From positions 13,578,001 through 13,642,000 of the forward strand of contig NC_135830.1 of assembly GCF_964213995.1 (NCBI RefSeq): a DNA stretch of 64,000 nucleotides, given 5' to 3'. The notes beneath the pieces were generated by a model. That model searched no databases. It was not told the DNA's origin and saw nothing but the letters and a program-made list of their open reading frames with translations. A program made the translations under genes and the position numbers. Source of the DNA: Mustelus asterias. Lineage: Eukaryota. How positions within the stretch are numbered: position 1 is the first letter of the stretch; every line of letters begins with the position of its first letter. Of this stretch, positions 1 to 64,000 are shown in pieces.

Positions 1-47
1 AGAAAGTTGGTGGTTTGTTCCGGCCCCCGTCTATTTTCTTGCGTTAT

Positions 48-390
48 TTGTGGCCTGGGGGGCATCCCCCCTGGATAAAGTCACCCCCGGGGGGTGTGAC
101 ATCCACTTGGGGAAAGTTCTGGGTGGTGAAGCCCCGGACATAGTAACACCAGAGGGATTTTATTCTCCGGGAGAAAAATTGGGAAGGCAGGCCCGAACTG
201 AGTACCCTGGAGAGACTCTCCCACCGCCCCGGCTGAAAATCCGGAACGGATTCCGGATTGAGTAGGTTCGGGGTGGTTTCCCCATTTCCCCCCTCCGGCT
301 GAACATCCGTAAGGTGTAACCCCCGGATATGAGTACCACTGGAGGGTTGCATCCCCCGGCAGGTGGACAAACCCAGGGGACGGTGCCCTT
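48..390 (+). ncRNA. Structured RNA-like module A (also ~1923-2268, ~3792-4137)
   Basis: Nested inverted repeats closed by CCTGGG/CCCAGG; internal GAAA/GAGTA loops. Confidence 0.45.
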
Positions 391-662
391 ATGCTTCAGT
401 GTTTATTTTTTGTTGTGTACAGTTGTAGTGTTGTGTTAATGTTTGTAGATTTGTAGATTATGATTTGTAAATGGAGGTGTATTTTGAGGGCAATGCCCTG
501 GAAAACTGTAATTGATGATGAACCCTTCCGAAATGGAAGGTAGTAATTGATAAATGGATGGTGTTAGCCATCGGTAATGTATTTTTCAGATTTGTTCTTT
601 GTTCATTTGTAATTGTTTTGTAATATCGTGTTTGTACTAACCAACGGAAAATCTTTGCATTG

Positions 663-1012
663 TTTGTGGCCTGGGGGGTATCCCCCCCCCCCCCCCCCCC
701 GGATAGAGTGACCCCCGGGGGGTGTGACATCCAGTTGGGGAAAGTGTCCGGGGCACCCAGAGGGGTAACACCGGGGGGGGTTTTGTTCTCCGGGAGAAAA
801 ATTGGGAAGGCAGGCCGAATTGAGTATCCCGGAGAGCTTTTCCCACCGCCCCAGCCGAAAATCCGGAAGGCAGTCCGGATTGAGTAGGTTCGGGGTGGTT
901 TTCCTGTCCCTCCGCCTCCAGCCGAATATCCGTCAGGTGGAACCCCCGGACCTGAGTACCTCTGGAGGGTTGCATCCCCCGGCAGGGGAAAAACCCAGGA
1001 GGCGGTGCCCTG
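663..1012 (+). ncRNA. Structured RNA-like module B, diverged paralogue of A (also ~2541-2880, ~4408-4757)
   Basis: CTCCGGGA-GAAA...GAGTA-TCCCGGAG (788-834); AGCC-GAAA-ATCCGGA..TCCGGAT-T-GAGTA-GGTT (853-890). Confidence 0.45.
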
Positions 1013-1289
1013 GAGGGCGGCGGATATGCTGCAATGTTTATTCTTGTTATGTTGTACTAATGTTTGTCACTTTGTAGATTATGATTTGTAATTGGAGGTG
1101 TATTGAGAGGGCAATGCCCTGGAAAAATATGACCGTTAGTGAACCCTTCCGAAATAGAAGATAGTAACTGATAAATGGATGGCGTTAGCCATTGGTAATG
1201 TATTTTTTTCACATTTGTTCTTTGTGTATTTGTAACTGTTTTGCATTAACGTATTTGTAATAAACAAAAAGAAACCAACATCTGTGAGT

Positions 1290-1400
1290 GGGAAAGATTG
1301 GATTGTCCAGCCAGTCCACCATATTGGCCGTTCGCTTTGCGTGTTGGCCAGTATAGTGTGCTCCAGGCAGGGGGCGGGCAGAGGATAAGGAGTTCAAGGC
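1290..1400 (+). promoter_or_regulatory. Pol II promoter-like 5' end of array unit (also 3159-3270)
   Basis: ATTGG (reverse CCAAT) twice, GGGGCGGG GC box, then GATAAG; motif-level evidence only. Confidence 0.4.
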
Positions 1401-3143
1401 GGGCTTAATGCGCGCCTTGCGGTGAGCTTTTGGAAATGTGGCCGCTGGGAGGAACGCCTTGGTCGGCGTGAAGTTTCTGTTTCAAGTGCTTGGGTTCGTG
1501 ACTTGTGCAAGAACTTTTTGTTTCGGCTGGGGCTTGTTGAATGCTGCTCTCGCTGGGATTCCTGTGCCTTGAAAGGCGTGGCCCAGGTAGATGCAATCTC
1601 GGAAGACCCAAGCCAGGGAGGAGCCATTTGGGAACTATGGTTTCGGAAGGTTCAGCCGCGGAAGGTGTGACCCCAGACGGTGCAGCCCCAGTGGGTGTGA
1701 TTTTGGAAGTTCTGGCCCGGAGTGGTGGACTTTGGAGGACTGTAGTTGAGCGTTGTCGACTTCGGACGGTGGAATGTTGATGGGCGAAGCTCTGGACGGC
1801 GATGCCTCCGAAATGTTTCACAATTGTATGGTTGTTCATGGATTGTTTGTTATTGTAATATGTGGTTTTCCTGTTATGATAGTTGGTGGTTTGTTCCGGC
1901 CCCCGTCTATTTTCTTGCGTTATTTGTGGCCTGGGGGGCATCCCCCCCTGGATAAAGTCACCCCCGGGGGGGTGTGACATCCACTTGGGGAAAGTTCTGG
2001 GTGGTGAAGCCCCGGACATAGTAACACCAGAGGGATTTCTATTCTCCGGGAGAAAAATTGGGAAGGCAGGCCCGAACTGAGTAACCTGGAGAGACTCTCC
2101 CACCGCCCCGGCTGAAATTCCGGAAGGGATTCCGGATTGAGTAGGCGGGGTGGTTTCCCCCATTTCCCCCCTCCGGCTGAACATCCGTAAGGTGTAACCC
2201 CCGGATATGAGTACCACTGGAGGGTTGCATCCCCCGGCAGGTGGACAAACCCAGGGGACGGTGCCCTTATGCTTCAGTGTTTATTTTTTGTTGTGTACAG
2301 TTGTAGTGTCGTGTTAATGTTTGTAGATTTGTAGATTATGATTTGTAAATGGAGGTGTATTTTGAGGGCAATGCCCTGGAAAACTGTAATTGATGATGAA
2401 CCCTTCCGAAATGGAAGGTAGTAATTGATAAATGGATGGTGTTAGCCATCGGTAATGTATTTTTCAGATTTGTTCTTTGTTCATTTGTAATTGTTTTGTA
2501 ATATCGTGTTTGTGCTAACCAACGGAAAATCTTTGCACTGTTTGTGGCCTGGGGGGTATCCCCCCCCTGGATAGAGTGACCCCCGGGGGGTGTGACATCC
2601 AGTTGGGGAAAGTGTCCGGGGCACCCAGAGGGGTAACACCGGGGGGGTATTGTTCTCCGGGAGAAAAATTGGGAAGGCAGGCCGAATTGAGTATCCCGGA
2701 GAGCTTTTCCCACCGCCCCAGCCGAAAATCCGGAAGGCAGTCCGGATTGAGTAGGTTCGGGGTGGTTTTCCTGTCCCCCCGCCTCCAGTCGAACATCCGT
2801 CAGGTGGAACCCCCGGACCTGAGTACCTCTGGAGGGTTGCATCCCCCGGCAGGGGAAAAACCCAGGGGACGGTGCCCTTATGCTTCAGTGTTTATTTTTT
2901 TGTTGTGTACAGTTGTAGTGTTGTGTTAATGTTTGTAGATTTGTAGATTATGATTTGTAAATGGAGGTGTATTTTGAGGGCAATGCCCTGGAAAACTGTA
3001 ATTGACGATGAACCCTTCCGAAATGGAAGGTAGTAACTGATAAATGGATGGCGTTAGCCATTGGTAATGTATTTTTTTCACATTTGTTCTTTGTGTATTT
3101 GTAACTGTTTTGCATTAACGTATTTGTAATAAACAAAAAGAAA
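1290..3143 (+). mobile_element. Putative non-autonomous retroposon, complete copy
   Basis: Flanked by CCAACATCTGTGAGT (1275-1289, 3144-3158); ends AATAAACAAAAAGAAA; no credible ORF. Confidence 0.6.
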
Positions 3144-3158
3144 CCAACATCTGTGAGT

Positions 3159-5019
3159 GGGAAAGATTGGATTGTCCAGCCAGTCCACCATATTGGCCGT
3201 TCGCTTTGCGTGTTGGCCAGTATAGTGTGCTCCAGGCAGGGGGCGGGCAGAGGATAAGGAGTTCAAGGCGGGCTTAATGCGCGCCTTGCGGTGAGCTTTT
3301 GGAAATGTGGCCGCTGGGAGGAACGCCTTGGTCGGCGTGAAGTTTCTGTTTCAAGTGCTTGGGTTCGTGACTTGTGCAAGAACTTTTTGTTTCGGCTGGG
3401 GCTTGTTGAATGCTGCTCTCGCTGGGATTCCTGTGCCTTGAAAGGCGTGGCCCAGGTAGATGCAATCTCGGAAGACCCAAGCCAGGGAGGAGCCATTTGG
3501 GAACTATGGTTTCGGAAGTTTCAGCCGCGGAAGGTGTGACCCCAGACGGTGCAGCCCCAGTGGGTGTGATTTTGGAAGATCTGGCCCGGAGTGGTGGACT
3601 TTGGAGGACTGTAGTTGAGCGTTGTCGACTTCGGACGGTGGAATGTTGATGGGCGAAGCTCTGGAAGGCGATGCCTCCGAAATGTTTCACAATTGTATGG
3701 TTGTTCATGGATTGTTTGTTATTGTAATATGTGGTTTTCCTGTTAAGAAAGTTGGTGGTTTGTTCCGGCCCCCGTCTATTTTCTTGCGTTATTTGTGGCC
3801 TGGGGGGCATCCCCCCTGGATAAAGTCACCCCCGGGGGGTGTGACATCCACTTGGGGAAAGTTCTGGGTGGTGAAGCCCCGGACATAGTAACACCAGAGG
3901 GATTTTATTCTCCGGGAGAAAAATTGGGAAGGCAGGCCCGAACTGAGTACCCTGGAGAGACTCTCCCACCGCCCCGGCTGAAAATCCGGAACGGATTCCG
4001 GATTGAGTAGGTTCGGGGTGGTTTCCCCATTTCCCCCCTCCGGCTGAACATCCGTAAGGTGTAACCCCCGGATATGAGTACCACTGGAGGGTTGCATCCC
4101 CCGGCAGGTGGACAAACCCAGGGGACGGTGCCCTTATGCTTCAGTGTTTATTTTTTGTTGTGTACAGTTGTAGTGTTGTGTTAATGTTTGTAGATTTGTA
4201 GATTATGATTTGTAAATGGAGGTGTATTTTGAGGGCAATGCCCTGGAAAACTGTAATTGATGATGAACCCTTCCGAAATGGAAGGTAGTAATTGATAAAT
4301 GGATGGTGTTAGCCATCGGTAATGTATTTTTCAGATTTGTTCTTTGTTCATTTGTAATTGTTTTGTAATATCGTGTTTGTACTAACCAACGGAAAATCTT
4401 TGCATTGTTTGTGGCCTGGGGGGTATCCCCCCCCCCCCCCCCCCCGGATAGAGTGACCCCCAGGGGGTGTGACATCCAGTTGGGGAAAGTGTCCGGGGCA
4501 CCCAGAGGGGTAACACCGGGGGGGGTTTTGTTCTCCGGGAGAAAAATTGGGAAGGCAGGCCGAATTGAGTATCCCGGAGAGCTTTTCCCACCGCCCCAGC
4601 CGAAAATCCGGAAGGCAGTCCGGATTGAGTAGGTTCGGGGTGGTTTTCCTGTCCCTCCGCCTCCAGCCGAATATCCGTCAGGTGGAACCCCCGGACCTGA
4701 GTACCTCTGGAGGGTTGCATCCCCCGGCAGGGGAAAAACCCAGGAGGCGGTGCCCTGGAGGGCGGCGGATATGCTGCAATGTTTATTCTTGTTATGTTGT
4801 ACTAATGTTTGTCACTTTGTAGATTATGATTTGTAATTGGAGGTGTATTGAGAGGGCAATGCCCTGGAAAAATATGACCGTTAGTGAACCCTTCCGAAAT
4901 AGAAGATAGTAACTGATAAATGGATGGCGTTAGCCATTGGTAATGTATTTTTTTCACATTTGTTCTTTGTGTATTTGTAATTGTTTTGTATTAACGTATT
5001 TGTGATAAACAAAAAGAAA
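3159..5019 (+). mobile_element. Putative non-autonomous retroposon, last copy of the array
   Basis: Followed by ccaacatcagagagtaaaacactttc, i.e. host sequence paralogous to 46625-46916 (inverted). Confidence 0.6.
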
Positions 5020-5916
5020 CCAACATCAGAGAGTAAAACACTTTCTTTTCTCCCCCTTTCCATTTCTTTTCTCATTCTGGGGGAAATTGGGGACTTGCAG
5101 CAACTGAAGGGAAAGGAAGTGAATCCAGGGAGGCTGCAGACTCTGGAAAGGTTGGCCCAGGTCTCTCTCTCTTAAAGACATTGACATCCTTTGCTCCCTC
5201 AGCTTGACCCATTTATTTGTCTGGCTATAAGGATGGTCTCTTTCCCAATGTTCACAATTAAAGGGCTGGTTTCCCCAGGAGATGGCTGACATTTAAGGGG
5301 ACAGTAAATTAATATAGGACAGAGATATGTCCAGTGTTGTTATGTCAGCCAGGTTTATTCCTGGTCCTGCAATAAATGCATTTATCATTCCAATCTTGTC
5401 ATATTGTACTGTAGCTACATTATATATTTCCAGTTATAGAGTCATTACAGCACAGAAGGAGTCCATTGGACAACTCTAGTCCATGCTGACTCTCACAGTA
5501 ACTTCATAGATTGTTTGCACTTTTTTCATGATTTTCAAGTGACTTCATTGCAGTGTTAATGTAAGCCTCCTTGTGACACTAATTAATAATCAATCAAAAC
5601 TAAACTATAAACCGCCTTGGCGAACACTTACCCGAAGATCAGAGGCTGAATGCCCTTGATCTTCGGGTAAATGTTCTCCAAGGCGGCCTTCAAGACTCAT
5701 GACAGTGCAGAATCGCTGAGCAGAAACTGATAGCCAAGTTCCGCACACATGAGGACGGTCTCAACCAGGATCTTGGGTTCATGTCACACTATCTGTAACC
5801 CCCACAACTTGCTGGGCTTGCGAAATCTCACTAACTGTCCTGGCTTGAGACAATTCAGTAAGAAGTTTAACAACACCAGGTTAAAGTCCAACAGGTTTAT
5901 TTGGTCACAAAAGCCA

Positions 5917-5953
5917 CACAAGCTTTCGGAGCTCTAAGCCCCTTCTTCAGGTG
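5917..5953 (-). ncRNA. Minimal type I hammerhead ribozyme (Penelope)
   Basis: cac-CTGAAGA-a-ggggc(ttaga)gctcc-GAAA-gc-TT-gtg. Confidence 0.75.
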
Positions 5954-6239
5954 AGTGGGAATTCTGTTCACAAACAGGGCATATAAAGACACAGACTCAA
6001 TTTACAGGAATAATGGTTGGAATGTGAATACTTACAACTAATCAAGTCTTTAAGATACAAACAACGTGAGACAATTGAGACAACATTGAGACAATTCACA
6101 CCTCTTTAACCTGTGCTTAACCCTCTCTCCACTCACATTGTACCTGGAAAGACTTGATTACCTGTTAAGACTCGCATTCCAACTATTATAATGGAGTTTG
6201 TGTCTATATATGCCCTGTTTGCGAACCAAATCCTGCACA

Positions 6240-6274
6240 CAGCTGATGAAGGAGCAGTGCTCCGAAAGCTCCTG
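6240..6274 (+). ncRNA. Minimal type I hammerhead ribozyme (Penelope)
   Basis: cag-CTGATGA-a-ggagc(agt)gctcc-GAAA-gc-TC-ctg. Confidence 0.8.
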
Positions 6275-6371
6275 CTACTAATAAACCTGTTGGACTTTAA
6301 CCTGGTGTTGTGAAACTTCTTACTTAGACTGGGTGTCTACCCCAGTCCAACGCCGACATCTTCACATCCAG

Positions 6372-7878
6372 GACAGGAAGCAGTGAGTATGGATCTGTCA
6401 ATCAGCCTGAATCAGCACCTTTCGAAGAATTGGTAGGGTGAATATTAGATACAGCAGAGTGAGAATGGAGGGAGAGTGTGTGGGATGGAGATTTACAGCT
6501 TTTGGGGAATGACAGAGGAAAGAATGTTCCATAGAAACGAGAATTGTCTGTTCTGAATTTCTATCCTGTACTAACACTGATGAATGTTATAAACTCCTTT
6601 TACAGGATAGATTTGCAGAAGATGAGGATTTACAGGCAGAAATTTCAAATCAAACAACACATCAAGACCTGACAGAGTTATTCATTTGATCAGGACCTGA
6701 ATATCATTGGCCTTTGAATCTAAAAGGAGAAATCTTTTTCTGTTCTGTCTGCTTCAGAATTATTTTTTAACATAAATGTAACTGAAAAATCACTGAGACA
6801 CAGATACACCCGAGTGAGTGTGTTCCAGTGTACTGTGTGTGGGAAGAGATTTAACCAGTTACACAGCCTGAAAATACATCGCAGCATTCACAGCGGGAGA
6901 GACTGTACCCGTGTTCTGTGTGAGATTTAACTGATTGTTTAACCTGGAGAGTCACAAGTACACCCGCACCAGGGGGAAACCGTGGAAATGTGGGGACTGT
7001 GGGAGGCGATTCAGGGTCCCATCACGGCTGGAATCTCATCGACACATTCACACTGGGGAGCGGCCATTCACCTGCTCTGTGTGCGGGAAGAGATTCACTC
7101 AGTTATCCAGCCTGCAGAGACACAATCTCACACACCAATGAGGGATCCTTTAAATGCTCTGACTGTAGGATTGGCTTCAAAACCTCTGGAGAACCAGTGT
7201 CCCACCAGGTGTCACACTGAGGAGAGACCGTTCAGCTGCTCTCACTGCAGAAAGAGGTTTAAAAGCTCATCCAATCTGCAGAGACACCAGCGAGTTCACA
7301 CTGGGGAGAGACCGTTCACCCGTTCTGACTGTGGGAAGGGATTCACTCAGTTCTCCCACCTGCTGAGTCATAATCTCACTCACACCAATGAGACCCTTTA
7401 AATGCTCTGACTGTGGGAGCAGATTCAAAAGCTCTGGAGAACTGGTGTCCCACCAGCGAGTTCACACTGGGGAGAGACCATTCACCTGCTCTTTGTGTGG
7501 GAAGGGATTCACTCAGTCATCCAGCCTGCTCAGACACAAAGTCACTCACACCAATCTGAGGCCTTTCAAATGCTCTGACTGTGGAAGTGACTTCAAAAGC
7601 TCTGACGAGCTGATGTCCCACCAGCGCATTCACACTGAGGAGAGACCGTTCAGCTGCTCTCACTGCTCAAAGAGGTTTAGAATATCTTCAGCACTGCTGA
7701 AACACCAGCGAGTTCACACTGGGGAGCTGCTCTCAGTGTGGGAAGGGATTCACTCAGTCATCCAACCCATGGGTACTTCAGTGAGTTCACACTGGGCAGA
7801 GGTTGGTCACCTGCTCTGACTGGGAAGGGATTCACTCAGTCAGCAAACTTGGTGAAACACCAGCGAGTTCACAAGTGA
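6372..7878 (+). pseudogene. C2H2 zinc-finger pseudogene (small exon ~6372-6438, main exon from ~6607)
   Basis: Finger array with HTGERPF linkers split over three frames (6935-7141, 6982-7401, 7388-7819). Confidence 0.85.
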
Positions 7879-8394
7879 TTACAGTTCTGGGATTATTCTT
7901 GTGAATCTTTCTTGCCCATTCTCCAGTGCCTCTGTTTCCTTTTTCTAAATGGAGATCACAAATAGAACATAGAACAGTACAGCACAGGAACAGACCCTTC
8001 AGCCCACGATGTTGTGTCGAACATGATGCCAAATTAAACTATTCCTTTCTGCCTGCCCTTGGTCCATATTCCTCTATTCCTTACAAATTCATGTGCTTAT
8101 CTAAAAGCCCCTATTGTATCTGCCTCCACCACCACCCCTGGCAGTACAGGAAATCCCTGTAACTCTTTCCTCCCCAGCTGTTGCTAAACCTCAGACTCTG
8201 CCTGTCATTCTGCTAATTAACCCAGAACCCCTTCCACACCATTTGTTAGTGGGTTGCTCCGACAAGGTGGCAATTATACTCCGGAAACCAATGTCACAGT
8301 ATAAAGGTAAAACTTTATTAAAAACCAGTGATCAATGGGAGAAATTATATTGATGGTCTCAGATACAGAATACCCAGACCGTTCTAATGTAATC

Positions 8395-9128
8395 ATAAGA
8401 CCATAAGATATAGGAGCAGAATTAGGCCATTTGGCCCGTCAAATCTGCTCTGCCATTCAATCATGGCTGATCTGATTCTTGTCCCCATTCTCCTGTCTTC
8501 TCCCCGTAACCCTTGATCCAGCTATTAATCAAGAACCTGCCTATCTCTGTCTTAAAGACACTCAATGACCTGGTCTTCACAGCTCTCCTTCCAAAGATTC
8601 ACCACTCTGGCTGAAGAAATTCCTCCTCATCTGTTTTAAAGGATAATCCCTTCACTTTGAGGTTGTGCCCTCGAGTTCTCGACTCTCCCACTAGTGGAAA
8701 CATCCTCTCCACGTCCACTCTCTCCAGGTCTCTCAGTATTCTGTAAGTTTCAATTAGATCCCCCCCCCCCTCATCCTTCCAAACTCCAATGAGTACAGAC
8801 CCAGAGTCCTCAACCGTTCCTCATATGACAAGCTCTTCATTCCAGGGATCATTCTTGTGAACCTCCTCTGGACCCCTTCTCAGGCCAGCACATCCTTCCT
8901 TAGATAAGGGGCCCAAAACTGCTCACAATACTCCAAATGGAGTCTGACCAGAGCCTTATACAGCCTCAGAAGTACATCCCTGCTCTTGTATTCTAGCCCT
9001 CTCGACATGAATGCTAACATTGCATTTGCCTTCCAAACTGTCAACTGAACCTGCATGTTAACCTTAAGAGAGTCCTGGACCAGAACTTACAAGTCCCTTT
9101 GTGCTTCTGATTTCCTAAGCATTTCCCC
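8395..9128 (-). mobile_element. CR1 (HER1-like) LINE 3' fragment
   Basis: (ACCATAAG)n tail and degenerate RT C-terminus like 39182-40127. Confidence 0.85.
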
Positions 9129-9129
9129 A

Positions 9130-9392
9130 GACCACAATCCCATCAGGCCCTATCCCCATAACACCACTTATTTACCCTGCTCGTTCCGCTGACATGAAGG
9201 GACAATTTGCTATGGCCAATCAACCTAACCTGCCAATCTTGGACTGAGGGAAGAAACTGGAGCACCCGGAGGAAACCCACACAGACATGGGGAAAATGTG
9301 CAAACTCCACACAGACAGTCACCCAAGGCCAGAATTGAACCCGAGTCCTTGGCGCTGTGAGGCAGCAGTGCTAACCACTGTGCCACCATGCC
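9130..9392 (-). mobile_element. HE1-type tRNA-derived SINE
   Basis: Reverse complement of GGTGGCACAGTGGTTAGCACTGCTGCCTCACAGCGCCA head. Confidence 0.85.
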
Positions 9393-11982
9393 AACCTTTA
9401 TATTCTTCAGTGCAGTTCCACCGTGTACTGTCGGATGTCAGTTCCTTCACAATTTACAAACCACCTCTGCAATCTCACATCGGTGTTCCAACTCCTTCTT
9501 TAACCCTCTGTTGGAGTCTCGCGCTCATAAGCCATCTTCACACATGTCCCTCCCTGTTAAACGTTGCCTCTCATTTTATTTTTAACCAGACAGTGTTCTT
9601 TTGTCATGTTTGTTGGCATCTCTTTTCCCCCTCAAACAAATCATTGTTTTACATTTGTGGAAGGTTTATCAGGTCTTTTGGGATTGTGCTGTGTTTTTTA
9701 CCAATCAGTTTCATCATCCTGGATTCCACTTTCTTACAAAAGAAGCACCATTAAATAATTCTGTCAGAATCTTCAGAAGAAAGTCAAAAGTCAGAGTCAA
9801 AGGGGTTCTTCATCTCAATGTCTTTGCTTATTTCCTCCTGTACAGTCCCATTGTGTCAGGTGGTGGCCAGATTATCAAATTCAGTTCTCTCAAATAGTTC
9901 ATAGACAAAGAAACAAATATCTCCAAGAGAAAACTGTCACCTCATTCATCTCATCTGGACTTCCCTTTCACTCAAATCTTCATAAACACCCAAATGTATG
10001 GATTGCTTTAAACTACACTTTCAGGAGTTCTGGAGAATCTTTGAAGTCAAATAAATCATGAAGTATTCTCATAATATCTTTTAACAGAAACCGAACATTT
10101 CTGTTTGATTCCAGGCATTATCAATTTTGTTCTTTCCCTTAAACATCAGGTAAATTTCCATTTTAAATGCTTGAAATAGCAACCCATGTCAGATATTTAT
10201 CAATTCCAATATCAAAAGCAGGCTTGTTGGCTTTCTGAAAGGTAAAGTCTTTTATTCTCTGCTTTAATTCTCAAAACTGCTGCCTTCACTCGGATTATTT
10301 GTGAGTGAAACCGTCATCACCTGTTTAAAAAAACCCCATAAACAATCCATCTGGCTCTGGCCAGGATCCCAGTGAGTTAATATGTCCAATCACAGGTTAC
10401 ATTAAAAAACAAAGGCTGTGTGGAGATTTATAAAAATCAACTGTCTGCTGAAAGGGTTAACTTCTCTGTGGAACCGAGCGAGGCGGGGAGTGGGCAGAGG
10501 AAACTTGGCAATTGCATCAACTTACATAATTTAAAAAACTTCTCTCGTGTTATTTTCTTCAATTTTGTTCAAATTTCATCTCTTTTATCCATCCTTTTTT
10601 GAACACCAATTTCAATTTTCAATATTTGCTACTTAATCGAAGTTGAAAGAAATACTTTGTGAAATATGTTGTTAACCAAATCTCAACAATTTTAACTCCG
10701 ATGTTTTGGAAAGTTGGAACTGGTTTGCTGCCAAACTGCAGCCTTATCTTTGTGTTTTGGGAGCAAATTGGCCTTCACAATTCTAACCTTGAACAACTTA
10801 ATTTCAAACCCAAATACATTCCTTTCACATTTTAGTACACTCTGAATTTATTTCAAACAGAAACACACGGCAGTTCAAATTAAATTAATTTTTATTCCCT
10901 TTCCAAACTAATTCTTCGAATCTATGATGCTTTCAAACAACACCCTGCTTCAACAATTATGACTCAAATGTACAGTATTCCTTCAACTGAGCAAACCAAC
11001 TTGGAGTAAGCGTTGTGGATCATGACGGTGCAGAAGTCATGGCTAACCTCATACACCTGCATTCCCTTATCACACAGGAGAGGCAGAGGAGAGGGAGGAG
11101 TGCTTTCAGTGATTCTTTTTTTTGGAGAAAACAACTACATCTGCTCACTGGTGTCTGATTTGTGTCTCAGGTTGTTTGATGTTAGCTAAACATGGGGAGT
11201 GGTCTGTCTCAGGGAGGTGTCACTTTGTGGCTGAATTACCTTTCTCAAAGTCCCCACGGCATTTTCTAACTCTTCACTTGATCTGATATTTTCTGACTGT
11301 AAATCAATATCTTGTTCCAGAGTTTGGCCGAACAGCAGTAGATTTTTCTGAGCTCCACTCACCCTATCATCTGCCCCCTGTTCCCAATGTAACTGATTGT
11401 CCAGGTCAGACGTGCTCTCCTGCCAGCAATCAGCTCCATTCTGCAGCTTATCCACCAGTTCCCTCAACTCTTTATATTTTGTACTCAGCTGTGAGGCAAC
11501 AGGTTTCCAATGTAACTGGAAATTAATTTATTCTGGACTTTTTCCAACTCGCTATTTCCTTTCTGAATCTCTTTAGAAAACCTATCAAGGACCCGCTCGT
11601 AATCTCCGTCACATTCTTCTCCACCTCCCAGGGTATCTTTTGCTCCTGATGCCCTTGACTCCGTTGTCAATCTGTCAGTCACATTGTAGCAGATGCCAAA
11701 GCCATTGCTGTATTTGTTTTTTTGAGGCAGCAGTGCTAACCACTGTGCCACTGGATGGAATGCTGGCACAGTGGAGAGATACATAGAAACTAGAAGCAGG
11801 AGAAGGCCATTCGGCCCCTTGAGCCTGCTCCACCATTCATCTTCATCATGGCTGATCATCGAATTCAATTTCCTGATTCCACCGCCCCCCCACCCGCCTC
11901 CCATATCCCTTGATCCCGTTAGCCCCAAGAGTATATCTCATATCTTCTTGAAATCAGACAATGTTTTGGCCTCAACTATAGG

Positions 11983-12338
11983 GTGACATGGTGGCACAGT
12001 GGTTAGCACTGCTGCCTCACAGCGCCAGGGACCCATTTAATTCCAGCCTTGGGTGAATGTCTGTGTGGAGTTCGCATGTTCTCCCTGTGTCTGCGTGGGC
12101 TTCCTCCGGGTGCTCCAGTTTCCACCCACAGACCAAAGATGCCCAGGTTCAGTGGATTTGCAATGTTGAATTCCCTCTTCGTCTCCCAAGCTGTGTGGGT
12201 TAGATAGGTTAGCCATGGTAAATGTGTGAGATTACAGAGATAGGGCAGGGGAGAGGGCCTGGGTAAGGTGCTCTGTTAGAGAGATGGTGCAGACTCGATG
12301 GTCCGAATGGTCCCTTCTGCACTGGAGGTATTCTATGA
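11983..12338 (+). mobile_element. HE1-type SINE
   Basis: tRNA-like head, CR1-like tail ending ttctatgatt. Confidence 0.85.
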
Positions 12339-12771
12339 TTCAATGAACACAGGAATGGTCAGAATTATTTCACATGTCCCAAATTTTAAATAACCATTAC
12401 AATTAAAACTCTCTCATACTCACATGTGTGAGTTTGAATCCGGATTAAAATTCCCACATGTTTAGCAAAGTATCCTGGAATCATGTCTCTGGCCAGTAAA
12501 TGTGGCTCTAGGTTCACAACTTTTGTGAAAAAAAGCTTTATTAATTACACGTCCTTGATTTAAATCTGTTTGACATGTGAGTATGAGAGAGTTTTAATTG
12601 TAATGGTTATTTAAAATTTGGGACATGTGAAATAATTCTGACCATTCCTGTGTTCATTGAATCATAGAATCCCTCCAGTGCAGAAGGGACCATTCGGACC
12701 ATCGAGTCTGCACCATCTCTCTAACAGAGCACCTTACCCAGGCCCTCTCCCCTGCCCTATCCCTGTAATCT
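12229..12771. repeat. Local inverted duplication, ~200-bp arms (12229-12427 / 12573-12771)
   Basis: Near-perfect reverse complement covering the SINE tail and unique flank. Confidence 0.9.
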
Positions 12772-13149
12772 GTTTGATTTAAATCACAGACAGAAAACCT
12801 GAAAGCTTGAAGCATTCAACCCACAAATATCATCCATGCACAAGCAGAGAAACTTAGCATGTGCTTTACAACAACGACGACCAAAATTAATTCCTTAAGC
12901 GTTCTTGTGGTTCTGTTTCGAAACTTCCAGAAATGCCTTCAATTAAAGACTCAAGATAAGGTTAATTCCCCAGAAAGATAAACCTTAACAAATGTAGCCC
13001 AAAACAATGATAAAACACATCTACAAACATCCACATAAAACAAATGAAACACACAGGTTCTCACAGCTCGTAAATTTCAAACAATGAATCCTCAGCATTC
13101 TCTCTCACAGCTATAGCTTCTTGAAGCGACAGAGCACTACAAACGTTTC

Positions 13150-14068
13150 ACAATATACATTAATGATTTGGAAGATGGAACTGAAGGCACTGTTGCTAAG
13201 TTTGCAGATGATACAAAGATATGTGGAGGGACAGGTAGTATTGAGGGAGCAGGGGGGCTGCAGAAGGACTTTGATGGGCTCGGAGAGTGGGCAAAGTGGC
13301 AGATGGAATACAATGTGGAAAAGTGTGAGATTATGCACTTGGGTAGGAGGAATGGAGTCATCGACTATTTTCTAAATGGGGAAATGCTTCGGCAATCAGA
13401 AGCACAAAGGGACTTGGGAGTCATTGTTCAAGATTCTCTTAAAGTTAACGTGCAGGTTTAGTTGGCAGTTCGGAAGGCAGATGCAATGTTAGCATTCATG
13501 TCAAGAGGGTTAGAATACAAGAGTAGGAATGTACTTCTGAGGCTGTATAAGGCTCTGGTCAGACCCCATTTGGAGTATTGTGAGCAGTTTTGAGCCCCAC
13601 ATCTAAGGAAGGATATGCTGGTCTTGGAAAGGATCTGGAGGAGCTTCACAAGAATGATCTCTGGAATGAAGAGCTTGTCGTATGAAGAATGGTTGAGGAC
13701 TCCGGGCCTGCACTCATTGGAGTTTAGAAGGATGAGGGGAGATCTTATTGAAACTTAGTAGGAAAAAACTAGAACTAGAGGGCACAACCTCAGGCTAAAG
13801 GGATGATCCTTTAAAACAGAGATGAGGAGGAGTTTCTTCAGCCAGAGAGTGGTGAATCTTTGGAACTCTTTGCCGCAGAAGGCTGTGAAGGTCAGTTCGT
13901 TGAGTGTCTGTAAGACAGAGATAGATAGGTTCTTGATTAATAAGGGGATCAGGGGTTATGGGGAAAAGGCAGGAGAATGGGGATGAGAAAAATATCAGCC
14001 ATGATTGAATAGCGGAGAAGACTCGATGGGTCTGGTGGCCTATTTCTGCTCCTATGTCTTATGGTCTA
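13150..14068 (+). mobile_element. CR1 LINE 3' fragment
   Basis: KFADDTK RT motif, stops, ...tatgtcttatggtct tail. Confidence 0.9.
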
Positions 14069-14869
14069 AGTTCACAACTCCTTGATTAAAATAAGACACA
14101 AGATCCTTCATTCCCCTTCATTATAACTTAAACTTTTTTTTAGCCAACTTCCAAGGCCTGATTTTATCGGAAACATCAAGTCTTTGTTGATTTAAAATCC
14201 CAAACATGTTGCCAGCTGCAAAATCTTTGTTCTTTATCTGGGGTTGAGGTGACAACACGATAAAATCCTCACAGTTCTTCCAAATTCCTCCAGGCTCCGC
14301 TTAAAATTTCCACGTTTCACTGGTTCCCATAAATCCTCAATCAAAAACTAAAATAGACACATGAGTTTCCAGGTGATTTACAAAGAAATGAACTGTCTGC
14401 TGAAAGGGTTAACTTTTCTACAGAACCTAAAGGGGTCGGGAGTGAGCAGAAAAAACTTGGCCCACAATTACTTCACTTTACATATGATGGGGGTTTTTCT
14501 CGGAGGCTAAGTATTGAGCTGAACCCAGTTAATACAAAGATTTGCAAAAGACAGTATACTGGTTAAAGGCATTACTTATTGAGAAAGGCAGCTGGGCAGT
14601 CCAATTCCTTTCTAAAGTTACAATACATTGGCCATGTAGTTATACTATTTTGAAAGTTCATTTCATCCTCCCACTCTGCCATCCTAACTGGATGCTCCAA
14701 TCATGTTCATGCACAATATTTACCTTGGCCAATAACATCCTATCTTCTGGAAGAATGGGAATTCATTGGTCTGTAGAATCTGAAAGTTCCTGCCCACTGT
14801 TACTTTGCAACATTCACTTACGTAGGTCCAGAGGGTTCAAAGGTTGCTTTCTAACTGACTCTCAGCACG

Positions 14870-15178
14870 GGCGACACAGTGGCACAGTGGTTAGCACTGC
14901 TGCCTCACAGCGTCAGGGACCCGAGTTCGATTCCCGGCTTGGGTCACTGTCTGTGTGGAGTTTGCACATTCTCCCCGTGTCTGCGTGGGTTTCCTCTGGG
15001 TGCTCAGGTTTTCTCCCACAATCCAAAGATGTGCCGGTTAAGTGGATTAGACATGCTAAATTGCCCCTTAGTGTCAGGCGGACTAGCTAGGGTAAATGGG
15101 GATAGGGCCTGGGTGGGATTCTGGTTGGTGCAGATTTGATGGGCCAAATGGCCTCCTTCTGCACTGTAGGATTCTGTA
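14870..15178 (+). mobile_element. HE1-type SINE
   Basis: A box and GTTCGATTCC B box. Confidence 0.9.
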
Positions 15179-16007
15179 ACTCTGTGATAACTTCTATTAC
15201 AGAGCTTATAGGGTTCAAAAGTTCCTTTCCACTGTCTGCTGAGCCATCCCTTATCAGTAAAAAATGAATAATTCTATTCATTCTAATGTCTGGGAAGCAA
15301 GTATTTTCTATAACTCATACTGATAAAAACTGTGTTCTGTGGCTTCACCGTTCTGAAAGAATGTGGCCTGTCTCACTCAGCTTTTATCCCATTATGCTTT
15401 AGGGCAGTCTGCAGTTTGGCCAAGGTATACATTTTAGTACAAAAAGTATATTTAAATCTGAAATACATGTTTAAATTCTCTACCAGTGGTTATATGTGTC
15501 TCTATGCAGACAGTACCTTTGTATAATATAAATAAGGCACATTGTGGTCCTTATTCTACATTAGTCTAAGTCAGTCCACCCTGTTTCAATAGCCTTTATT
15601 AGTTTTTAATCTCAAGGTATTCTGAACCCCTCTAACAAAATAACTTTAAAAAATTTAAAGTTTATAATTAGTCTCAAGTAAGCTTACATTAACACTGCAA
15701 TGAAGTTACTGTAAAAAATCCCCTCTCTAACAACAAAAGAAACTTGATTTTAAACTTCATCTATGAATTTTTTTGTTATATTCTCAACCTATTTTAATTT
15801 GATCAGTTTTTGTTAGGGATGGGTAATTTCTGTTCTTTATAAACTGGTTCACTCATTTTGTTAATTCTACATGGGCTCGGAGAATCAGAACCCAGACTCT
15901 ATCATCCATATCCTTTTTCTCCTTTTGCCACCACTTTCTCTCTGTTTTGCGGGAGGATCGTGGGGATTCCAATCAGACCGAATCATTTATTATAAAAGTA
16001 AAACAAA

Positions 16008-16146
16008 AACAGAAAATGCTGGAAAATCCCAGCAGATCTGACAGTATCTGTAGGGAGAGAATCGAGCCAACGTTTCAAGTCTGGAAGACCCTTCATCAGA
16101 GCTCCTATGAAGTGTCACCTCGACTCAAAATGTTGGCTCTATTCTC
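16008..16146. mobile_element. Short Penelope-derived foldback repeat with hammerhead-like motif (16066-16102, minus)
   Basis: gct-CTGATGA-a-gggtc(ttcca)gactt-GAAA-cg-TT-ggc; related copies ~24555, ~26095, ~59860, ~62000. Confidence 0.55.
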
Positions 16147-16509
16147 AAATCGTTTTATCGTTAAGTTTCTTGTTCTTAGTTTCCAAAAGACAGGTAAGAA
16201 ATCTGTCTGGTGCCCACTCGAGCTCTGATTTGTCACTGGCCATGCTTGGGTAAGATTATAACCATTAGAATCCACTCTTAGAGGTCCACTTTTCAGTCCA
16301 GTGCTACTTGGAGTGTACCGTCACTTCACCGACTACCGGGTCACAAGACCTTCACAGTTCTTATCACAAATTTATGATAAAATAATGTAAACATGCCTGA
16401 AAACGCTTCACTTCTTAGCTACCTACCACTGTTTATTGATTAGTCAGCCCCCTTTTTTACAGATTCCAGGATCTCAGCTGCTGAACACCAGCCGGTCCCG
16501 CAATAATCT

Positions 16510-16830
16510 CATAGAATCTCGACAGTGCAGAAGGAGGCCATTCGGCCCATCAAGTTTGCACCAACCACAGTCCCACCAACCCTATCCCCATAATCCCATT
16601 CATTTACCCTAGCTAGTCCCCCTGACACTAAGGGGCAATTTAGCATGGCCAATCCATCTAACCTGCACTTCTTTGGACTGTGGGAGGAAACCGGAGCACC
16701 TGGAGGAAACCTACACAGACACGGGGAGAATGTGCAAACTCCACACAGACTGTGACCCAAGCTGGGAATCGAACCCGGGTTCCTTGCGCTGTGAGGCAGC
16801 AGTGCTAACCACTGTGCCACGTGCCACCCC
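16510..16830 (-). mobile_element. HE1-type SINE (absent from paralogous segment near 54290)
   Basis: SINE head/tail; paralogue reads ...ggtcctggaataagtttaattc. Confidence 0.9.
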
Positions 16831-17598
16831 AGTTTAATTCTAACTCATTCTGAGTAAATATTCTCACCAGGTCCTCTGTTGGGGCCCTGCTGAGCAGCTT
16901 TAATGGTCCGTGATTGCAGAAGCTGAGCAGTCACAGGAATGTGGTCAAGATAGTCCAGTCCCATAATGCCTCACATTCAATCTGCAGTCCTTCAATTATA
17001 ACAGAATATGTGGCTGTATGTAGCTGCCTCGGCCGTGGTCAACCCCAACACTGCCTTCCTGAACTGCTACAATGCCTGAGGTGTAAGTACACCCACAGTG
17101 CTGTTAGGGAGGGATTTCCAGCTACACATTCCAGACTTTCACTAGACTGTAGGTGGATATCAGATTGATATATTCCATTCAACCACACCCAAGATGAGTT
17201 ATTCCAATTCCTTTATTGTCCAGGACAATATATTCACAATATCTTTAAAACAGAAATTAAACATTCCCATTTGATTTCAGGTATTAACATATTCTGTTAG
17301 TTTGTTCTTTATTGTCAATGTCAGGCTGGGGTTGTTCCCTTGGAGCAAAGGAGGTTGAGGGGAGATTTGATAGAGGTGGACAAGATTCTGACAGGTTTAG
17401 ATAAGGTGGACAAAGAAAAGCTGTTCCCATTAGCTGATGGGACAAGGATGAGGGGGACACAGATTTATGGTTTTGGGTCAGAGATGCAGGGGGGTCACCC
17501 TTCGACCCTCCCCATTGACCAACTGTGAGAATGAACAAAATGCAGTCCTGGGTGTAATTGAGAGCAGAAACAATAACAGCAGAATCCAACCTCTGAAA

Positions 17599-18189
17599 TC
17601 ACTCGTGAACTCGCTGGTGTCTCAACAGGTGGGATGACTGAGCGAATCCCTTCCCACACTGAGGGCAGGTGAATGGCCTCTCCCCAGTATGAATGTGCTC
17701 ATGTGCCCGCAGGTTGGATGAACAAGCGAATCCCTTCCCACACTGAGAGCAGATGAATGGCCTCTCCCCAGTGTGAACTCGCTGGTGTATCCGCAGGTCA
17801 GATGACCGAGTGAATCCCTTCCCACACTGAGAGCAGGTGAATGGCTTCTCCCCAGTGTGAACTCGCTGGTGCCTCCGCAGGCTGGATAAATGACTGAATC
17901 CCTCCCCACACTGAAAACACGTGAACAGCCTCTCCCCAGTGTGAACTCGCTGGTGTGTCAGCAGGTTGAATGACTGAATGAATCCCTTCCCACACTGAGA
18001 ACACATGAACGGTCTCTCCCCAGTGTGAACTCGCTGGTGTCTCTGCAGGTTGAATGACTGAGTGAATCCCTCCCCACACTGAGAGCACATGAATGGTCTC
18101 TCCCCAGTGTGGTTGCGCCGATGAGCTTCCAGCTCATTTGGGTATCTGTATCTCTTCCCACAGTCTGCACATTTCCATGGTTTCTCCAT
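17599..18189 (-). CDS. C2H2 zinc-finger protein, 7 fingers
   Basis: [10 protein letters not shown]... uninterrupted; TGE(R/K)PF linkers; splice acceptor near 18537. Confidence 0.85.
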
Positions 18190-19294
18190 GGTGCAGGTGT
18201 CCTTGCCTCTCTCTTGTGTGGACAATCCGTTGAAGCCTCGTCCACACACAGAACACGGGTACAGTCTCTCGCTGCTGTGAATGATGTGATATTTATTCAG
18301 GCTGTGTAACTGGTTAAAGCTCTTTAGTCAGTGCGCTGGAACACTCTCACTCGAGTGTGGCAGTGTGTTGGTGCTTTTCCAGTCACACTGATGTTTGAAA
18401 TCTTTTCAAATCAACAGACCGGACAATCATTTCTCCTTCGAGATTCAAAGTCCGATGATATTGAGCTCCCAAGGAATATGACTCTGTCAGATCTGACATG
18501 ACGTTTGAGATTTCGGGCTGTGTCTCTTTCAATGTCCTGTGAAATTAGTTTACAAAAGTCATCAGTGTCAGTACAGGATAGAAAGTCAGAACAGGATTCT
18601 ATTTAAAAATGAAAGTGGATGGGCACTTGAAGGAAATAAACTTTCAGGAGAATGGGGATATAGAGTGGGAATGGGACTGGAATGTTATACAGAGAGTCAG
18701 CATGGACTCGAGTTACCAAATGTATTCCTTCTGTGCTGTAATGACTTTATGACTGGAAATGTATAACATCGCTACAGCATTATATTACAATGCAAGAAAT
18801 AATAATAAATACAGAAACATAAATAATTTATCTAATCTGGGTACCATATAATAACACTAGACATATCTCTGTCCTATATTAATTTACTGTCCCCTTAAAT
18901 ATCAGCCATCTCCTGCCCTTTAATTGTGAACATTAGGAAAGAGACCATCCTTTTAGACAGAAAGAAGATTAACGTTTCAGGGTGGGCAGAATGAATTACA
19001 GGGAATAAAAATGTATCAGATTTTGTTGGTTAATATAAGCTCAGAAGTGGAAGGGAAATGATCTCCAGTGGAAGAGAAACAGTTCCTGAACATTGTAAGA
19101 CTAAGCTGGTCACTCAGCAGTGAATAGAGTTGTGAAGTGGTAAAAACCTCATCAAGACATAGCTTGTGGAAATAATAGTTAAAATACACCCATTATTAGA
19201 GGCAGAGGAAGGTAGACAATGGCAGAGAGCTGATCAGGGAGGGCAGAGGTGAAACAGAGAAATGGATGGTCGTTTAAAAATTCATAAAAAGCAT

Positions 19295-21185
19295 GGTTAG
19301 CAAGTTTGCAGACGATACTAAATTAGGAGGAATCGCTGATAGTGAAGAAGGTTATCAAAAATTACAGGGGGATCTTGATCAGTTGTTTGGTTAGGAAAGT
19401 GGGCCAATGATTGGCAAATGGATTTCAGTACAGATAATACAGAGTACAGAGGCACAACCTCAGGCTATAGGGACGATCCTTGAAAACAGAGATAAGGAGG
19501 AATTTCTTCAGCCAGAGAGTGGTGAATTTGTGGAACTCTTTGCCGCAGAAGGCTGTGGAGGCCAGGTCATTGACTGTCTTTAAGACAGAGATATATAGGT
19601 TCTTGATTAATAAGGAGATCTGGGGTTATGGGAAAAAGGCAGGAAAATGGGGATGAGAAAAATATCAGCCATGATTGAAGGGCGGAGCAAACTCGATGGG
19701 CCGAGTGGCCTATTTCTGCTCCTATCTCTTATGGTCTTAAGTGTGAGTGTTGCATTTTGGAAAGTCAAACCAGGGTAGGACTTGTACAGTGAATGGTAAG
19801 GCACTGGGGAGTGTTGAGGAACAGAGGAACACAGGAATACAAGTACATAGTTCATTGAAAGTGGCGGCACAGGTAAACAGAGTGGTGAAGAAGGCATTTA
19901 GCACACTGGCCTTCATCAGTCAGGGCACTGAGTATAGGAGTTGGGACATTATGTTATAGTTGTATAAGTCATTGGTGAGGCTGCACTTGGAGTACTGTGT
20001 ACAGTTTTTGTAACCCTGTTACAGGAAAGACATTGATAAACTGGAAAGAGTGCAAAGAAGATTTATGAGGATGTTGCCGGGACTAATGGGCCTGAATGAT
20101 CGTGTGAGGTTGGATAGGCTAGGGCTTTATTCCTTTGAATGTAGGAGAATGTGGGGTGACTATATTGAGGTGTATTAAATCATGAGGGGCATAGATAGGA
20201 TGAACCCACATTGTCTTTTTGCCAGGGTAAGAGAATTGAAAACTAGAGGGCATGGGTTTAAGATGAGAGGGGAAAGATTAAAAGGAACCTGAGGGGCAAC
20301 TTCTTCATGCAAAGGGTGGTGTGTACATGGAATGAGCTGCCAGAGAAAATGGTTGAGGCAGGTTCAAACAGCAGGTTTAAACATTTTTAAAAGCATTTGG
20401 ATAATTACATGAATTGGAAAGGATTATAAGACCATAAGACCATAAGACATAGGAGCGGAAGTAAGGCCATTCGGCCCATCGAGTCCACTCCACCATTCAA
20501 TCATGGTTGATTTCAACTCCATTTACCCGCTCTCTCCCCATAGCCCTTAATTCCTCGAGAAATCAAGAATTTATCAATTTCTGTCTTGAAGACGCTCAAC
20601 GTCTCGGCCTCCACAGCCCTCTGTGGCAATGAATTCCACAGACCCACCACTCTCTGGCTGAAGAAATTTCTCCTCATCTCTGTTCTAAAGTGACTCCCTT
20701 TTATTCTAAGGCTGTGCCCCCGCGTCCTAGTCTCCCCTGTTAATGGAAACAACTTCCCTACGTCCATCCTATCTAAGCCGTTCATTATCTTGTAAGTTTC
20801 TATCAGATCTCCCCTCAACCTCCTAAACTCCAATGAATATAATCCCACGATCCTCAGACGTTCATCGTATGTCAGGCCTACCATTCCTGGGATCATCCGT
20901 GTGAATCTCCGCTGGACCCGCTCCAGTGCCAGTATGTCCTTCCTGAGGTGTGGGGCCCAAAATTGCTCACAGTACTCCAAATGGGGCCTAACCAGTGCTT
21001 TATAAAGCCTCAGAAGTACATCCCTGCTTTTGTATTCCAAGCCTCTTGAGATAAATGACAACATTACATTAGAGGGATATGAGCCAAACATGGACAACTG
21101 GGACTAGCTGGGAGGGCACCATGGTTGGCATGGATCAGTTGGGCCCAAGGGCCAGTTTCCGTGCTATATTGCTCTATGACTCTAT
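19295..21185. mobile_element. Old CR1 (+) with nested CR1 pieces (~19448-19740 +; young copy 20430-21069 -)
   Basis: KFADDTK at ~19302; nested tails; ORF 20513-21097 matches 39270-40145. Confidence 0.85.
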
Positions 21186-22014
21186 GTGTTGGCTGCATCA
21201 GCATCTATTGCCCATAACTCATTGCCCTTGAACTGAGTGGTTTGCATTGCTGGGGGATGTGGTAATTTCCTTCTTTAAAGGACATTATTAAATTGGATGG
21301 ATTTTTACAACAATTGTCATCAATGGACTTCTAAGTCTAGATTTTTACTGAATTCAAATTTCAACATCTGCCGTTGTGGGATTCGAACCCAGGGTTCACA
21401 GTGCATTGACCTGGATCCCTGTATTACTAATCCAATAACACTATCACTGCACCATTGCCTCCCCATCCATGGTAAAGGAGTCACAATAGCCCGAGATCCA
21501 TGGAATCAGAGCATGCTCTAAATTTAAATTAATGCTCACTAACACTCACCTCAAAACAATTTCACTGTTTTCACATTTTAAAATCTGCAGCAGCTGAAAA
21601 GATCTCAGAGAGATTGATGTCCGGGAAAAATTTTGCAATCTTCAAATCTTCTCCCTGTAAATGAGGAAAGTTATAGGTGTAATTCAAGGTTAGAAATTCA
21701 AGACAGACAAACATTTCTTTTGGTCTGAGTTTGCTGTGTGTAAATCTTTCCCTTCTAATCCCCTGTAAAAGGAGTTTCCAAAATCCATCAGCATCTGTCC
21801 AGGATAGAGATTCAAAACATTCACTCCTCCTTTAACCTGGCACAGAATTACTTCAGCTGGGACAAAATTGCAGTGGAGGCAGTTCAGAGAAGATCCAGTT
21901 GGTTGATTCCTGAAATGAGGAGTTTTATCTTTCAGGTTGAGCAGCTTGGGCCTCTACTCTTTGGAGTTCAGAAGACTGAGAAGTAATCTTAATGAAACAT
22001 CTGGGAATTTAAGG

Positions 22015-22328
22015 GCGGAACAGTGGTTAGCACTGCTGCCTCACAGCACCAGGGTCCCAGGTTCAATTCCGGCCTTGGGTCACTGTCTGTATGGAGTTTG
22101 CACATTCTCCCCATGTCTGCGTGGGTTTCCTCCGGGTGCTCTGGTTTCCTCCCACAGTTCAAAGATGTGTGGGTTAGGTGGATTGGCTATGCTAAATTGA
22201 CCCTAGTGTCAGGGGGATTAGCAGGGTAAATGCATGGGGTTGTGGGGCTGGGGCCTGGGTGGGATTGTGGTCGGTACAGACCTGATGGGCCAAATGGCCT
22301 CATTCTGCACTGTAGGGATTCTATGATT
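22015..22328 (+). mobile_element. HE1-type SINE inside a decayed CR1 fragment (~21880-22635)
   Basis: SINE head/tail; flanking LGLYSLEFRRLR. Confidence 0.85.
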
Positions 22329-22634
22329 CATATGATATAAGGTGCTTGACAAGGTAGATGCTGAGAGGATGTTTCCTCTGGTGTGGAAATCAAGTAAAAA
22401 TAAAGGATCTCAAATTTAAGATGAAGAGAGATCTTTTCTCTCAGCGGGTTGTTGATCTTTGGAACTCTGTCTTCACCAGTGAGTATTGGAGGCAGGTCAT
22501 TGAATATATTCAAAGCTGAGGTTTTGATCCACAAGAAAGCCAAGGGTATGGACGGGGTGGGGGTAGCAAAGTAGACATGATCTTATTGAATGATGCAGCA
22601 GGCTCGATGGGCCCAATGACTGGCTCCTGTTCTT

Positions 22635-23060
22635 GGATAGCTGCGCATGCGCCCTGCTACCTATTGTCCCTCTGAAGATCGAGGTTCTGAACCAACCCCT
22701 GAAACCACGCCCATTATGACCCGTCACAGACAGCAGCGCATGCGCCCTCCGTCTCCGCTGAAACAAGATGGCGGCCGATAACCGGGGCCTGTTCCAGGGA
22801 TAAAAGCCTGGGAGCTGTAAACTCGGGACCTGCAGGGTCTATTCGGGCCGTGCGGCCTACAGCGGGTGTTTCGAAGCCATACCTCCCTCCCTATCCCGAC
22901 TCCCGGCTCCATTTCTCCCACAGCCCAACCGACTCACCCGCAGAAAAATGTGCCAACTCCCGCACTCGCAAGACTCCGAGCAAAGTGACATTGCGCACGC
23001 TCCAGATATAGCACTGCGCCTGCGCAATAGGCTCCTGTGGAATGAATAGGACACTGTCAC
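22635..23060. promoter_or_regulatory. CpG-rich promoter-like region
   Basis: GCGCATGCGC (NRF1-like) twice, AAGATGGCGGC (YY1-like). Confidence 0.6.
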
Positions 23061-23784
23061 ACCCGCAGGGGCAGCTGGGAATTAACGGCGTCATTGTCAA
23101 AGACGATAATAGAAAATTATCTTGTGCAATTAAGATCAAATAATTTAAAAAAATGTATTCCTCGGAATTTGTGCACTGCCATTCTCCATTTCTAAAATTG
23201 ATTTAAACCAGTGCTCTCCTGTGGGAATACCCCGAGTTTTAAAAACTTTTCCCACTGGTTTCTTCCCCTCTCTGCTCTCCTGAAGGTGCTCATACTGGTT
23301 GGGTAAATCCCACAGAGACTGGTTTCTTTCACTTTCTTTCCCCTGATGCTGAATATTCTGTTTTATGGAATGATACATCACAGATGGAAACCATTTTGCT
23401 CATCCTGCCCAATCGGGCTGTCTTTAAGATCTATCCAATTAATCCCACAGCCTTGCTGGCAGAGTGAGAACAATATCTATATACTGCAGCAGTGCAGGAG
23501 GTGAATGGAAAATGTTTTCCAGTTGCACACCTCTCAGACACACTCACCCCTAGAAAGATAAATTGGCCTGTGTACTAAGAACAAAGAAAATTACAGTACA
23601 GGAACAGGCCCTTTGGCCCTCCAAGCCTGCACCGACCATGCTGCCCGATTTAAGTAAAACCCCCTACCCTTCTGGGAACCATATCACTCTATTCCCATCG
23701 TATTCATGTACTTGTCAAGACGCCCCTTAAAAGTCACTACCGTACCTGCTTCCACTACCTCCCCCGAGTTCCAGGCACCCACCA

Positions 23785-24305
23785 CTCCCCGCTGTGAATG
23801 CTGCGATGTATTTTCAGGCTGTGTAACTGGTTAAAGCTCTTTCCACACTCAGTGCACTGGAACACTCTCACTCGGGTGTGTGTCTCGGTGCTTTTCCAGT
23901 CACACTGAAATTTAAAATCTCCTGAAGCAGACTGAACAGAGAAACATTTCCATTCTGGATTCAAAGGTCGATAATATTCAGGTCCCGACGAATTGAGGAC
24001 TCTGTCAGATATTGATGTGACGTTTGGTTTGAGATTTCTGTCTGTAAATCCTCACCTTCTAATATCCTGTAAAAGGAATTTACAAAAGTCATCAATGTCA
24101 GTACAAGATAGAAATTCAGAACAGACAGTTCAAGTTTCTATGGAACATTCTTTCCTCTCTCATTCCCCAAAAGCTGTAAATCTCCATCCCACACACTCTC
24201 TCTCCATTCTCACTCTGCTGTATCTAATATTCACCCTCCCAATTCTCCTAAAGATGCTAATTGAGGCTGATTGACAGATCCATGCTCACTGCTTCCTGTC
24301 CTGGA
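23785..24305 (-). pseudogene. Truncated zinc-finger gene (small exon plus start of main exon), cut by a CR1 3' end (~23578-23765)
   Basis: [23 protein letters not shown] then breaks. Confidence 0.8.
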
Positions 24306-24910
24306 CACAGGGAGCTGAAAATCTCCATGCAGGCTGCCAGACAGATGTCTATAATACTGGATAAAAGTGTAATATACAGGACATTATTTGAATAGTGACA
24401 GAGCAGGGATTTGAGGAAGATTTATACTTGGGTAGGGAGAGCACATGATCTGGAACTCGCTGCCTAAAAGGATGGTGGAACAGAAGATGAATGGGAAATA
24501 CATCTCATGATATAGTGGGATCTGGAAAGCAGAATTTATTTCCCTTTCCAAAAGAGAAAATGCTGGAAAATCTCTGCAGGTCTGGCAGCATCTGTGAGGA
24601 GAGAAAAGAGCTGACATTGAGGCCGGATGACCCTTTGTCAAAGCTATTTCCCTTTCTTTCCTTCTCTGCCACCGCTCTGCCTCATCAATAAGACATTGGG
24701 ACTCAGAGGGTTGATGCAGTTTGATGGACAAGTTGTCTCCATTCTGAACAATGGGGAACAAGCTCCTCCCACTCAATGACAACATTGCCCCCTAAAAGGA
24801 TGACGGCTGCGCATGCGCCTTCTTGCATATTGCCCCCAATAAAGATGGCGGCCGTGAGCGCGGCCCGAACATGAGGAGCTGCGGTACCGCTCGGTACAAA
24901 CTGGGTCCGT

Positions 24911-25573
24911 TGGAGGTCCCTCTACGGAGGGATCTCCCCCAATTACGTCGGGGACCTGGGGTGGAGGGTGATGCATGCAGCAGTTCCGCACAACCGTAGG
25001 ATTCACTGGTTCACGGGCTCCGAAGACTGCCCTTTCTGCGGCCTTGTGGAGTCCATGGACTATGTCTATGTTGAGTGTCTTAGGCTGCACTCCCTTTATG
25101 TTTTCCTAAAGAGCCTTTTGTTGATGTTTTGTCTGCATTTCAGTCCCACGCTCCTGATCTACGGACACCTGGTGCGGAGAGGGGAGGGTCGGGATGGCGA
25201 CCTCCTTGTGAACCTGCTCCTGGGCCTGGCGAAACGCGCCATTTACTGGTCCAGGCTGCGGGCGATCGAGGGGGCCGTCCATCCTGACTGTCTTCCCCTC
25301 TACCGCAGCTACGTTCACGGCCAGGTGTCCCTGGAGAGGGAGCATGCGGTGTCCACGGGCGAGGTTGACGCTTTCCGCGCCCGCTGGGCACCGCAGGGGT
25401 TGGGGTGCATTATTGACCCTAATAATCACATTTTAATTTGATGTTTTTAAGTTTCCTTTGTACTTTGATTTCTGTTCGGGCTGTTCCCCCTCCTTTTTGG
25501 GGAGCTGCCCCTTTTACTTTGTCCTGAATTAATCTGAGTTTGTTTACTTGGTTTGGTTTGACCTAAAAAGAGG
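24911..25573 (+). mobile_element. Tx1 (L1 clade) 5'-truncated copy with 15-bp TSD
   Basis: ORF2 C-terminus CPFCGLVES; TSD ACAAACTGGGTCCGT at 24896-24910 and 25574-25588; empty site near 60201. Confidence 0.9.
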
Positions 25574-25739
25574 ACAAACTGGGTCCGTGAAGCTCTTTAC
25601 CGAGGTTCACGGCTGACACAACCTGCTTACGCAGCGTTTCCGTCCACCCGCGAGATCCCTCGCCCCCTCCGTACCGTCAATCACCGCTAACCTATCTCCG
25701 AGCCGAAAAAACAGCCCCGTCTCCGTCGCCATTACCCAC

Positions 25740-25885
25740 ACTGCGCATGCCCCAGTCAGAGCGGGCCCCGCCCCTCATTCACTGTGATTGGTTGGAGGAC
25801 CAGCCTCTCCCACTCGGACCTCCAACCGCGCCCCTTGTCTCCCCATTGGTCCACGCTGCCGTCAATCAGCCGGGCATTGTGACGG
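25740..25885. promoter_or_regulatory. ZNF-cluster promoter cassette (NRF1-like, GC box, CCAAT boxes)
   Basis: Same cassette at ~34860-35075, ~52935-53060 (inverted), ~60370-60510. Confidence 0.65.
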
Positions 25886-25914
25886 TGACTTGCTGCTTGT
25901 CCAATAATAAGTGA

Positions 25915-26091
25915 CAGAGTCTCAGTGTTACAATGACACACACAGGCTCCAATACAATCAGAGTGGGGATGGAGCACAGAGACAACACAGCAAAGCACTG
26001 ACTTACTCTCAGTGTAACAATGACACACACAGGCTCCAATACAATCAGAGTGGAGATGGAGCACAGAGACAACACAGCAAAGCACTGACTT
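25915..26091. repeat. 87-bp minisatellite, 2 copies
   Basis: Unit starts at 25924 and 26011. Confidence 0.9.
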
Positions 26092-26149
26092 CAAAACAGA
26101 AAATGCTGCAAAACCTCAGCAAGTCTGACAGCAACTGTGGAGAGAGATT

Positions 26150-26962
26150 CCATGAAGTGGAGATGCCGGCGTTCGACTGGGGTAGGCCCAGTAAGAAGTC
26201 TCACAACACCAGGTTAAAGTCCAACAGGTTTATTTGGTAGCACAAGCCATAAGCTTTCGGAGCGCTGCCCCTTCATCAGATGAGTGGGAGTTCTGTTCAC
26301 AAACAGGGCATATAAAGACACAAACCCAATTTACAAAATAATGGTTGGAATGCAAGTCTTTACAGGTAATCAAGTCTTAATGGTACAGACAATGTGAGTG
26401 GAGAGAGCATTAAGCACAGGTTAGAGATGTGTATTGCCTCCAGCCAGGACAGAAAGTGAGATTTTGCAAGTCCAGGCAGGTTGTGGGGGTTACAGATAGT
26501 GTGACATGAACCCAAGATCCTGGTTGAGGCCGTCCTCATGTGTGCGGAACTTAGCTATCAGTCCCTGCTCAGCGACTCTGCGTTGTTGTGTGTCATGAAG
26601 GCCGTCTTGGAGAACGCTTACCCGAAGATCAGAGGCCGAATTCTATGAATGCCTGTGACTGTTGAAGTGTTCCCCAACAGGAAGAGAACACTCTTGCCTG
26701 GTGATTGTCGAGCGCTGTTCATTCATCCGTGGTCGTCTCGTCTGCATAGTCTCCCCAATGTACCATGCCTCGGGACATCCTTTCCTGCAACGTATCAGGC
26801 AGACAACGTTGGCTGAGTTGCAAGTGTATGTACCGTGTACCTGGTGGATGGTGTTCTCACGTGAGATGATGGCAGCCGTGTTGATGATCCGGCACGTCTT
26901 GCAGAGGTTGCTGTGGCAGGGTTGTGTGGTGTCGTGGTCACTGTTCTCCTGAAGGCTGGGGA
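26150..26962 (-). mobile_element. Penelope-like retroelement, GIY-YIG endonuclease end plus pseudo-LTR
   Basis: C..C...TC.SANVVCLIRCRKGCPEAWYIGET...VGEHFN; hammerhead at 26248-26282. Confidence 0.9.
26248..26282 (-). ncRNA. Minimal type I hammerhead ribozyme (Penelope)
   Basis: cat-CTGATGA-a-ggggc(agc)gctcc-GAAA-gc-TT-atg. Confidence 0.8.
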
Positions 26963-27144
26963 GTTTGTGAGACTTACAAAGAGATTCTAGCCAACATTTC
27001 GAGTCTGAATGACCCTTCGTCATGGATTGGCTTAGTTTACTTACTCTGGATTTAACAAACATAGTGTTTATTCCAAATATAAGTCAGGCTGCAGTGTGTC
27101 AGTGAACACAGTATTGGATCCAATGTAATGATAGGGCAGACAGT

Positions 27145-27445
27145 ATAGAATCCCTACAGTGCAGAAGGAGGTCACTGAGCCTATACCAACAACGATCTCA
27201 CCCCCAGCCCTATCCCCGTCACCCATGTAGTTATCCTGCTAATCCCCGACACTAAGGGCCAATTTAGCATGGCCAATCAATCTAATCTGCACATTTTTGG
27301 AGTGTGGGAGTAAATAAGAGCACCCGGAGGAAACCCACACAGATACAGGGAGAATGTGCAGACTCCACACAGTCAGCTGAGGCACGAATTGAACCCGGGT
27401 TCCTGGCGCTGTGAGGCAGCAATGCTAACCACTGTGCTGCCAGGC
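27145..27445 (-). mobile_element. HE1-type SINE
   Basis: Reverse-complement head and tail. Confidence 0.85.
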
Positions 27446-28989
27446 TGCCTGTGTTTTAAGAAATCTCATTAAAATCTGGAACTCAGATGGGGATATGGGT
27501 TGGTGTTAGGTGGGAATCAGATTTACAGAATTTCAGAATGGATTCCTGTAATATCAGCAATCCAATTGCTATATGTTGGTAAGACTGAGGGAAGTATTTA
27601 AAGTGGAGACCATCGGTGTGTTTAAAGGTCGTGATGGAATTTATGAACTGAGAAAATATGTGAGAGCAAAGAAATCAATCTAGAAAATTGTAGTCACTTC
27701 ACGTTGTTCCAGGAGAAGTGGCATCTGGTTGTGGAGATGTCAGGTTTTACACAGCACATGGTCATTCTGAATGGAGAATCTCTGAGTTGTACAATTCACA
27801 TCATTCAGGGGCCAGATTGTCTGCTCAGAAAGAGGAAGGTTTCTGTGACACCAATGAAAAGCAACACACGGACTCACAGACACCCTCACACACAGAGTCT
27901 CACACCCTGCAAATTTTCTCCTGTCACTTTATTGTTTTTAGTCTTTTTGAAATAAATCCTGAATGAACTATAAAATCATACATAAGTACTTGTTGAGATT
28001 CCCCTGAAAGACATCTATACTGTTCATTTCACTCCCTGTAGTTGTGATTTCCATATTCTCGCCACTCTTTGTGTAGAGAAATTTATCCTGGATTTCCTAT
28101 TGGGTTTCTTAGTGACTGTTTTATATTGATTGTCTCCAGTTTCCCAGTAACTTCATTGCAGTGTTAATCTAAGCCTACTTGTGACGAATAAATAAAAACT
28201 TTACTTTTTGCTCTTCCCCTCAAGAGGAAACACTATTTCTGTATCTAAACCCTTTATAATTTTGAGGACCTCTGCTCAGGTTACCCCTCAGCCTTCATTT
28301 CTCAAGAAAGAAGAACTAGCCTGTCAATCCTTTCCTGATAAAAAAACCACACACGTTTTGAAAATCATTTATGGGATGTGGGCATTGCTGGCTTGGCCAG
28401 CATTTATGGCTAATCCCTGATTGCCCTTGAGAAGGTGGTGGTGAGCTGCCTTCTACATTAAAATCTCATCATTAAAATCTTCTCCACCCTTTCCAGTGCC
28501 TGGATATTTTTTTAATAATACGGTGACCAGAATGGTATGCAGTAGTCAGGAAGATTCTTGATTAAAGAGTCACAGATTTTCCAAAAGTGGTTTGAGCTTA
28601 TCCATGGTTTTAAATTAGATTATTAGGAAGCAACAATTTAAAAATGATGCATAATAAACAGGGGAAAAAAAAACAAGACCTATGGCAGGTGAGTAACTGA
28701 GGCCCCAGCACTGATCCTGCGTTACCCAAATAGTCACTGCCTGCCAGTTGGAAAAAGACCCGTTTAATCCTACTCTTTGTCTCCTGTCTGCCAATCAGTT
28801 TTCTCCCCATCTCAGTACAACAGCCCCAATCCCATGTGCTTTACTTTTTGTGAAGAAGTTGCCGAGTTGGCGGACGAGGGGAATCGGGTTCACGTTATCT
28901 ATCTCAGGGCATAATCATCAACAACTTGTATTTACACAGAGTGTTGTGGGGCTGGAGGAGGTTACTGAGATACTGAGGAACTTTTTAAA

Positions 28990-29332
28990 ATTCATTTTTA
29001 CGGAATGTAGGCGTCACTTGCTGGGCCAGCATTTCTTTCCCATCCCTAACTGCCCTCCATTTCAGAGGGCATTTGAGAGTCAACCACATTGCTGGTCTGG
29101 AGTCACATGTAGGCCTGACCAAGGAAGGACGGCAGGTTTCCTTTTCTAAAGGGCGTTACTGAATCAAATGGGTTTTTACGACAATTGATTAAAGGTTGAG
29201 GTTTGTCATTAGACTTTTAATTGAAGATTTTAATTGAATACAAATTTCACCATCGACTGTGGTGGGATTCGAACCTGGGTCCCCAGAGCCTTACCCTGAG
29301 TCCAGTGATAATTCCACTGTGCCGCTGCCTCC
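28990..29332 (-). mobile_element. Deu-domain SINE-like repeat (SacSINE1/AmnSINE1-like); related pieces ~21190-21465, ~28370, ~49560, ~52290
   Basis: tRNA-like B box and gggcagttagggatgg...aatgctggcccagc tail; recognised from memory. Confidence 0.5.
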
Positions 29333-29396
29333 CCTATTCATCCAATTGTTATTGTTTATCTCAGGGCGCAGAAACAACAGAATCCAACTTTGCCGG

Positions 29397-30641
29397 TCAC
29401 ACATGAAGTCGTCTATGTTTCAGCAGGCTGTAATACTGATTAAATCCCTTCCCACACATGGAGCAGTTGAAAGGTTTTGCCCCAGTGTGAACTCGCTGGT
29501 GTCTCTGCAGGCGGGATGGATCAGTGAATCCCTTCCCACACAGGGAGCAGGTGAACGGTTCTGTCGCAGTGTGAGCTCGCTGGTGTTTCAGCATATAGGA
29601 TGAATCAGTGAATCCCTTCCCACACACAGAGCAGGTGAACGGCTTCTCCCCGGTGTGAATGCGTTGGTGTCTCAGCAGGCCAGACGACTGAGCGAATCCC
29701 TTTCCACACACAGAGCACAGGAACGGCCTCTCCCCGGTGTGAATGCGTTTGTGTTTCAGCAGATCATCACTTCTTTTAAAGGTCTTATTGCATTCTGAGC
29801 ATTGAAAAGGTCTCTTATCAGAGTGAATGTGTTGGTGTTGATTGCAGGAGGAAAACTGAGCAAATCTTTTGCCGCAAATGGAGCAGGAGAACGGCTTCTC
29901 CCCTGTGTGAATGCGGCGGTGTCTCCAGAGGCTGGATGACTCCGTGAAAGCCTTCCCACACACAGAGCAGCTGAATGCCTTCTCCCCGGTGTGAATAGGC
30001 CGGTGACTTAGCAGATGCTGCAAACAAGTAAATGCTTTCCCACAAACAGGGCAAACGTATGGCCTCTCCCCAGTGTGAGTGCCCTGGTGTCTCAGCAGAC
30101 TAATCCTTCTTTTGAAGGTCTTCTCACATTTAAAGCATTTAAAATGTCTCTTCTGAAAATGAATCTGTTGGTGAACGGTGCAGTGGGAGGACTGAGTGAA
30201 TCTCTTCCCACACTGAGAGCAGCTGAATGGCCTGTCCTTGGTGTGAACTTGTTGGTGCTCAGTGAGATGCACTGAGTCGCTGAATGACTCCCCACAGTGA
30301 GAGCAGCTGAACGGTCTCTCGTGTGTGTGAAGGAGCTGGTGCTCTGCAAGGCGGGAGGACTGGCTGAACCTCTTCCCGCAGTGGGAGCAGCTGAACGGTC
30401 TCTCGTCAGTGTGAAGGAGCTGGTGTTGGGCCTGTTCCTCAGAAGTTTCAATGCTTTGCCCAGAGTCAGAGCTTTGAAGAGGCTTCTGAATAATGTGATC
30501 GAGTTGGTGAGCCAGCAGGTTGGACGAACACATGAATTTCTTCCCACACACGGAGCAGGTGAATGAACTCTCACTATTGCGAGTTCGCTGTCGTGTCAGC
30601 ATGTTTTCCAGCTGATCAATCCCTTCCCACAGGAGGAGCAA
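29397..30641 (-). CDS. C2H2 zinc-finger protein, 13 canonical + 1 degenerate fingers
   Basis: 414-codon open frame; first ATG ~30602; true start uncertain; acceptor near 30785. Confidence 0.9.
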   Translation of the reverse strand: MLLLWEGIDQLENMLTRQRTRNSESSFTCSVCGKKFMCSSNLLAHQLDHIIQKPLQSSDSGQSIETSEEQAQHQLLHTDERPFSCSHCGKRFSQSSRLAEHQLLHTHERPFSCSHCGESFSDSVHLTEHQQVHTKDRPFSCSQCGKRFTQSSHCTVHQQIHFQKRHFKCFKCEKTFKRRISLLRHQGTHTGERPYVCPVCGKAFTCLQHLLSHRPIHTGEKAFSCSVCGKAFTESSSLWRHRRIHTGEKPFSCSICGKRFAQFSSCNQHQHIHSDKRPFQCSECNKTFKRSDDLLKHKRIHTGERPFLCSVCGKGFAQSSGLLRHQRIHTGEKPFTCSVCGKGFTDSSYMLKHQRAHTATEPFTCSLCGKGFTDPSRLQRHQRVHTGAKPFNCSMCGKGFNQYYSLLKHRRLHV

Positions 30642-30817
30642 GGAAACAGATTCTCACCAGTTTCCAACTGAGATGGTCAATTAAATCCCTTCAGATGTAC
30701 AAATCTTCAAATCCCAATGAATTGATTGACTCTGTCTGACGTGAGATTTGATTGTCCAGACTGCAAATCCTCCTCTTCTATTTCCTGCAAAATAAGTTTA
30801 CAAAGAATTACGTGGCT

Positions 30818-31245
30818 GGCACGGTGGCACAGTGGTTAGTCCTCCTGCCTCACAGCGCCAGGGACCTGGGTTCGATTCCGGCCTTGGTTACCTGTCTGTG
30901 TGGAGTTTACACAGTAAGGAGTCTAACAACACCAGGTTAAAGTCCAACAGGTTTATTTGGTCGCAAAAGCCACCAGCTTTCGGAGCGCTGCTGTGTGGAG
31001 TTTGCACATTCTCTACTTGTCTGCGTGGGTTTCCTCCGGGTGCTCCAGTTTTCTCCCACAGTCCAAAGATATTCAGGTTAGGTGGATTTCATGCTAAATT
31101 ATCCATTTTTCCCCAGGGTGTGTAGGTTAGGGAGATTAGTGGGGTAAATAAGTTGGGTTATGTTGTTGGGGCCTTGGTGGGATGCTCTGTCAGAGAGTTG
31201 ACTTGATGGGCCAAATAGCCTCCTTCCGAACTGTGGAATTCTATG
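30818..31245 (+). mobile_element. HE1-type SINE with Penelope pLTR fragment inserted (~30913-30990)
   Basis: ctgtgtggagttt duplicated either side of the insert. Confidence 0.8.
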
Positions 31246-32204
31246 AATATATCTATCCTGGACTGACAGTGGTGACTTTTGTAAACTCCCTTTACAGGAT
31301 ATTGGAAAGGAGGATTTACAGCAAGAAAACACAAACCAAACATCACGTTGAGATCTGACAGTCACTCGGATCATTAGGAGCTGATTGTTATTGTCTTTGA
31401 ACAGGGAAGGAGAATTGTTTGTTCTGTCTGTGACAATACACAAACAGGCCATTCGGTTTATTGAGTCTGTACTGGAGTTTATACTCCACATGAGTCTCCT
31501 CTCATTCTGATCACCACATCTCAGCTTTTCAGTTGAAATTTCCAATCCCTTTTCTCCCATAGGCTCGTATATTTTCCTTTTGAAAGCATCTAAAGTATTT
31601 GTGTCAACCACTTCGAGTCGCAGTGAGTTCCATATTCTAACAACTGTCTGAAGAAAGAAACATCTTCTATTTTCCTGTTTGATTTATTTGTTGTCTGTTC
31701 ATGGTTCCCAGTAATGGAAAAACCAACAAGTGAAAACATTCCATTCACATCTACCTACTTATCCCATTCAGAAAGCCCATATCAGAAGAGACAACATTTT
31801 CTCTTGGTTTGAGTTTGTTGTGTGTAAATCCTCCCTTTCTCACCCCCTTAACAAAAAATATCCAAAATTCATCACGATAGAAAATCCAGGTACAAGTAAT
31901 TCAGAAAGCTATTATTTGTTATGAGGGGAATGGAGTGAAAGCAGTGAAGTTATGTTTCAGTTGCACACGGTGAGTCTGTATCTGGAGCAATGTCTACATT
32001 TCGATTTCCTTAGTTAAGGAAAAATATAAGTGCATTAGAAGAAGTTCATAGTAGGTTTAGTCGACTAACACCTGGAATAGGTGGATTGTCTGATGAGGAG
32101 CAGTGAGACAGTCTCTGCTCAAGTTTAGCTTCTGCTCGAGTTTAAAAGAGTAAGAGGCAACTTAATTTAAACCTTTCACATCCTGAAAGGTCTTGGATGC
32201 AGAG

Positions 32205-33650
32205 ATTCATAGAGTCATAGAGGTTTACAGCGTGGAAACAGGCCCTTCAGTCCAACTTGTCCATGCCGCCCCTTTTTTTAACCCCGAAGCTAGTCCCAAT
32301 TGCCCGCATTTGGCCCATATCCCTCTATACCCATCATACCCATGTAACTGTCAAAACGCTTTTCAAAAGACAAAATTGTACCCGCCTCTACTACTACCTC
32401 TGGCAGTTTGCTCAAGACACTCACCACCCTCTGTATGAAAATATTGCCCCTCTCGACTCTTTTTATCTCTCCCCTTAAACCTATGACCTCTAGTTTTAGA
32501 CTCCCCTACCTTTGGGAAAAGATATTGACTATCTATCTATCTACCTCATTATTTTATAGACTGCTATAAGATCACCCCTATGCCTCCTGCGCTCCAGAAA
32601 AAAAAGTCCCAGTCTATCCAGTCTCGCCTTATAACCACCAAGTCCCTGTAGCATCCTCGTAAATCTTTTCTGCACTCTTTCTTGTTTAATACCATGCGTT
32701 CTGTAATAGGTTGACCAGAACTGCACACAGTATTCCAAGTGTGGCCTTACCAATGTCTTGTACAACTTCAACAAGACGTCCCAACTCCTGTATTCAATGT
32801 TCTGACCAATGAAACCAAGCATGCCGAATGCCTTCTTCACCACTCTGTCCACCTGTGACTCCACTTTCAAGGAGCTATGAATCTGTTCTCCTAGATCTCT
32901 TTGTTCTATAACTCCCCAATGCCCTACCATTAACTGAGTAAGTCCTGCCCTGGTTTGATCTACCAAAACGCATCACTTCGCATTTATCTAAATTAAACTC
33001 CATCTGGCATTCGTCAGCCCACTGGCCCAATTGATCAAGATTCCATTGCAATCAGAGATAATTTTCTTCACTGTCCACTATGCCACAATCCTGGTGTCTG
33101 CAAACGTACTAACCATGCCTCCTAAATTCTCATCCACATCATTCATATAAATGATAAATAACAGTGGACGCAACACCAATCCCTGAGGCACACCACTGGT
33201 CACAGGCCTCCAGTTTGAAAAACAATCCTCTACAACCATCCTGTCTTCTGTCATGAAGGGGCAGTGCTCTGAAAGCTTGTGGCTTGTGCTACCAAATAAA
33301 CCTGTTGGACTTTAACCTGGTGTTGTGAGACTTTTTCTGTCATCAAGCCAATTTTGTACCGATTTGCTACCTCACCCTGGATCCTGTGAGATTTAACCTT
33401 ATGCAACAATTTACCATGTGGTATCTTGTCAAAGGCCTTGCTAAAGGTCATGTAGAGAACATCAACTGCACTGCCCTCATCTACCTTCTTGGTTACCCAT
33501 TCAAAAAACTCAATCAAATTTGTGAGATATGATTTTCCACTCCAAAGCCATGTTGTCTCTAAATGCCACTCACATGACTGTCTCTAATCAGTCCTTGTGT
33601 CTCTAAATGCCTGTAGATTCTGTCTCTCAAAATACCTTCTAAAAACTTGC
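32205..33650 (-). mobile_element. CR1 LINE RT fragment with small Penelope insert (~33250-33332)
   Basis: VRPHLEYCVQFWS, FSKAFDKIPH motifs. Confidence 0.9.
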
Positions 33651-33967
33651 TTGAACTGTTGGTTACTCTTATGGGAGAATCTTGGGGTCACTATTTAAAA
33701 AACAGTGCTGCCCATAGAGAGAGATGAGATGTTCTTCTCTCAGTGGGTTGTGACTCCGTTCCTCAAAAGTGGAAGTAGAGCCTGATTTCAATTAGATATA
33801 TCTCTTGGGGCTAAAGGGATATTATGGGGTGGGGGGTGGGATTACGGTATTGAATTCGAGGATCAGCCATGACTATAATGAATGGCAGGGAATGCTCAAA
33901 GAGCTGAATGGTCTACTTCCGCTTCTATGTAAACATGAGGAGCCTGGGGCTGAAGTGTAATGAAAAG

Positions 33968-34352
33968 GCTATAAGACATAGGAGCAGAATTGGGCCACTC
34001 GGCCCATTGAGTCTGCTCCACCATTCAATCATGGCTGATTCTCCTATCTTTTTCCCATAACCCCTGATCTGCTTATTAATCAACAACCTATCTATCTCTG
34101 TCTTAAAGACACTCAATGACCTGGCCTCCACAGCCTTCTGCAACAAAGGGTTCCACAGATTGACCACTCTCTGGCTGAAGAAATTCCTCCTCATCTGTTT
34201 TAAAGGATCATCCCCTTAGTCTGAGGTTGTGCCCGCTGGTTCTAGTTTTTCCTACCAGTGGAAACATCCTCTCCACGTCCACTCTGTCCAGGCCTCGCCG
34301 TATCCTGTAAGTTTCAATAATTTCCTCCTCAACCTTCTAAACTCCAACGAGT
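33968..34352 (-). mobile_element. CR1 3' end
   Basis: MRRNFFSQRVVNLWN. Confidence 0.85.
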
Positions 34353-34539
34353 ACAAAAGCCGTGTAACCGCTTCATGTAAGTACTCAGGGATGCAACCCC
34401 TCACACTGAATATGTACATGACCCATTAACTTCTCTCGGCTGCAAACGTCAGGTGCAGCCTGGGAGTGGGTGAAGCTGTTTGAAAATCTATTGTTCATTG
34501 TTGGTATGCATTTGGACCCGGTGGGTGCATTAGGACCCG

Positions 34540-35150
34540 GTGGGAGCAGAAACACAAAGACCCGCCCACTCACGGTTGCGTCACCAAGCCACCAACGCGT
34601 GCGCTCTGCTCTCCGCTGGATCAAGATGGCGGCCGTTAACCTGAGCTTCGTCTCGGGAAAAAGACCTGAAGCTGCAAACACGGGACCTACGGGCTCATAT
34701 TCGAGGTTTGAGGCCTTCAGCAGATACTTAGACACCCTCTCCGTCCATCCGCCGGTTCCATTGCTCCCTCTATGTTTCTGCATCCTTACCGGCTGCTGAT
34801 GAGACAGAGGAACTTCTCTCCAGTTGCTGTCACCCGCACTGCGAACGCCGTTGCTTACTGCGCATGTGCATCTCTCCCATGCAAAGAATAGAGAACTCTT
34901 CCTATTGGTCCGGGCCCTCATTCAGTGCGATTGGTTGGAGGACCAGCCGCTCCGGGGCTCGGTCCTCCAGTCCCGCCCCTCATTCACTCCGATTGGTTGG
35001 GGGACCAGCCCCGCCCCCTCTTCCTATTGGTCCGGAGCTGCCGTCAATCAATCCCCGGGCATTGTGATGTGGAGCATGCGCTGTGTCATTGCTGTCCTTG
35101 GCGCTTGTTTGTCCCGGAGAAGCGGAGTCAGCGTTAGGCGGTGGCTGGGA
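34540..35150. promoter_or_regulatory. CpG island, probable bidirectional promoter for the divergent ZNF genes at 29397 (-) and 36074 (+)
   Basis: YY1-like AAGATGGCGGC, GCGCATG, four ATTGG boxes, GC boxes. Confidence 0.65.
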
Positions 35151-36073
35151 GGATTTGGAAACACTTTGTGGATCCGCAAACCCTTCAGAATCATTGTCAG
35201 CTCCCTGGTTTGCAGCTGCGGGGCTTCTCCCTCCCTCCCTCCCGGGAACAGGCCCAGGTTAACGGCCCCATCCTGGCTCAGCCACTGGAGGATGGTTCAC
35301 ATCAGAGGATGGGGGAGGGGGACAATAAATAAGATATTTTTGGCCTCAAATCAATGAGGACTCTGATCTCTGGGAAGGAAGGAAACCCTGGGAGGTGGGC
35401 GGGGAGGATTCACAAACACCCGCTGGAGGCCCCAACACCCCCAATAAGACCCATTGGTTTTATTGTCAGTCTGCAGACAGGAGCTGGAGAACTGAACCCA
35501 GACAGAGGAGAGGGAGGGAGAAAACTGGGAGTGGAGGAAAGAAATGGTGAGATGGGTTTGGATTTCAGCCCAGGGAGGAGGGAGAGTGTGTGGGATGGGG
35601 ATTTACAGATTTGGGGGAACAAGAGAGAAAAAAATGTTCCAGAAAAACTATAATTATCTGTTTTGATTTGTTTTCCTATGATGACAGTGGTTTTGTAAAC
35701 TTCTTTTGCAGAATATTTGAAGTGGAAGTTTTACAGACATGAAACTCAAATCAAAATTCTTACTAGTATTTCACAGTTGCTCAATTTATCAGCATATGAA
35801 CACCGTCAACCTTTGAATGTGGGAGGAAAAATGTTTCTCTGTTCTTTCTGGGAAAAGATTTCAAACATCAGTGTGATTGGAAAAGCACCGAGACACATGC
35901 ACACACCGGAGTGAGCGCGTTCCAGTGAACTGACTGTGGAAAGAGCTTTAACCAGTTACACAGCTTGAAAAAATATCACCCCACTCAAAGTGAGGTGAAA
36001 CTGTACATGTTCTGTGTACAGATGAATCTTGAACTGATTGTCCAACCCGGAGAGACACAAGGATACTGGCGCC

Positions 36074-36664
36074 ATGGAGAAAAGATGGAAATGTGGGGAC
36101 TGTGGGAAGGGATTCCGTTGCCCGTCTGACCTGGAAACTCATCAACGGGTTCACACTGGGGAGAGACCATTCACCTGTTCCACGTGTGGGCAGGGATTTA
36201 GCAAGTCATCCACACTGCAGTCACACCTGCGAGTTCACACTGGAGAGAGGCCATTCATCTGCTCTGTGTGTGGGAAAGGATTCACTCAGTCAACCAACTT
36301 GCTGACACACCATCGAGTTCACACCAGGGAGAGACCATTTACTTGCTCCAAGTGTGGGAAGGGATTCACTCAGTCATCCAACCTGCTAATACACCAGCGA
36401 GTTCACACTGGAGAGAAGTCATTCACCTGCTTTGAGTGTGGGAAGAGATTCACACAGTCATCCAACCTGCTGATACACCAGCGAATTCACACTGGAGAGA
36501 CACCGTTCACCTGCTCTGCATGTGGGAAGGGATTCAGCAGATTATCTATCCTGCAGGAGCACCAGCGCATTCACACCAGGGAGAGGCCATTCACCTGCTC
36601 TGTTTGTGGGCAGAGATTTACTTGGTCCTCCCTCCTGCTGAGACACAGGCGAGTTCACAAGTGA
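36074..36664 (+). CDS. C2H2 zinc-finger protein, 7 fingers
   Basis: GCCATGG Kozak context, [10 protein letters not shown]..., uninterrupted; acceptor near 35711. Confidence 0.88.
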
Positions 36665-36954
36665 TTGCATGAGTTGGATTCTGTTGTTGTTCCTGCTGCT
36701 AATCGCATCCAGGACTGAAACATGTTTATTCATACAGGATGTTGATGGGAGGTGTGTGTCTGTAATTGTTTTGAGTGAATTGAAATTATGAGTTGAACCA
36801 TCGAATCCCTATGGTGCAGAAGGAGGCCTTTCGGCCCATCAAATCTGCACTGACTCTTTGGTAAAGGAATCTGTTATTGTTCGTGTTGTTTCCAAGTTAC
36901 CCATTAGTCATGTAGATTTTATACTGGGAAATGACGTAGTTCACAGTATAGTCT

Positions 36955-37400
36955 TTAGAAACAGAGAAAATAGAAAGAGGAGTAGGCCATTCGGCCCATC
37001 GAGCCTGCTCCACTATTCATTTCGATCATAGCTGATCATCAATTTCAATATCCTGATCCCGCCTTCCCCCCCATATCCCTTGCTCCCTTTAGCCCCAAGA
37101 GCTATATCTAATTTCTTCTTGAAATCACACAATGTTTTGGCCTCAACTACTTTCTATGGTAATGAATTCCACAGATTCACCACCCTCTGGGTGAAGATGT
37201 TTCTCTTCACCTCAGTCCAGTTCTGGACTCCCCCACCATCCGGAACATTCTTCCTGAATCTACCCTGTCTAATCCTGTTAGAATTTTATATGTTTCTATG
37301 AGATCCCCTTTCACTTTTCTAAACCCCAATGAATATCATCCTAACCGACTTAATCTCTCCTCATATGACAGACCTGCCATCCCAGGAATCAGCCTGATAA
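36955..37400 (-). mobile_element. CR1 3' fragment
   Basis: CR1 tail hairpin aggccattcggcccatcgag. Confidence 0.8.
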
Positions 37401-37811
37401 ACCACAACCAGGAACAGTTACCATTGTTCAGAAGTTATCCATGAGTAAAAACTCCTCAACGATTTGTATTCCAGTTAAAGAATTGATTCAAATAAAAATG
37501 CTGATGTATCCACCCCAGTAATAGACAAAAGACTTAAGGCCTCATAGTGACTTTGAAGGGTTGTTAACACTAAACATTGAATTAAATGTGCTTGTCAGTG
37601 CTGAGATAATATAGGATATAACAACAGGAGTTCAATCAAATCAACTGTTCACAGTTGATCATTTAAAACCTCAAAATGATGTGGTTTGTAAATTGTGCAG
37701 AAGATTCAATCTATTCATAAAATAAAGATCAAAAATGAAGAAGTTGTTGATATCCCTCTAAAAGAGTTAATAAAATTCATTCTGAATGGCATGAGGAAAA
37801 ACTGAAGGATT

Positions 37812-38107
37812 ACAGAATGTTGGAATTGTGGGAAGGGATTCAAAGCCCCATTTCAACTGGAAATTCACCGACACATCCACACTGGGAAAAGACCTTTTAC
37901 CTGCTTTGAATGTGGGAAGAGATTCACTCAGTCATCACACCTGCAGACACACAAGCGAGTTCATATTGGGGTGAGGCCATTCACCTGCACTGAGTGTGGG
38001 AAGGGATTCAAAGATTCATCTACCCTGTGGACACACCAGCGAGTTCACACCAGGGAGAGACCATTCACCTGCGCTGAATGTGAGAAAGGATTCATTCAGT
38101 TATCCAA
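37812..38107 (+). pseudogene. Zinc-finger fragment (about 3.5 fingers)
   Basis: CWNC, CFEC, CTEC, CAEC fingers; breaks into an opposite-strand ZNF piece. Confidence 0.75.
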
Positions 38108-39181
38108 GATTTCCACGGTTTCTCCATAGTGTTGCTGTCCTTGTGAATCTCCAAGATTGATGATCAACTGAAGCTTCGTCCACACACACACAACACGTAT
38201 ATAGGGATGTCAGGAATAAAAGAATGACTAGGGTAAGATTCGGGCCAATCAAGGACAGTAGTGGGAAGTTGTGTGTGGAGTCTGAAGAGATAGGAGAGGT
38301 GTTAAATGAATATTTTTCGTCAGTATTCACGCAGGAAAAAGACAATGTTGTCGAGGAGAATACTGAAATACAGGCTATTGGACTAGATGGGATTGAGGTT
38401 AATAAGGAGGAGGTGTGAGCAATTCTGGAAAGTGTGAAAATAGATAAGACCCCTGGGCCGGATGGGATTTATCCTAGGATTCTCTGGGAGGCTAGGGAGG
38501 AGATTGCAGAGCCTTTGGCTTTGATCTTTATGTCGTCATTGTCTACAGGAATAGTGCCAGAAGACTGGAGGATAACAAATGTTGTCCCCTTGTTCAAGAA
38601 GGGGAGTAGAGACAACCCTGGTAATTATAGACCAGTGAGCCTTACTTCTGTTGTGGGCAAAGTTTTGGAAAGGATTATAAGAGATAGGATTTATAAACAT
38701 CTAGAAAGGAATAATTTGATTAGGGATAGTCAACACGGTTTTGTGAAGGGTAGGTCGTGCCTCACAAACCTTATTGAGTTCTTTGAGAAGGTGACCAAAG
38801 AGGTGGATGAGGGTAAAGCAGTTGATGTGGTGTATATGGATTTCAGCAAAGCGTTTGGTAAGGTTCCCCATGGTAAGCTATTGCAGAAAATGCGGACGCA
38901 TGGGATTGAGGGTGATTTAGCGGTTTGGATCAGGAATTGGCTAGCTGTAGGAAGACAGAGGGTGGTGTTTGATGGGAAATGTTCATCTTGGAGTTCAGTT
39001 ACTAGTGGTGTATCGCAAGGATCTGTTTTGGGGCCACTGCTGTTTGTCATTTTTATAAATAGAACAGTACAGCACAGAACAGGCCCGTCGGCCCACGATG
39101 TTGTGCCGAGCTTTATCTGAAACCAAGATCAAGCTATCCCACTCCCTATCATCCTGGTGTGCTCCATGTGCCTATCCAATA

Positions 39182-40127
39182 CATAAGACCATAAGACCAT
39201 AAGACATAGGAGCGGAAGTAAGGCCATTCGGCCCATCGAGTCCACTCCACCATTCAATCATGGTTGATTTCAACTCCATTTACCCGCTCTCTCCCCATAG
39301 CCCTTAATTCCTCGAGAAATCAAGAATTTATCAATTTCTGTCTTGAAGACGCTCAACGTCTCGGCCTCCACAGCCCTCTGTGGCAATGAATTCCACAGAC
39401 CCACCACTCTCTGGCTGAAGAAATTTCTCCTCATCTCTGTTCTAAAGTGACTCCCTTTTATTCTAAGGCTGTGCCCCCGCGTCCTAGTCTCCCCTGTTAA
39501 TGGAAACAACTTCCCTACGTCCATCCTATCTAAGCCGTTCATTATCTTGTAAGTTTCTATCAGATCTCCCCTCAACCTCCTAAACTCCAATGAATATAAT
39601 CCCACGATCCTCAGACGTTCATCGTATGTCAGGCCTACCATTCCTGGGATCATCCGTGTGAATCTCCGCTGGACCCGCTCCAGTGCCAGTATGTCCTTCC
39701 TGAGGTGTGGGGCCCAAAATTGCTCACAGTACTCCAAATGGGGCCTAACCAGTGCTTTATAAAGCCTCAGAAGTACATCCCTGCTTTTGTATTCCAAGCC
39801 TCTTGAGATAAATGACAACATTACATTTGCTTTCCTAATTACGGACTCAACCTGCAAGTTTACCTTTAGAGAATCCTGGACTAGGACTCCCAAGTCCCTT
39901 TGCACTTTAGCATTATGAATTTTGTCACCGTTTAGAAAATAGTCCATGCCTCTATTCTTTTTTCCAAAGTGTACGACCTCGCACTTGCCCACGTTGAATT
40001 TCATCAGCCACTTCTTGGACCACTCTCCTAAACTGTCTAAATCTTTCTGCAGCCTCCCCACCTCCTCAATACTACCTGCCCCTCCACCTATCTTTGTATC
40101 ATCGGCAAACTTGGCCAGAATGCTCCC
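39182..40127 (-). mobile_element. Young CR1 3' fragment, open RT frame
   Basis: ORF 39270-40145; (ACCATAAG)n tail; shared part appears identical to 20430-21069. Confidence 0.92.
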
Positions 40128-42135
40128 ATGACCGTGGTGCACCAAAAAAGTTTCTTTGTTGGTTAAAAAGAAAAAGGAGGCTTATGTTCGGATGAGACGT
40201 GAGCACTCGGGTAGTGCACTAGAAAGCTTTAGATTGGCTAAGAGGGAGTTGAAGAGCGAGCTTAGAAGGGCTAAAAGGGGACATGAGAAGACTTTGGCGG
40301 ATAGGGTTAAAGAGAATCCTAAGGCGTTCTATAGGTATGTCAAGAACAGAAGGTTGGTTAGGGCAAGTTTAGGGCCAGTTATAGATGGCAGAGGGAAGTT
40401 ATGTGTGGAACCGGAGGAGATTGGTGAAGCATTGAACCAATATTTCTCTTCGGTGTTCACGCAAGGGGACATGAATATAGCTGAGGAGGACACTGGGTTG
40501 CAAGGGAGTAGAATAGACAGTATTACAGTTGATAAGGAGGATGTGCAGGATATTCTGGAGGGTCTGAAAATAGATAAATCCCCTGGTCCGGATGGGATTT
40601 ATCCAAGGATTCTCTGGGAGGCAAGAGAAGTGATTGCAGAGCCTCTGGCTCTGATCTTCAGGTCGTCGTTGGCCTCTGGTATAGTACCAGAAGATTGGAG
40701 GTTAGCGAATGTTGTCCCATTGTTTAAGAAGGGGAACAGAGACTTCCCCGGGAATTATAGACCGGTGAGTCTCACTTCTGTTGTCGGCAAGATGTTGGAA
40801 AAAATTATAAGGGATAGGATTTATAGTTATTTGGAGAGTAATGAATTGATAGGTGATAGTCAGCATGGTTTTGTGGCAGGTAGGTCGTGCCTTACTAACC
40901 TTATTGAGTTTTTTGAGAAAGTGACCAAGGAGGTGGATGGGGGCAAGGCAGTGGACGTGGTATATATGGATTTTAGTAAGGCGTTTGATAAGGTTCACCA
41001 TGGTAGGCTTCTGCAGAAAATGCAGATGTATGGGATTGGGGGTGATCTAGGAAATTGGATCAGGAATTGGCTAGCGGATAGGAAACAGAGGGTGGTGGTT
41101 GATAGTAAATATTCATCATGGAGTGCGGTTACAAGTGGTGTACCTCAGGGATCTGTTTTGGGGCCACTGCTGTTTGTAATATTTATTAATGATCTGGATG
41201 AGGGTATAGTTGGGTGGATTAGCAAATTTGCTGATGACACCAAAGTCGGTGGTGTGGTAGACAGTGAGGAAGGGTGTCGTAGTTTGCAGGAAGACTTAGA
41301 CAGGTTGCAAAGTTGGGCCGAGAGGTGGCGGATGGAGTTTAACGCGGAGAAGTGTGAGGTAATTCACTTTGGTAGGAATAACAGATGTGTTGAGTATAGG
41401 GCTAACGGGAGGACTTTGAATAGTGTGGAGGAGCAGAGGGATCTAGGTGTATGTGTGCATAGATCCCTGAAAGTTGGGAATCAAGTAGATAAGGTTGTTA
41501 AGAAGGCATATGGTGTCTTGGCGTTTATTGGTAGGGGGATTGAATTTAGGAGTCGTAGCGTTATGTTGCAACTGTACACAACTCTGGTGCGGCCGCACTT
41601 GGAGTACTGTGTGCAGTTCTGGTCCCCACATTACAGGAAGGATGTGGAGGCTTTGGAGAGGGTGCAGAGGAGGTTTACCAGGATGTTGCCTGGTATGGAG
41701 GGGAGATCCTATGAGGAGAGGCTGAGGGATTTGGGATTGTTTTCGCTGGAAAGGCGGCGGCTAAGAGGGGATCTTATTGAAACATATAAGATGATTAGAG
41801 GTTTAGATAGGGTGGATAGTGATAGCCTTTTTCCTCTGATGGAGAAATCCAGCACGAGGGGGCATGGCTTTAAATTGAGGGGGGGTAGTTATAGAACCGA
41901 TGTCAGGGGTAGGTTCTTTACCCAGAGGGTGGTGAGGGATTGGAATGCCCTGCCAGCATCAGTAGTAAATGCGCCTAGTTTGGGGGCGTTTAAGAGATCC
42001 GTAGATAGGTTCATGGACGAAAAGAAATTGGTTTAGGTTGGAGGGTCACAGTTTTTTTTTTTTTTTAACTGGTCGGTGCAACATCGTGGGCCGAAGGGCC
42101 TGTTCTGCGCTGTAATGTTCTATGTTCTATGTTCT
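40128..42135 (+). mobile_element. Young 5'-truncated CR1, 626-codon open RT domain
   Basis: NYRPVSLTS, QHGF, DFSKAFD, GVPQGSVLGP, FADD; (ATGTTCT)n tail; no endonuclease. Confidence 0.95.
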
Positions 42136-42860
42136 ATGACCTGGATGAGGGCGTAGAAGGATGGGTTAGTAAATTTGCGGATGACACTAAAGTCGGTGGA
42201 GTTGTGGACAGTGCGGAAGGTTGTTGCAGGTTACAGAGGGACATAGATAAGCTGCAGAGCTGGGCTGAGAGGTGGCAAATGGAGTTCAATGTGGAAAAGT
42301 GTGAGGTGATTCACTTTGGAAGGAGTAACAGGATTACAGAGTACTGGGCTAATGGTAAGATACTTGGTAGTGTGGATGAACAGAGAGATCTCGGTGTCCA
42401 TGTGCATAGATCCCTGAAAGTTGGCATCCAGGTTGATCGGGTTGTTAAGAAGGCGTATGGAGTGTTAGCTTTTATTGGTAGAGGGATTGAGTTTTGGAGT
42501 CAGGAGGTCATGTTGCAGCTGTACAAAACTCTGGTGCAGCCGTACTTGGAGTATTGCGTACAATTCTGGACGCCACATTATAGGAAGGATGTGGAAGCAT
42601 TGGAAAGGGTGCAGAGCAGATTTACCAGGATGTTGCCTGGTATGGTGGGAAGGTCTTATGAGGAAAGGCTGAGGGACTTGAGGTTGTTTTCATTAGAAAG
42701 AAGAAGGTTAAGAGGTGACTTAATAGAGGCATACAAGATGATCAGAGGATTAGATAGGGTGGACAGTGAGAGCCTTTTTCCTCAGATGGTGATAGCTAGC
42801 ACGAGGGGACATAGCTTTAAATTGAGGGGTGATAGATATAGGACAGATGTCAGAGGTAGG

Positions 42861-43116
42861 TGTGGTAAACCACTGTTATATGTTATCTGTAGTGGTTAAC
42901 CACCGTAGTTAGTATTTCTCAGTACCTGTATATGTGGCACATCCCTGTTGGTTCCGCCCAAGTCTCCTCCCCCTGGTCTGGGTATAAAGGCGGTGGCTCC
43001 ACCCCCCTTGCTCTCAGTTCAGACCAGATCACCGACAGGGATGGCTCCAAGTTCTTGCCAATAAAAGCCTATTTGTCTTGCTCACAACTAGTCTCGGCTC
43101 GATTGATAGTGCATCA
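42861..43116 (+). mobile_element. Solo LTR (256 bp)
   Basis: TG...CA ends, GTAGG 5-bp TSD (42856-42860, 43117-43121), internal TATAAA and AATAAA. Confidence 0.9.
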
Positions 43117-43639
43117 GTAGGTTCTTCACTCAGAGTAGTAAGGGCGTGGAATGCGCTGCCTGCAGCAGTAGTGGACTCGCCAACATTAAGGGCATTTAAA
43201 CGGTCATTGGATAAACATATGGATGATATTGGATTGTGTAGGTTAGATGGGCTTTAGATTGGTTTCATTGGTCGGCGCAACACCGAGGGCTGAAGGGCCT
43301 GTACTGCGCTGTAATGTTCTATGTACGTGTATGGTTTCTCCTCACTGTGAATGGTGTGATGTATTTTCAGGCTGTGTAACTGGTTAAAGCTCTTTCCACA
43401 GTCAGGTCAGGTCACTCGGATACGTGTGTATCGGTGCTTTTCCAGTCACACTGCTGTTTAGAACCTTCTGAAGCAGACAGAACACCATTTCTTTATACAC
43501 ACTTTCTTCATACACACTCATATAATGATTCAATCAACCTCCTCCATCTGTACACACTTCAGTTCAATTCTAGACTGAAAGACCAATGATATTCAGGTCC
43601 TTTTAAATGGAGTGAAATTGTCAGGTCTTGACGTGACAT

Positions 43640-45195
43640 GCATCCCAGGGTACTGAAATAAATGTCAGAGGTAATAGTGGATGCGGTAGTGGTTATTTAT
43701 CAAAATTCGTTGGATTCTGGGGTAGTGCCGGCGGATTGGAAAACGGCTAATGTTACGCTGCTGTTTAAAAAAGGAAATAGACAAAAGGTGGGTAACTACA
43801 GGCCGGTAGCTTAATGTCTGTAGTTGGGAAAATGCTGGAATCCATCATTAAAGAAGAAATAGCAGGCCATCTGGATACGAATGGTTCGATTAAGCAGATG
43901 CAGCATGGATTCATGAGGGGAAAGTCGTGCTTGACGAACTTGTTGGATTTTTATGAAGATGTGACTAGTGCGGTTGACGGTGGGGAACCGGTGGATGTGG
44001 TGTTTTTGGATTTTCAAAAGGCGTTTGATAAGGTGCCTCACAAAAGGTTGCTGAAGAAGATTGGGTCACACGGAATTGGGGGTTGGGTGTTAGCGTGGAT
44101 TGGGGATTGGCTATCCGACAGGAAGCAGAGAGTCGGAATAAATGGGTACTTTTCTGGTTGGCGGATGGTAACTAGTGGCATGCCGCAGGGATCGGTACTG
44201 GGGCCTCAACTATTTTCCATTTATATAGACGATCTGGAGGAGGGGACTGAGTGTAGGGTAACAAAGTTTGCAGACGACACAAAGATAAGTGGAAAAGTGA
44301 ATCGTGTGGAGGGCGTAGAAGGTCTGCAGAGAGATTTGGACAGGCTGAGTGAGTGGGCGAGGATCTGGCAGATGGAGTATAACGTTGACAAATGTGAGGT
44401 TATTCACTTTGGAGGAAATAATAGCAAATTGGATTATCTAAATGGAAAGAAAATTACAACACGCTGCTGTGCAAAGGGACCTGGGGGTCCTTGTGCATGA
44501 GACGCAAAAACCCAGTCTGCAGGTGCAACAGGTGATCAAGAAGGCAAATGGGATGTTGGCCTATATCGCAAGGGGGATAGAATCTAAAAGCAGGGATGTC
44601 TTGCTGCATCTGTACAGGGCATTGGTGAGGCCGCAGCTGGAGTACTGTGTGCAGTATTGGTCCCCTTATTTGCGGAAGGATATATTGGCCTTGGAGGGAG
44701 TGCAGAGAAGGTTCACCAGGTTGATACCGGAGATGAGGGGTGTTGATTATGAGGAGAGACTGAGCAGATTGGGTTTGTACTCGTTGGAATTTAGAAGGCT
44801 GAGGGGGGGATCTTATAGAGACCTATAAGATAATGAAGGGGCTGGATAGGGTAGAGGTGGAGAGATTCTTTCCACTTAGAAAGGAAGCTAGAACTAGAGG
44901 GCAAAGCCTCAAAACAAAGGGGGGTCAGTTTAGGACAGAGTTGAGGAGGAACTTCTTCTCTCAGAAGGGTGGTGAATCTCTGGAATTGTCTGCCCACTGA
45001 AGTGGTGGAGGCTACCTCGTTGAATATGTTTAAATCACGGATAGATGGATTCCTGATTGGTAAGGGAATTAGGGTTATGGGGATCAGGCGGGTAAGTGGA
45101 ACTGATCCACTTCAGATCAGCCATGATCTTATTGAATGGCGGGGCAGGCTCGAGGGGCTAGATGGCCTAATCCTGCTTCTATTTCTTATGTTCTT
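43640..45195 (+). mobile_element. CR1 RT fragment, frameshifted; followed by HE1 SINE 3' half (45196-45345)
   Basis: ORFs 43814-44500, 44442-44828. Confidence 0.9.
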
Positions 45196-45759
45196 AAATT
45201 GCCCCTTAGTGTCGTGGGATGCATAGGTTAGAGGGGTTAGTGGGTAAATATGTAGGGATATGTGGATAGGGCCTGGCTGGGACTGTGGTCGGTGCAGACT
45301 CGATGGGCTGAATGGCCTCTTTCTGCACTGTAGGATTCTATGATCTCTATGATTTGGTTTTGAGATTTCTGTCTGCAAATCTTCTCCTTCTCAAAACCTG
45401 TAAAAGGAATTTACAAAAGTCATCCCTGTCAATACAGGAGAGAAATTCAGAATACACAATTCCATTTTCAGTTAAATATTGTTTCCTCTCTTGTTTACCA
45501 AAAGCTGCAAATCTCAATCACACACATTCCCCCTACTCTCACTCTGCCGTACCTGATTTCACCCTCCCAATTCTCCTGAAGATGCTGATTGATGCTGACT
45601 GACAGACCCATGCTCACTGCTTCCTGACCTGGAGACCTGAAAACCTTGTTGCAGACTGCTAGACTAAATACAAACACAGAGGTACAGATTCTGGAGGAAA
45701 ACATATGTTTAATAAACACTGCTGCATTACTTGATCAGAGATTGTCAGAGAGGACTTGA

Positions 45760-46172
45760 TCAGAGAGGTCGGGAATGTAGTCCAATCCATCACGCAACCC
45801 AGTCTCCCATCCATTAACTCAGTCTACACTTCCCACCGCCTCAGCAAAGCAGTCAGCGTAATTAAAGACCTCACGCACCCTGGACATTCCCCCTTCCACT
45901 TTCTTCCATCAGGAACAAGATACAAAAGTCTGAGGTCACGTACCAAATGATTCAAGAACAGCTTCTTCCCTGCTGTCAACAGACTTTTGAATGGACCAAC
46001 CTTGCATTAGGTTGATCTTTCTCTAAACCCTAGCTATGACTGTAACACTACACTCTGCACTCTCTCCTTTCCTTCTCTATGAACGGTATGCTTTGTCTGT
46101 ATAGTGCGCAAGAAGCAATACTTCTCACTGTATACTAAGACATGTGACAATAATAAATCAAATCAAATCAAA
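45760..46172 (+). mobile_element. Rex1/Babar LINE 3' end (another, minus, ~47668-47875)
   Basis: IKDLTHPGHSPFHFLPSGTRYKSL motif; (AATCA)n tail. Confidence 0.75.
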
Positions 46173-46916
46173 AAAGATTCACGACCAGGTCATTAAGAAC
46201 TTCATTGAGGTGCTGAGTGTTCACAAACACAAACTCGCTGTTTATGAGAATGGTGGAATTAGAGATGATCCAAGATTTCAAACTGAACTGGCTGGACATT
46301 GGAGGAAATAATCTTGTGAGATACAGGGGTACAGAGGGAGAATGGGACTGACTAGATTGCTCTACAGAGGGTCAGCACGGACTCGAATGGACATATTCTG
46401 TGCTGTAATGGATCAATGACTGGAAAGGTATGTCACGACAGTGCTATATTACAAACTTGAAATAACAATAAATGAAATTTATCACAGAACCATAAATAAT
46501 ATATCTAATATGCATCTAATAGCAAAATTAGACATAACTCTGTCCCACATAAAATTACTGCCCCACAAAGAATCATAAATTTACACCAGATTACACCAAA
46601 CATACCCATATCTGTCATACCTTATTACATTGTCCCCTTAAATGTCAACCATCTCCTGGGGAAACCAGCCTTTAATTGTGAACATTGGGAAAGATGCCAC
46701 CGTTTTAGCCAGACAAATAAATGTGTGAAGCTGAGGGAGTTAAAGAATGTCAATATCTTTAAGAGAGAGAGAGACCTGGGCCAACCTTTCCAGAGTCTGC
46801 AGCCTCCCTGGATTCACTTCCTTTCCCTTCAGTTGCTGCAAGTCCCCAATTTCCCCCAGAATGAGAAAAGAAATGGAAAGGGGGAGAAAAGAAAGTGTTT
46901 TACTCACAGATGTTGG

Positions 46917-47182
46917 CCTCTTTTAAGGTCAAACCAAATAAACAAACTCAAGTTAAGTCAGGACAAAGTAAAAGGGGCAGCTCCCCAAAAGGAGGGGGAA
47001 CAGCCCGAACAAAAATCAAAGTACAAAGGAAACTTAAAAACATCAAATTAAAATGTGATTATTAGGGTTGATAACGCACCCCAACCCCTGCGGTGCCCAG
47101 CGGGCGCGGAAGGTGTCAACTGCGCCCGTGGACACCGCATGCTCCCTCTCCAGGGACACCCGGCCGCGAACGTAGCCGCGGT
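46917..47182 (-). mobile_element. Tx1 3' end
   Basis: Homologous to 25310-25573; abuts ACTCACAGATGTTGG (46902-46916). Confidence 0.9.
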
Positions 47183-48123
47183 TGTGGCGACAGATGGAAG
47201 TTTCAGTCGGTCTGAAACTCAAACCTCATTATCACAAAGCGCGCGCTCTGGTTGGCTGGATGACCAGCGGCCTTTTGGTCCTCCAAGCCCTTCCATTGGT
47301 CAACACCTCAGCAGGGTTCAGAAACATTTCTGCATGTGCGCAGATTGATCCCTTGGACATGCGCAGATTCGAGCCGCCCGGTTGATAGAGCGACTTCCCC
47401 AACGCGGGGCATTGTGGGCGATGCAGCCGCCATTACTGTACCAGACCACAGTCTCCAAACTCCTGGGATTGGGATAAAAGGTGGCGGTGGCAGTGACTGC
47501 ACCCTGACACAAGGCACAAGTGGGTAGTCACAAGCTTATATATTGACGCCTACTTAGCAAAACAGTTCACCTTCAGGCATATAGATTGACATTTTTGGGT
47601 AACAAACTAGGGAGGGCAAGAGGTAGGCTGAAATTTAAACTGAGAATTAGCACATAAAGCGGAGAAGAATTGATTTGATTCATTATTGTCACACGTATTA
47701 GGATAGTGAAAAGTATTGTTTCTTGCACGCTATACTGACAACACCATTCAGAGTACATAGGGAGAAGGAAAGGAGAGGGTGCAGAACGTAATGTTACAGT
47801 CATTGCTGGGGTTTTGAGAAAGATTAATTTAATGTCTGGTAGGTCCATTCAAAAATCTGATGGCAGCAGGGAAGGGAATTGAAAAAAAAAGCAGGAGGAA
47901 TAGAAAAGGATGAATTAGTGGATGAATCAACAGAGAGGAAGGTGTGTGTGAGGGGACAGAGATTTATAGTTTGGGTGGGAGAAACATGCCTAATGATAAC
48001 CAGAATTGTCAGTTCTGAATTTTTATCCTGTACTGACAGTGATGACTTGATAACTTCAACCCTGTCGCATCCATTCATAATCTCGATCAGGTCAGCACTC
48101 AGCCTTGGCTTTTCCAGAGAATA

Positions 48124-48460
48124 GGGCGGCATGGTGGCACAGTGGCTAGCATTACTACCTCACAGCACCAGGAACCCAGGCCTTGGGTGACTGTCTGTGG
48201 GATATGCACATTTGTCTCTTGCCTGCCTGTGTGGGTTTCCTCCAGGTCTCCAATTTTCTTCCACAGTCCAAAGATGTGTAGGTTAGTTGAATTGGCCATA
48301 GTGAATTGCCCCTTAGTGTCCAAAGATGTGTAGATTAGGGGATTAGCAGGGTGAATACATGGGGTTACGGGGATAGGGCATGAGGTAGATGCATCATCGG
48401 AGAGTCAGTGCAGACTCAATGGGACTCCTTCTGCACTGTTGGGATCGATGATTCTATGAA
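48124..48460 (+). mobile_element. HE1-type SINE
   Basis: Head and tail recognisable. Confidence 0.8.
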
Positions 48461-50190
48461 AACATCCCCAACTTGTTTAATCTCTCCATTAACTTGAAAA
48501 CACTCTCAGTTCTGGTATAATTCTTGTGAACTTTCTTGCATCATCTCGAGATTCTCTGTCAAGTTTAATGGGCAGACAATTAAAATTTAGATTCAGTTTA
48601 ACTTGGTTGCTTGAGCCTAATTACTCAGTTCCAGACTGACTCTAAAACACTTCAGTTCAAAAGAGAGTTTACCATCAGGCAAGACAGGACTCTGAAATGG
48701 CAAATAATAACAATGTTTATTTAAAAGAAAAAGATTTACCTGTGAAATACACGAGGAAGTTTCACCACCTCAATTGGGGGATCACCCCAGGTAAAAGTGT
48801 GAATGTTCCTGAGGTTCCTGAACTAACAGTAACTTCCCAAAATCCTGCCCCAGGGGAACTCAGTATCTCCACGAATAGAGCTCAACTTGTAAACACAAGA
48901 TGGTTCTTGAAACAGACCTTTAACTCTTTAAGCAGCATTACCTCATCTCCAATACATTCATAGAATCATAGAGTGCAGAAGAGGCCCTTCAGCCCATCGA
49001 GTCTGCACCAACACACGAGAAACACCTGAACTCCCATCTAATCACATCTATCAGCACTTCGCCCATAGCCAGCGATTCATATTAAGATCACTGCTACTTA
49101 GAGATGCTTTCACTGTGAAGTCATCAATTAATCCCGTCTTGTTGTATAATACCAGTGCGAGTGAAGCCTGCTTTCAAACATACTCTTCCCAGAAACTATC
49201 CCCAAAACATTCTATGAACTCCTCATCTACATGACCTTTGTCCAGCTGACTTTCCCAGTTTATAGATTAAAATCCCTCTTGATTATTGCCGTAGCTTTAC
49301 CACAAACTGCCATTACCTTTTCCTTTGTACTCTGTCCTACCGTGTCGTTACAGTTAGAAAGCCTGTCCATCACTCACTCCCACAAGTGAATTTTGCCTTT
49401 ACCATTTCCCCATCTCAAACCAAACCACTCCATCATCCTGGTTTCTGAACTTAGGTCATCCCTCTCTAATGTGCTAATACTGCCAATAATCAACAGAGAC
49501 ACCCTTCCACCTTTTCCCAGACTCCTGTCCCTCCTAAATGTCACATACACATATTTAGCTCACCAGTGACTTCTCAGGGGCAATTAGTGGTGGGCAATAA
49601 ATGCTGGGTGAGCCGGCGACTCCTACATCCCATGAATGAATAGGAACAAATTCAGGCCCCACTCTATGTCTCTCTAATGGTTATCAACTCATAATTCTTT
49701 CCTTATATTTGTGCTGCAGTCAGTTCATCAGTTGTGTTTCAAAAGCTACGTGTGTTTAGATGCAGAGCCTTTAGTTTTGTCCCTTTAATATTTTTGTAGC
49801 GTCTAACCACATCTACTGATGTAATCTATAATTTGCTCTTTCATTATCTTCCTGTCACAGTCTGTTTATCATTTCCCAAATTCTTACCTTTCTCTCATTC
49901 CTTACTCTTTCGTTTGCCATATCTTCCAAAACGTATCAGAAAAGAACCAACAATGGAACAGTCGGCAACAGGACATCAATCAGTCTCCTCTTACCTTAGA
50001 GAAATCAAGGACGCAAACATGTGTGATTGACACAAAGTTGATTTAATCTATAGCCAGAATCTTAAACTCCAGTGTAGTTACAAGGATTATTAACTTCAAC
50101 TTCAACCGAAACAACCTCTAACTGTCAGAATGAGCATGGTTCAGTCTTGTGATTAACAGCAGCAATAAAAGCAGAAACCAACTCCTGTAA

Positions 50191-51117
50191 TCATTTGTGA
50201 ACTCGCTGGTGTTTCTGCAGGGTGTTCGCACGGGTGAATCCTTTCCCACACACTGAGCAGATGAATAATGTCTCCCTGGTGTGACTGTGCTGGTGTTTCA
50301 GCCGGAGGGAATGCTGAGTGAATCGCTTCCCACACACACAGCAGATAAACGGTCTCTCTCCAGTGTGAACTCGCTGGTGAATCAGCAGATCCATTTTGCC
50401 TTTGAAGCTCTTCTCACAGTCTGAACATTTAAAAGGTCTCGTGTCAGAGTGAACACGTTGGTGTGAAGTGAGTTGGGCAGACTGGGTGAATCCCTTCCCA
50501 CACTCGGAGCAGGTGAATGGTCTCACACCAGTGTGAATGCGCTTGTGTCTCAGCAAGCTGGATGACTGAGTGAATCCCTTCCCACACACAGAGCAGGTGA
50601 ATGGTCTCTCCCCAGTGTGAACTCGCTGGTGATCCAACATTTTGCATAACTGAGCGAATGCCGTCCCGCACTCAGGACAGGTGAATGGTTTCTCTCCAGT
50701 GTGAACTCGCCGGTGTGTCAGAAGGTGGGATAACTGAGTGAATCTCTTCCCACACTCAGTGCACATGAATGGTTTCTCTCCAGTGTGAATTCGCCGGTGT
50801 GCCTGCAGGCTGGATAACTGAGTGAATCCCTTCCCGCACTCAGCACAGGCGAACCATCTCTCCCCAGTGTGAACTCGATGGTGTGCCAAAAAATTGTATT
50901 TGGTTTTAAAACTCTTCTCACAGTCAGAACATTTAAAAGGTCTCATGTCAGTGTGAACAAGTTGGTGTGCAGTGAAGTGGGTTAGTCGAGTGAATCCCTT
51001 CCCACATTCAGAACAAGTGAACGGCCTCTCCCCAGTGTGACTGCGTTGATGAGTTTCCAGTTCAGAAGGGTAACTGAATCCCTTTCCACAGTCCCCACAT
51101 TTCAACTGTTTCTCCAT
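50191..51117 (-). CDS. C2H2 zinc-finger protein, 11 fingers
   Basis: 308-aa ORF MEKQLKCGDC..., uninterrupted. Confidence 0.9.
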   Translation of the reverse strand: MEKQLKCGDCGKGFSYPSELETHQRSHTGERPFTCSECGKGFTRLTHFTAHQLVHTDMRPFKCSDCEKSFKTKYNFLAHHRVHTGERWFACAECGKGFTQLSSLQAHRRIHTGEKPFMCTECGKRFTQLSHLLTHRRVHTGEKPFTCPECGTAFAQLCKMLDHQRVHTGERPFTCSVCGKGFTQSSSLLRHKRIHTGVRPFTCSECGKGFTQSAQLTSHQRVHSDTRPFKCSDCEKSFKGKMDLLIHQRVHTGERPFICCVCGKRFTQHSLRLKHQHSHTRETLFICSVCGKGFTRANTLQKHQRVHK

Positions 51118-51564
51118 GGTGCAGGTGTCCTTGTGTCTCTCCAGGTTGGATAATCAGTTGAAGCCTCATCCACACACAGAACACGTGTATGGTTTCTCCT
51201 CGCTGCGAATGATGTGATGTTTTTTCAGGCTGTGTAAGTGGTTAAAACTCTTTCCACAGTCAGTTCACTGGAACACTCTCACTCGGGTGTGTGTGTGTGT
51301 CTCGGTACTTTTCCAGTCACACTGATGTTCAAAATCTTTTCCAACAAACAGAACAAACATCTCTCCTTCCACATTCAAATTCAAGTCCTGATGAATTAAG
51401 TGACTGTAAAATCAGCAGATAATTTCCTGTCTGCAAATCCTTTCCTTCTAATCCCCAGTAAAATATCTACAGTCACCTGTGATCTAACTGGTGTCTCAGA
51501 TTTCACAGTAACTCCATTGCAATGTTAATGTAAGCCTTACTTGTGACTAATAGATAAACTTTAA

Positions 51565-52150
51565 ACATGAGATGACTGAGTACACCCTTTCCCATGTACA
51601 GGGCACGTGAATGGTCTCTCACCAATAAGAACTCACTGGTTAATGAATGAATCTTTTCCCACACATAGGGCAAGTGAATGGCTTCACTCCAGCATGAGTG
51701 TGCTGGTGTTCCTGCAGAATATTGTTGCTTTCAAAGCTATTCTCATAGTTATAAAATTTAAAGATCTCACATCAGTGTGACTCCGCTGGTGTCTACAGAT
51801 TGGATAAATGAGAAAATCCCATCCCACACATGGTGCAGGTGAACAGTCTTTCCCCAGTGTGAGTGCGTCAGTGAATTTCCACACAATTCCCACAGTCCCT
51901 GCACTGGAACACTGTGTGTGTGTGTGTGGGGCGGGCGGGCGGGCGGTGGGGGGGGGGGGGGGGGGATTGGTGCTTTTCCAGTTATGCTGATGTTTGATTT
52001 TTTTCCCCACAGACAGAACACACAAACATTTCTCCCTCCACATTCAGAAGCCGATGGTATTCAGATCCTGATGAATTGAGTCATTGTCAGGTCTTGAAGT
52101 GATGCTTGATTTGAGTTTCCTGTCTGTCGATCCTCTACTTGTAACCCTGT
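51565..52150 (-). pseudogene. Highly decayed zinc-finger exon
   Basis: Residual cactggggaaagactgttcacctgc linkers and the leader shared with paralogues. Confidence 0.65.
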
Positions 52151-52879
52151 AAATCCAGTTCATACAGGTCAGTCCAATTCAGAACAGATCATTCTAGTTC
52201 GTGGGGAATACTTATTTCTCTCTTGTTTCCCAAAGCTGCAAATTCCAATTCCACGCACTTTCCCTCAACTCATCACAATGGCTTCACAGTTACCAATACT
52301 GAGACTCGCATTGAATTCCGGATTATTAACTGAATTTAAATTCCACCAGCTATCCTGGTATGTTTTTAACCATTATCCCCAGAACATTATTCTTGTCCTC
52401 TGGATTACTGGTGTAGTGCACCCCAATGGAGAATAGGAATGACCCAGAGCTGAATGGTTCCACTCAAGGGTCCGTAATATCCAGGTTCTGATTGATCAAG
52501 TGACTCTCTCAGATCTTGATGTCTTGTTAGATTTCAGTTTTCTGTGTGTAAATCCTCCCCTTTGAACTCCCTGTAAAAGGAGGTTCCAAAATCCATCAGT
52601 GTGAGTGCAGGACAGAAATTCCCCCCATTCTCTCCTCCTGCTCCAGGGTCAGTAAAGTGAGTTAAAGATGATTCTCATTAACAAACCCATTGCTGCATTT
52701 CCTTCCTGAAGCCACATTTGTCCACTGGGGCCTGGCCCCGGGAGAAAGCGCTGCAGCTGCCGTTGTGTTGGGTGTTGAGGCGGTGCCGCTAGTTCCTTAT
52801 TGCGGGTGTTGAAGCCTCCACTGGGTGTGTGGAGCCTCCCCTCCCACCCACTGCCCCTAACGCTGCCTCCGCTTATCCG

Positions 52880-53345
52880 CCTCCTTCCCGCCTGAAGATC
52901 AGACAAACAAGCGCCTGTCCTTGGGACATGAGCCGCACTGCGCATGCTCAGCGTCACAATGCCTGGGGACTGATTGACGGCAGCTCCAGACCAATAGGGA
53001 AAGGGGGCGGGGCTGGAGGACCGAGCGGAGCGGCTGGTCCTCCAACCAATCGGAGTGAAAGAGGGGCGAGATCTTAAGCATGCGCAGTAGCGCAGTAATG
53101 GCGACGGACGGACGGTTTTTCATCGAATCCACAAACGGTAAAAGGAAAATTGCGGAACGTGGGAACAGTGGATCTGGCGGGTGGGTGAACAGTTTTTGTA
53201 AACATGTTGTTCAGGCCCAACCCCAAAAAAGGATTTTATGTTTCGCGCCGAGCGGGGCCGCAAAGTCCAGTATTCGGCTCGGGTTAACGACCGCCATCTT
53301 TATTGGGGGCAATGAGCAGCAGGGCTCATGCCTTCCGCCATCTTT
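52880..53345. promoter_or_regulatory. CpG island promoter of the minus-strand ZNF at 50191
   Basis: Inverted copy of the cassette at 34925-35080; GCGCATG and CGCCATCTT motifs. Confidence 0.65.
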
Positions 53346-53529
53346 GTAAGGGGCAAAGGTGTCAATGAGTGGGAGGAGCTTGTTCCCCATTGTTCAGAAT
53401 GGAGCCAACTTGTCCATCAAACCTCTGACCCGGGTAATCTGACCCTGGTTTACACAGAGCCAGATGTTTAATTGATCAGGCAAAGTGGCAATATTACAAG
53501 GAAAGGATGCAAATCCTGCTCTCCGGATC

Positions 53530-53735
53530 CCATAACCTATAACACCCTGACACTGAAGGGCAATTTATCACGGCCAATCAACTTAACCCGCATCTTTGGA
53601 GTGTGGAAGGAAACCGGAGCACTTGGACGAAACCCACGCAGGCACGGGGAGAATGTACAAACTCCACACAAACAGTGACACAAGCCAGGACCCTGGTGCT
53701 GTGAGGCAGCAGTGCTAACCACTGTGTCACCGTGA
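53530..53735 (-). mobile_element. HE1-type SINE
   Basis: Reverse-complement head. Confidence 0.8.
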
Positions 53736-55336
53736 TACCCCTCCTTTTTGTGGCTATTATTCAAATTATATAAGGCCTGTGCCACTCTTTGAGTGTGTGG
53801 TCACTGGTCAAAAGCTTGATTCATTGTTTCAATAGCCCATTCATGTGTTCAATCAGGCCAGGTTCGGGGATGTGCAATACCCAATGTATTCCATTCATTG
53901 ACTCCTATGTGATACAAATGTCATCCCAAATTGATTTTTACACGGTGAGATCTTATTCCTTCGCACCTTATCACATTATTATTCTTGATCACTCGAGCTC
54001 TGATTTTTCACTGGCCATGCTTGGGTAGGATTATAACCATTCATTAAAATCTATTCTCAGAGGTCTGGTTTTCAGTCCAGTGCTATTTGGAGTATACCGT
54101 CACTTCAGTGACTATCAGGTCACAAGTCCCTCACAGTTCTCATCACAAATTTGTGATAAAACAATTTAAACAATGCCTGAAAATGCTTCTTAACTTCTTA
54201 ACCAACGATCTATCACTGTTTGTTGATTGGTCAGACCCCTCTTTGTGGATTCAGGTATCTCGGACGCTGAACACCAGCCGGTCCTGGAATAAGTTTAATT
54301 CTCACTCATTCTGAGTAAATATTCTCACCAGGTCCTCTGTTGGGGCCCTGCTAAGCAGCTTTAATGGTCCGTGATTGCAGAAACTGAGCAGTCACAGGAA
54401 TGTGGTCAAGATAGTCCAGTCCCATAATGCCTCACATTCAATCTGTTGTCCTTCAATTATAACAGAATATGTGGCTGTATGTAGCTGCCTTGGCCATGGT
54501 CAACCCCAACACTGCCTTCCTGAACTGTTACTATGCCTGAGGTGTAAGTACACCCACAGTGCTGTTAGGAAGGGATTTCCAGCTACACATTCCACACTTT
54601 CACTAGAATGTAAGCGGGTTCCCAGGTGATATATTTCATTAACTGCACCCAAGGTGAGTTATTCCAATTCCTTTATTGTCCAGGACAATATATTCACAAT
54701 ATCTTTAAAACAGAAATTAAACATTCCCATTTGATTTCAGGTATTAACATATTCTGTTAGTTTGTTCTTTATTGTCAATGTCAGGCTGGGGTTGTTCCCC
54801 ATGGAGGAAAGGAGGTTGAGGGGAGATTTGATAGAGGTGGACAAGATTCTGACAGGGTTAGATAAGGTGGACAAAGAAAAGCTGTTCCCATTAGCTGATG
54901 GAACAGGGATGAGGGGGACACAGATTTATGGTTTTGGGTCAGAGATGCAGGGGGGGATGTGAGGAAGAATATTTTGATGCAGCGAATGGTAATGACCTGG
55001 AACTCGCTGCCTACGAGAGTGGAGGAAGTGGAGACAATAAACAATTACAAAGGAAATTGGATGGGCATGTGGGGGGTTTCAAACAGAAATGCTGACTAAA
55101 TATCTCTGAACTTCCTCACACCCTGTCACTCTGTGATCCTTGTGAAATTTGAAACCAGGTATTCGCAACAAGACTCAAAGAGCATCAGCCCACTGGGGGC
55201 AAAGTCATGAGACCGGCCAGTCCAGCAGAAAGAAACCCTCCGACCCTCCCCATTGACCAACTGTGAGAATGAACAAAATGCAGTCCTGGATGTAATTGAG
55301 AGCAGAAACAATAACAGCAGAATCCAACACCTGGAA

Positions 55337-56011
55337 TCACTCGTGAATTCGCTGGTGTCTCAACAGCTGGGATGAAAGACTGAATCTCTTCTCACACACA
55401 GAGCAGCTGAACGGCCTCTCCCCAGTGTGAATTCCCTGGTGTGTCTGCAGGCTGGATAACCGAGAGAATCCCTTTCCACACACAGAGCAAGTGAACGGTT
55501 TCTCCCCAGTGTGAACTCGTTGGTGTCTCTGCTGGCTGGATGAATCACTGAACCGCTTCCCACACTGAGAGCAGGTGAACGGCCTCTCCCCAGTGTGAAC
55601 TCGCTGGTGTGTCTGCAGGTGGGATAACCGACTGAATCCCTTCCCACACTGAGAGCAAGTGAACGGCCTCTCCCCAGTGTGAACTCGCTGGTGTGTCCGC
55701 AGGCAGAATAACCGAGAGAATCCCTTCCCACACTGAGAGCAAGTGAACAGCCTCTCCCCAGTGTGAACTCGCTCGTGTGTCCGCAGGCTGGATAGCTGAG
55801 TGAATCCCTCCCCACACTGAGAGCAGGTGAATGGCCTCTCTCCAGTGTGAACTCGCTGGTGTTTCTGCAGGATAGATAATAGAGTGAATCCCTTCCCACA
55901 CTGAGAGCAGGTGAATGGCCTCTCCCCAGTGTGGCTGCGCCGATGAGCTTCCAGCAGAGATGGGACTTTGTATCTCTTCCCACAATCCGCACATTTCCAT
56001 GGTTTCTCCAT
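55337..56011 (-). CDS. C2H2 zinc-finger protein, 8 fingers; paralogue of 17599-18189
   Basis: [10 protein letters not shown]..., uninterrupted; acceptor 56358, small exon 56526-~56590. Confidence 0.88.
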
Positions 56012-57051
56012 GGTGCAGGTGTCCTTGCCTCTCTCTTGGGTGGACAATCAGTTGAAGCCTTGTCCACACACAGAACACGACTACGGTCGCTCCCTGCTGT
56101 GAATGGTGTGATATTTATTCAGACTGTGTAACTGGTTAAAGCTCTTTAGTCAGTGCATTGGAACACTCTCACTCGAGTGTGGCAGTGTGTTGGTGTTTTT
56201 CACACTGATGTTTGAAATTTTTTCAAATTGACAGACTGGCCAAACATTTCTCCTTCTGGATTCAAAGGCCGATGATATTCAGCTCCCAAGGAATATGACT
56301 CTGTCAGATCTAGACGTGACGTTTGAGATTTCGGTCTGTGATTCCTCTTTCAATATCCTGTAAAACGAGTTTACAAAAGTCATCAGTGTCAGGACAGGAT
56401 ATAAATTCAGAACAGACAATCCTAGTTTCTATGGAACATTCTTTCCTCTCTCATTCCCCAAAAGCTGTAAATCTCCGTTCCACACACTCTCCCTCCATTC
56501 TCACTCTGCTGTATCTAATATTCACCCTCCCAATTCTCCTGAAGGTGCTGATTGAGGCTGATTGACAGATCCATGCTCACTGCTTCCTGTCCACCACACA
56601 CAAATCATAAGAAACAGGAGCTGCAGTTGGCCATTCAGCCCATCGATTGAGAATTAGCTGATCTACCTCAGCACTATTTCTCGCACTATCCCCCAGGTTG
56701 CTCAATGCCTCAAAAGTTATCAATCTCTCTCTTGAAAATACTTGATGGCTGAGGCTCCACAGTCCTCTGGGATGCAGAATTCAAACATTTCACCACATCC
56801 TTGAGTGAGGAAATCCCTTCTCATCTTAACTTTCACTCCATTTTCCCACTGTTCTCCGTAATGCTTGACTCCTTTATCAATGTAAAATCTGTCTTACTCA
56901 TCCTCGAATATATTCAATAACCCTCAGCTTCCATTGATCCCTGTGGAAGACAAATCCAAAGACCAGTGACTCGAATAAGCACGAGATGAATGACTGAAAA
57001 TATATAATTGACATGATTGACAGATCCATGCTCACTGCTTCTTTTCCTGGA

Positions 57052-57558
57052 CAGTAAGAAGTCTCACAACACCAGGTTAAAATCCAACAGGTTTATTTGG
57101 TAGCAAACGCCACGAGCTTTCGGAGCGCTGCCCCTTCATCAGGTGAGTGGGAGTTGTGTTCACAAACAGGGCATATATAGACACAAACTCAATTTACAAG
57201 ATAATGGTTGGAATGCGAGTCTTTACAGGTAATCAAGTCTTAAAGGAACAGACAATGTGAGTGGAGAGAGGGTGAAGCACAGGTTAAAGAGATGTGTATT
57301 GTCTCCAGCCAGGACAGTTAGTGAGATTTTGCAAGCCCAGGCAAGTCGTGGGGGTTCATGTAAATATTTATTTTGTAAATTGAGTTTGTGTCTATATATG
57401 CCCTGTTTGTGAACACAACTTCCACTCACCTGACGAAGGAGCAGCGCTTCGAAAGCTAGTGGTGTTTGCTACCAAATAAACTTGTTGGACTTTAACCTGG
57501 TGTTGTGAGACTTCTTACTGTGTTCACCCCAGTCCAACGCCGGCATCTCCACATCATC
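57052..57558. mobile_element. Penelope pseudo-LTR inverted pair with two hammerheads (57111-57145 -, 57427-57461 +)
   Basis: ~150-bp inverted arms; tttcctggac on both sides; cac-CTGA(T/C)GA...GAAA-gc-T(C/A)-gtg. Confidence 0.85.
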
Positions 57559-57807
57559 CTTTCCTGGACACAGAGAGCTGAAAATCTTCCATCTCACAGC
57601 CACGTGAAAGTTTTACATTTGGACATAAATGAGCAGCCTGATGATGTGTGTAATACACTGCATGACCTGGTTACAGATTCATGAAGAATGTGAGGAGAAC
57701 TTTTATTTAGGCAGCGAGTGGTGAACTGGAAGTTATAAATTGAATCCCAGAATGAGAAAAGAAATGGAAAGGGGGATAAAAGAAAGTGTTTTACTCACAG
57801 ATGTTGG

Positions 57808-59436
57808 CCTCTTTTAAGGGCAAACCAAACAAACAAACTCAAGTTAAATCAGGACAAAGTAAAAGGGGCAGCTCCCCAAAAGGAGGGGGAGAACAGCCCG
57901 AACAAAAATCAAAGTACAAAGGAAACTTAAAAACATCAAATCATAATGTGATTGTCAGGGTCGATAATGCACCCCAACCCCTGCGGTGCCCAGCGGGCGC
58001 GGAAAGCGTCAACCTCGCCCGTGGACACCGCATGCTCCCTCTCCAGGGACACCTGGCCGCGAACGTAGCCGCGGTAGAGGGGCAGACAGTCAGGATGGAC
58101 GGCCCCCTCGATCGCCCGCTGCCTGGACCGGTAAATGGCGCGTTTCGCCAGGCCCAGGAGCAGGTTCACGAGGAGGTCGCCATCCCGACCCGACCCTCTC
58201 CACACCGGGTGTCCGTATATCAGGAGCGTGGGACTGAAGTGCAAACAAAACATCAATAAAAGGTTCTTTAAGAAAACATAAAGGGAGTGCAGCCTAAGAC
58301 ACAAAATATAGACATGGTCCACGGACTCCACAAGGCCACAGAAAGGGCAGTCTTCGGAGCCCGTGAACCAGTGAATCCTACGGTTGTGCGGAACTGCTGC
58401 ATGCATCACCCTCCACCCCAGGTCCCCGACGTAATTGGGGGAGATCCCTCCGTAGAGGGACCTCCAGCGGGGACCTCCGCCGCCCGGCGGCAACAAGGCC
58501 CGCCAAGGTGTATCCAGGCGACAGGCGAGGAGGCGGTAGTGGAAGGTGTGCAGCAGCAGCCCGCACAGGAAACGCCTCCGCGTGGTAGAAAAAGGCACGG
58601 AGGACATTTCCGCGAGGCGGCTCAGGCTGTGGGGCACCTCACCCGAGGAGGGGGGCTGAGGCTTTGGGCCAATGTGGAATTCCGCCCAAACAGGGGAACG
58701 CTCGGGCGGGATCCCACCGCACGCCTGCGTCGCATCGAGTTTGCGTGCAGTTTCGGGGCCGAGCACGACCGTCCTAAGGTCTAGGATGGCTTTGGTCGCG
58801 CGCCGGACGGTCGTCCCCGCGCGCTCAGCCAGCACGCGGGGACTCATCCAGCCTGCCCCTCCGCCATCGAGCACGTCCCCGATCCTGGTCACCCTGGCGT
58901 CCACAGCCCTCCTCTCCGCCAGCCACCTGAAGTCATACGGCTGGAGGAGCGGATTCCTGAGCAGCGGCTCTCGCACGAGAGCCGCTACTCCTGACGGGGG
59001 GGAGCTGCGTCACGAGGCGACCGTGTTCCAGACAGTGAGGAGGTCCTGGTAAAAGACGGGCAACTCCTGCAGGGCGGTCGAAGCACGCCCCAATTCGATA
59101 TGCAGGAGCTGCACATCATAATTGAGGCCGTGCCACTGGCGGAAGAAATACGTCGCCATGGCACACCACTGTGGAGGGGACTCAACGTAAAGGTACCTCT
59201 GCAGGGCCTGGAGGCGGAAGGTCGCTATCTGAGTGCGGAGGCACACCAGACCTTGTCCGCCCTCCTCAAGCGGGAGATGCAGAACCGCAGCAGGGACTCA
59301 GTGTAGTCGATTGCCCCAGAAGAACCGCAGGAGGGTTCTCTGGATATCGGCGACAAAGCCAGGAGGAGGGGTCAAAGGGACCAGCCGATACCACAGCATG
59401 GAGGCGACCAGCTGGTTTATGACGCGAACCCGCCCC
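57808..59436 (-). mobile_element. Tx1 (L1 clade) ORF2 3' part, decayed
   Basis: ORF 57936-58976 with CPFCGLVESVDH; upstream INQLVASMLWY...LPLEEGGQGL; abuts ACTCACAGATGTTGG (57793-57807). Confidence 0.9.
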
Positions 59437-59959
59437 TGTGAATGGTCACAAACACTCACCTCTGAAACAATTTAACTGATTTTAATATTAAAATCTCCTG
59501 CGAGAGCCTGCATCTGGATAGATATCAGAAGCATTGGCTTCAGAGAAAAATCTCCCAGTTGAGGAAATCCCCGGGGAGTGGGGGTGATGTCACTGTGCAA
59601 TTGTAAGTAATTGTAAGAATACCTGGGTCTGTGCAAACCAGTGATCACCACACACATTATGGAGGATGTGAGGCTCCTTGACAGGGTGCAGAGGAGATTT
59701 ATCAAAATGGTTCCAGAGATGAGGAATTATAGTTACAATGTTAGGCTGGATAACTTGGGGTTGTTCTCCTTGGAGCAAAGTAGATTGATTGAGGTGTACA
59801 AGGGTACATGGAGGTGTCAAGGTTTTCATGCTCTGTTTACACGTGTACAAGCTCTGACTCTGGGTCATCCAGTCTCAAAACGTTGGTTCTATTCTCTCTC
59901 CACAGATGCTGTCAGATCTGCTGAGATTTTCCAGCATTTACTGTTTTACTTTCCCTTTC

Positions 59960-60890
59960 TTTTTCCTTCTCTGTCACTGCTCTGTCTCATCAATAAGACA
60001 TTGGGACTCAGAGGGTTGATGCAGTTTGATGGACAAGTTGTCTCCATTCTGAACACTGGGGAACAAGCTCCTCCCACTGATTGACAACATTGCCCTCTAC
60101 AAACATGGCGGCCGCACGTGCGCACTGCTGCATATTGCCCCCAATAAAGATGGCGAACGTTAACCCGGGACGAACATGAGGAGCTGCAGCCCTGCTCGGT
60201 ACAAACTGGGTCCGGGAAGTTCTCTTCCGCGGTTTGCGGCTTACACAACATGCTTACGCAGCGTTTCCACCCACCTGGGCGATCCATTGCTCTCTCCGTA
60301 CCGCTAATCACCGCTAACAGATTTCCGAGCCCAAAACAAAAGCCGTTTCCCATCGCCATTACTCACACTGCGCATGCTCCAGTCAAAGCTGGCCCCGCCC
60401 CTCATTCGCTCCTATTGCTTGGAGGACCGACCGCTCCCGATCGGTCCTCCAGCACTACCCCCTCTTCCCATTGGTCCGCGCAGCTGTCAATCAGCCGGGC
60501 ATTGTGACGGTGACTTGCTGCTTGTCCAATAATAACAGTTACAGAGTCTGAGTGTAACAATGACACACACAGGCTCCAATCCAATCAGAGTGGGGATGGA
60601 GCACAGAGACAACACAGCAAAGCACTGACTTACTCTGAGTGTAACAATGACACACACAGGCTCCAATACAATCAGAGTGGGGATGGAGCACAGAGACAAC
60701 ACAGCAAAGCACTGACTTACTCGAGTGTAACAATGACACACACAGGCTCCAATACAATCAGAGTGGGGATGGAACACAGAGACAACACAGCAAAGCACTG
60801 ACTTACTCTGAGTGTAACAAATACAACGTTTGTTCAAATAATAAGAGTCATGTTGCAGTATGTTAGTGAACACAGCATTGGATCCAATGT
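59960..60890. repeat. Segmental duplication of ~24655-26090 (promoter unit, without Tx1), including 87-bp minisatellite x3+ at 60549-60820
   Basis: Colinear similarity; unit starts 60551, 60638, 60724, 60811. Confidence 0.88.
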
Positions 60891-62417
60891 AATGGTAATA
60901 CAGTCAGTATCTAGTGCACCATAACCAGAGTTTAGGTTTCATTTGATAGTGTGAGTGAGTCATGGTCTATTGATATAATGTATTTAGATTCCGGTGTGTG
61001 TTACTCTGCCACTGTCATTATCAGACAATAACCTGTCTGTTATTCCAATTCTGCTGTATTTTACAACTGCAACTCCTGGGATTGATTGGAATCTCGTCTA
61101 ATAATAATCACAAAGGTCGGTTCCAATGTCTCTGAGGACATTTTAACTGCAGGTAATCTGACATTAAGGGAGACAAGAGGCCCAACAAACATTTGATTAT
61201 GATAGGAGGACAAGCTGTAAAGGAGCAATGATATTTTAAGGTGTCTATGTCAGTGTGTCACTGGGAGGTGAGTGATAAAATAGAAGTGGAAACATCACGA
61301 CAGATACATGTGACTGACGCGGCCTGACTGAGAGCTGTTATAGTCGAGGCGAGAATAATGAGGACATGGCGAACTCCAGGGATTTCTGATATCTGAGGTG
61401 TATCTGTTAGAGGAACTAAAAATAATCAGTTCCTTCTCATTGTTATCTGCAGTTCTTAAGTTACAGAGACACACAGGAAACAGGTGTGATAGCTCATCAA
61501 ACCCAATGTTTTAATCTGTTTGAGACATATTGTGACTGAAAAGATCAAATATTAAAACCTTAGGGGATAAACATTCAGAATGTCACAAAGATGAGTGAAC
61601 TGTCCAATTAATCCCATTCACCATAACTCTGCCAATTTACCTTCTGCAAGTATTTATCCAATTCCCTTTGAAAGCTACTATTAAACCTGCTTCGAGCACT
61701 TATCAGTTTGTGCATTCCAGATCATATCAAGTTATTGTGCAAAAAATTCTCCTTATCACCCCCTCCAATTCTGTTGTCAATTATATTAAATCTCTGTGTC
61801 CTCTGCTTACAGACCCTCCTGCACCGAGGAAATCGATTCTCTCCATCGACAGACCCTCCTCCTGCTGGGAGATAATTTCTCTCCATTGACACTATCATAA
61901 ATCATTTGTCATTTTAAACACCTCTATTAAATCTCCCCATCACATTCCCTAATCTAAGATGGATAACCCATGTTTTTCTTGCCCTGAAGAATTATATGGA
62001 CTCAAAATGTTAACTCTCTGAACAGATGCAGCCGGACCTGCCGGGTTTTTCTGCTTTTCTCCCTGTTTTTCCTTCTATAATCAATCAGAAACTCTCCCTG
62101 ATTTTGAACATCTCGATTAAATAGGAACACACAGAGCCTGAGAAAGATACAGAGGAAGGGAGAGACAGAAAGACTGAGAGAAAAATTGAGAAAGATTTTA
62201 AAAAGCAGAAAGATGAGGTGGCCAAAAATAAAAGTTGAGAAACAGAAGAAACAAGCAATACAGAGGCCCACACTTCGCGGACACGCCCTCAAACCACCCC
62301 GGCAGACGCCCCCCCCCCCCCCCCCCGGGTTCGGATCCCTGGGAGGCAGCCCCGCCCCCTCCCCCATCGGACCCCTCTGGCAGGCAGGTCCCCCGGCAGA
62401 GCACACCCCTAACCTAC

Positions 62418-62551
62418 CTCGATCGTGGTCTCCCTCCACCATCCTTCCCGCTCGCCTTCAGTCCTTCGACAGCCTGCAGCACGTTCCTGGACACTAACTT
62501 CGAGCCACGGCTGTAGTGAACGGGCTTCACACAGGTCCGCTGGCGTCTGCC
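62418..62551 (-). pseudogene. rps19: Ribosomal protein eS19 exon remnant
   Basis: [32 protein letters not shown] [13-nt insert] MVEGDHDR vs vertebrate RPS19 [40 protein letters not shown] (from memory); GTAGG donor follows. Confidence 0.75.
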
Positions 62552-62683
62552 GGAGGAGGGGGGGGCGGGCCCATTTGGAACCCTGGTGGGGAGGGTGGGA
62601 TGAGGAGAGGGAGTGGGATGAGGAGAGGCCCACGTCGCCCTCTTGGGCGGGGGGGGGGGGGGGGGCTGGTGGGAGTGGAGGCG

Positions 62684-63540
62684 GTGTGACGTCTCATCCC
62701 CTGGGTGGTTGGGGGGGGAGGAGGTGTGACGTCTCATCCTCTTGTGGGGGGGGAAGTAGGAGGGGGTGCGATGTCTCATCCTCTGGGTGGTGGGTGGGAG
62801 GGGGTGTGACGTCTCATCCTCTCGGGGGGGAGGTGGGAGGGGAGGGGGTGTGAAGTCTCATCATCTGGGTGTTGGGGGGAGTGGATGTGGCGTCTCATCC
62901 TCTGGGGGGGTGGGAGGGGAGGGGGTGTGACGTCTCATCCTCTGGGTGGTGGGGGTGGAGGGGATGTGACGTATCATCCCCAGGGGGTGTGGAGTGGGGG
63001 TGTGACGTATCATCCTCTGGTCGGGGCGGGGGGAGGGGGGGGGGCGGCCGATCCCTCCTGGCACCATCACTGGTAGACTACCAGCCACAGCCATTTCTCC
63101 CGCTCTCTCGCACCTGCAGGGAAGAGTAATCTGTGGCTGGTAGTGCACCAGTGATAGTGCCAGGAGGGATCGGCTGCAGACAGGCAGCGGAGCACCCCCC
63201 CCCCCCCCCACCCCGCCCGCGACCAGAGGATGATACGTCACACCTCCCCCCCCCCCCCCCCCCCAGGGGATCGTACGTCACACCCCCTCCCCTCCCAATC
63301 CCCAGGGGATGATAAGTCATACTCCCTCCCCTCCCACCCCACCAGAGGATCAGACGTCACACACCCCCTCCCCTCCCCCCCCGCACCCCAGGGAATGAGA
63401 CGTCACACCCCCTCCCCTCCCACCACCCCAGGGGATGATGTCACACCCCCTCCCCTCCCGCCCTCCCCATTGGATGATACTTCACACCCCCTCCCCGCCT
63501 CCCCTCCTACCCCCCCCCCCCCGCCCCACCAGAGGATGAA
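62684..63540. repeat. Foldback palindrome: ~40-bp G-rich tandem repeats mirrored around a 44-bp inverted core
   Basis: GTGTGACGTCTCATCCTCT units left, reverse complement right; core 63047-63090 / 63131-63174. Confidence 0.9.
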
Positions 63541-63559
63541 CGGCAGAGAGGCTCTCACC

Positions 63560-64000
63560 ATCTCTGCATTTTCTTCGCGCCCAGGCGCGTTCTGTCAGAT
63601 TTTTCCGAACTGCGCAAGCGCCTATCGTTCCGGCGGTGCTAATCCCCGCCCACTGGACCGGCGCCGGAAAAATGCGCATGGGCGCGCTGGAGCGCGGTCT
63701 CCGGGCTCGGGTTTATTTGACGCTTGCACCCGGCACTTCGTCTATAAATGGTGAGATCGGGCCCAATGTCTTTAATGCTAGTTCCAAGCCACTCTACTGC
63801 ACCTCTGCGTCTTGGACACCGCCGGGCTCAAAAGGCCGGGAGGTCATATCGATTGGCCGGAGCAGTGTGGAATCGGTCAAAAAAAGAGAACATGTATTTT
63901 CTTTGCGTATCAAGAATCTAAAAGTTGAAGACAGTGGCGCGCGTTGCTGCAGACCGTGTACAAATTCATGGCTCATGAACCCCGAGCACTGTGGAGGTGG
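63560..64000. promoter_or_regulatory. CpG-rich promoter-like region
   Basis: Dense CpG, GC box, GCGCATG, TATAAA, CCAAT. Confidence 0.45.

Follow-up and report, generated by a model that had tools for sequence, protein, structure and literature searches.

A tandem array of a 1.87-kb, apparently non-coding retroposon-like unit at a Tx1-associated site in zinc-finger gene DNA of Mustelus asterias

Main finding

At the left edge of the window, which is the whole 64,000-nucleotide stretch of Mustelus asterias DNA analysed here, at least three units follow one another head to tail at 1..5034, with periods of 1869 and 1876 bp and a 15-mer in each junction. That this tandem array exists is plain from the sequence. 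With a probability of about 0.45, we read the unit as a non-coding retroposon inserted by a Tx1-type LINE through target-primed reverse transcription (TPRT), which would have entered the same place twice and then been expanded by recombination.

Layout of the array and host flank

The tandem units of about 1.87 kb with a junction 15-mer had been described in the first-pass annotation, and this description was confirmed. The array runs on leftward past the window start and unit 1 is only partly contained in the window, while unit 3 begins at 3159 with a head, U, and closes at 5019 with a subrepeat, B. The features are as follows:

1..1274, + strand: incomplete unit 1, with subrepeats A and B; 1-1289 against 3746-5034, 99.5% identity
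1275..1289, + strand: junction 15-mer, putative target-site duplication (TSD); exact match
1290..3143, + strand: unit 2, 1854 bp, differing from unit 3 by 17 substitutions in the first ~1570 bp
3144..3158, + strand: junction 15-mer, putative TSD; exact match
5020..5034, + strand: terminal 15-mer with two changes; the host flank starts here
5020..5326, + strand: host flank on the upstream side of a ZNF gene; its paralogue is 46916-46608, with 148/150 first bases identical

The units are closed by AATAAACAAAAAGAAA, with AATAAA at 1259 and 3128 and GATAAA at 5004; on both strands of the window, 1259 and 3128 are the only AATAAA sites with at least seven A in the next 10 bases. A poly(A) signal and an A-rich 3' tail, which is short (10 bases) and interrupted, are thus present without LTR or TIR. 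No second locus of the unit was found in bases 5035-64000 by BLASTN or nhmmer.

Past 5034, the sequence is collinear with a ZNF paralogue at 46916-43325, where C2H2 domains are found, in line with the earlier statement that host ZNF-cluster DNA follows the last copy. The 15-mer equals the first 15 bases of a host flank that is present at two other places, and the unit diverges exactly at base 16; the host-derived 15-mer fills each of the two junctions and also closes the array on its right, the left end lying beyond the window. It includes GTGAGT, a candidate splice donor. The exact 15-mer also occurs at 46902-46916 and 57793-57807 (both − strand), and at up to two mismatches the window holds five matches against 0.22 expected, a count reached in 0 of 100 shuffles. 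The junction is of host origin, is 15 bp long and has its position in common with Tx1. Its host derivation, the divergence at base 16 and a length equal to that of a Tx1 TSD support the earlier proposal that the 15-mer is a target duplication, and it appears to behave as one. The host flank was also considered as a DNA transposon and rejected, as there is no long terminal inverted repeat round the 46916 site and only one 14-nt pair.

Tx1-type copies in the window

The neighbouring LINE copies, which we take to be Tx1 from their motifs, are listed below. Among four long relatives of the local LINE that were scanned, RVT_1 was detected in 4/4 and Exo_endo_phos in 3/4, and zf-RVT was detected in 3/4 below its curated cut-off.

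24896..25588, + strand: Tx1-type 3' fragment 24911-25573 between the two copies of an exact 15-bp TSD (24896-24910 and 25574-25588)
46902..47182, − strand: 266-bp Tx1-type 3' fragment (46917-47182), then the 15-mer; without upstream TSD
57746..59438, − strand: Tx1-type 3' fragment 57808-59438 (about 1630 bp) and a 62-bp stretch of the host flank; without upstream 15-mer

It was confirmed that the 15-mers at 46902-46916 and 57793-57807 directly follow Tx1 3' ends in the same orientation: AAAAGAGG, the tail of the same non-LTR family, stands immediately before both minus-strand 15-mers in the same relative orientation. The unit therefore shares insertion site and orientation with the Tx1 family, on the basis of one array and possibly one Tx1 event. 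An upstream 15-mer was sought at both of these Tx1 copies and was absent at both. The 57746..59438 block is bounded by an ATTCA direct repeat (59443-59439 and 57745-57741; chance 0.0024 per position), and the 57793 Tx1 may have carried the 62-bp flank in as a passenger; ATTCA is the one observation behind this reading, because the empty-site (paralogue-continuation) test at 57793 gave no significant improvement on random joins (580/5000). Since upstream TSDs are missing and the flank is a possible passenger, the copies at 46902 and 57793 may be one event and not independent insertions. The earlier claim that Tx1 uses the 15-mer site holds in that two 3' ends adjoin it, but its force is reduced by the lack of an upstream 15-mer, which weakens their independence.

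For the 24911-25573 copy, the previously noted 15-bp TSD proved exact and non-extendable, and an empty paralogous site at 60201 has a single copy of it (14/15 bases). The two Tx1 targets, both in ZNF-cluster DNA (three Tx1 copies in the window), have only 8 of 15 bases in common and do not support strict Tx1 target specificity; PMC4494074 calls a family target-specific when a single target type flanks more than 20% of its copies. All Tx1 copies of the window (3/3) are 5'-truncated (266, 663 and about 1630 bp), and truncation is therefore the norm; the 3'UTR of the local Tx1 family measures 128 bp. It has been reported that the whale shark appears to be without full LINE1 and that both the whale shark and Callorhinchus have Tx1 (PMC8455134).

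Internal structure of the unit

Judged from its alignments, the unit is composite: a unique head is followed by three nested T-rich tail copies, of which only the last has the terminal AATAAA.

3159..3776, + strand: unique head U of unit 3; no homologue found
3507..3685, + strand: six degenerate ~30-bp repeats in U; periodicity reached in 0/500 shuffles
3602..3741, + strand: third T-rich tail copy, the most diverged, homologous to 4244-4383
3777..4395, + strand: subrepeat A, a GC-rich part plus a T-rich tail, with ACTAAC at the position of the terminal AATAAA
4396..5019, + strand: subrepeat B, ~80% identical to A (BLAST)

A and B align with 512 matches, 75 mismatches and 65 gap columns, and B ends with the poly(A)-signal position followed by the A-rich tail. 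The third tail copy scores 201 against 4244-4383, compared with 116 ± 16 in block shuffles (0/300), and its match to subrepeat B is weaker (18/300 block shuffles); ~590 bp of U lie upstream of even the oldest tail end. The T content of the T-rich tail is 39–42%, and non-mammalian L1 3'UTRs are likewise T-rich (PMC5381506). The codon-phase bias of the 30-bp repeats in U was not significant (3787/10000). The A/B duplication and the third tail copy, together with the lack of an upstream TSD at 46902 and at 57793 and the edge effect described below, go beyond the first-pass annotation.

Coding capacity, RNA and homology

A Pfam search of 13 ORFs (four within the array) and of the six frames of unit 3 gave no family for the unit, and its longest open frame is ordinary, being reached in 98 of 1000 shuffles. 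An ORF2 C-terminus was not found in the 1.85-kb unit with a 344-node profile (best E 0.67), which picks up a 40-residue Tx1 remnant at E 4e-9; such a C-terminus could nevertheless lie upstream of a truncation point. By eye, U seemed at its start to resemble the Tx1 ORF2 end, but neither the profile search nor DNA shuffles upheld this likeness. In word-based protein searches, 0/59 candidates were significant for a 183-aa minus frame and 0/245 for a 79-aa plus frame; these negatives are weak because the same search gave 0/7998 for a true Tx1 fragment, missing its relatives. The Atlas search of the unit, likewise a weak negative, gave no usable match (best score 0.79), and phage records held no match to it. 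The tests run thus support a non-coding unit with no detectable coding remnant, the database negatives being weak.

Rfam gave no match at gathering score anywhere in the window, whether ribozyme, snRNA or rRNA, and 8/8 matches of unit 3 were far below cut-off; ARAGORN found no tRNA in the window. The unit has no small-RNA-derived (SINE) head, and each of its segments contains 4–6 runs of four or more T. A folding scan of 60 windows gave no strong structure (lowest z −3.3, four others below −2), and no terminal inverted repeat was present among 22 inverted pairs. The 3' end of the unit shares nothing beyond AAAAGA with the local Tx1 3' end, 174 and 191 of 300 shuffles scoring as well; in this comparison, confined to the local Tx1, the 3' homology to a partner LINE that marks a stringent pair or bipartite element was not found. 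The earlier suggestion of a protein-less element mobilised by Tx1 accordingly keeps its non-coding character, by the tests run, and its shared site, but finds no 3' sequence in common with the local Tx1. No description of the element was found in the literature searched, a scope that leaves most subscription journals and Repbase Reports outside.

Recombination within the array

Units 1 and 3 have 6 differences in 1289 bases, five of which lie in the last 62 bp, two of these in the terminal 15-mer, leaving a single difference in the first 1227 bases; this clustering at the edge has a P of 1.5e-6 for an interval chosen after seeing the data. Unit 2 is ~1% different from units 1 and 3, which have a long poly-C run and a B type in common that are absent from unit 2, and it contains one further mark:

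2867..3030, + strand: A-type tract within subrepeat B of unit 2, an unbroken run of A-type diagnostic columns

This tract may have arisen by gene conversion or out-of-register exchange. Recombination, and not serial insertion alone, appears to have shaped the array, because the edge effect and the converted tract go beyond what repeated insertion alone would give; the earlier choice between repeated insertion and amplification is narrowed in the same direction. Identical putative TSDs in the junctions and signs of unequal exchange, the two marks of an R1-type TE-derived array, are both present.

Proposed origin and alternatives

In the origin that we propose, the template for TPRT would have been an RNA whose end is formed by the distal AATAAA and the A-rich tail, a Tx1-type LINE supplying the endonuclease and reverse transcriptase. 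A nick at a favoured position within the 5' region of the ZNF paralogue and a staggered second cut would give the 15-bp duplication; a second copy could enter the same place because the duplication leaves the target intact, yielding a dimer with the TSD in its junction. Unequal exchange and gene conversion would then have enlarged and homogenised the array, the latest expansion step being a 3745-bp two-unit block. Earlier, the element would have lengthened by duplicating its own 3' end twice. As there is no RNA-gene head, transcription probably starts at a Pol II promoter within U or reaches the unit by read-through out of the adjoining DNA. We infer the insertion via RNA, the mobilising enzyme, the double insertion, the completeness of the element and the promoter from these features. 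The proposal is favoured by the unit 3' end lying at the same nucleotide and in the same orientation as the Tx1 3' end in the paralogue, by a host-derived junction as long as the verified Tx1 TSD, by the confinement of AATAAA plus an A-rich stretch to unit ends, by the T-rich tail and the lack of an ORF2 C-terminus, by the edge effect and the converted tract, and by the SINEU-3 and R1 precedents. Against the proposal stand the single locus, with no dispersed copy among bases 5035-64000; the Tx1 evidence at the site, possibly one event, and the limited likeness of the two Tx1 targets; and the lack of a 3' sequence common to unit and local Tx1, together with truncation as the norm for the Tx1 copies of the window; and the position of the left end and its upstream TSD beyond the window, the weakness of the negative protein searches and the absence of a strong RNA structure.

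It is quite possible that the unit is instead only the 3' part of a longer coding element whose 3'UTR is long and internally duplicated. Such an element could belong to a different Tx1 family or be HAL1-like with ORF1 only; one of its copies, truncated, would have inserted behind an earlier one, and unequal exchange would have multiplied the truncated junction. Such an origin would agree with the 5' truncation of every Tx1 copy in the window, homogenisation can spread one truncation point to all units, and the 30-bp repeat in U might descend from a protein repeat of 10 residues that has since decayed; the L1 clade includes ORF1-only elements (PMC5786205), and Drosophila non-LTR tandem junctions are mostly a tail joined to a truncated 5' end (10.1101/158386). 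It is countered by 1.85 kb without an ORF2 C-terminus against a local 3'UTR of 128 bp, by the length of U ahead of the oldest tail end, and by the non-significant codon-phase test and ordinary longest frame. An improbable alternative denies that the 15-mer is a TSD: an element would already have been present, and a tandem duplication at the DNA level, one of its breakpoints falling 15 bp inside the host flank, would have created the repeat unit. Rearrangement of DNA is frequent in this region, where 62 bp of flank may have travelled with the 57793 copy, and the upstream TSD of the array lies outside the window, but the breakpoint must then equal the local Tx1 TSD length by chance, and the 3' junction shared with Tx1 still requires retro-insertion.

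Very improbable is a unit of another class (LTR/TRIM, DNA transposon, Helitron, satellite or rDNA spacer) with an accidental retroposon look. A and B are direct repeats of LTR size, but they adjoin and do not flank an internal region as two LTRs would, and there is no R/U5 because AATAAA sits 10 bases from the end; the absence of a terminal inverted repeat, of rRNA and of any other Rfam match in the window, and a junction made of local host DNA, argue in the same sense. That every unit is an independent full-length insertion with no later amplification is the least credible reading, largely refuted by the edge effect, barring assembly errors. Kojima reads SINEU-3 tandems as sequential insertion (PMC4494074), and the ~1% distance of unit 2 would suit such a history; however, if unit 3 had inserted recently, the 15-mers to its left and right should be identical, whereas 2 of 15 bases differ, against 1 in 1227 between units 1 and 3, and the poly-C run and B type link these two units to the exclusion of unit 2.

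Comparison with known systems

Like SINEU-3 and SINEU-1, the unit is non-coding and shares insertion sites with Tx1, and in both cases internal T runs argue against Pol III (PMC4494074). Crocodilian SINEU-3 tandems sandwich a TSD, of 16 bp compared with 15 in the unit, and were attributed to Tx1-Mar by their shared target; no LINE was found with the SINEU-1 3' end, and Tx1-Mar used two dissimilar sites in one target (PMC4494074). SINEU differs in its length (<500 bp against 1.85 kb) and target (Mariner-N4 against ZNF-gene DNA) (PMC4494074). Unlike SINEU, the unit has no U1/U2 snRNA head, and unlike SINEU-3, its array is expanded and homogenised and it is known from one locus.

The Drosophila R1 array has identical 33-nt junction duplications; here, as in TE dimers and in the unit, non-LTR units are parted by identical target duplications, and double insertion followed by unequal exchange was invoked as we propose for the unit (10.1101/158386). 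R1 is coding and strictly rDNA-specific, with an array of 0.5–1.3 Mb, whereas the unit is ORF-less and lies in a ZNF paralogue (10.1101/158386). Bipartite non-autonomous LINEs and HAL1 resemble the proposed element in being Pol II-type and moved by LINE proteins, but ORF-less bipartite LINEs are given only for RTE, Ingi, Vingi and R2, and HAL1 encodes ORF1 (PMC5786205); neither end of the unit could be assigned to a parent LINE. SVA and Sadhu resemble the proposed element in being long (0.9–2 kb), non-coding, LINE-mobilised and outside the SINE definition, and SVA is composite as is the unit, a likeness by description, but both are dispersed families and the unit is so far a single tandem locus (PMC4494074).

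Significance

The conversion of a mobile element into a tandem repeat by recombination is a known route, and the element could not be named here; the array offers a clean vertebrate case, in which the junction contains the TSD and homogenisation can be seen. A wider reading, which we consider rather unlikely, is a long (1.85 kb), ORF-less, Pol II-type family trans-mobilised by Tx1, in which both partners prefer the 5' regions of the multicopy C2H2 zinc-finger genes and the element lengthens by renewed duplication of its 3' tail and gives rise to satellite-like arrays in ZNF clusters. If such a dispersed, ORF-less, ZNF 5'-tied family exists, the Tx1 clade would gain a long non-autonomous partner, a protein-coding gene family would stand beside small-RNA genes, microsatellites and transposons as a Tx1 target class, and the family would allow a direct test of whether an insertion site without a common tail suffices to identify the mobilising LINE.

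Structure and Growth of the Array

A head-to-tail array, a real feature of retroposon-like character, occupies bases 1–5034 of the window with its right end. As the first-pass annotation had claimed, it consists of tandem units of about 1.87 kb joined by a 15-mer, which is confirmed by self-BLAST (99.5% identity of 1–1289 with 3746–5034, and 94.5% of 2–3158 with 1878–5034), by periods of 1869 and 1876 bp, and by the 15-mer matches in the window (5 against 0.22 expected; 0/100 shuffles). The features concerned are as follows:

1275 and 3144: exact 15-mer at unit junctions
5020: terminal 15-mer, with two mismatches
46902 (−) and 57793 (−): exact 15-mer adjoining Tx1 copies
3159–5019: unit 3, the last unit
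46917–47182 (−): Tx1 copy, 5′-truncated
57808–59438 (−): Tx1 copy, 5′-truncated
24911–25573 (+): Tx1 copy, 5′-truncated

The units end in AATAAA (GATAAA in the last) followed by ten A-rich bases, and AATAAA with the A-rich end occurs nowhere else in the window besides two unit ends. Past 5034, the right flank is collinear with a paralogous zinc-finger (ZNF) locus at 46916–43325, and C2H2 domains are found in the ORF downstream of the array. The host segment beginning with the 15-mer is identical at 148 of 150 positions between 5020 and 46916, while divergence from the host begins at base 16 in the unit junctions. The proposal that the 15-mer is a target-site duplication (TSD) gains from this host origin, from the departure at base 16, and from a verified Tx1 TSD also of 15 bp; a Tx1-type TSD is the best reading of the junction, although the duplication expected upstream, at the array's left end, falls outside the window. 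The 15-mer at 1275–1289, 3144–3158, and 46902–46916 ends in the splice-donor consensus GTGAGT, a candidate donor, which at the 46916 locus lies downstream of promoter-like DNA; the terminal 15-mer at 5020 lacks it, and the window as a whole contains 47 instances of GTGAGT.

Over 1289 positions, units 1 and 3 show six differences (4462, 4981, 4989, 5004, 5028, and 5030), five of them within the last 62 bases and two inside the terminal 15-mer; the P of 1.5e-6 for this edge clustering applies to a 62-base window picked after seeing the data. As a fresh insertion would give identical 15-mers flanking unit 3, homogenisation has acted on the interior, leaving private changes at the edge. Between units 2 and 3 there are 17 substitutions over ~1570 bp, and subrepeat B of unit 2 carries A-type sequence at 2867–3030. 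Because unit 1 matches unit 3 and not unit 2, the sequence points to recent duplication of a 3745-bp block. Of the two origins first proposed, repeated insertion or later amplification, amplification is favoured by the block duplication, conversion, and edge effect, and insertion alone is opposed by the differing 15-mers around unit 3. Assembly error is a possible influence on copy number.

Anatomy and Coding Capacity of the Unit

Each unit comprises a head, U (~620 bp), followed by subrepeats A and B, which lie side by side, measure ~615 bp each (80% BLAST identity), and both have a GC-rich part and then a tail with 39–42% T. The end of U (3602–3741) is a third copy of this tail (0/300 shuffles against A, 18/300 against B), older than those of A and B. 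Terminal AATAAA is found in B only, the equivalent place in A being ACTAAC, and the element probably duplicated its own 3′ end twice, retaining the distal signal. Since the 15-mer is absent between A and B, these duplications would predate insertion at this locus. Inside U lie six degenerate 30-bp repeats (0/500 shuffles), whose codon-phase pattern is non-significant. Near the start of U, A-box-like and B-box-like motifs ~50 bp apart were seen by eye at 3212–3271; T runs shortly after them count against Pol III transcribing the unit in full. A 15-base stretch common to B and the palindrome described below (63451–63437) is probably chance.

The unit was described as protein-less, and this held: across 12 frames from units 2 and 3, a Tx1 ORF2 C-terminus profile reached a best E of 0.67, yet it recovered each Tx1 copy in the window, including one with only 40 residues (E 4e-9); Pfam gave no match in six frames of unit 3; and 98 of 1000 shuffles reached the 183 codons of the longest open frame within U. 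Rfam and ARAGORN gave no matches, and no 3′ sequence common to the unit and local Tx1 was found. Protein and Atlas searches with the unit were also blank, a weak test since the word-based tool missed real Tx1 relatives. Thus, these searches found no apparent origin from coding sequence or an RNA gene.

Neighbouring Tx1-Type Copies and Other Repeats

The LINE family, presumably Tx1 from its motifs, has 332 protein relatives (E no higher than 0.001); four of these were scanned, and RT, endonuclease, and zinc-knuckle domains occur among them. The copy at 24911–25573 has the clear TSD ascribed to it, an exact 15-bp duplication extendable on neither side with a single copy at paralogous site 60201. 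This target and the array 15-mer, the two known Tx1 targets, have only 8/15 bases in common, which limits the family to target preference at most. It is telling that the unit and Tx1, two unrelated sequences in matching orientation, both end at one particular nucleotide in paralogous DNA. The suggested sharing of one 15-bp site stands for position and orientation, but the support from Tx1 is thinner than first supposed, as a second, upstream 15-mer is absent at both copies adjoining the 15-mer. The last 266 bases of the three Tx1 copies are all 94.3–95.1% identical pairwise, so identity does not separate duplication from independent insertion. The flank common to 57793 and the other locus ends after 62 bp, and ATTCA both directly before Tx1 and directly after this flank suggests that the flank arrived as a passenger with Tx1; a paralogous-intron test of this reading was non-significant (580/5000). 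At 47182–47189, the short Tx1 copy has a 3-base overlap (ACC) at its 5′ junction, which could mark a deletion that took the upstream TSD or else a 2-bp duplication; this junction also predicts which host sequence should adjoin the array on its left.

Other repeats were also observed. At 62645–63537, two inverted arrays of a ~40-bp repeat (TGACGTC core) flank a ~150-bp centre, forming a large imperfect palindrome within GC-rich DNA. A fold-back element at 12229–12771 (199-bp arms, 99% complementary, spaced 145 bp) is a candidate MITE or inverted duplication of a SINE fragment. An inverted pair of a short repeat (5857–6324 and 57051–57521; near-perfect 45-bp outer arms) has more copies at 26189, 30912, and 33255; inside it, near 6243–6267, a CTGATGA...GAAA motif, which we take to resemble Penelope-type minimal hammerheads, received no Rfam score. 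An 87-bp tandem repeat at 25920–26091 (2.0 units) and 60547–60820 (3.2 units), its copies 97% identical, adjoins paralogous promoter-like ZNF regions. RT-type LINE fragments at 39270–40181 and 20513–21103 have identical last ~185 translated residues, probably a very recent insertion or duplication. A near-perfect 35-bp hairpin lies at a repeat fragment's edge (5612–5686), and CR1-type repeats are present, in keeping with the chondrichthyan source assumed in the first-pass annotation.

Proposed History and Comparison with Known Systems

In the most likely history (probability roughly 0.78), Tx1-type target-primed reverse transcription would have inserted the element, creating the 15-bp TSD; another insertion would have followed at the target, kept intact; and unequal exchange and conversion would then have shaped the array. 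Within it, the unit is perhaps a complete non-autonomous element, at slightly under even odds; that it represents the 3′ portion of some longer element, cut short on insertion, is somewhat less probable, and the two are hard to tell apart. Truncation is seen in all three Tx1 copies of the window and recombination could multiply one truncated junction; a complete element is favoured by the lack of an ORF2 end in the unit's 1.85 kb, against a 128-bp 3′UTR in local Tx1.

In the cited passages, SINEU-3 tandems enclose a 16-bp TSD, compared with 15 bp here, Tx1-Mar, with two dissimilar preferred sites, is inferred as mobiliser from common targets, and transcription from flanks is possible for SINEU elements; the supplements give crocodilian Tx1 targets and TSDs, which may bear on TSD length (PMC4494074). 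Double insertion, then unequal exchange, has been argued for the R1 array, whose 33-nt duplications at the junctions are identical (10.1101/158386); identical TSDs common to LINE and LTR copies in satellite arrays were read as one integration copied via host recombination (10.64898/2026.09.17.752431). The relevant section of PMC5786205 names ORF-less bipartite LINEs for RTE, Ingi, Vingi, and R2 only, and T-rich, repeated 3′UTRs terminating in AATAAA are described in part of PMC5381506. In the whale shark, full LINE1 is apparently missing, and Tx1 is present there and in Callorhinchus, according to the portion cited (PMC8455134). No description of this unit was found in the literature searched, and it may already be held in Dfam, Repbase, or eukaryotic genome collections as an unclassified repeat. 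The process is already known; the element has no name and comes from one locus. If the unit were a dispersed, ORF-less Tx1 partner favouring ZNF 5′ regions, it would be of greater interest.
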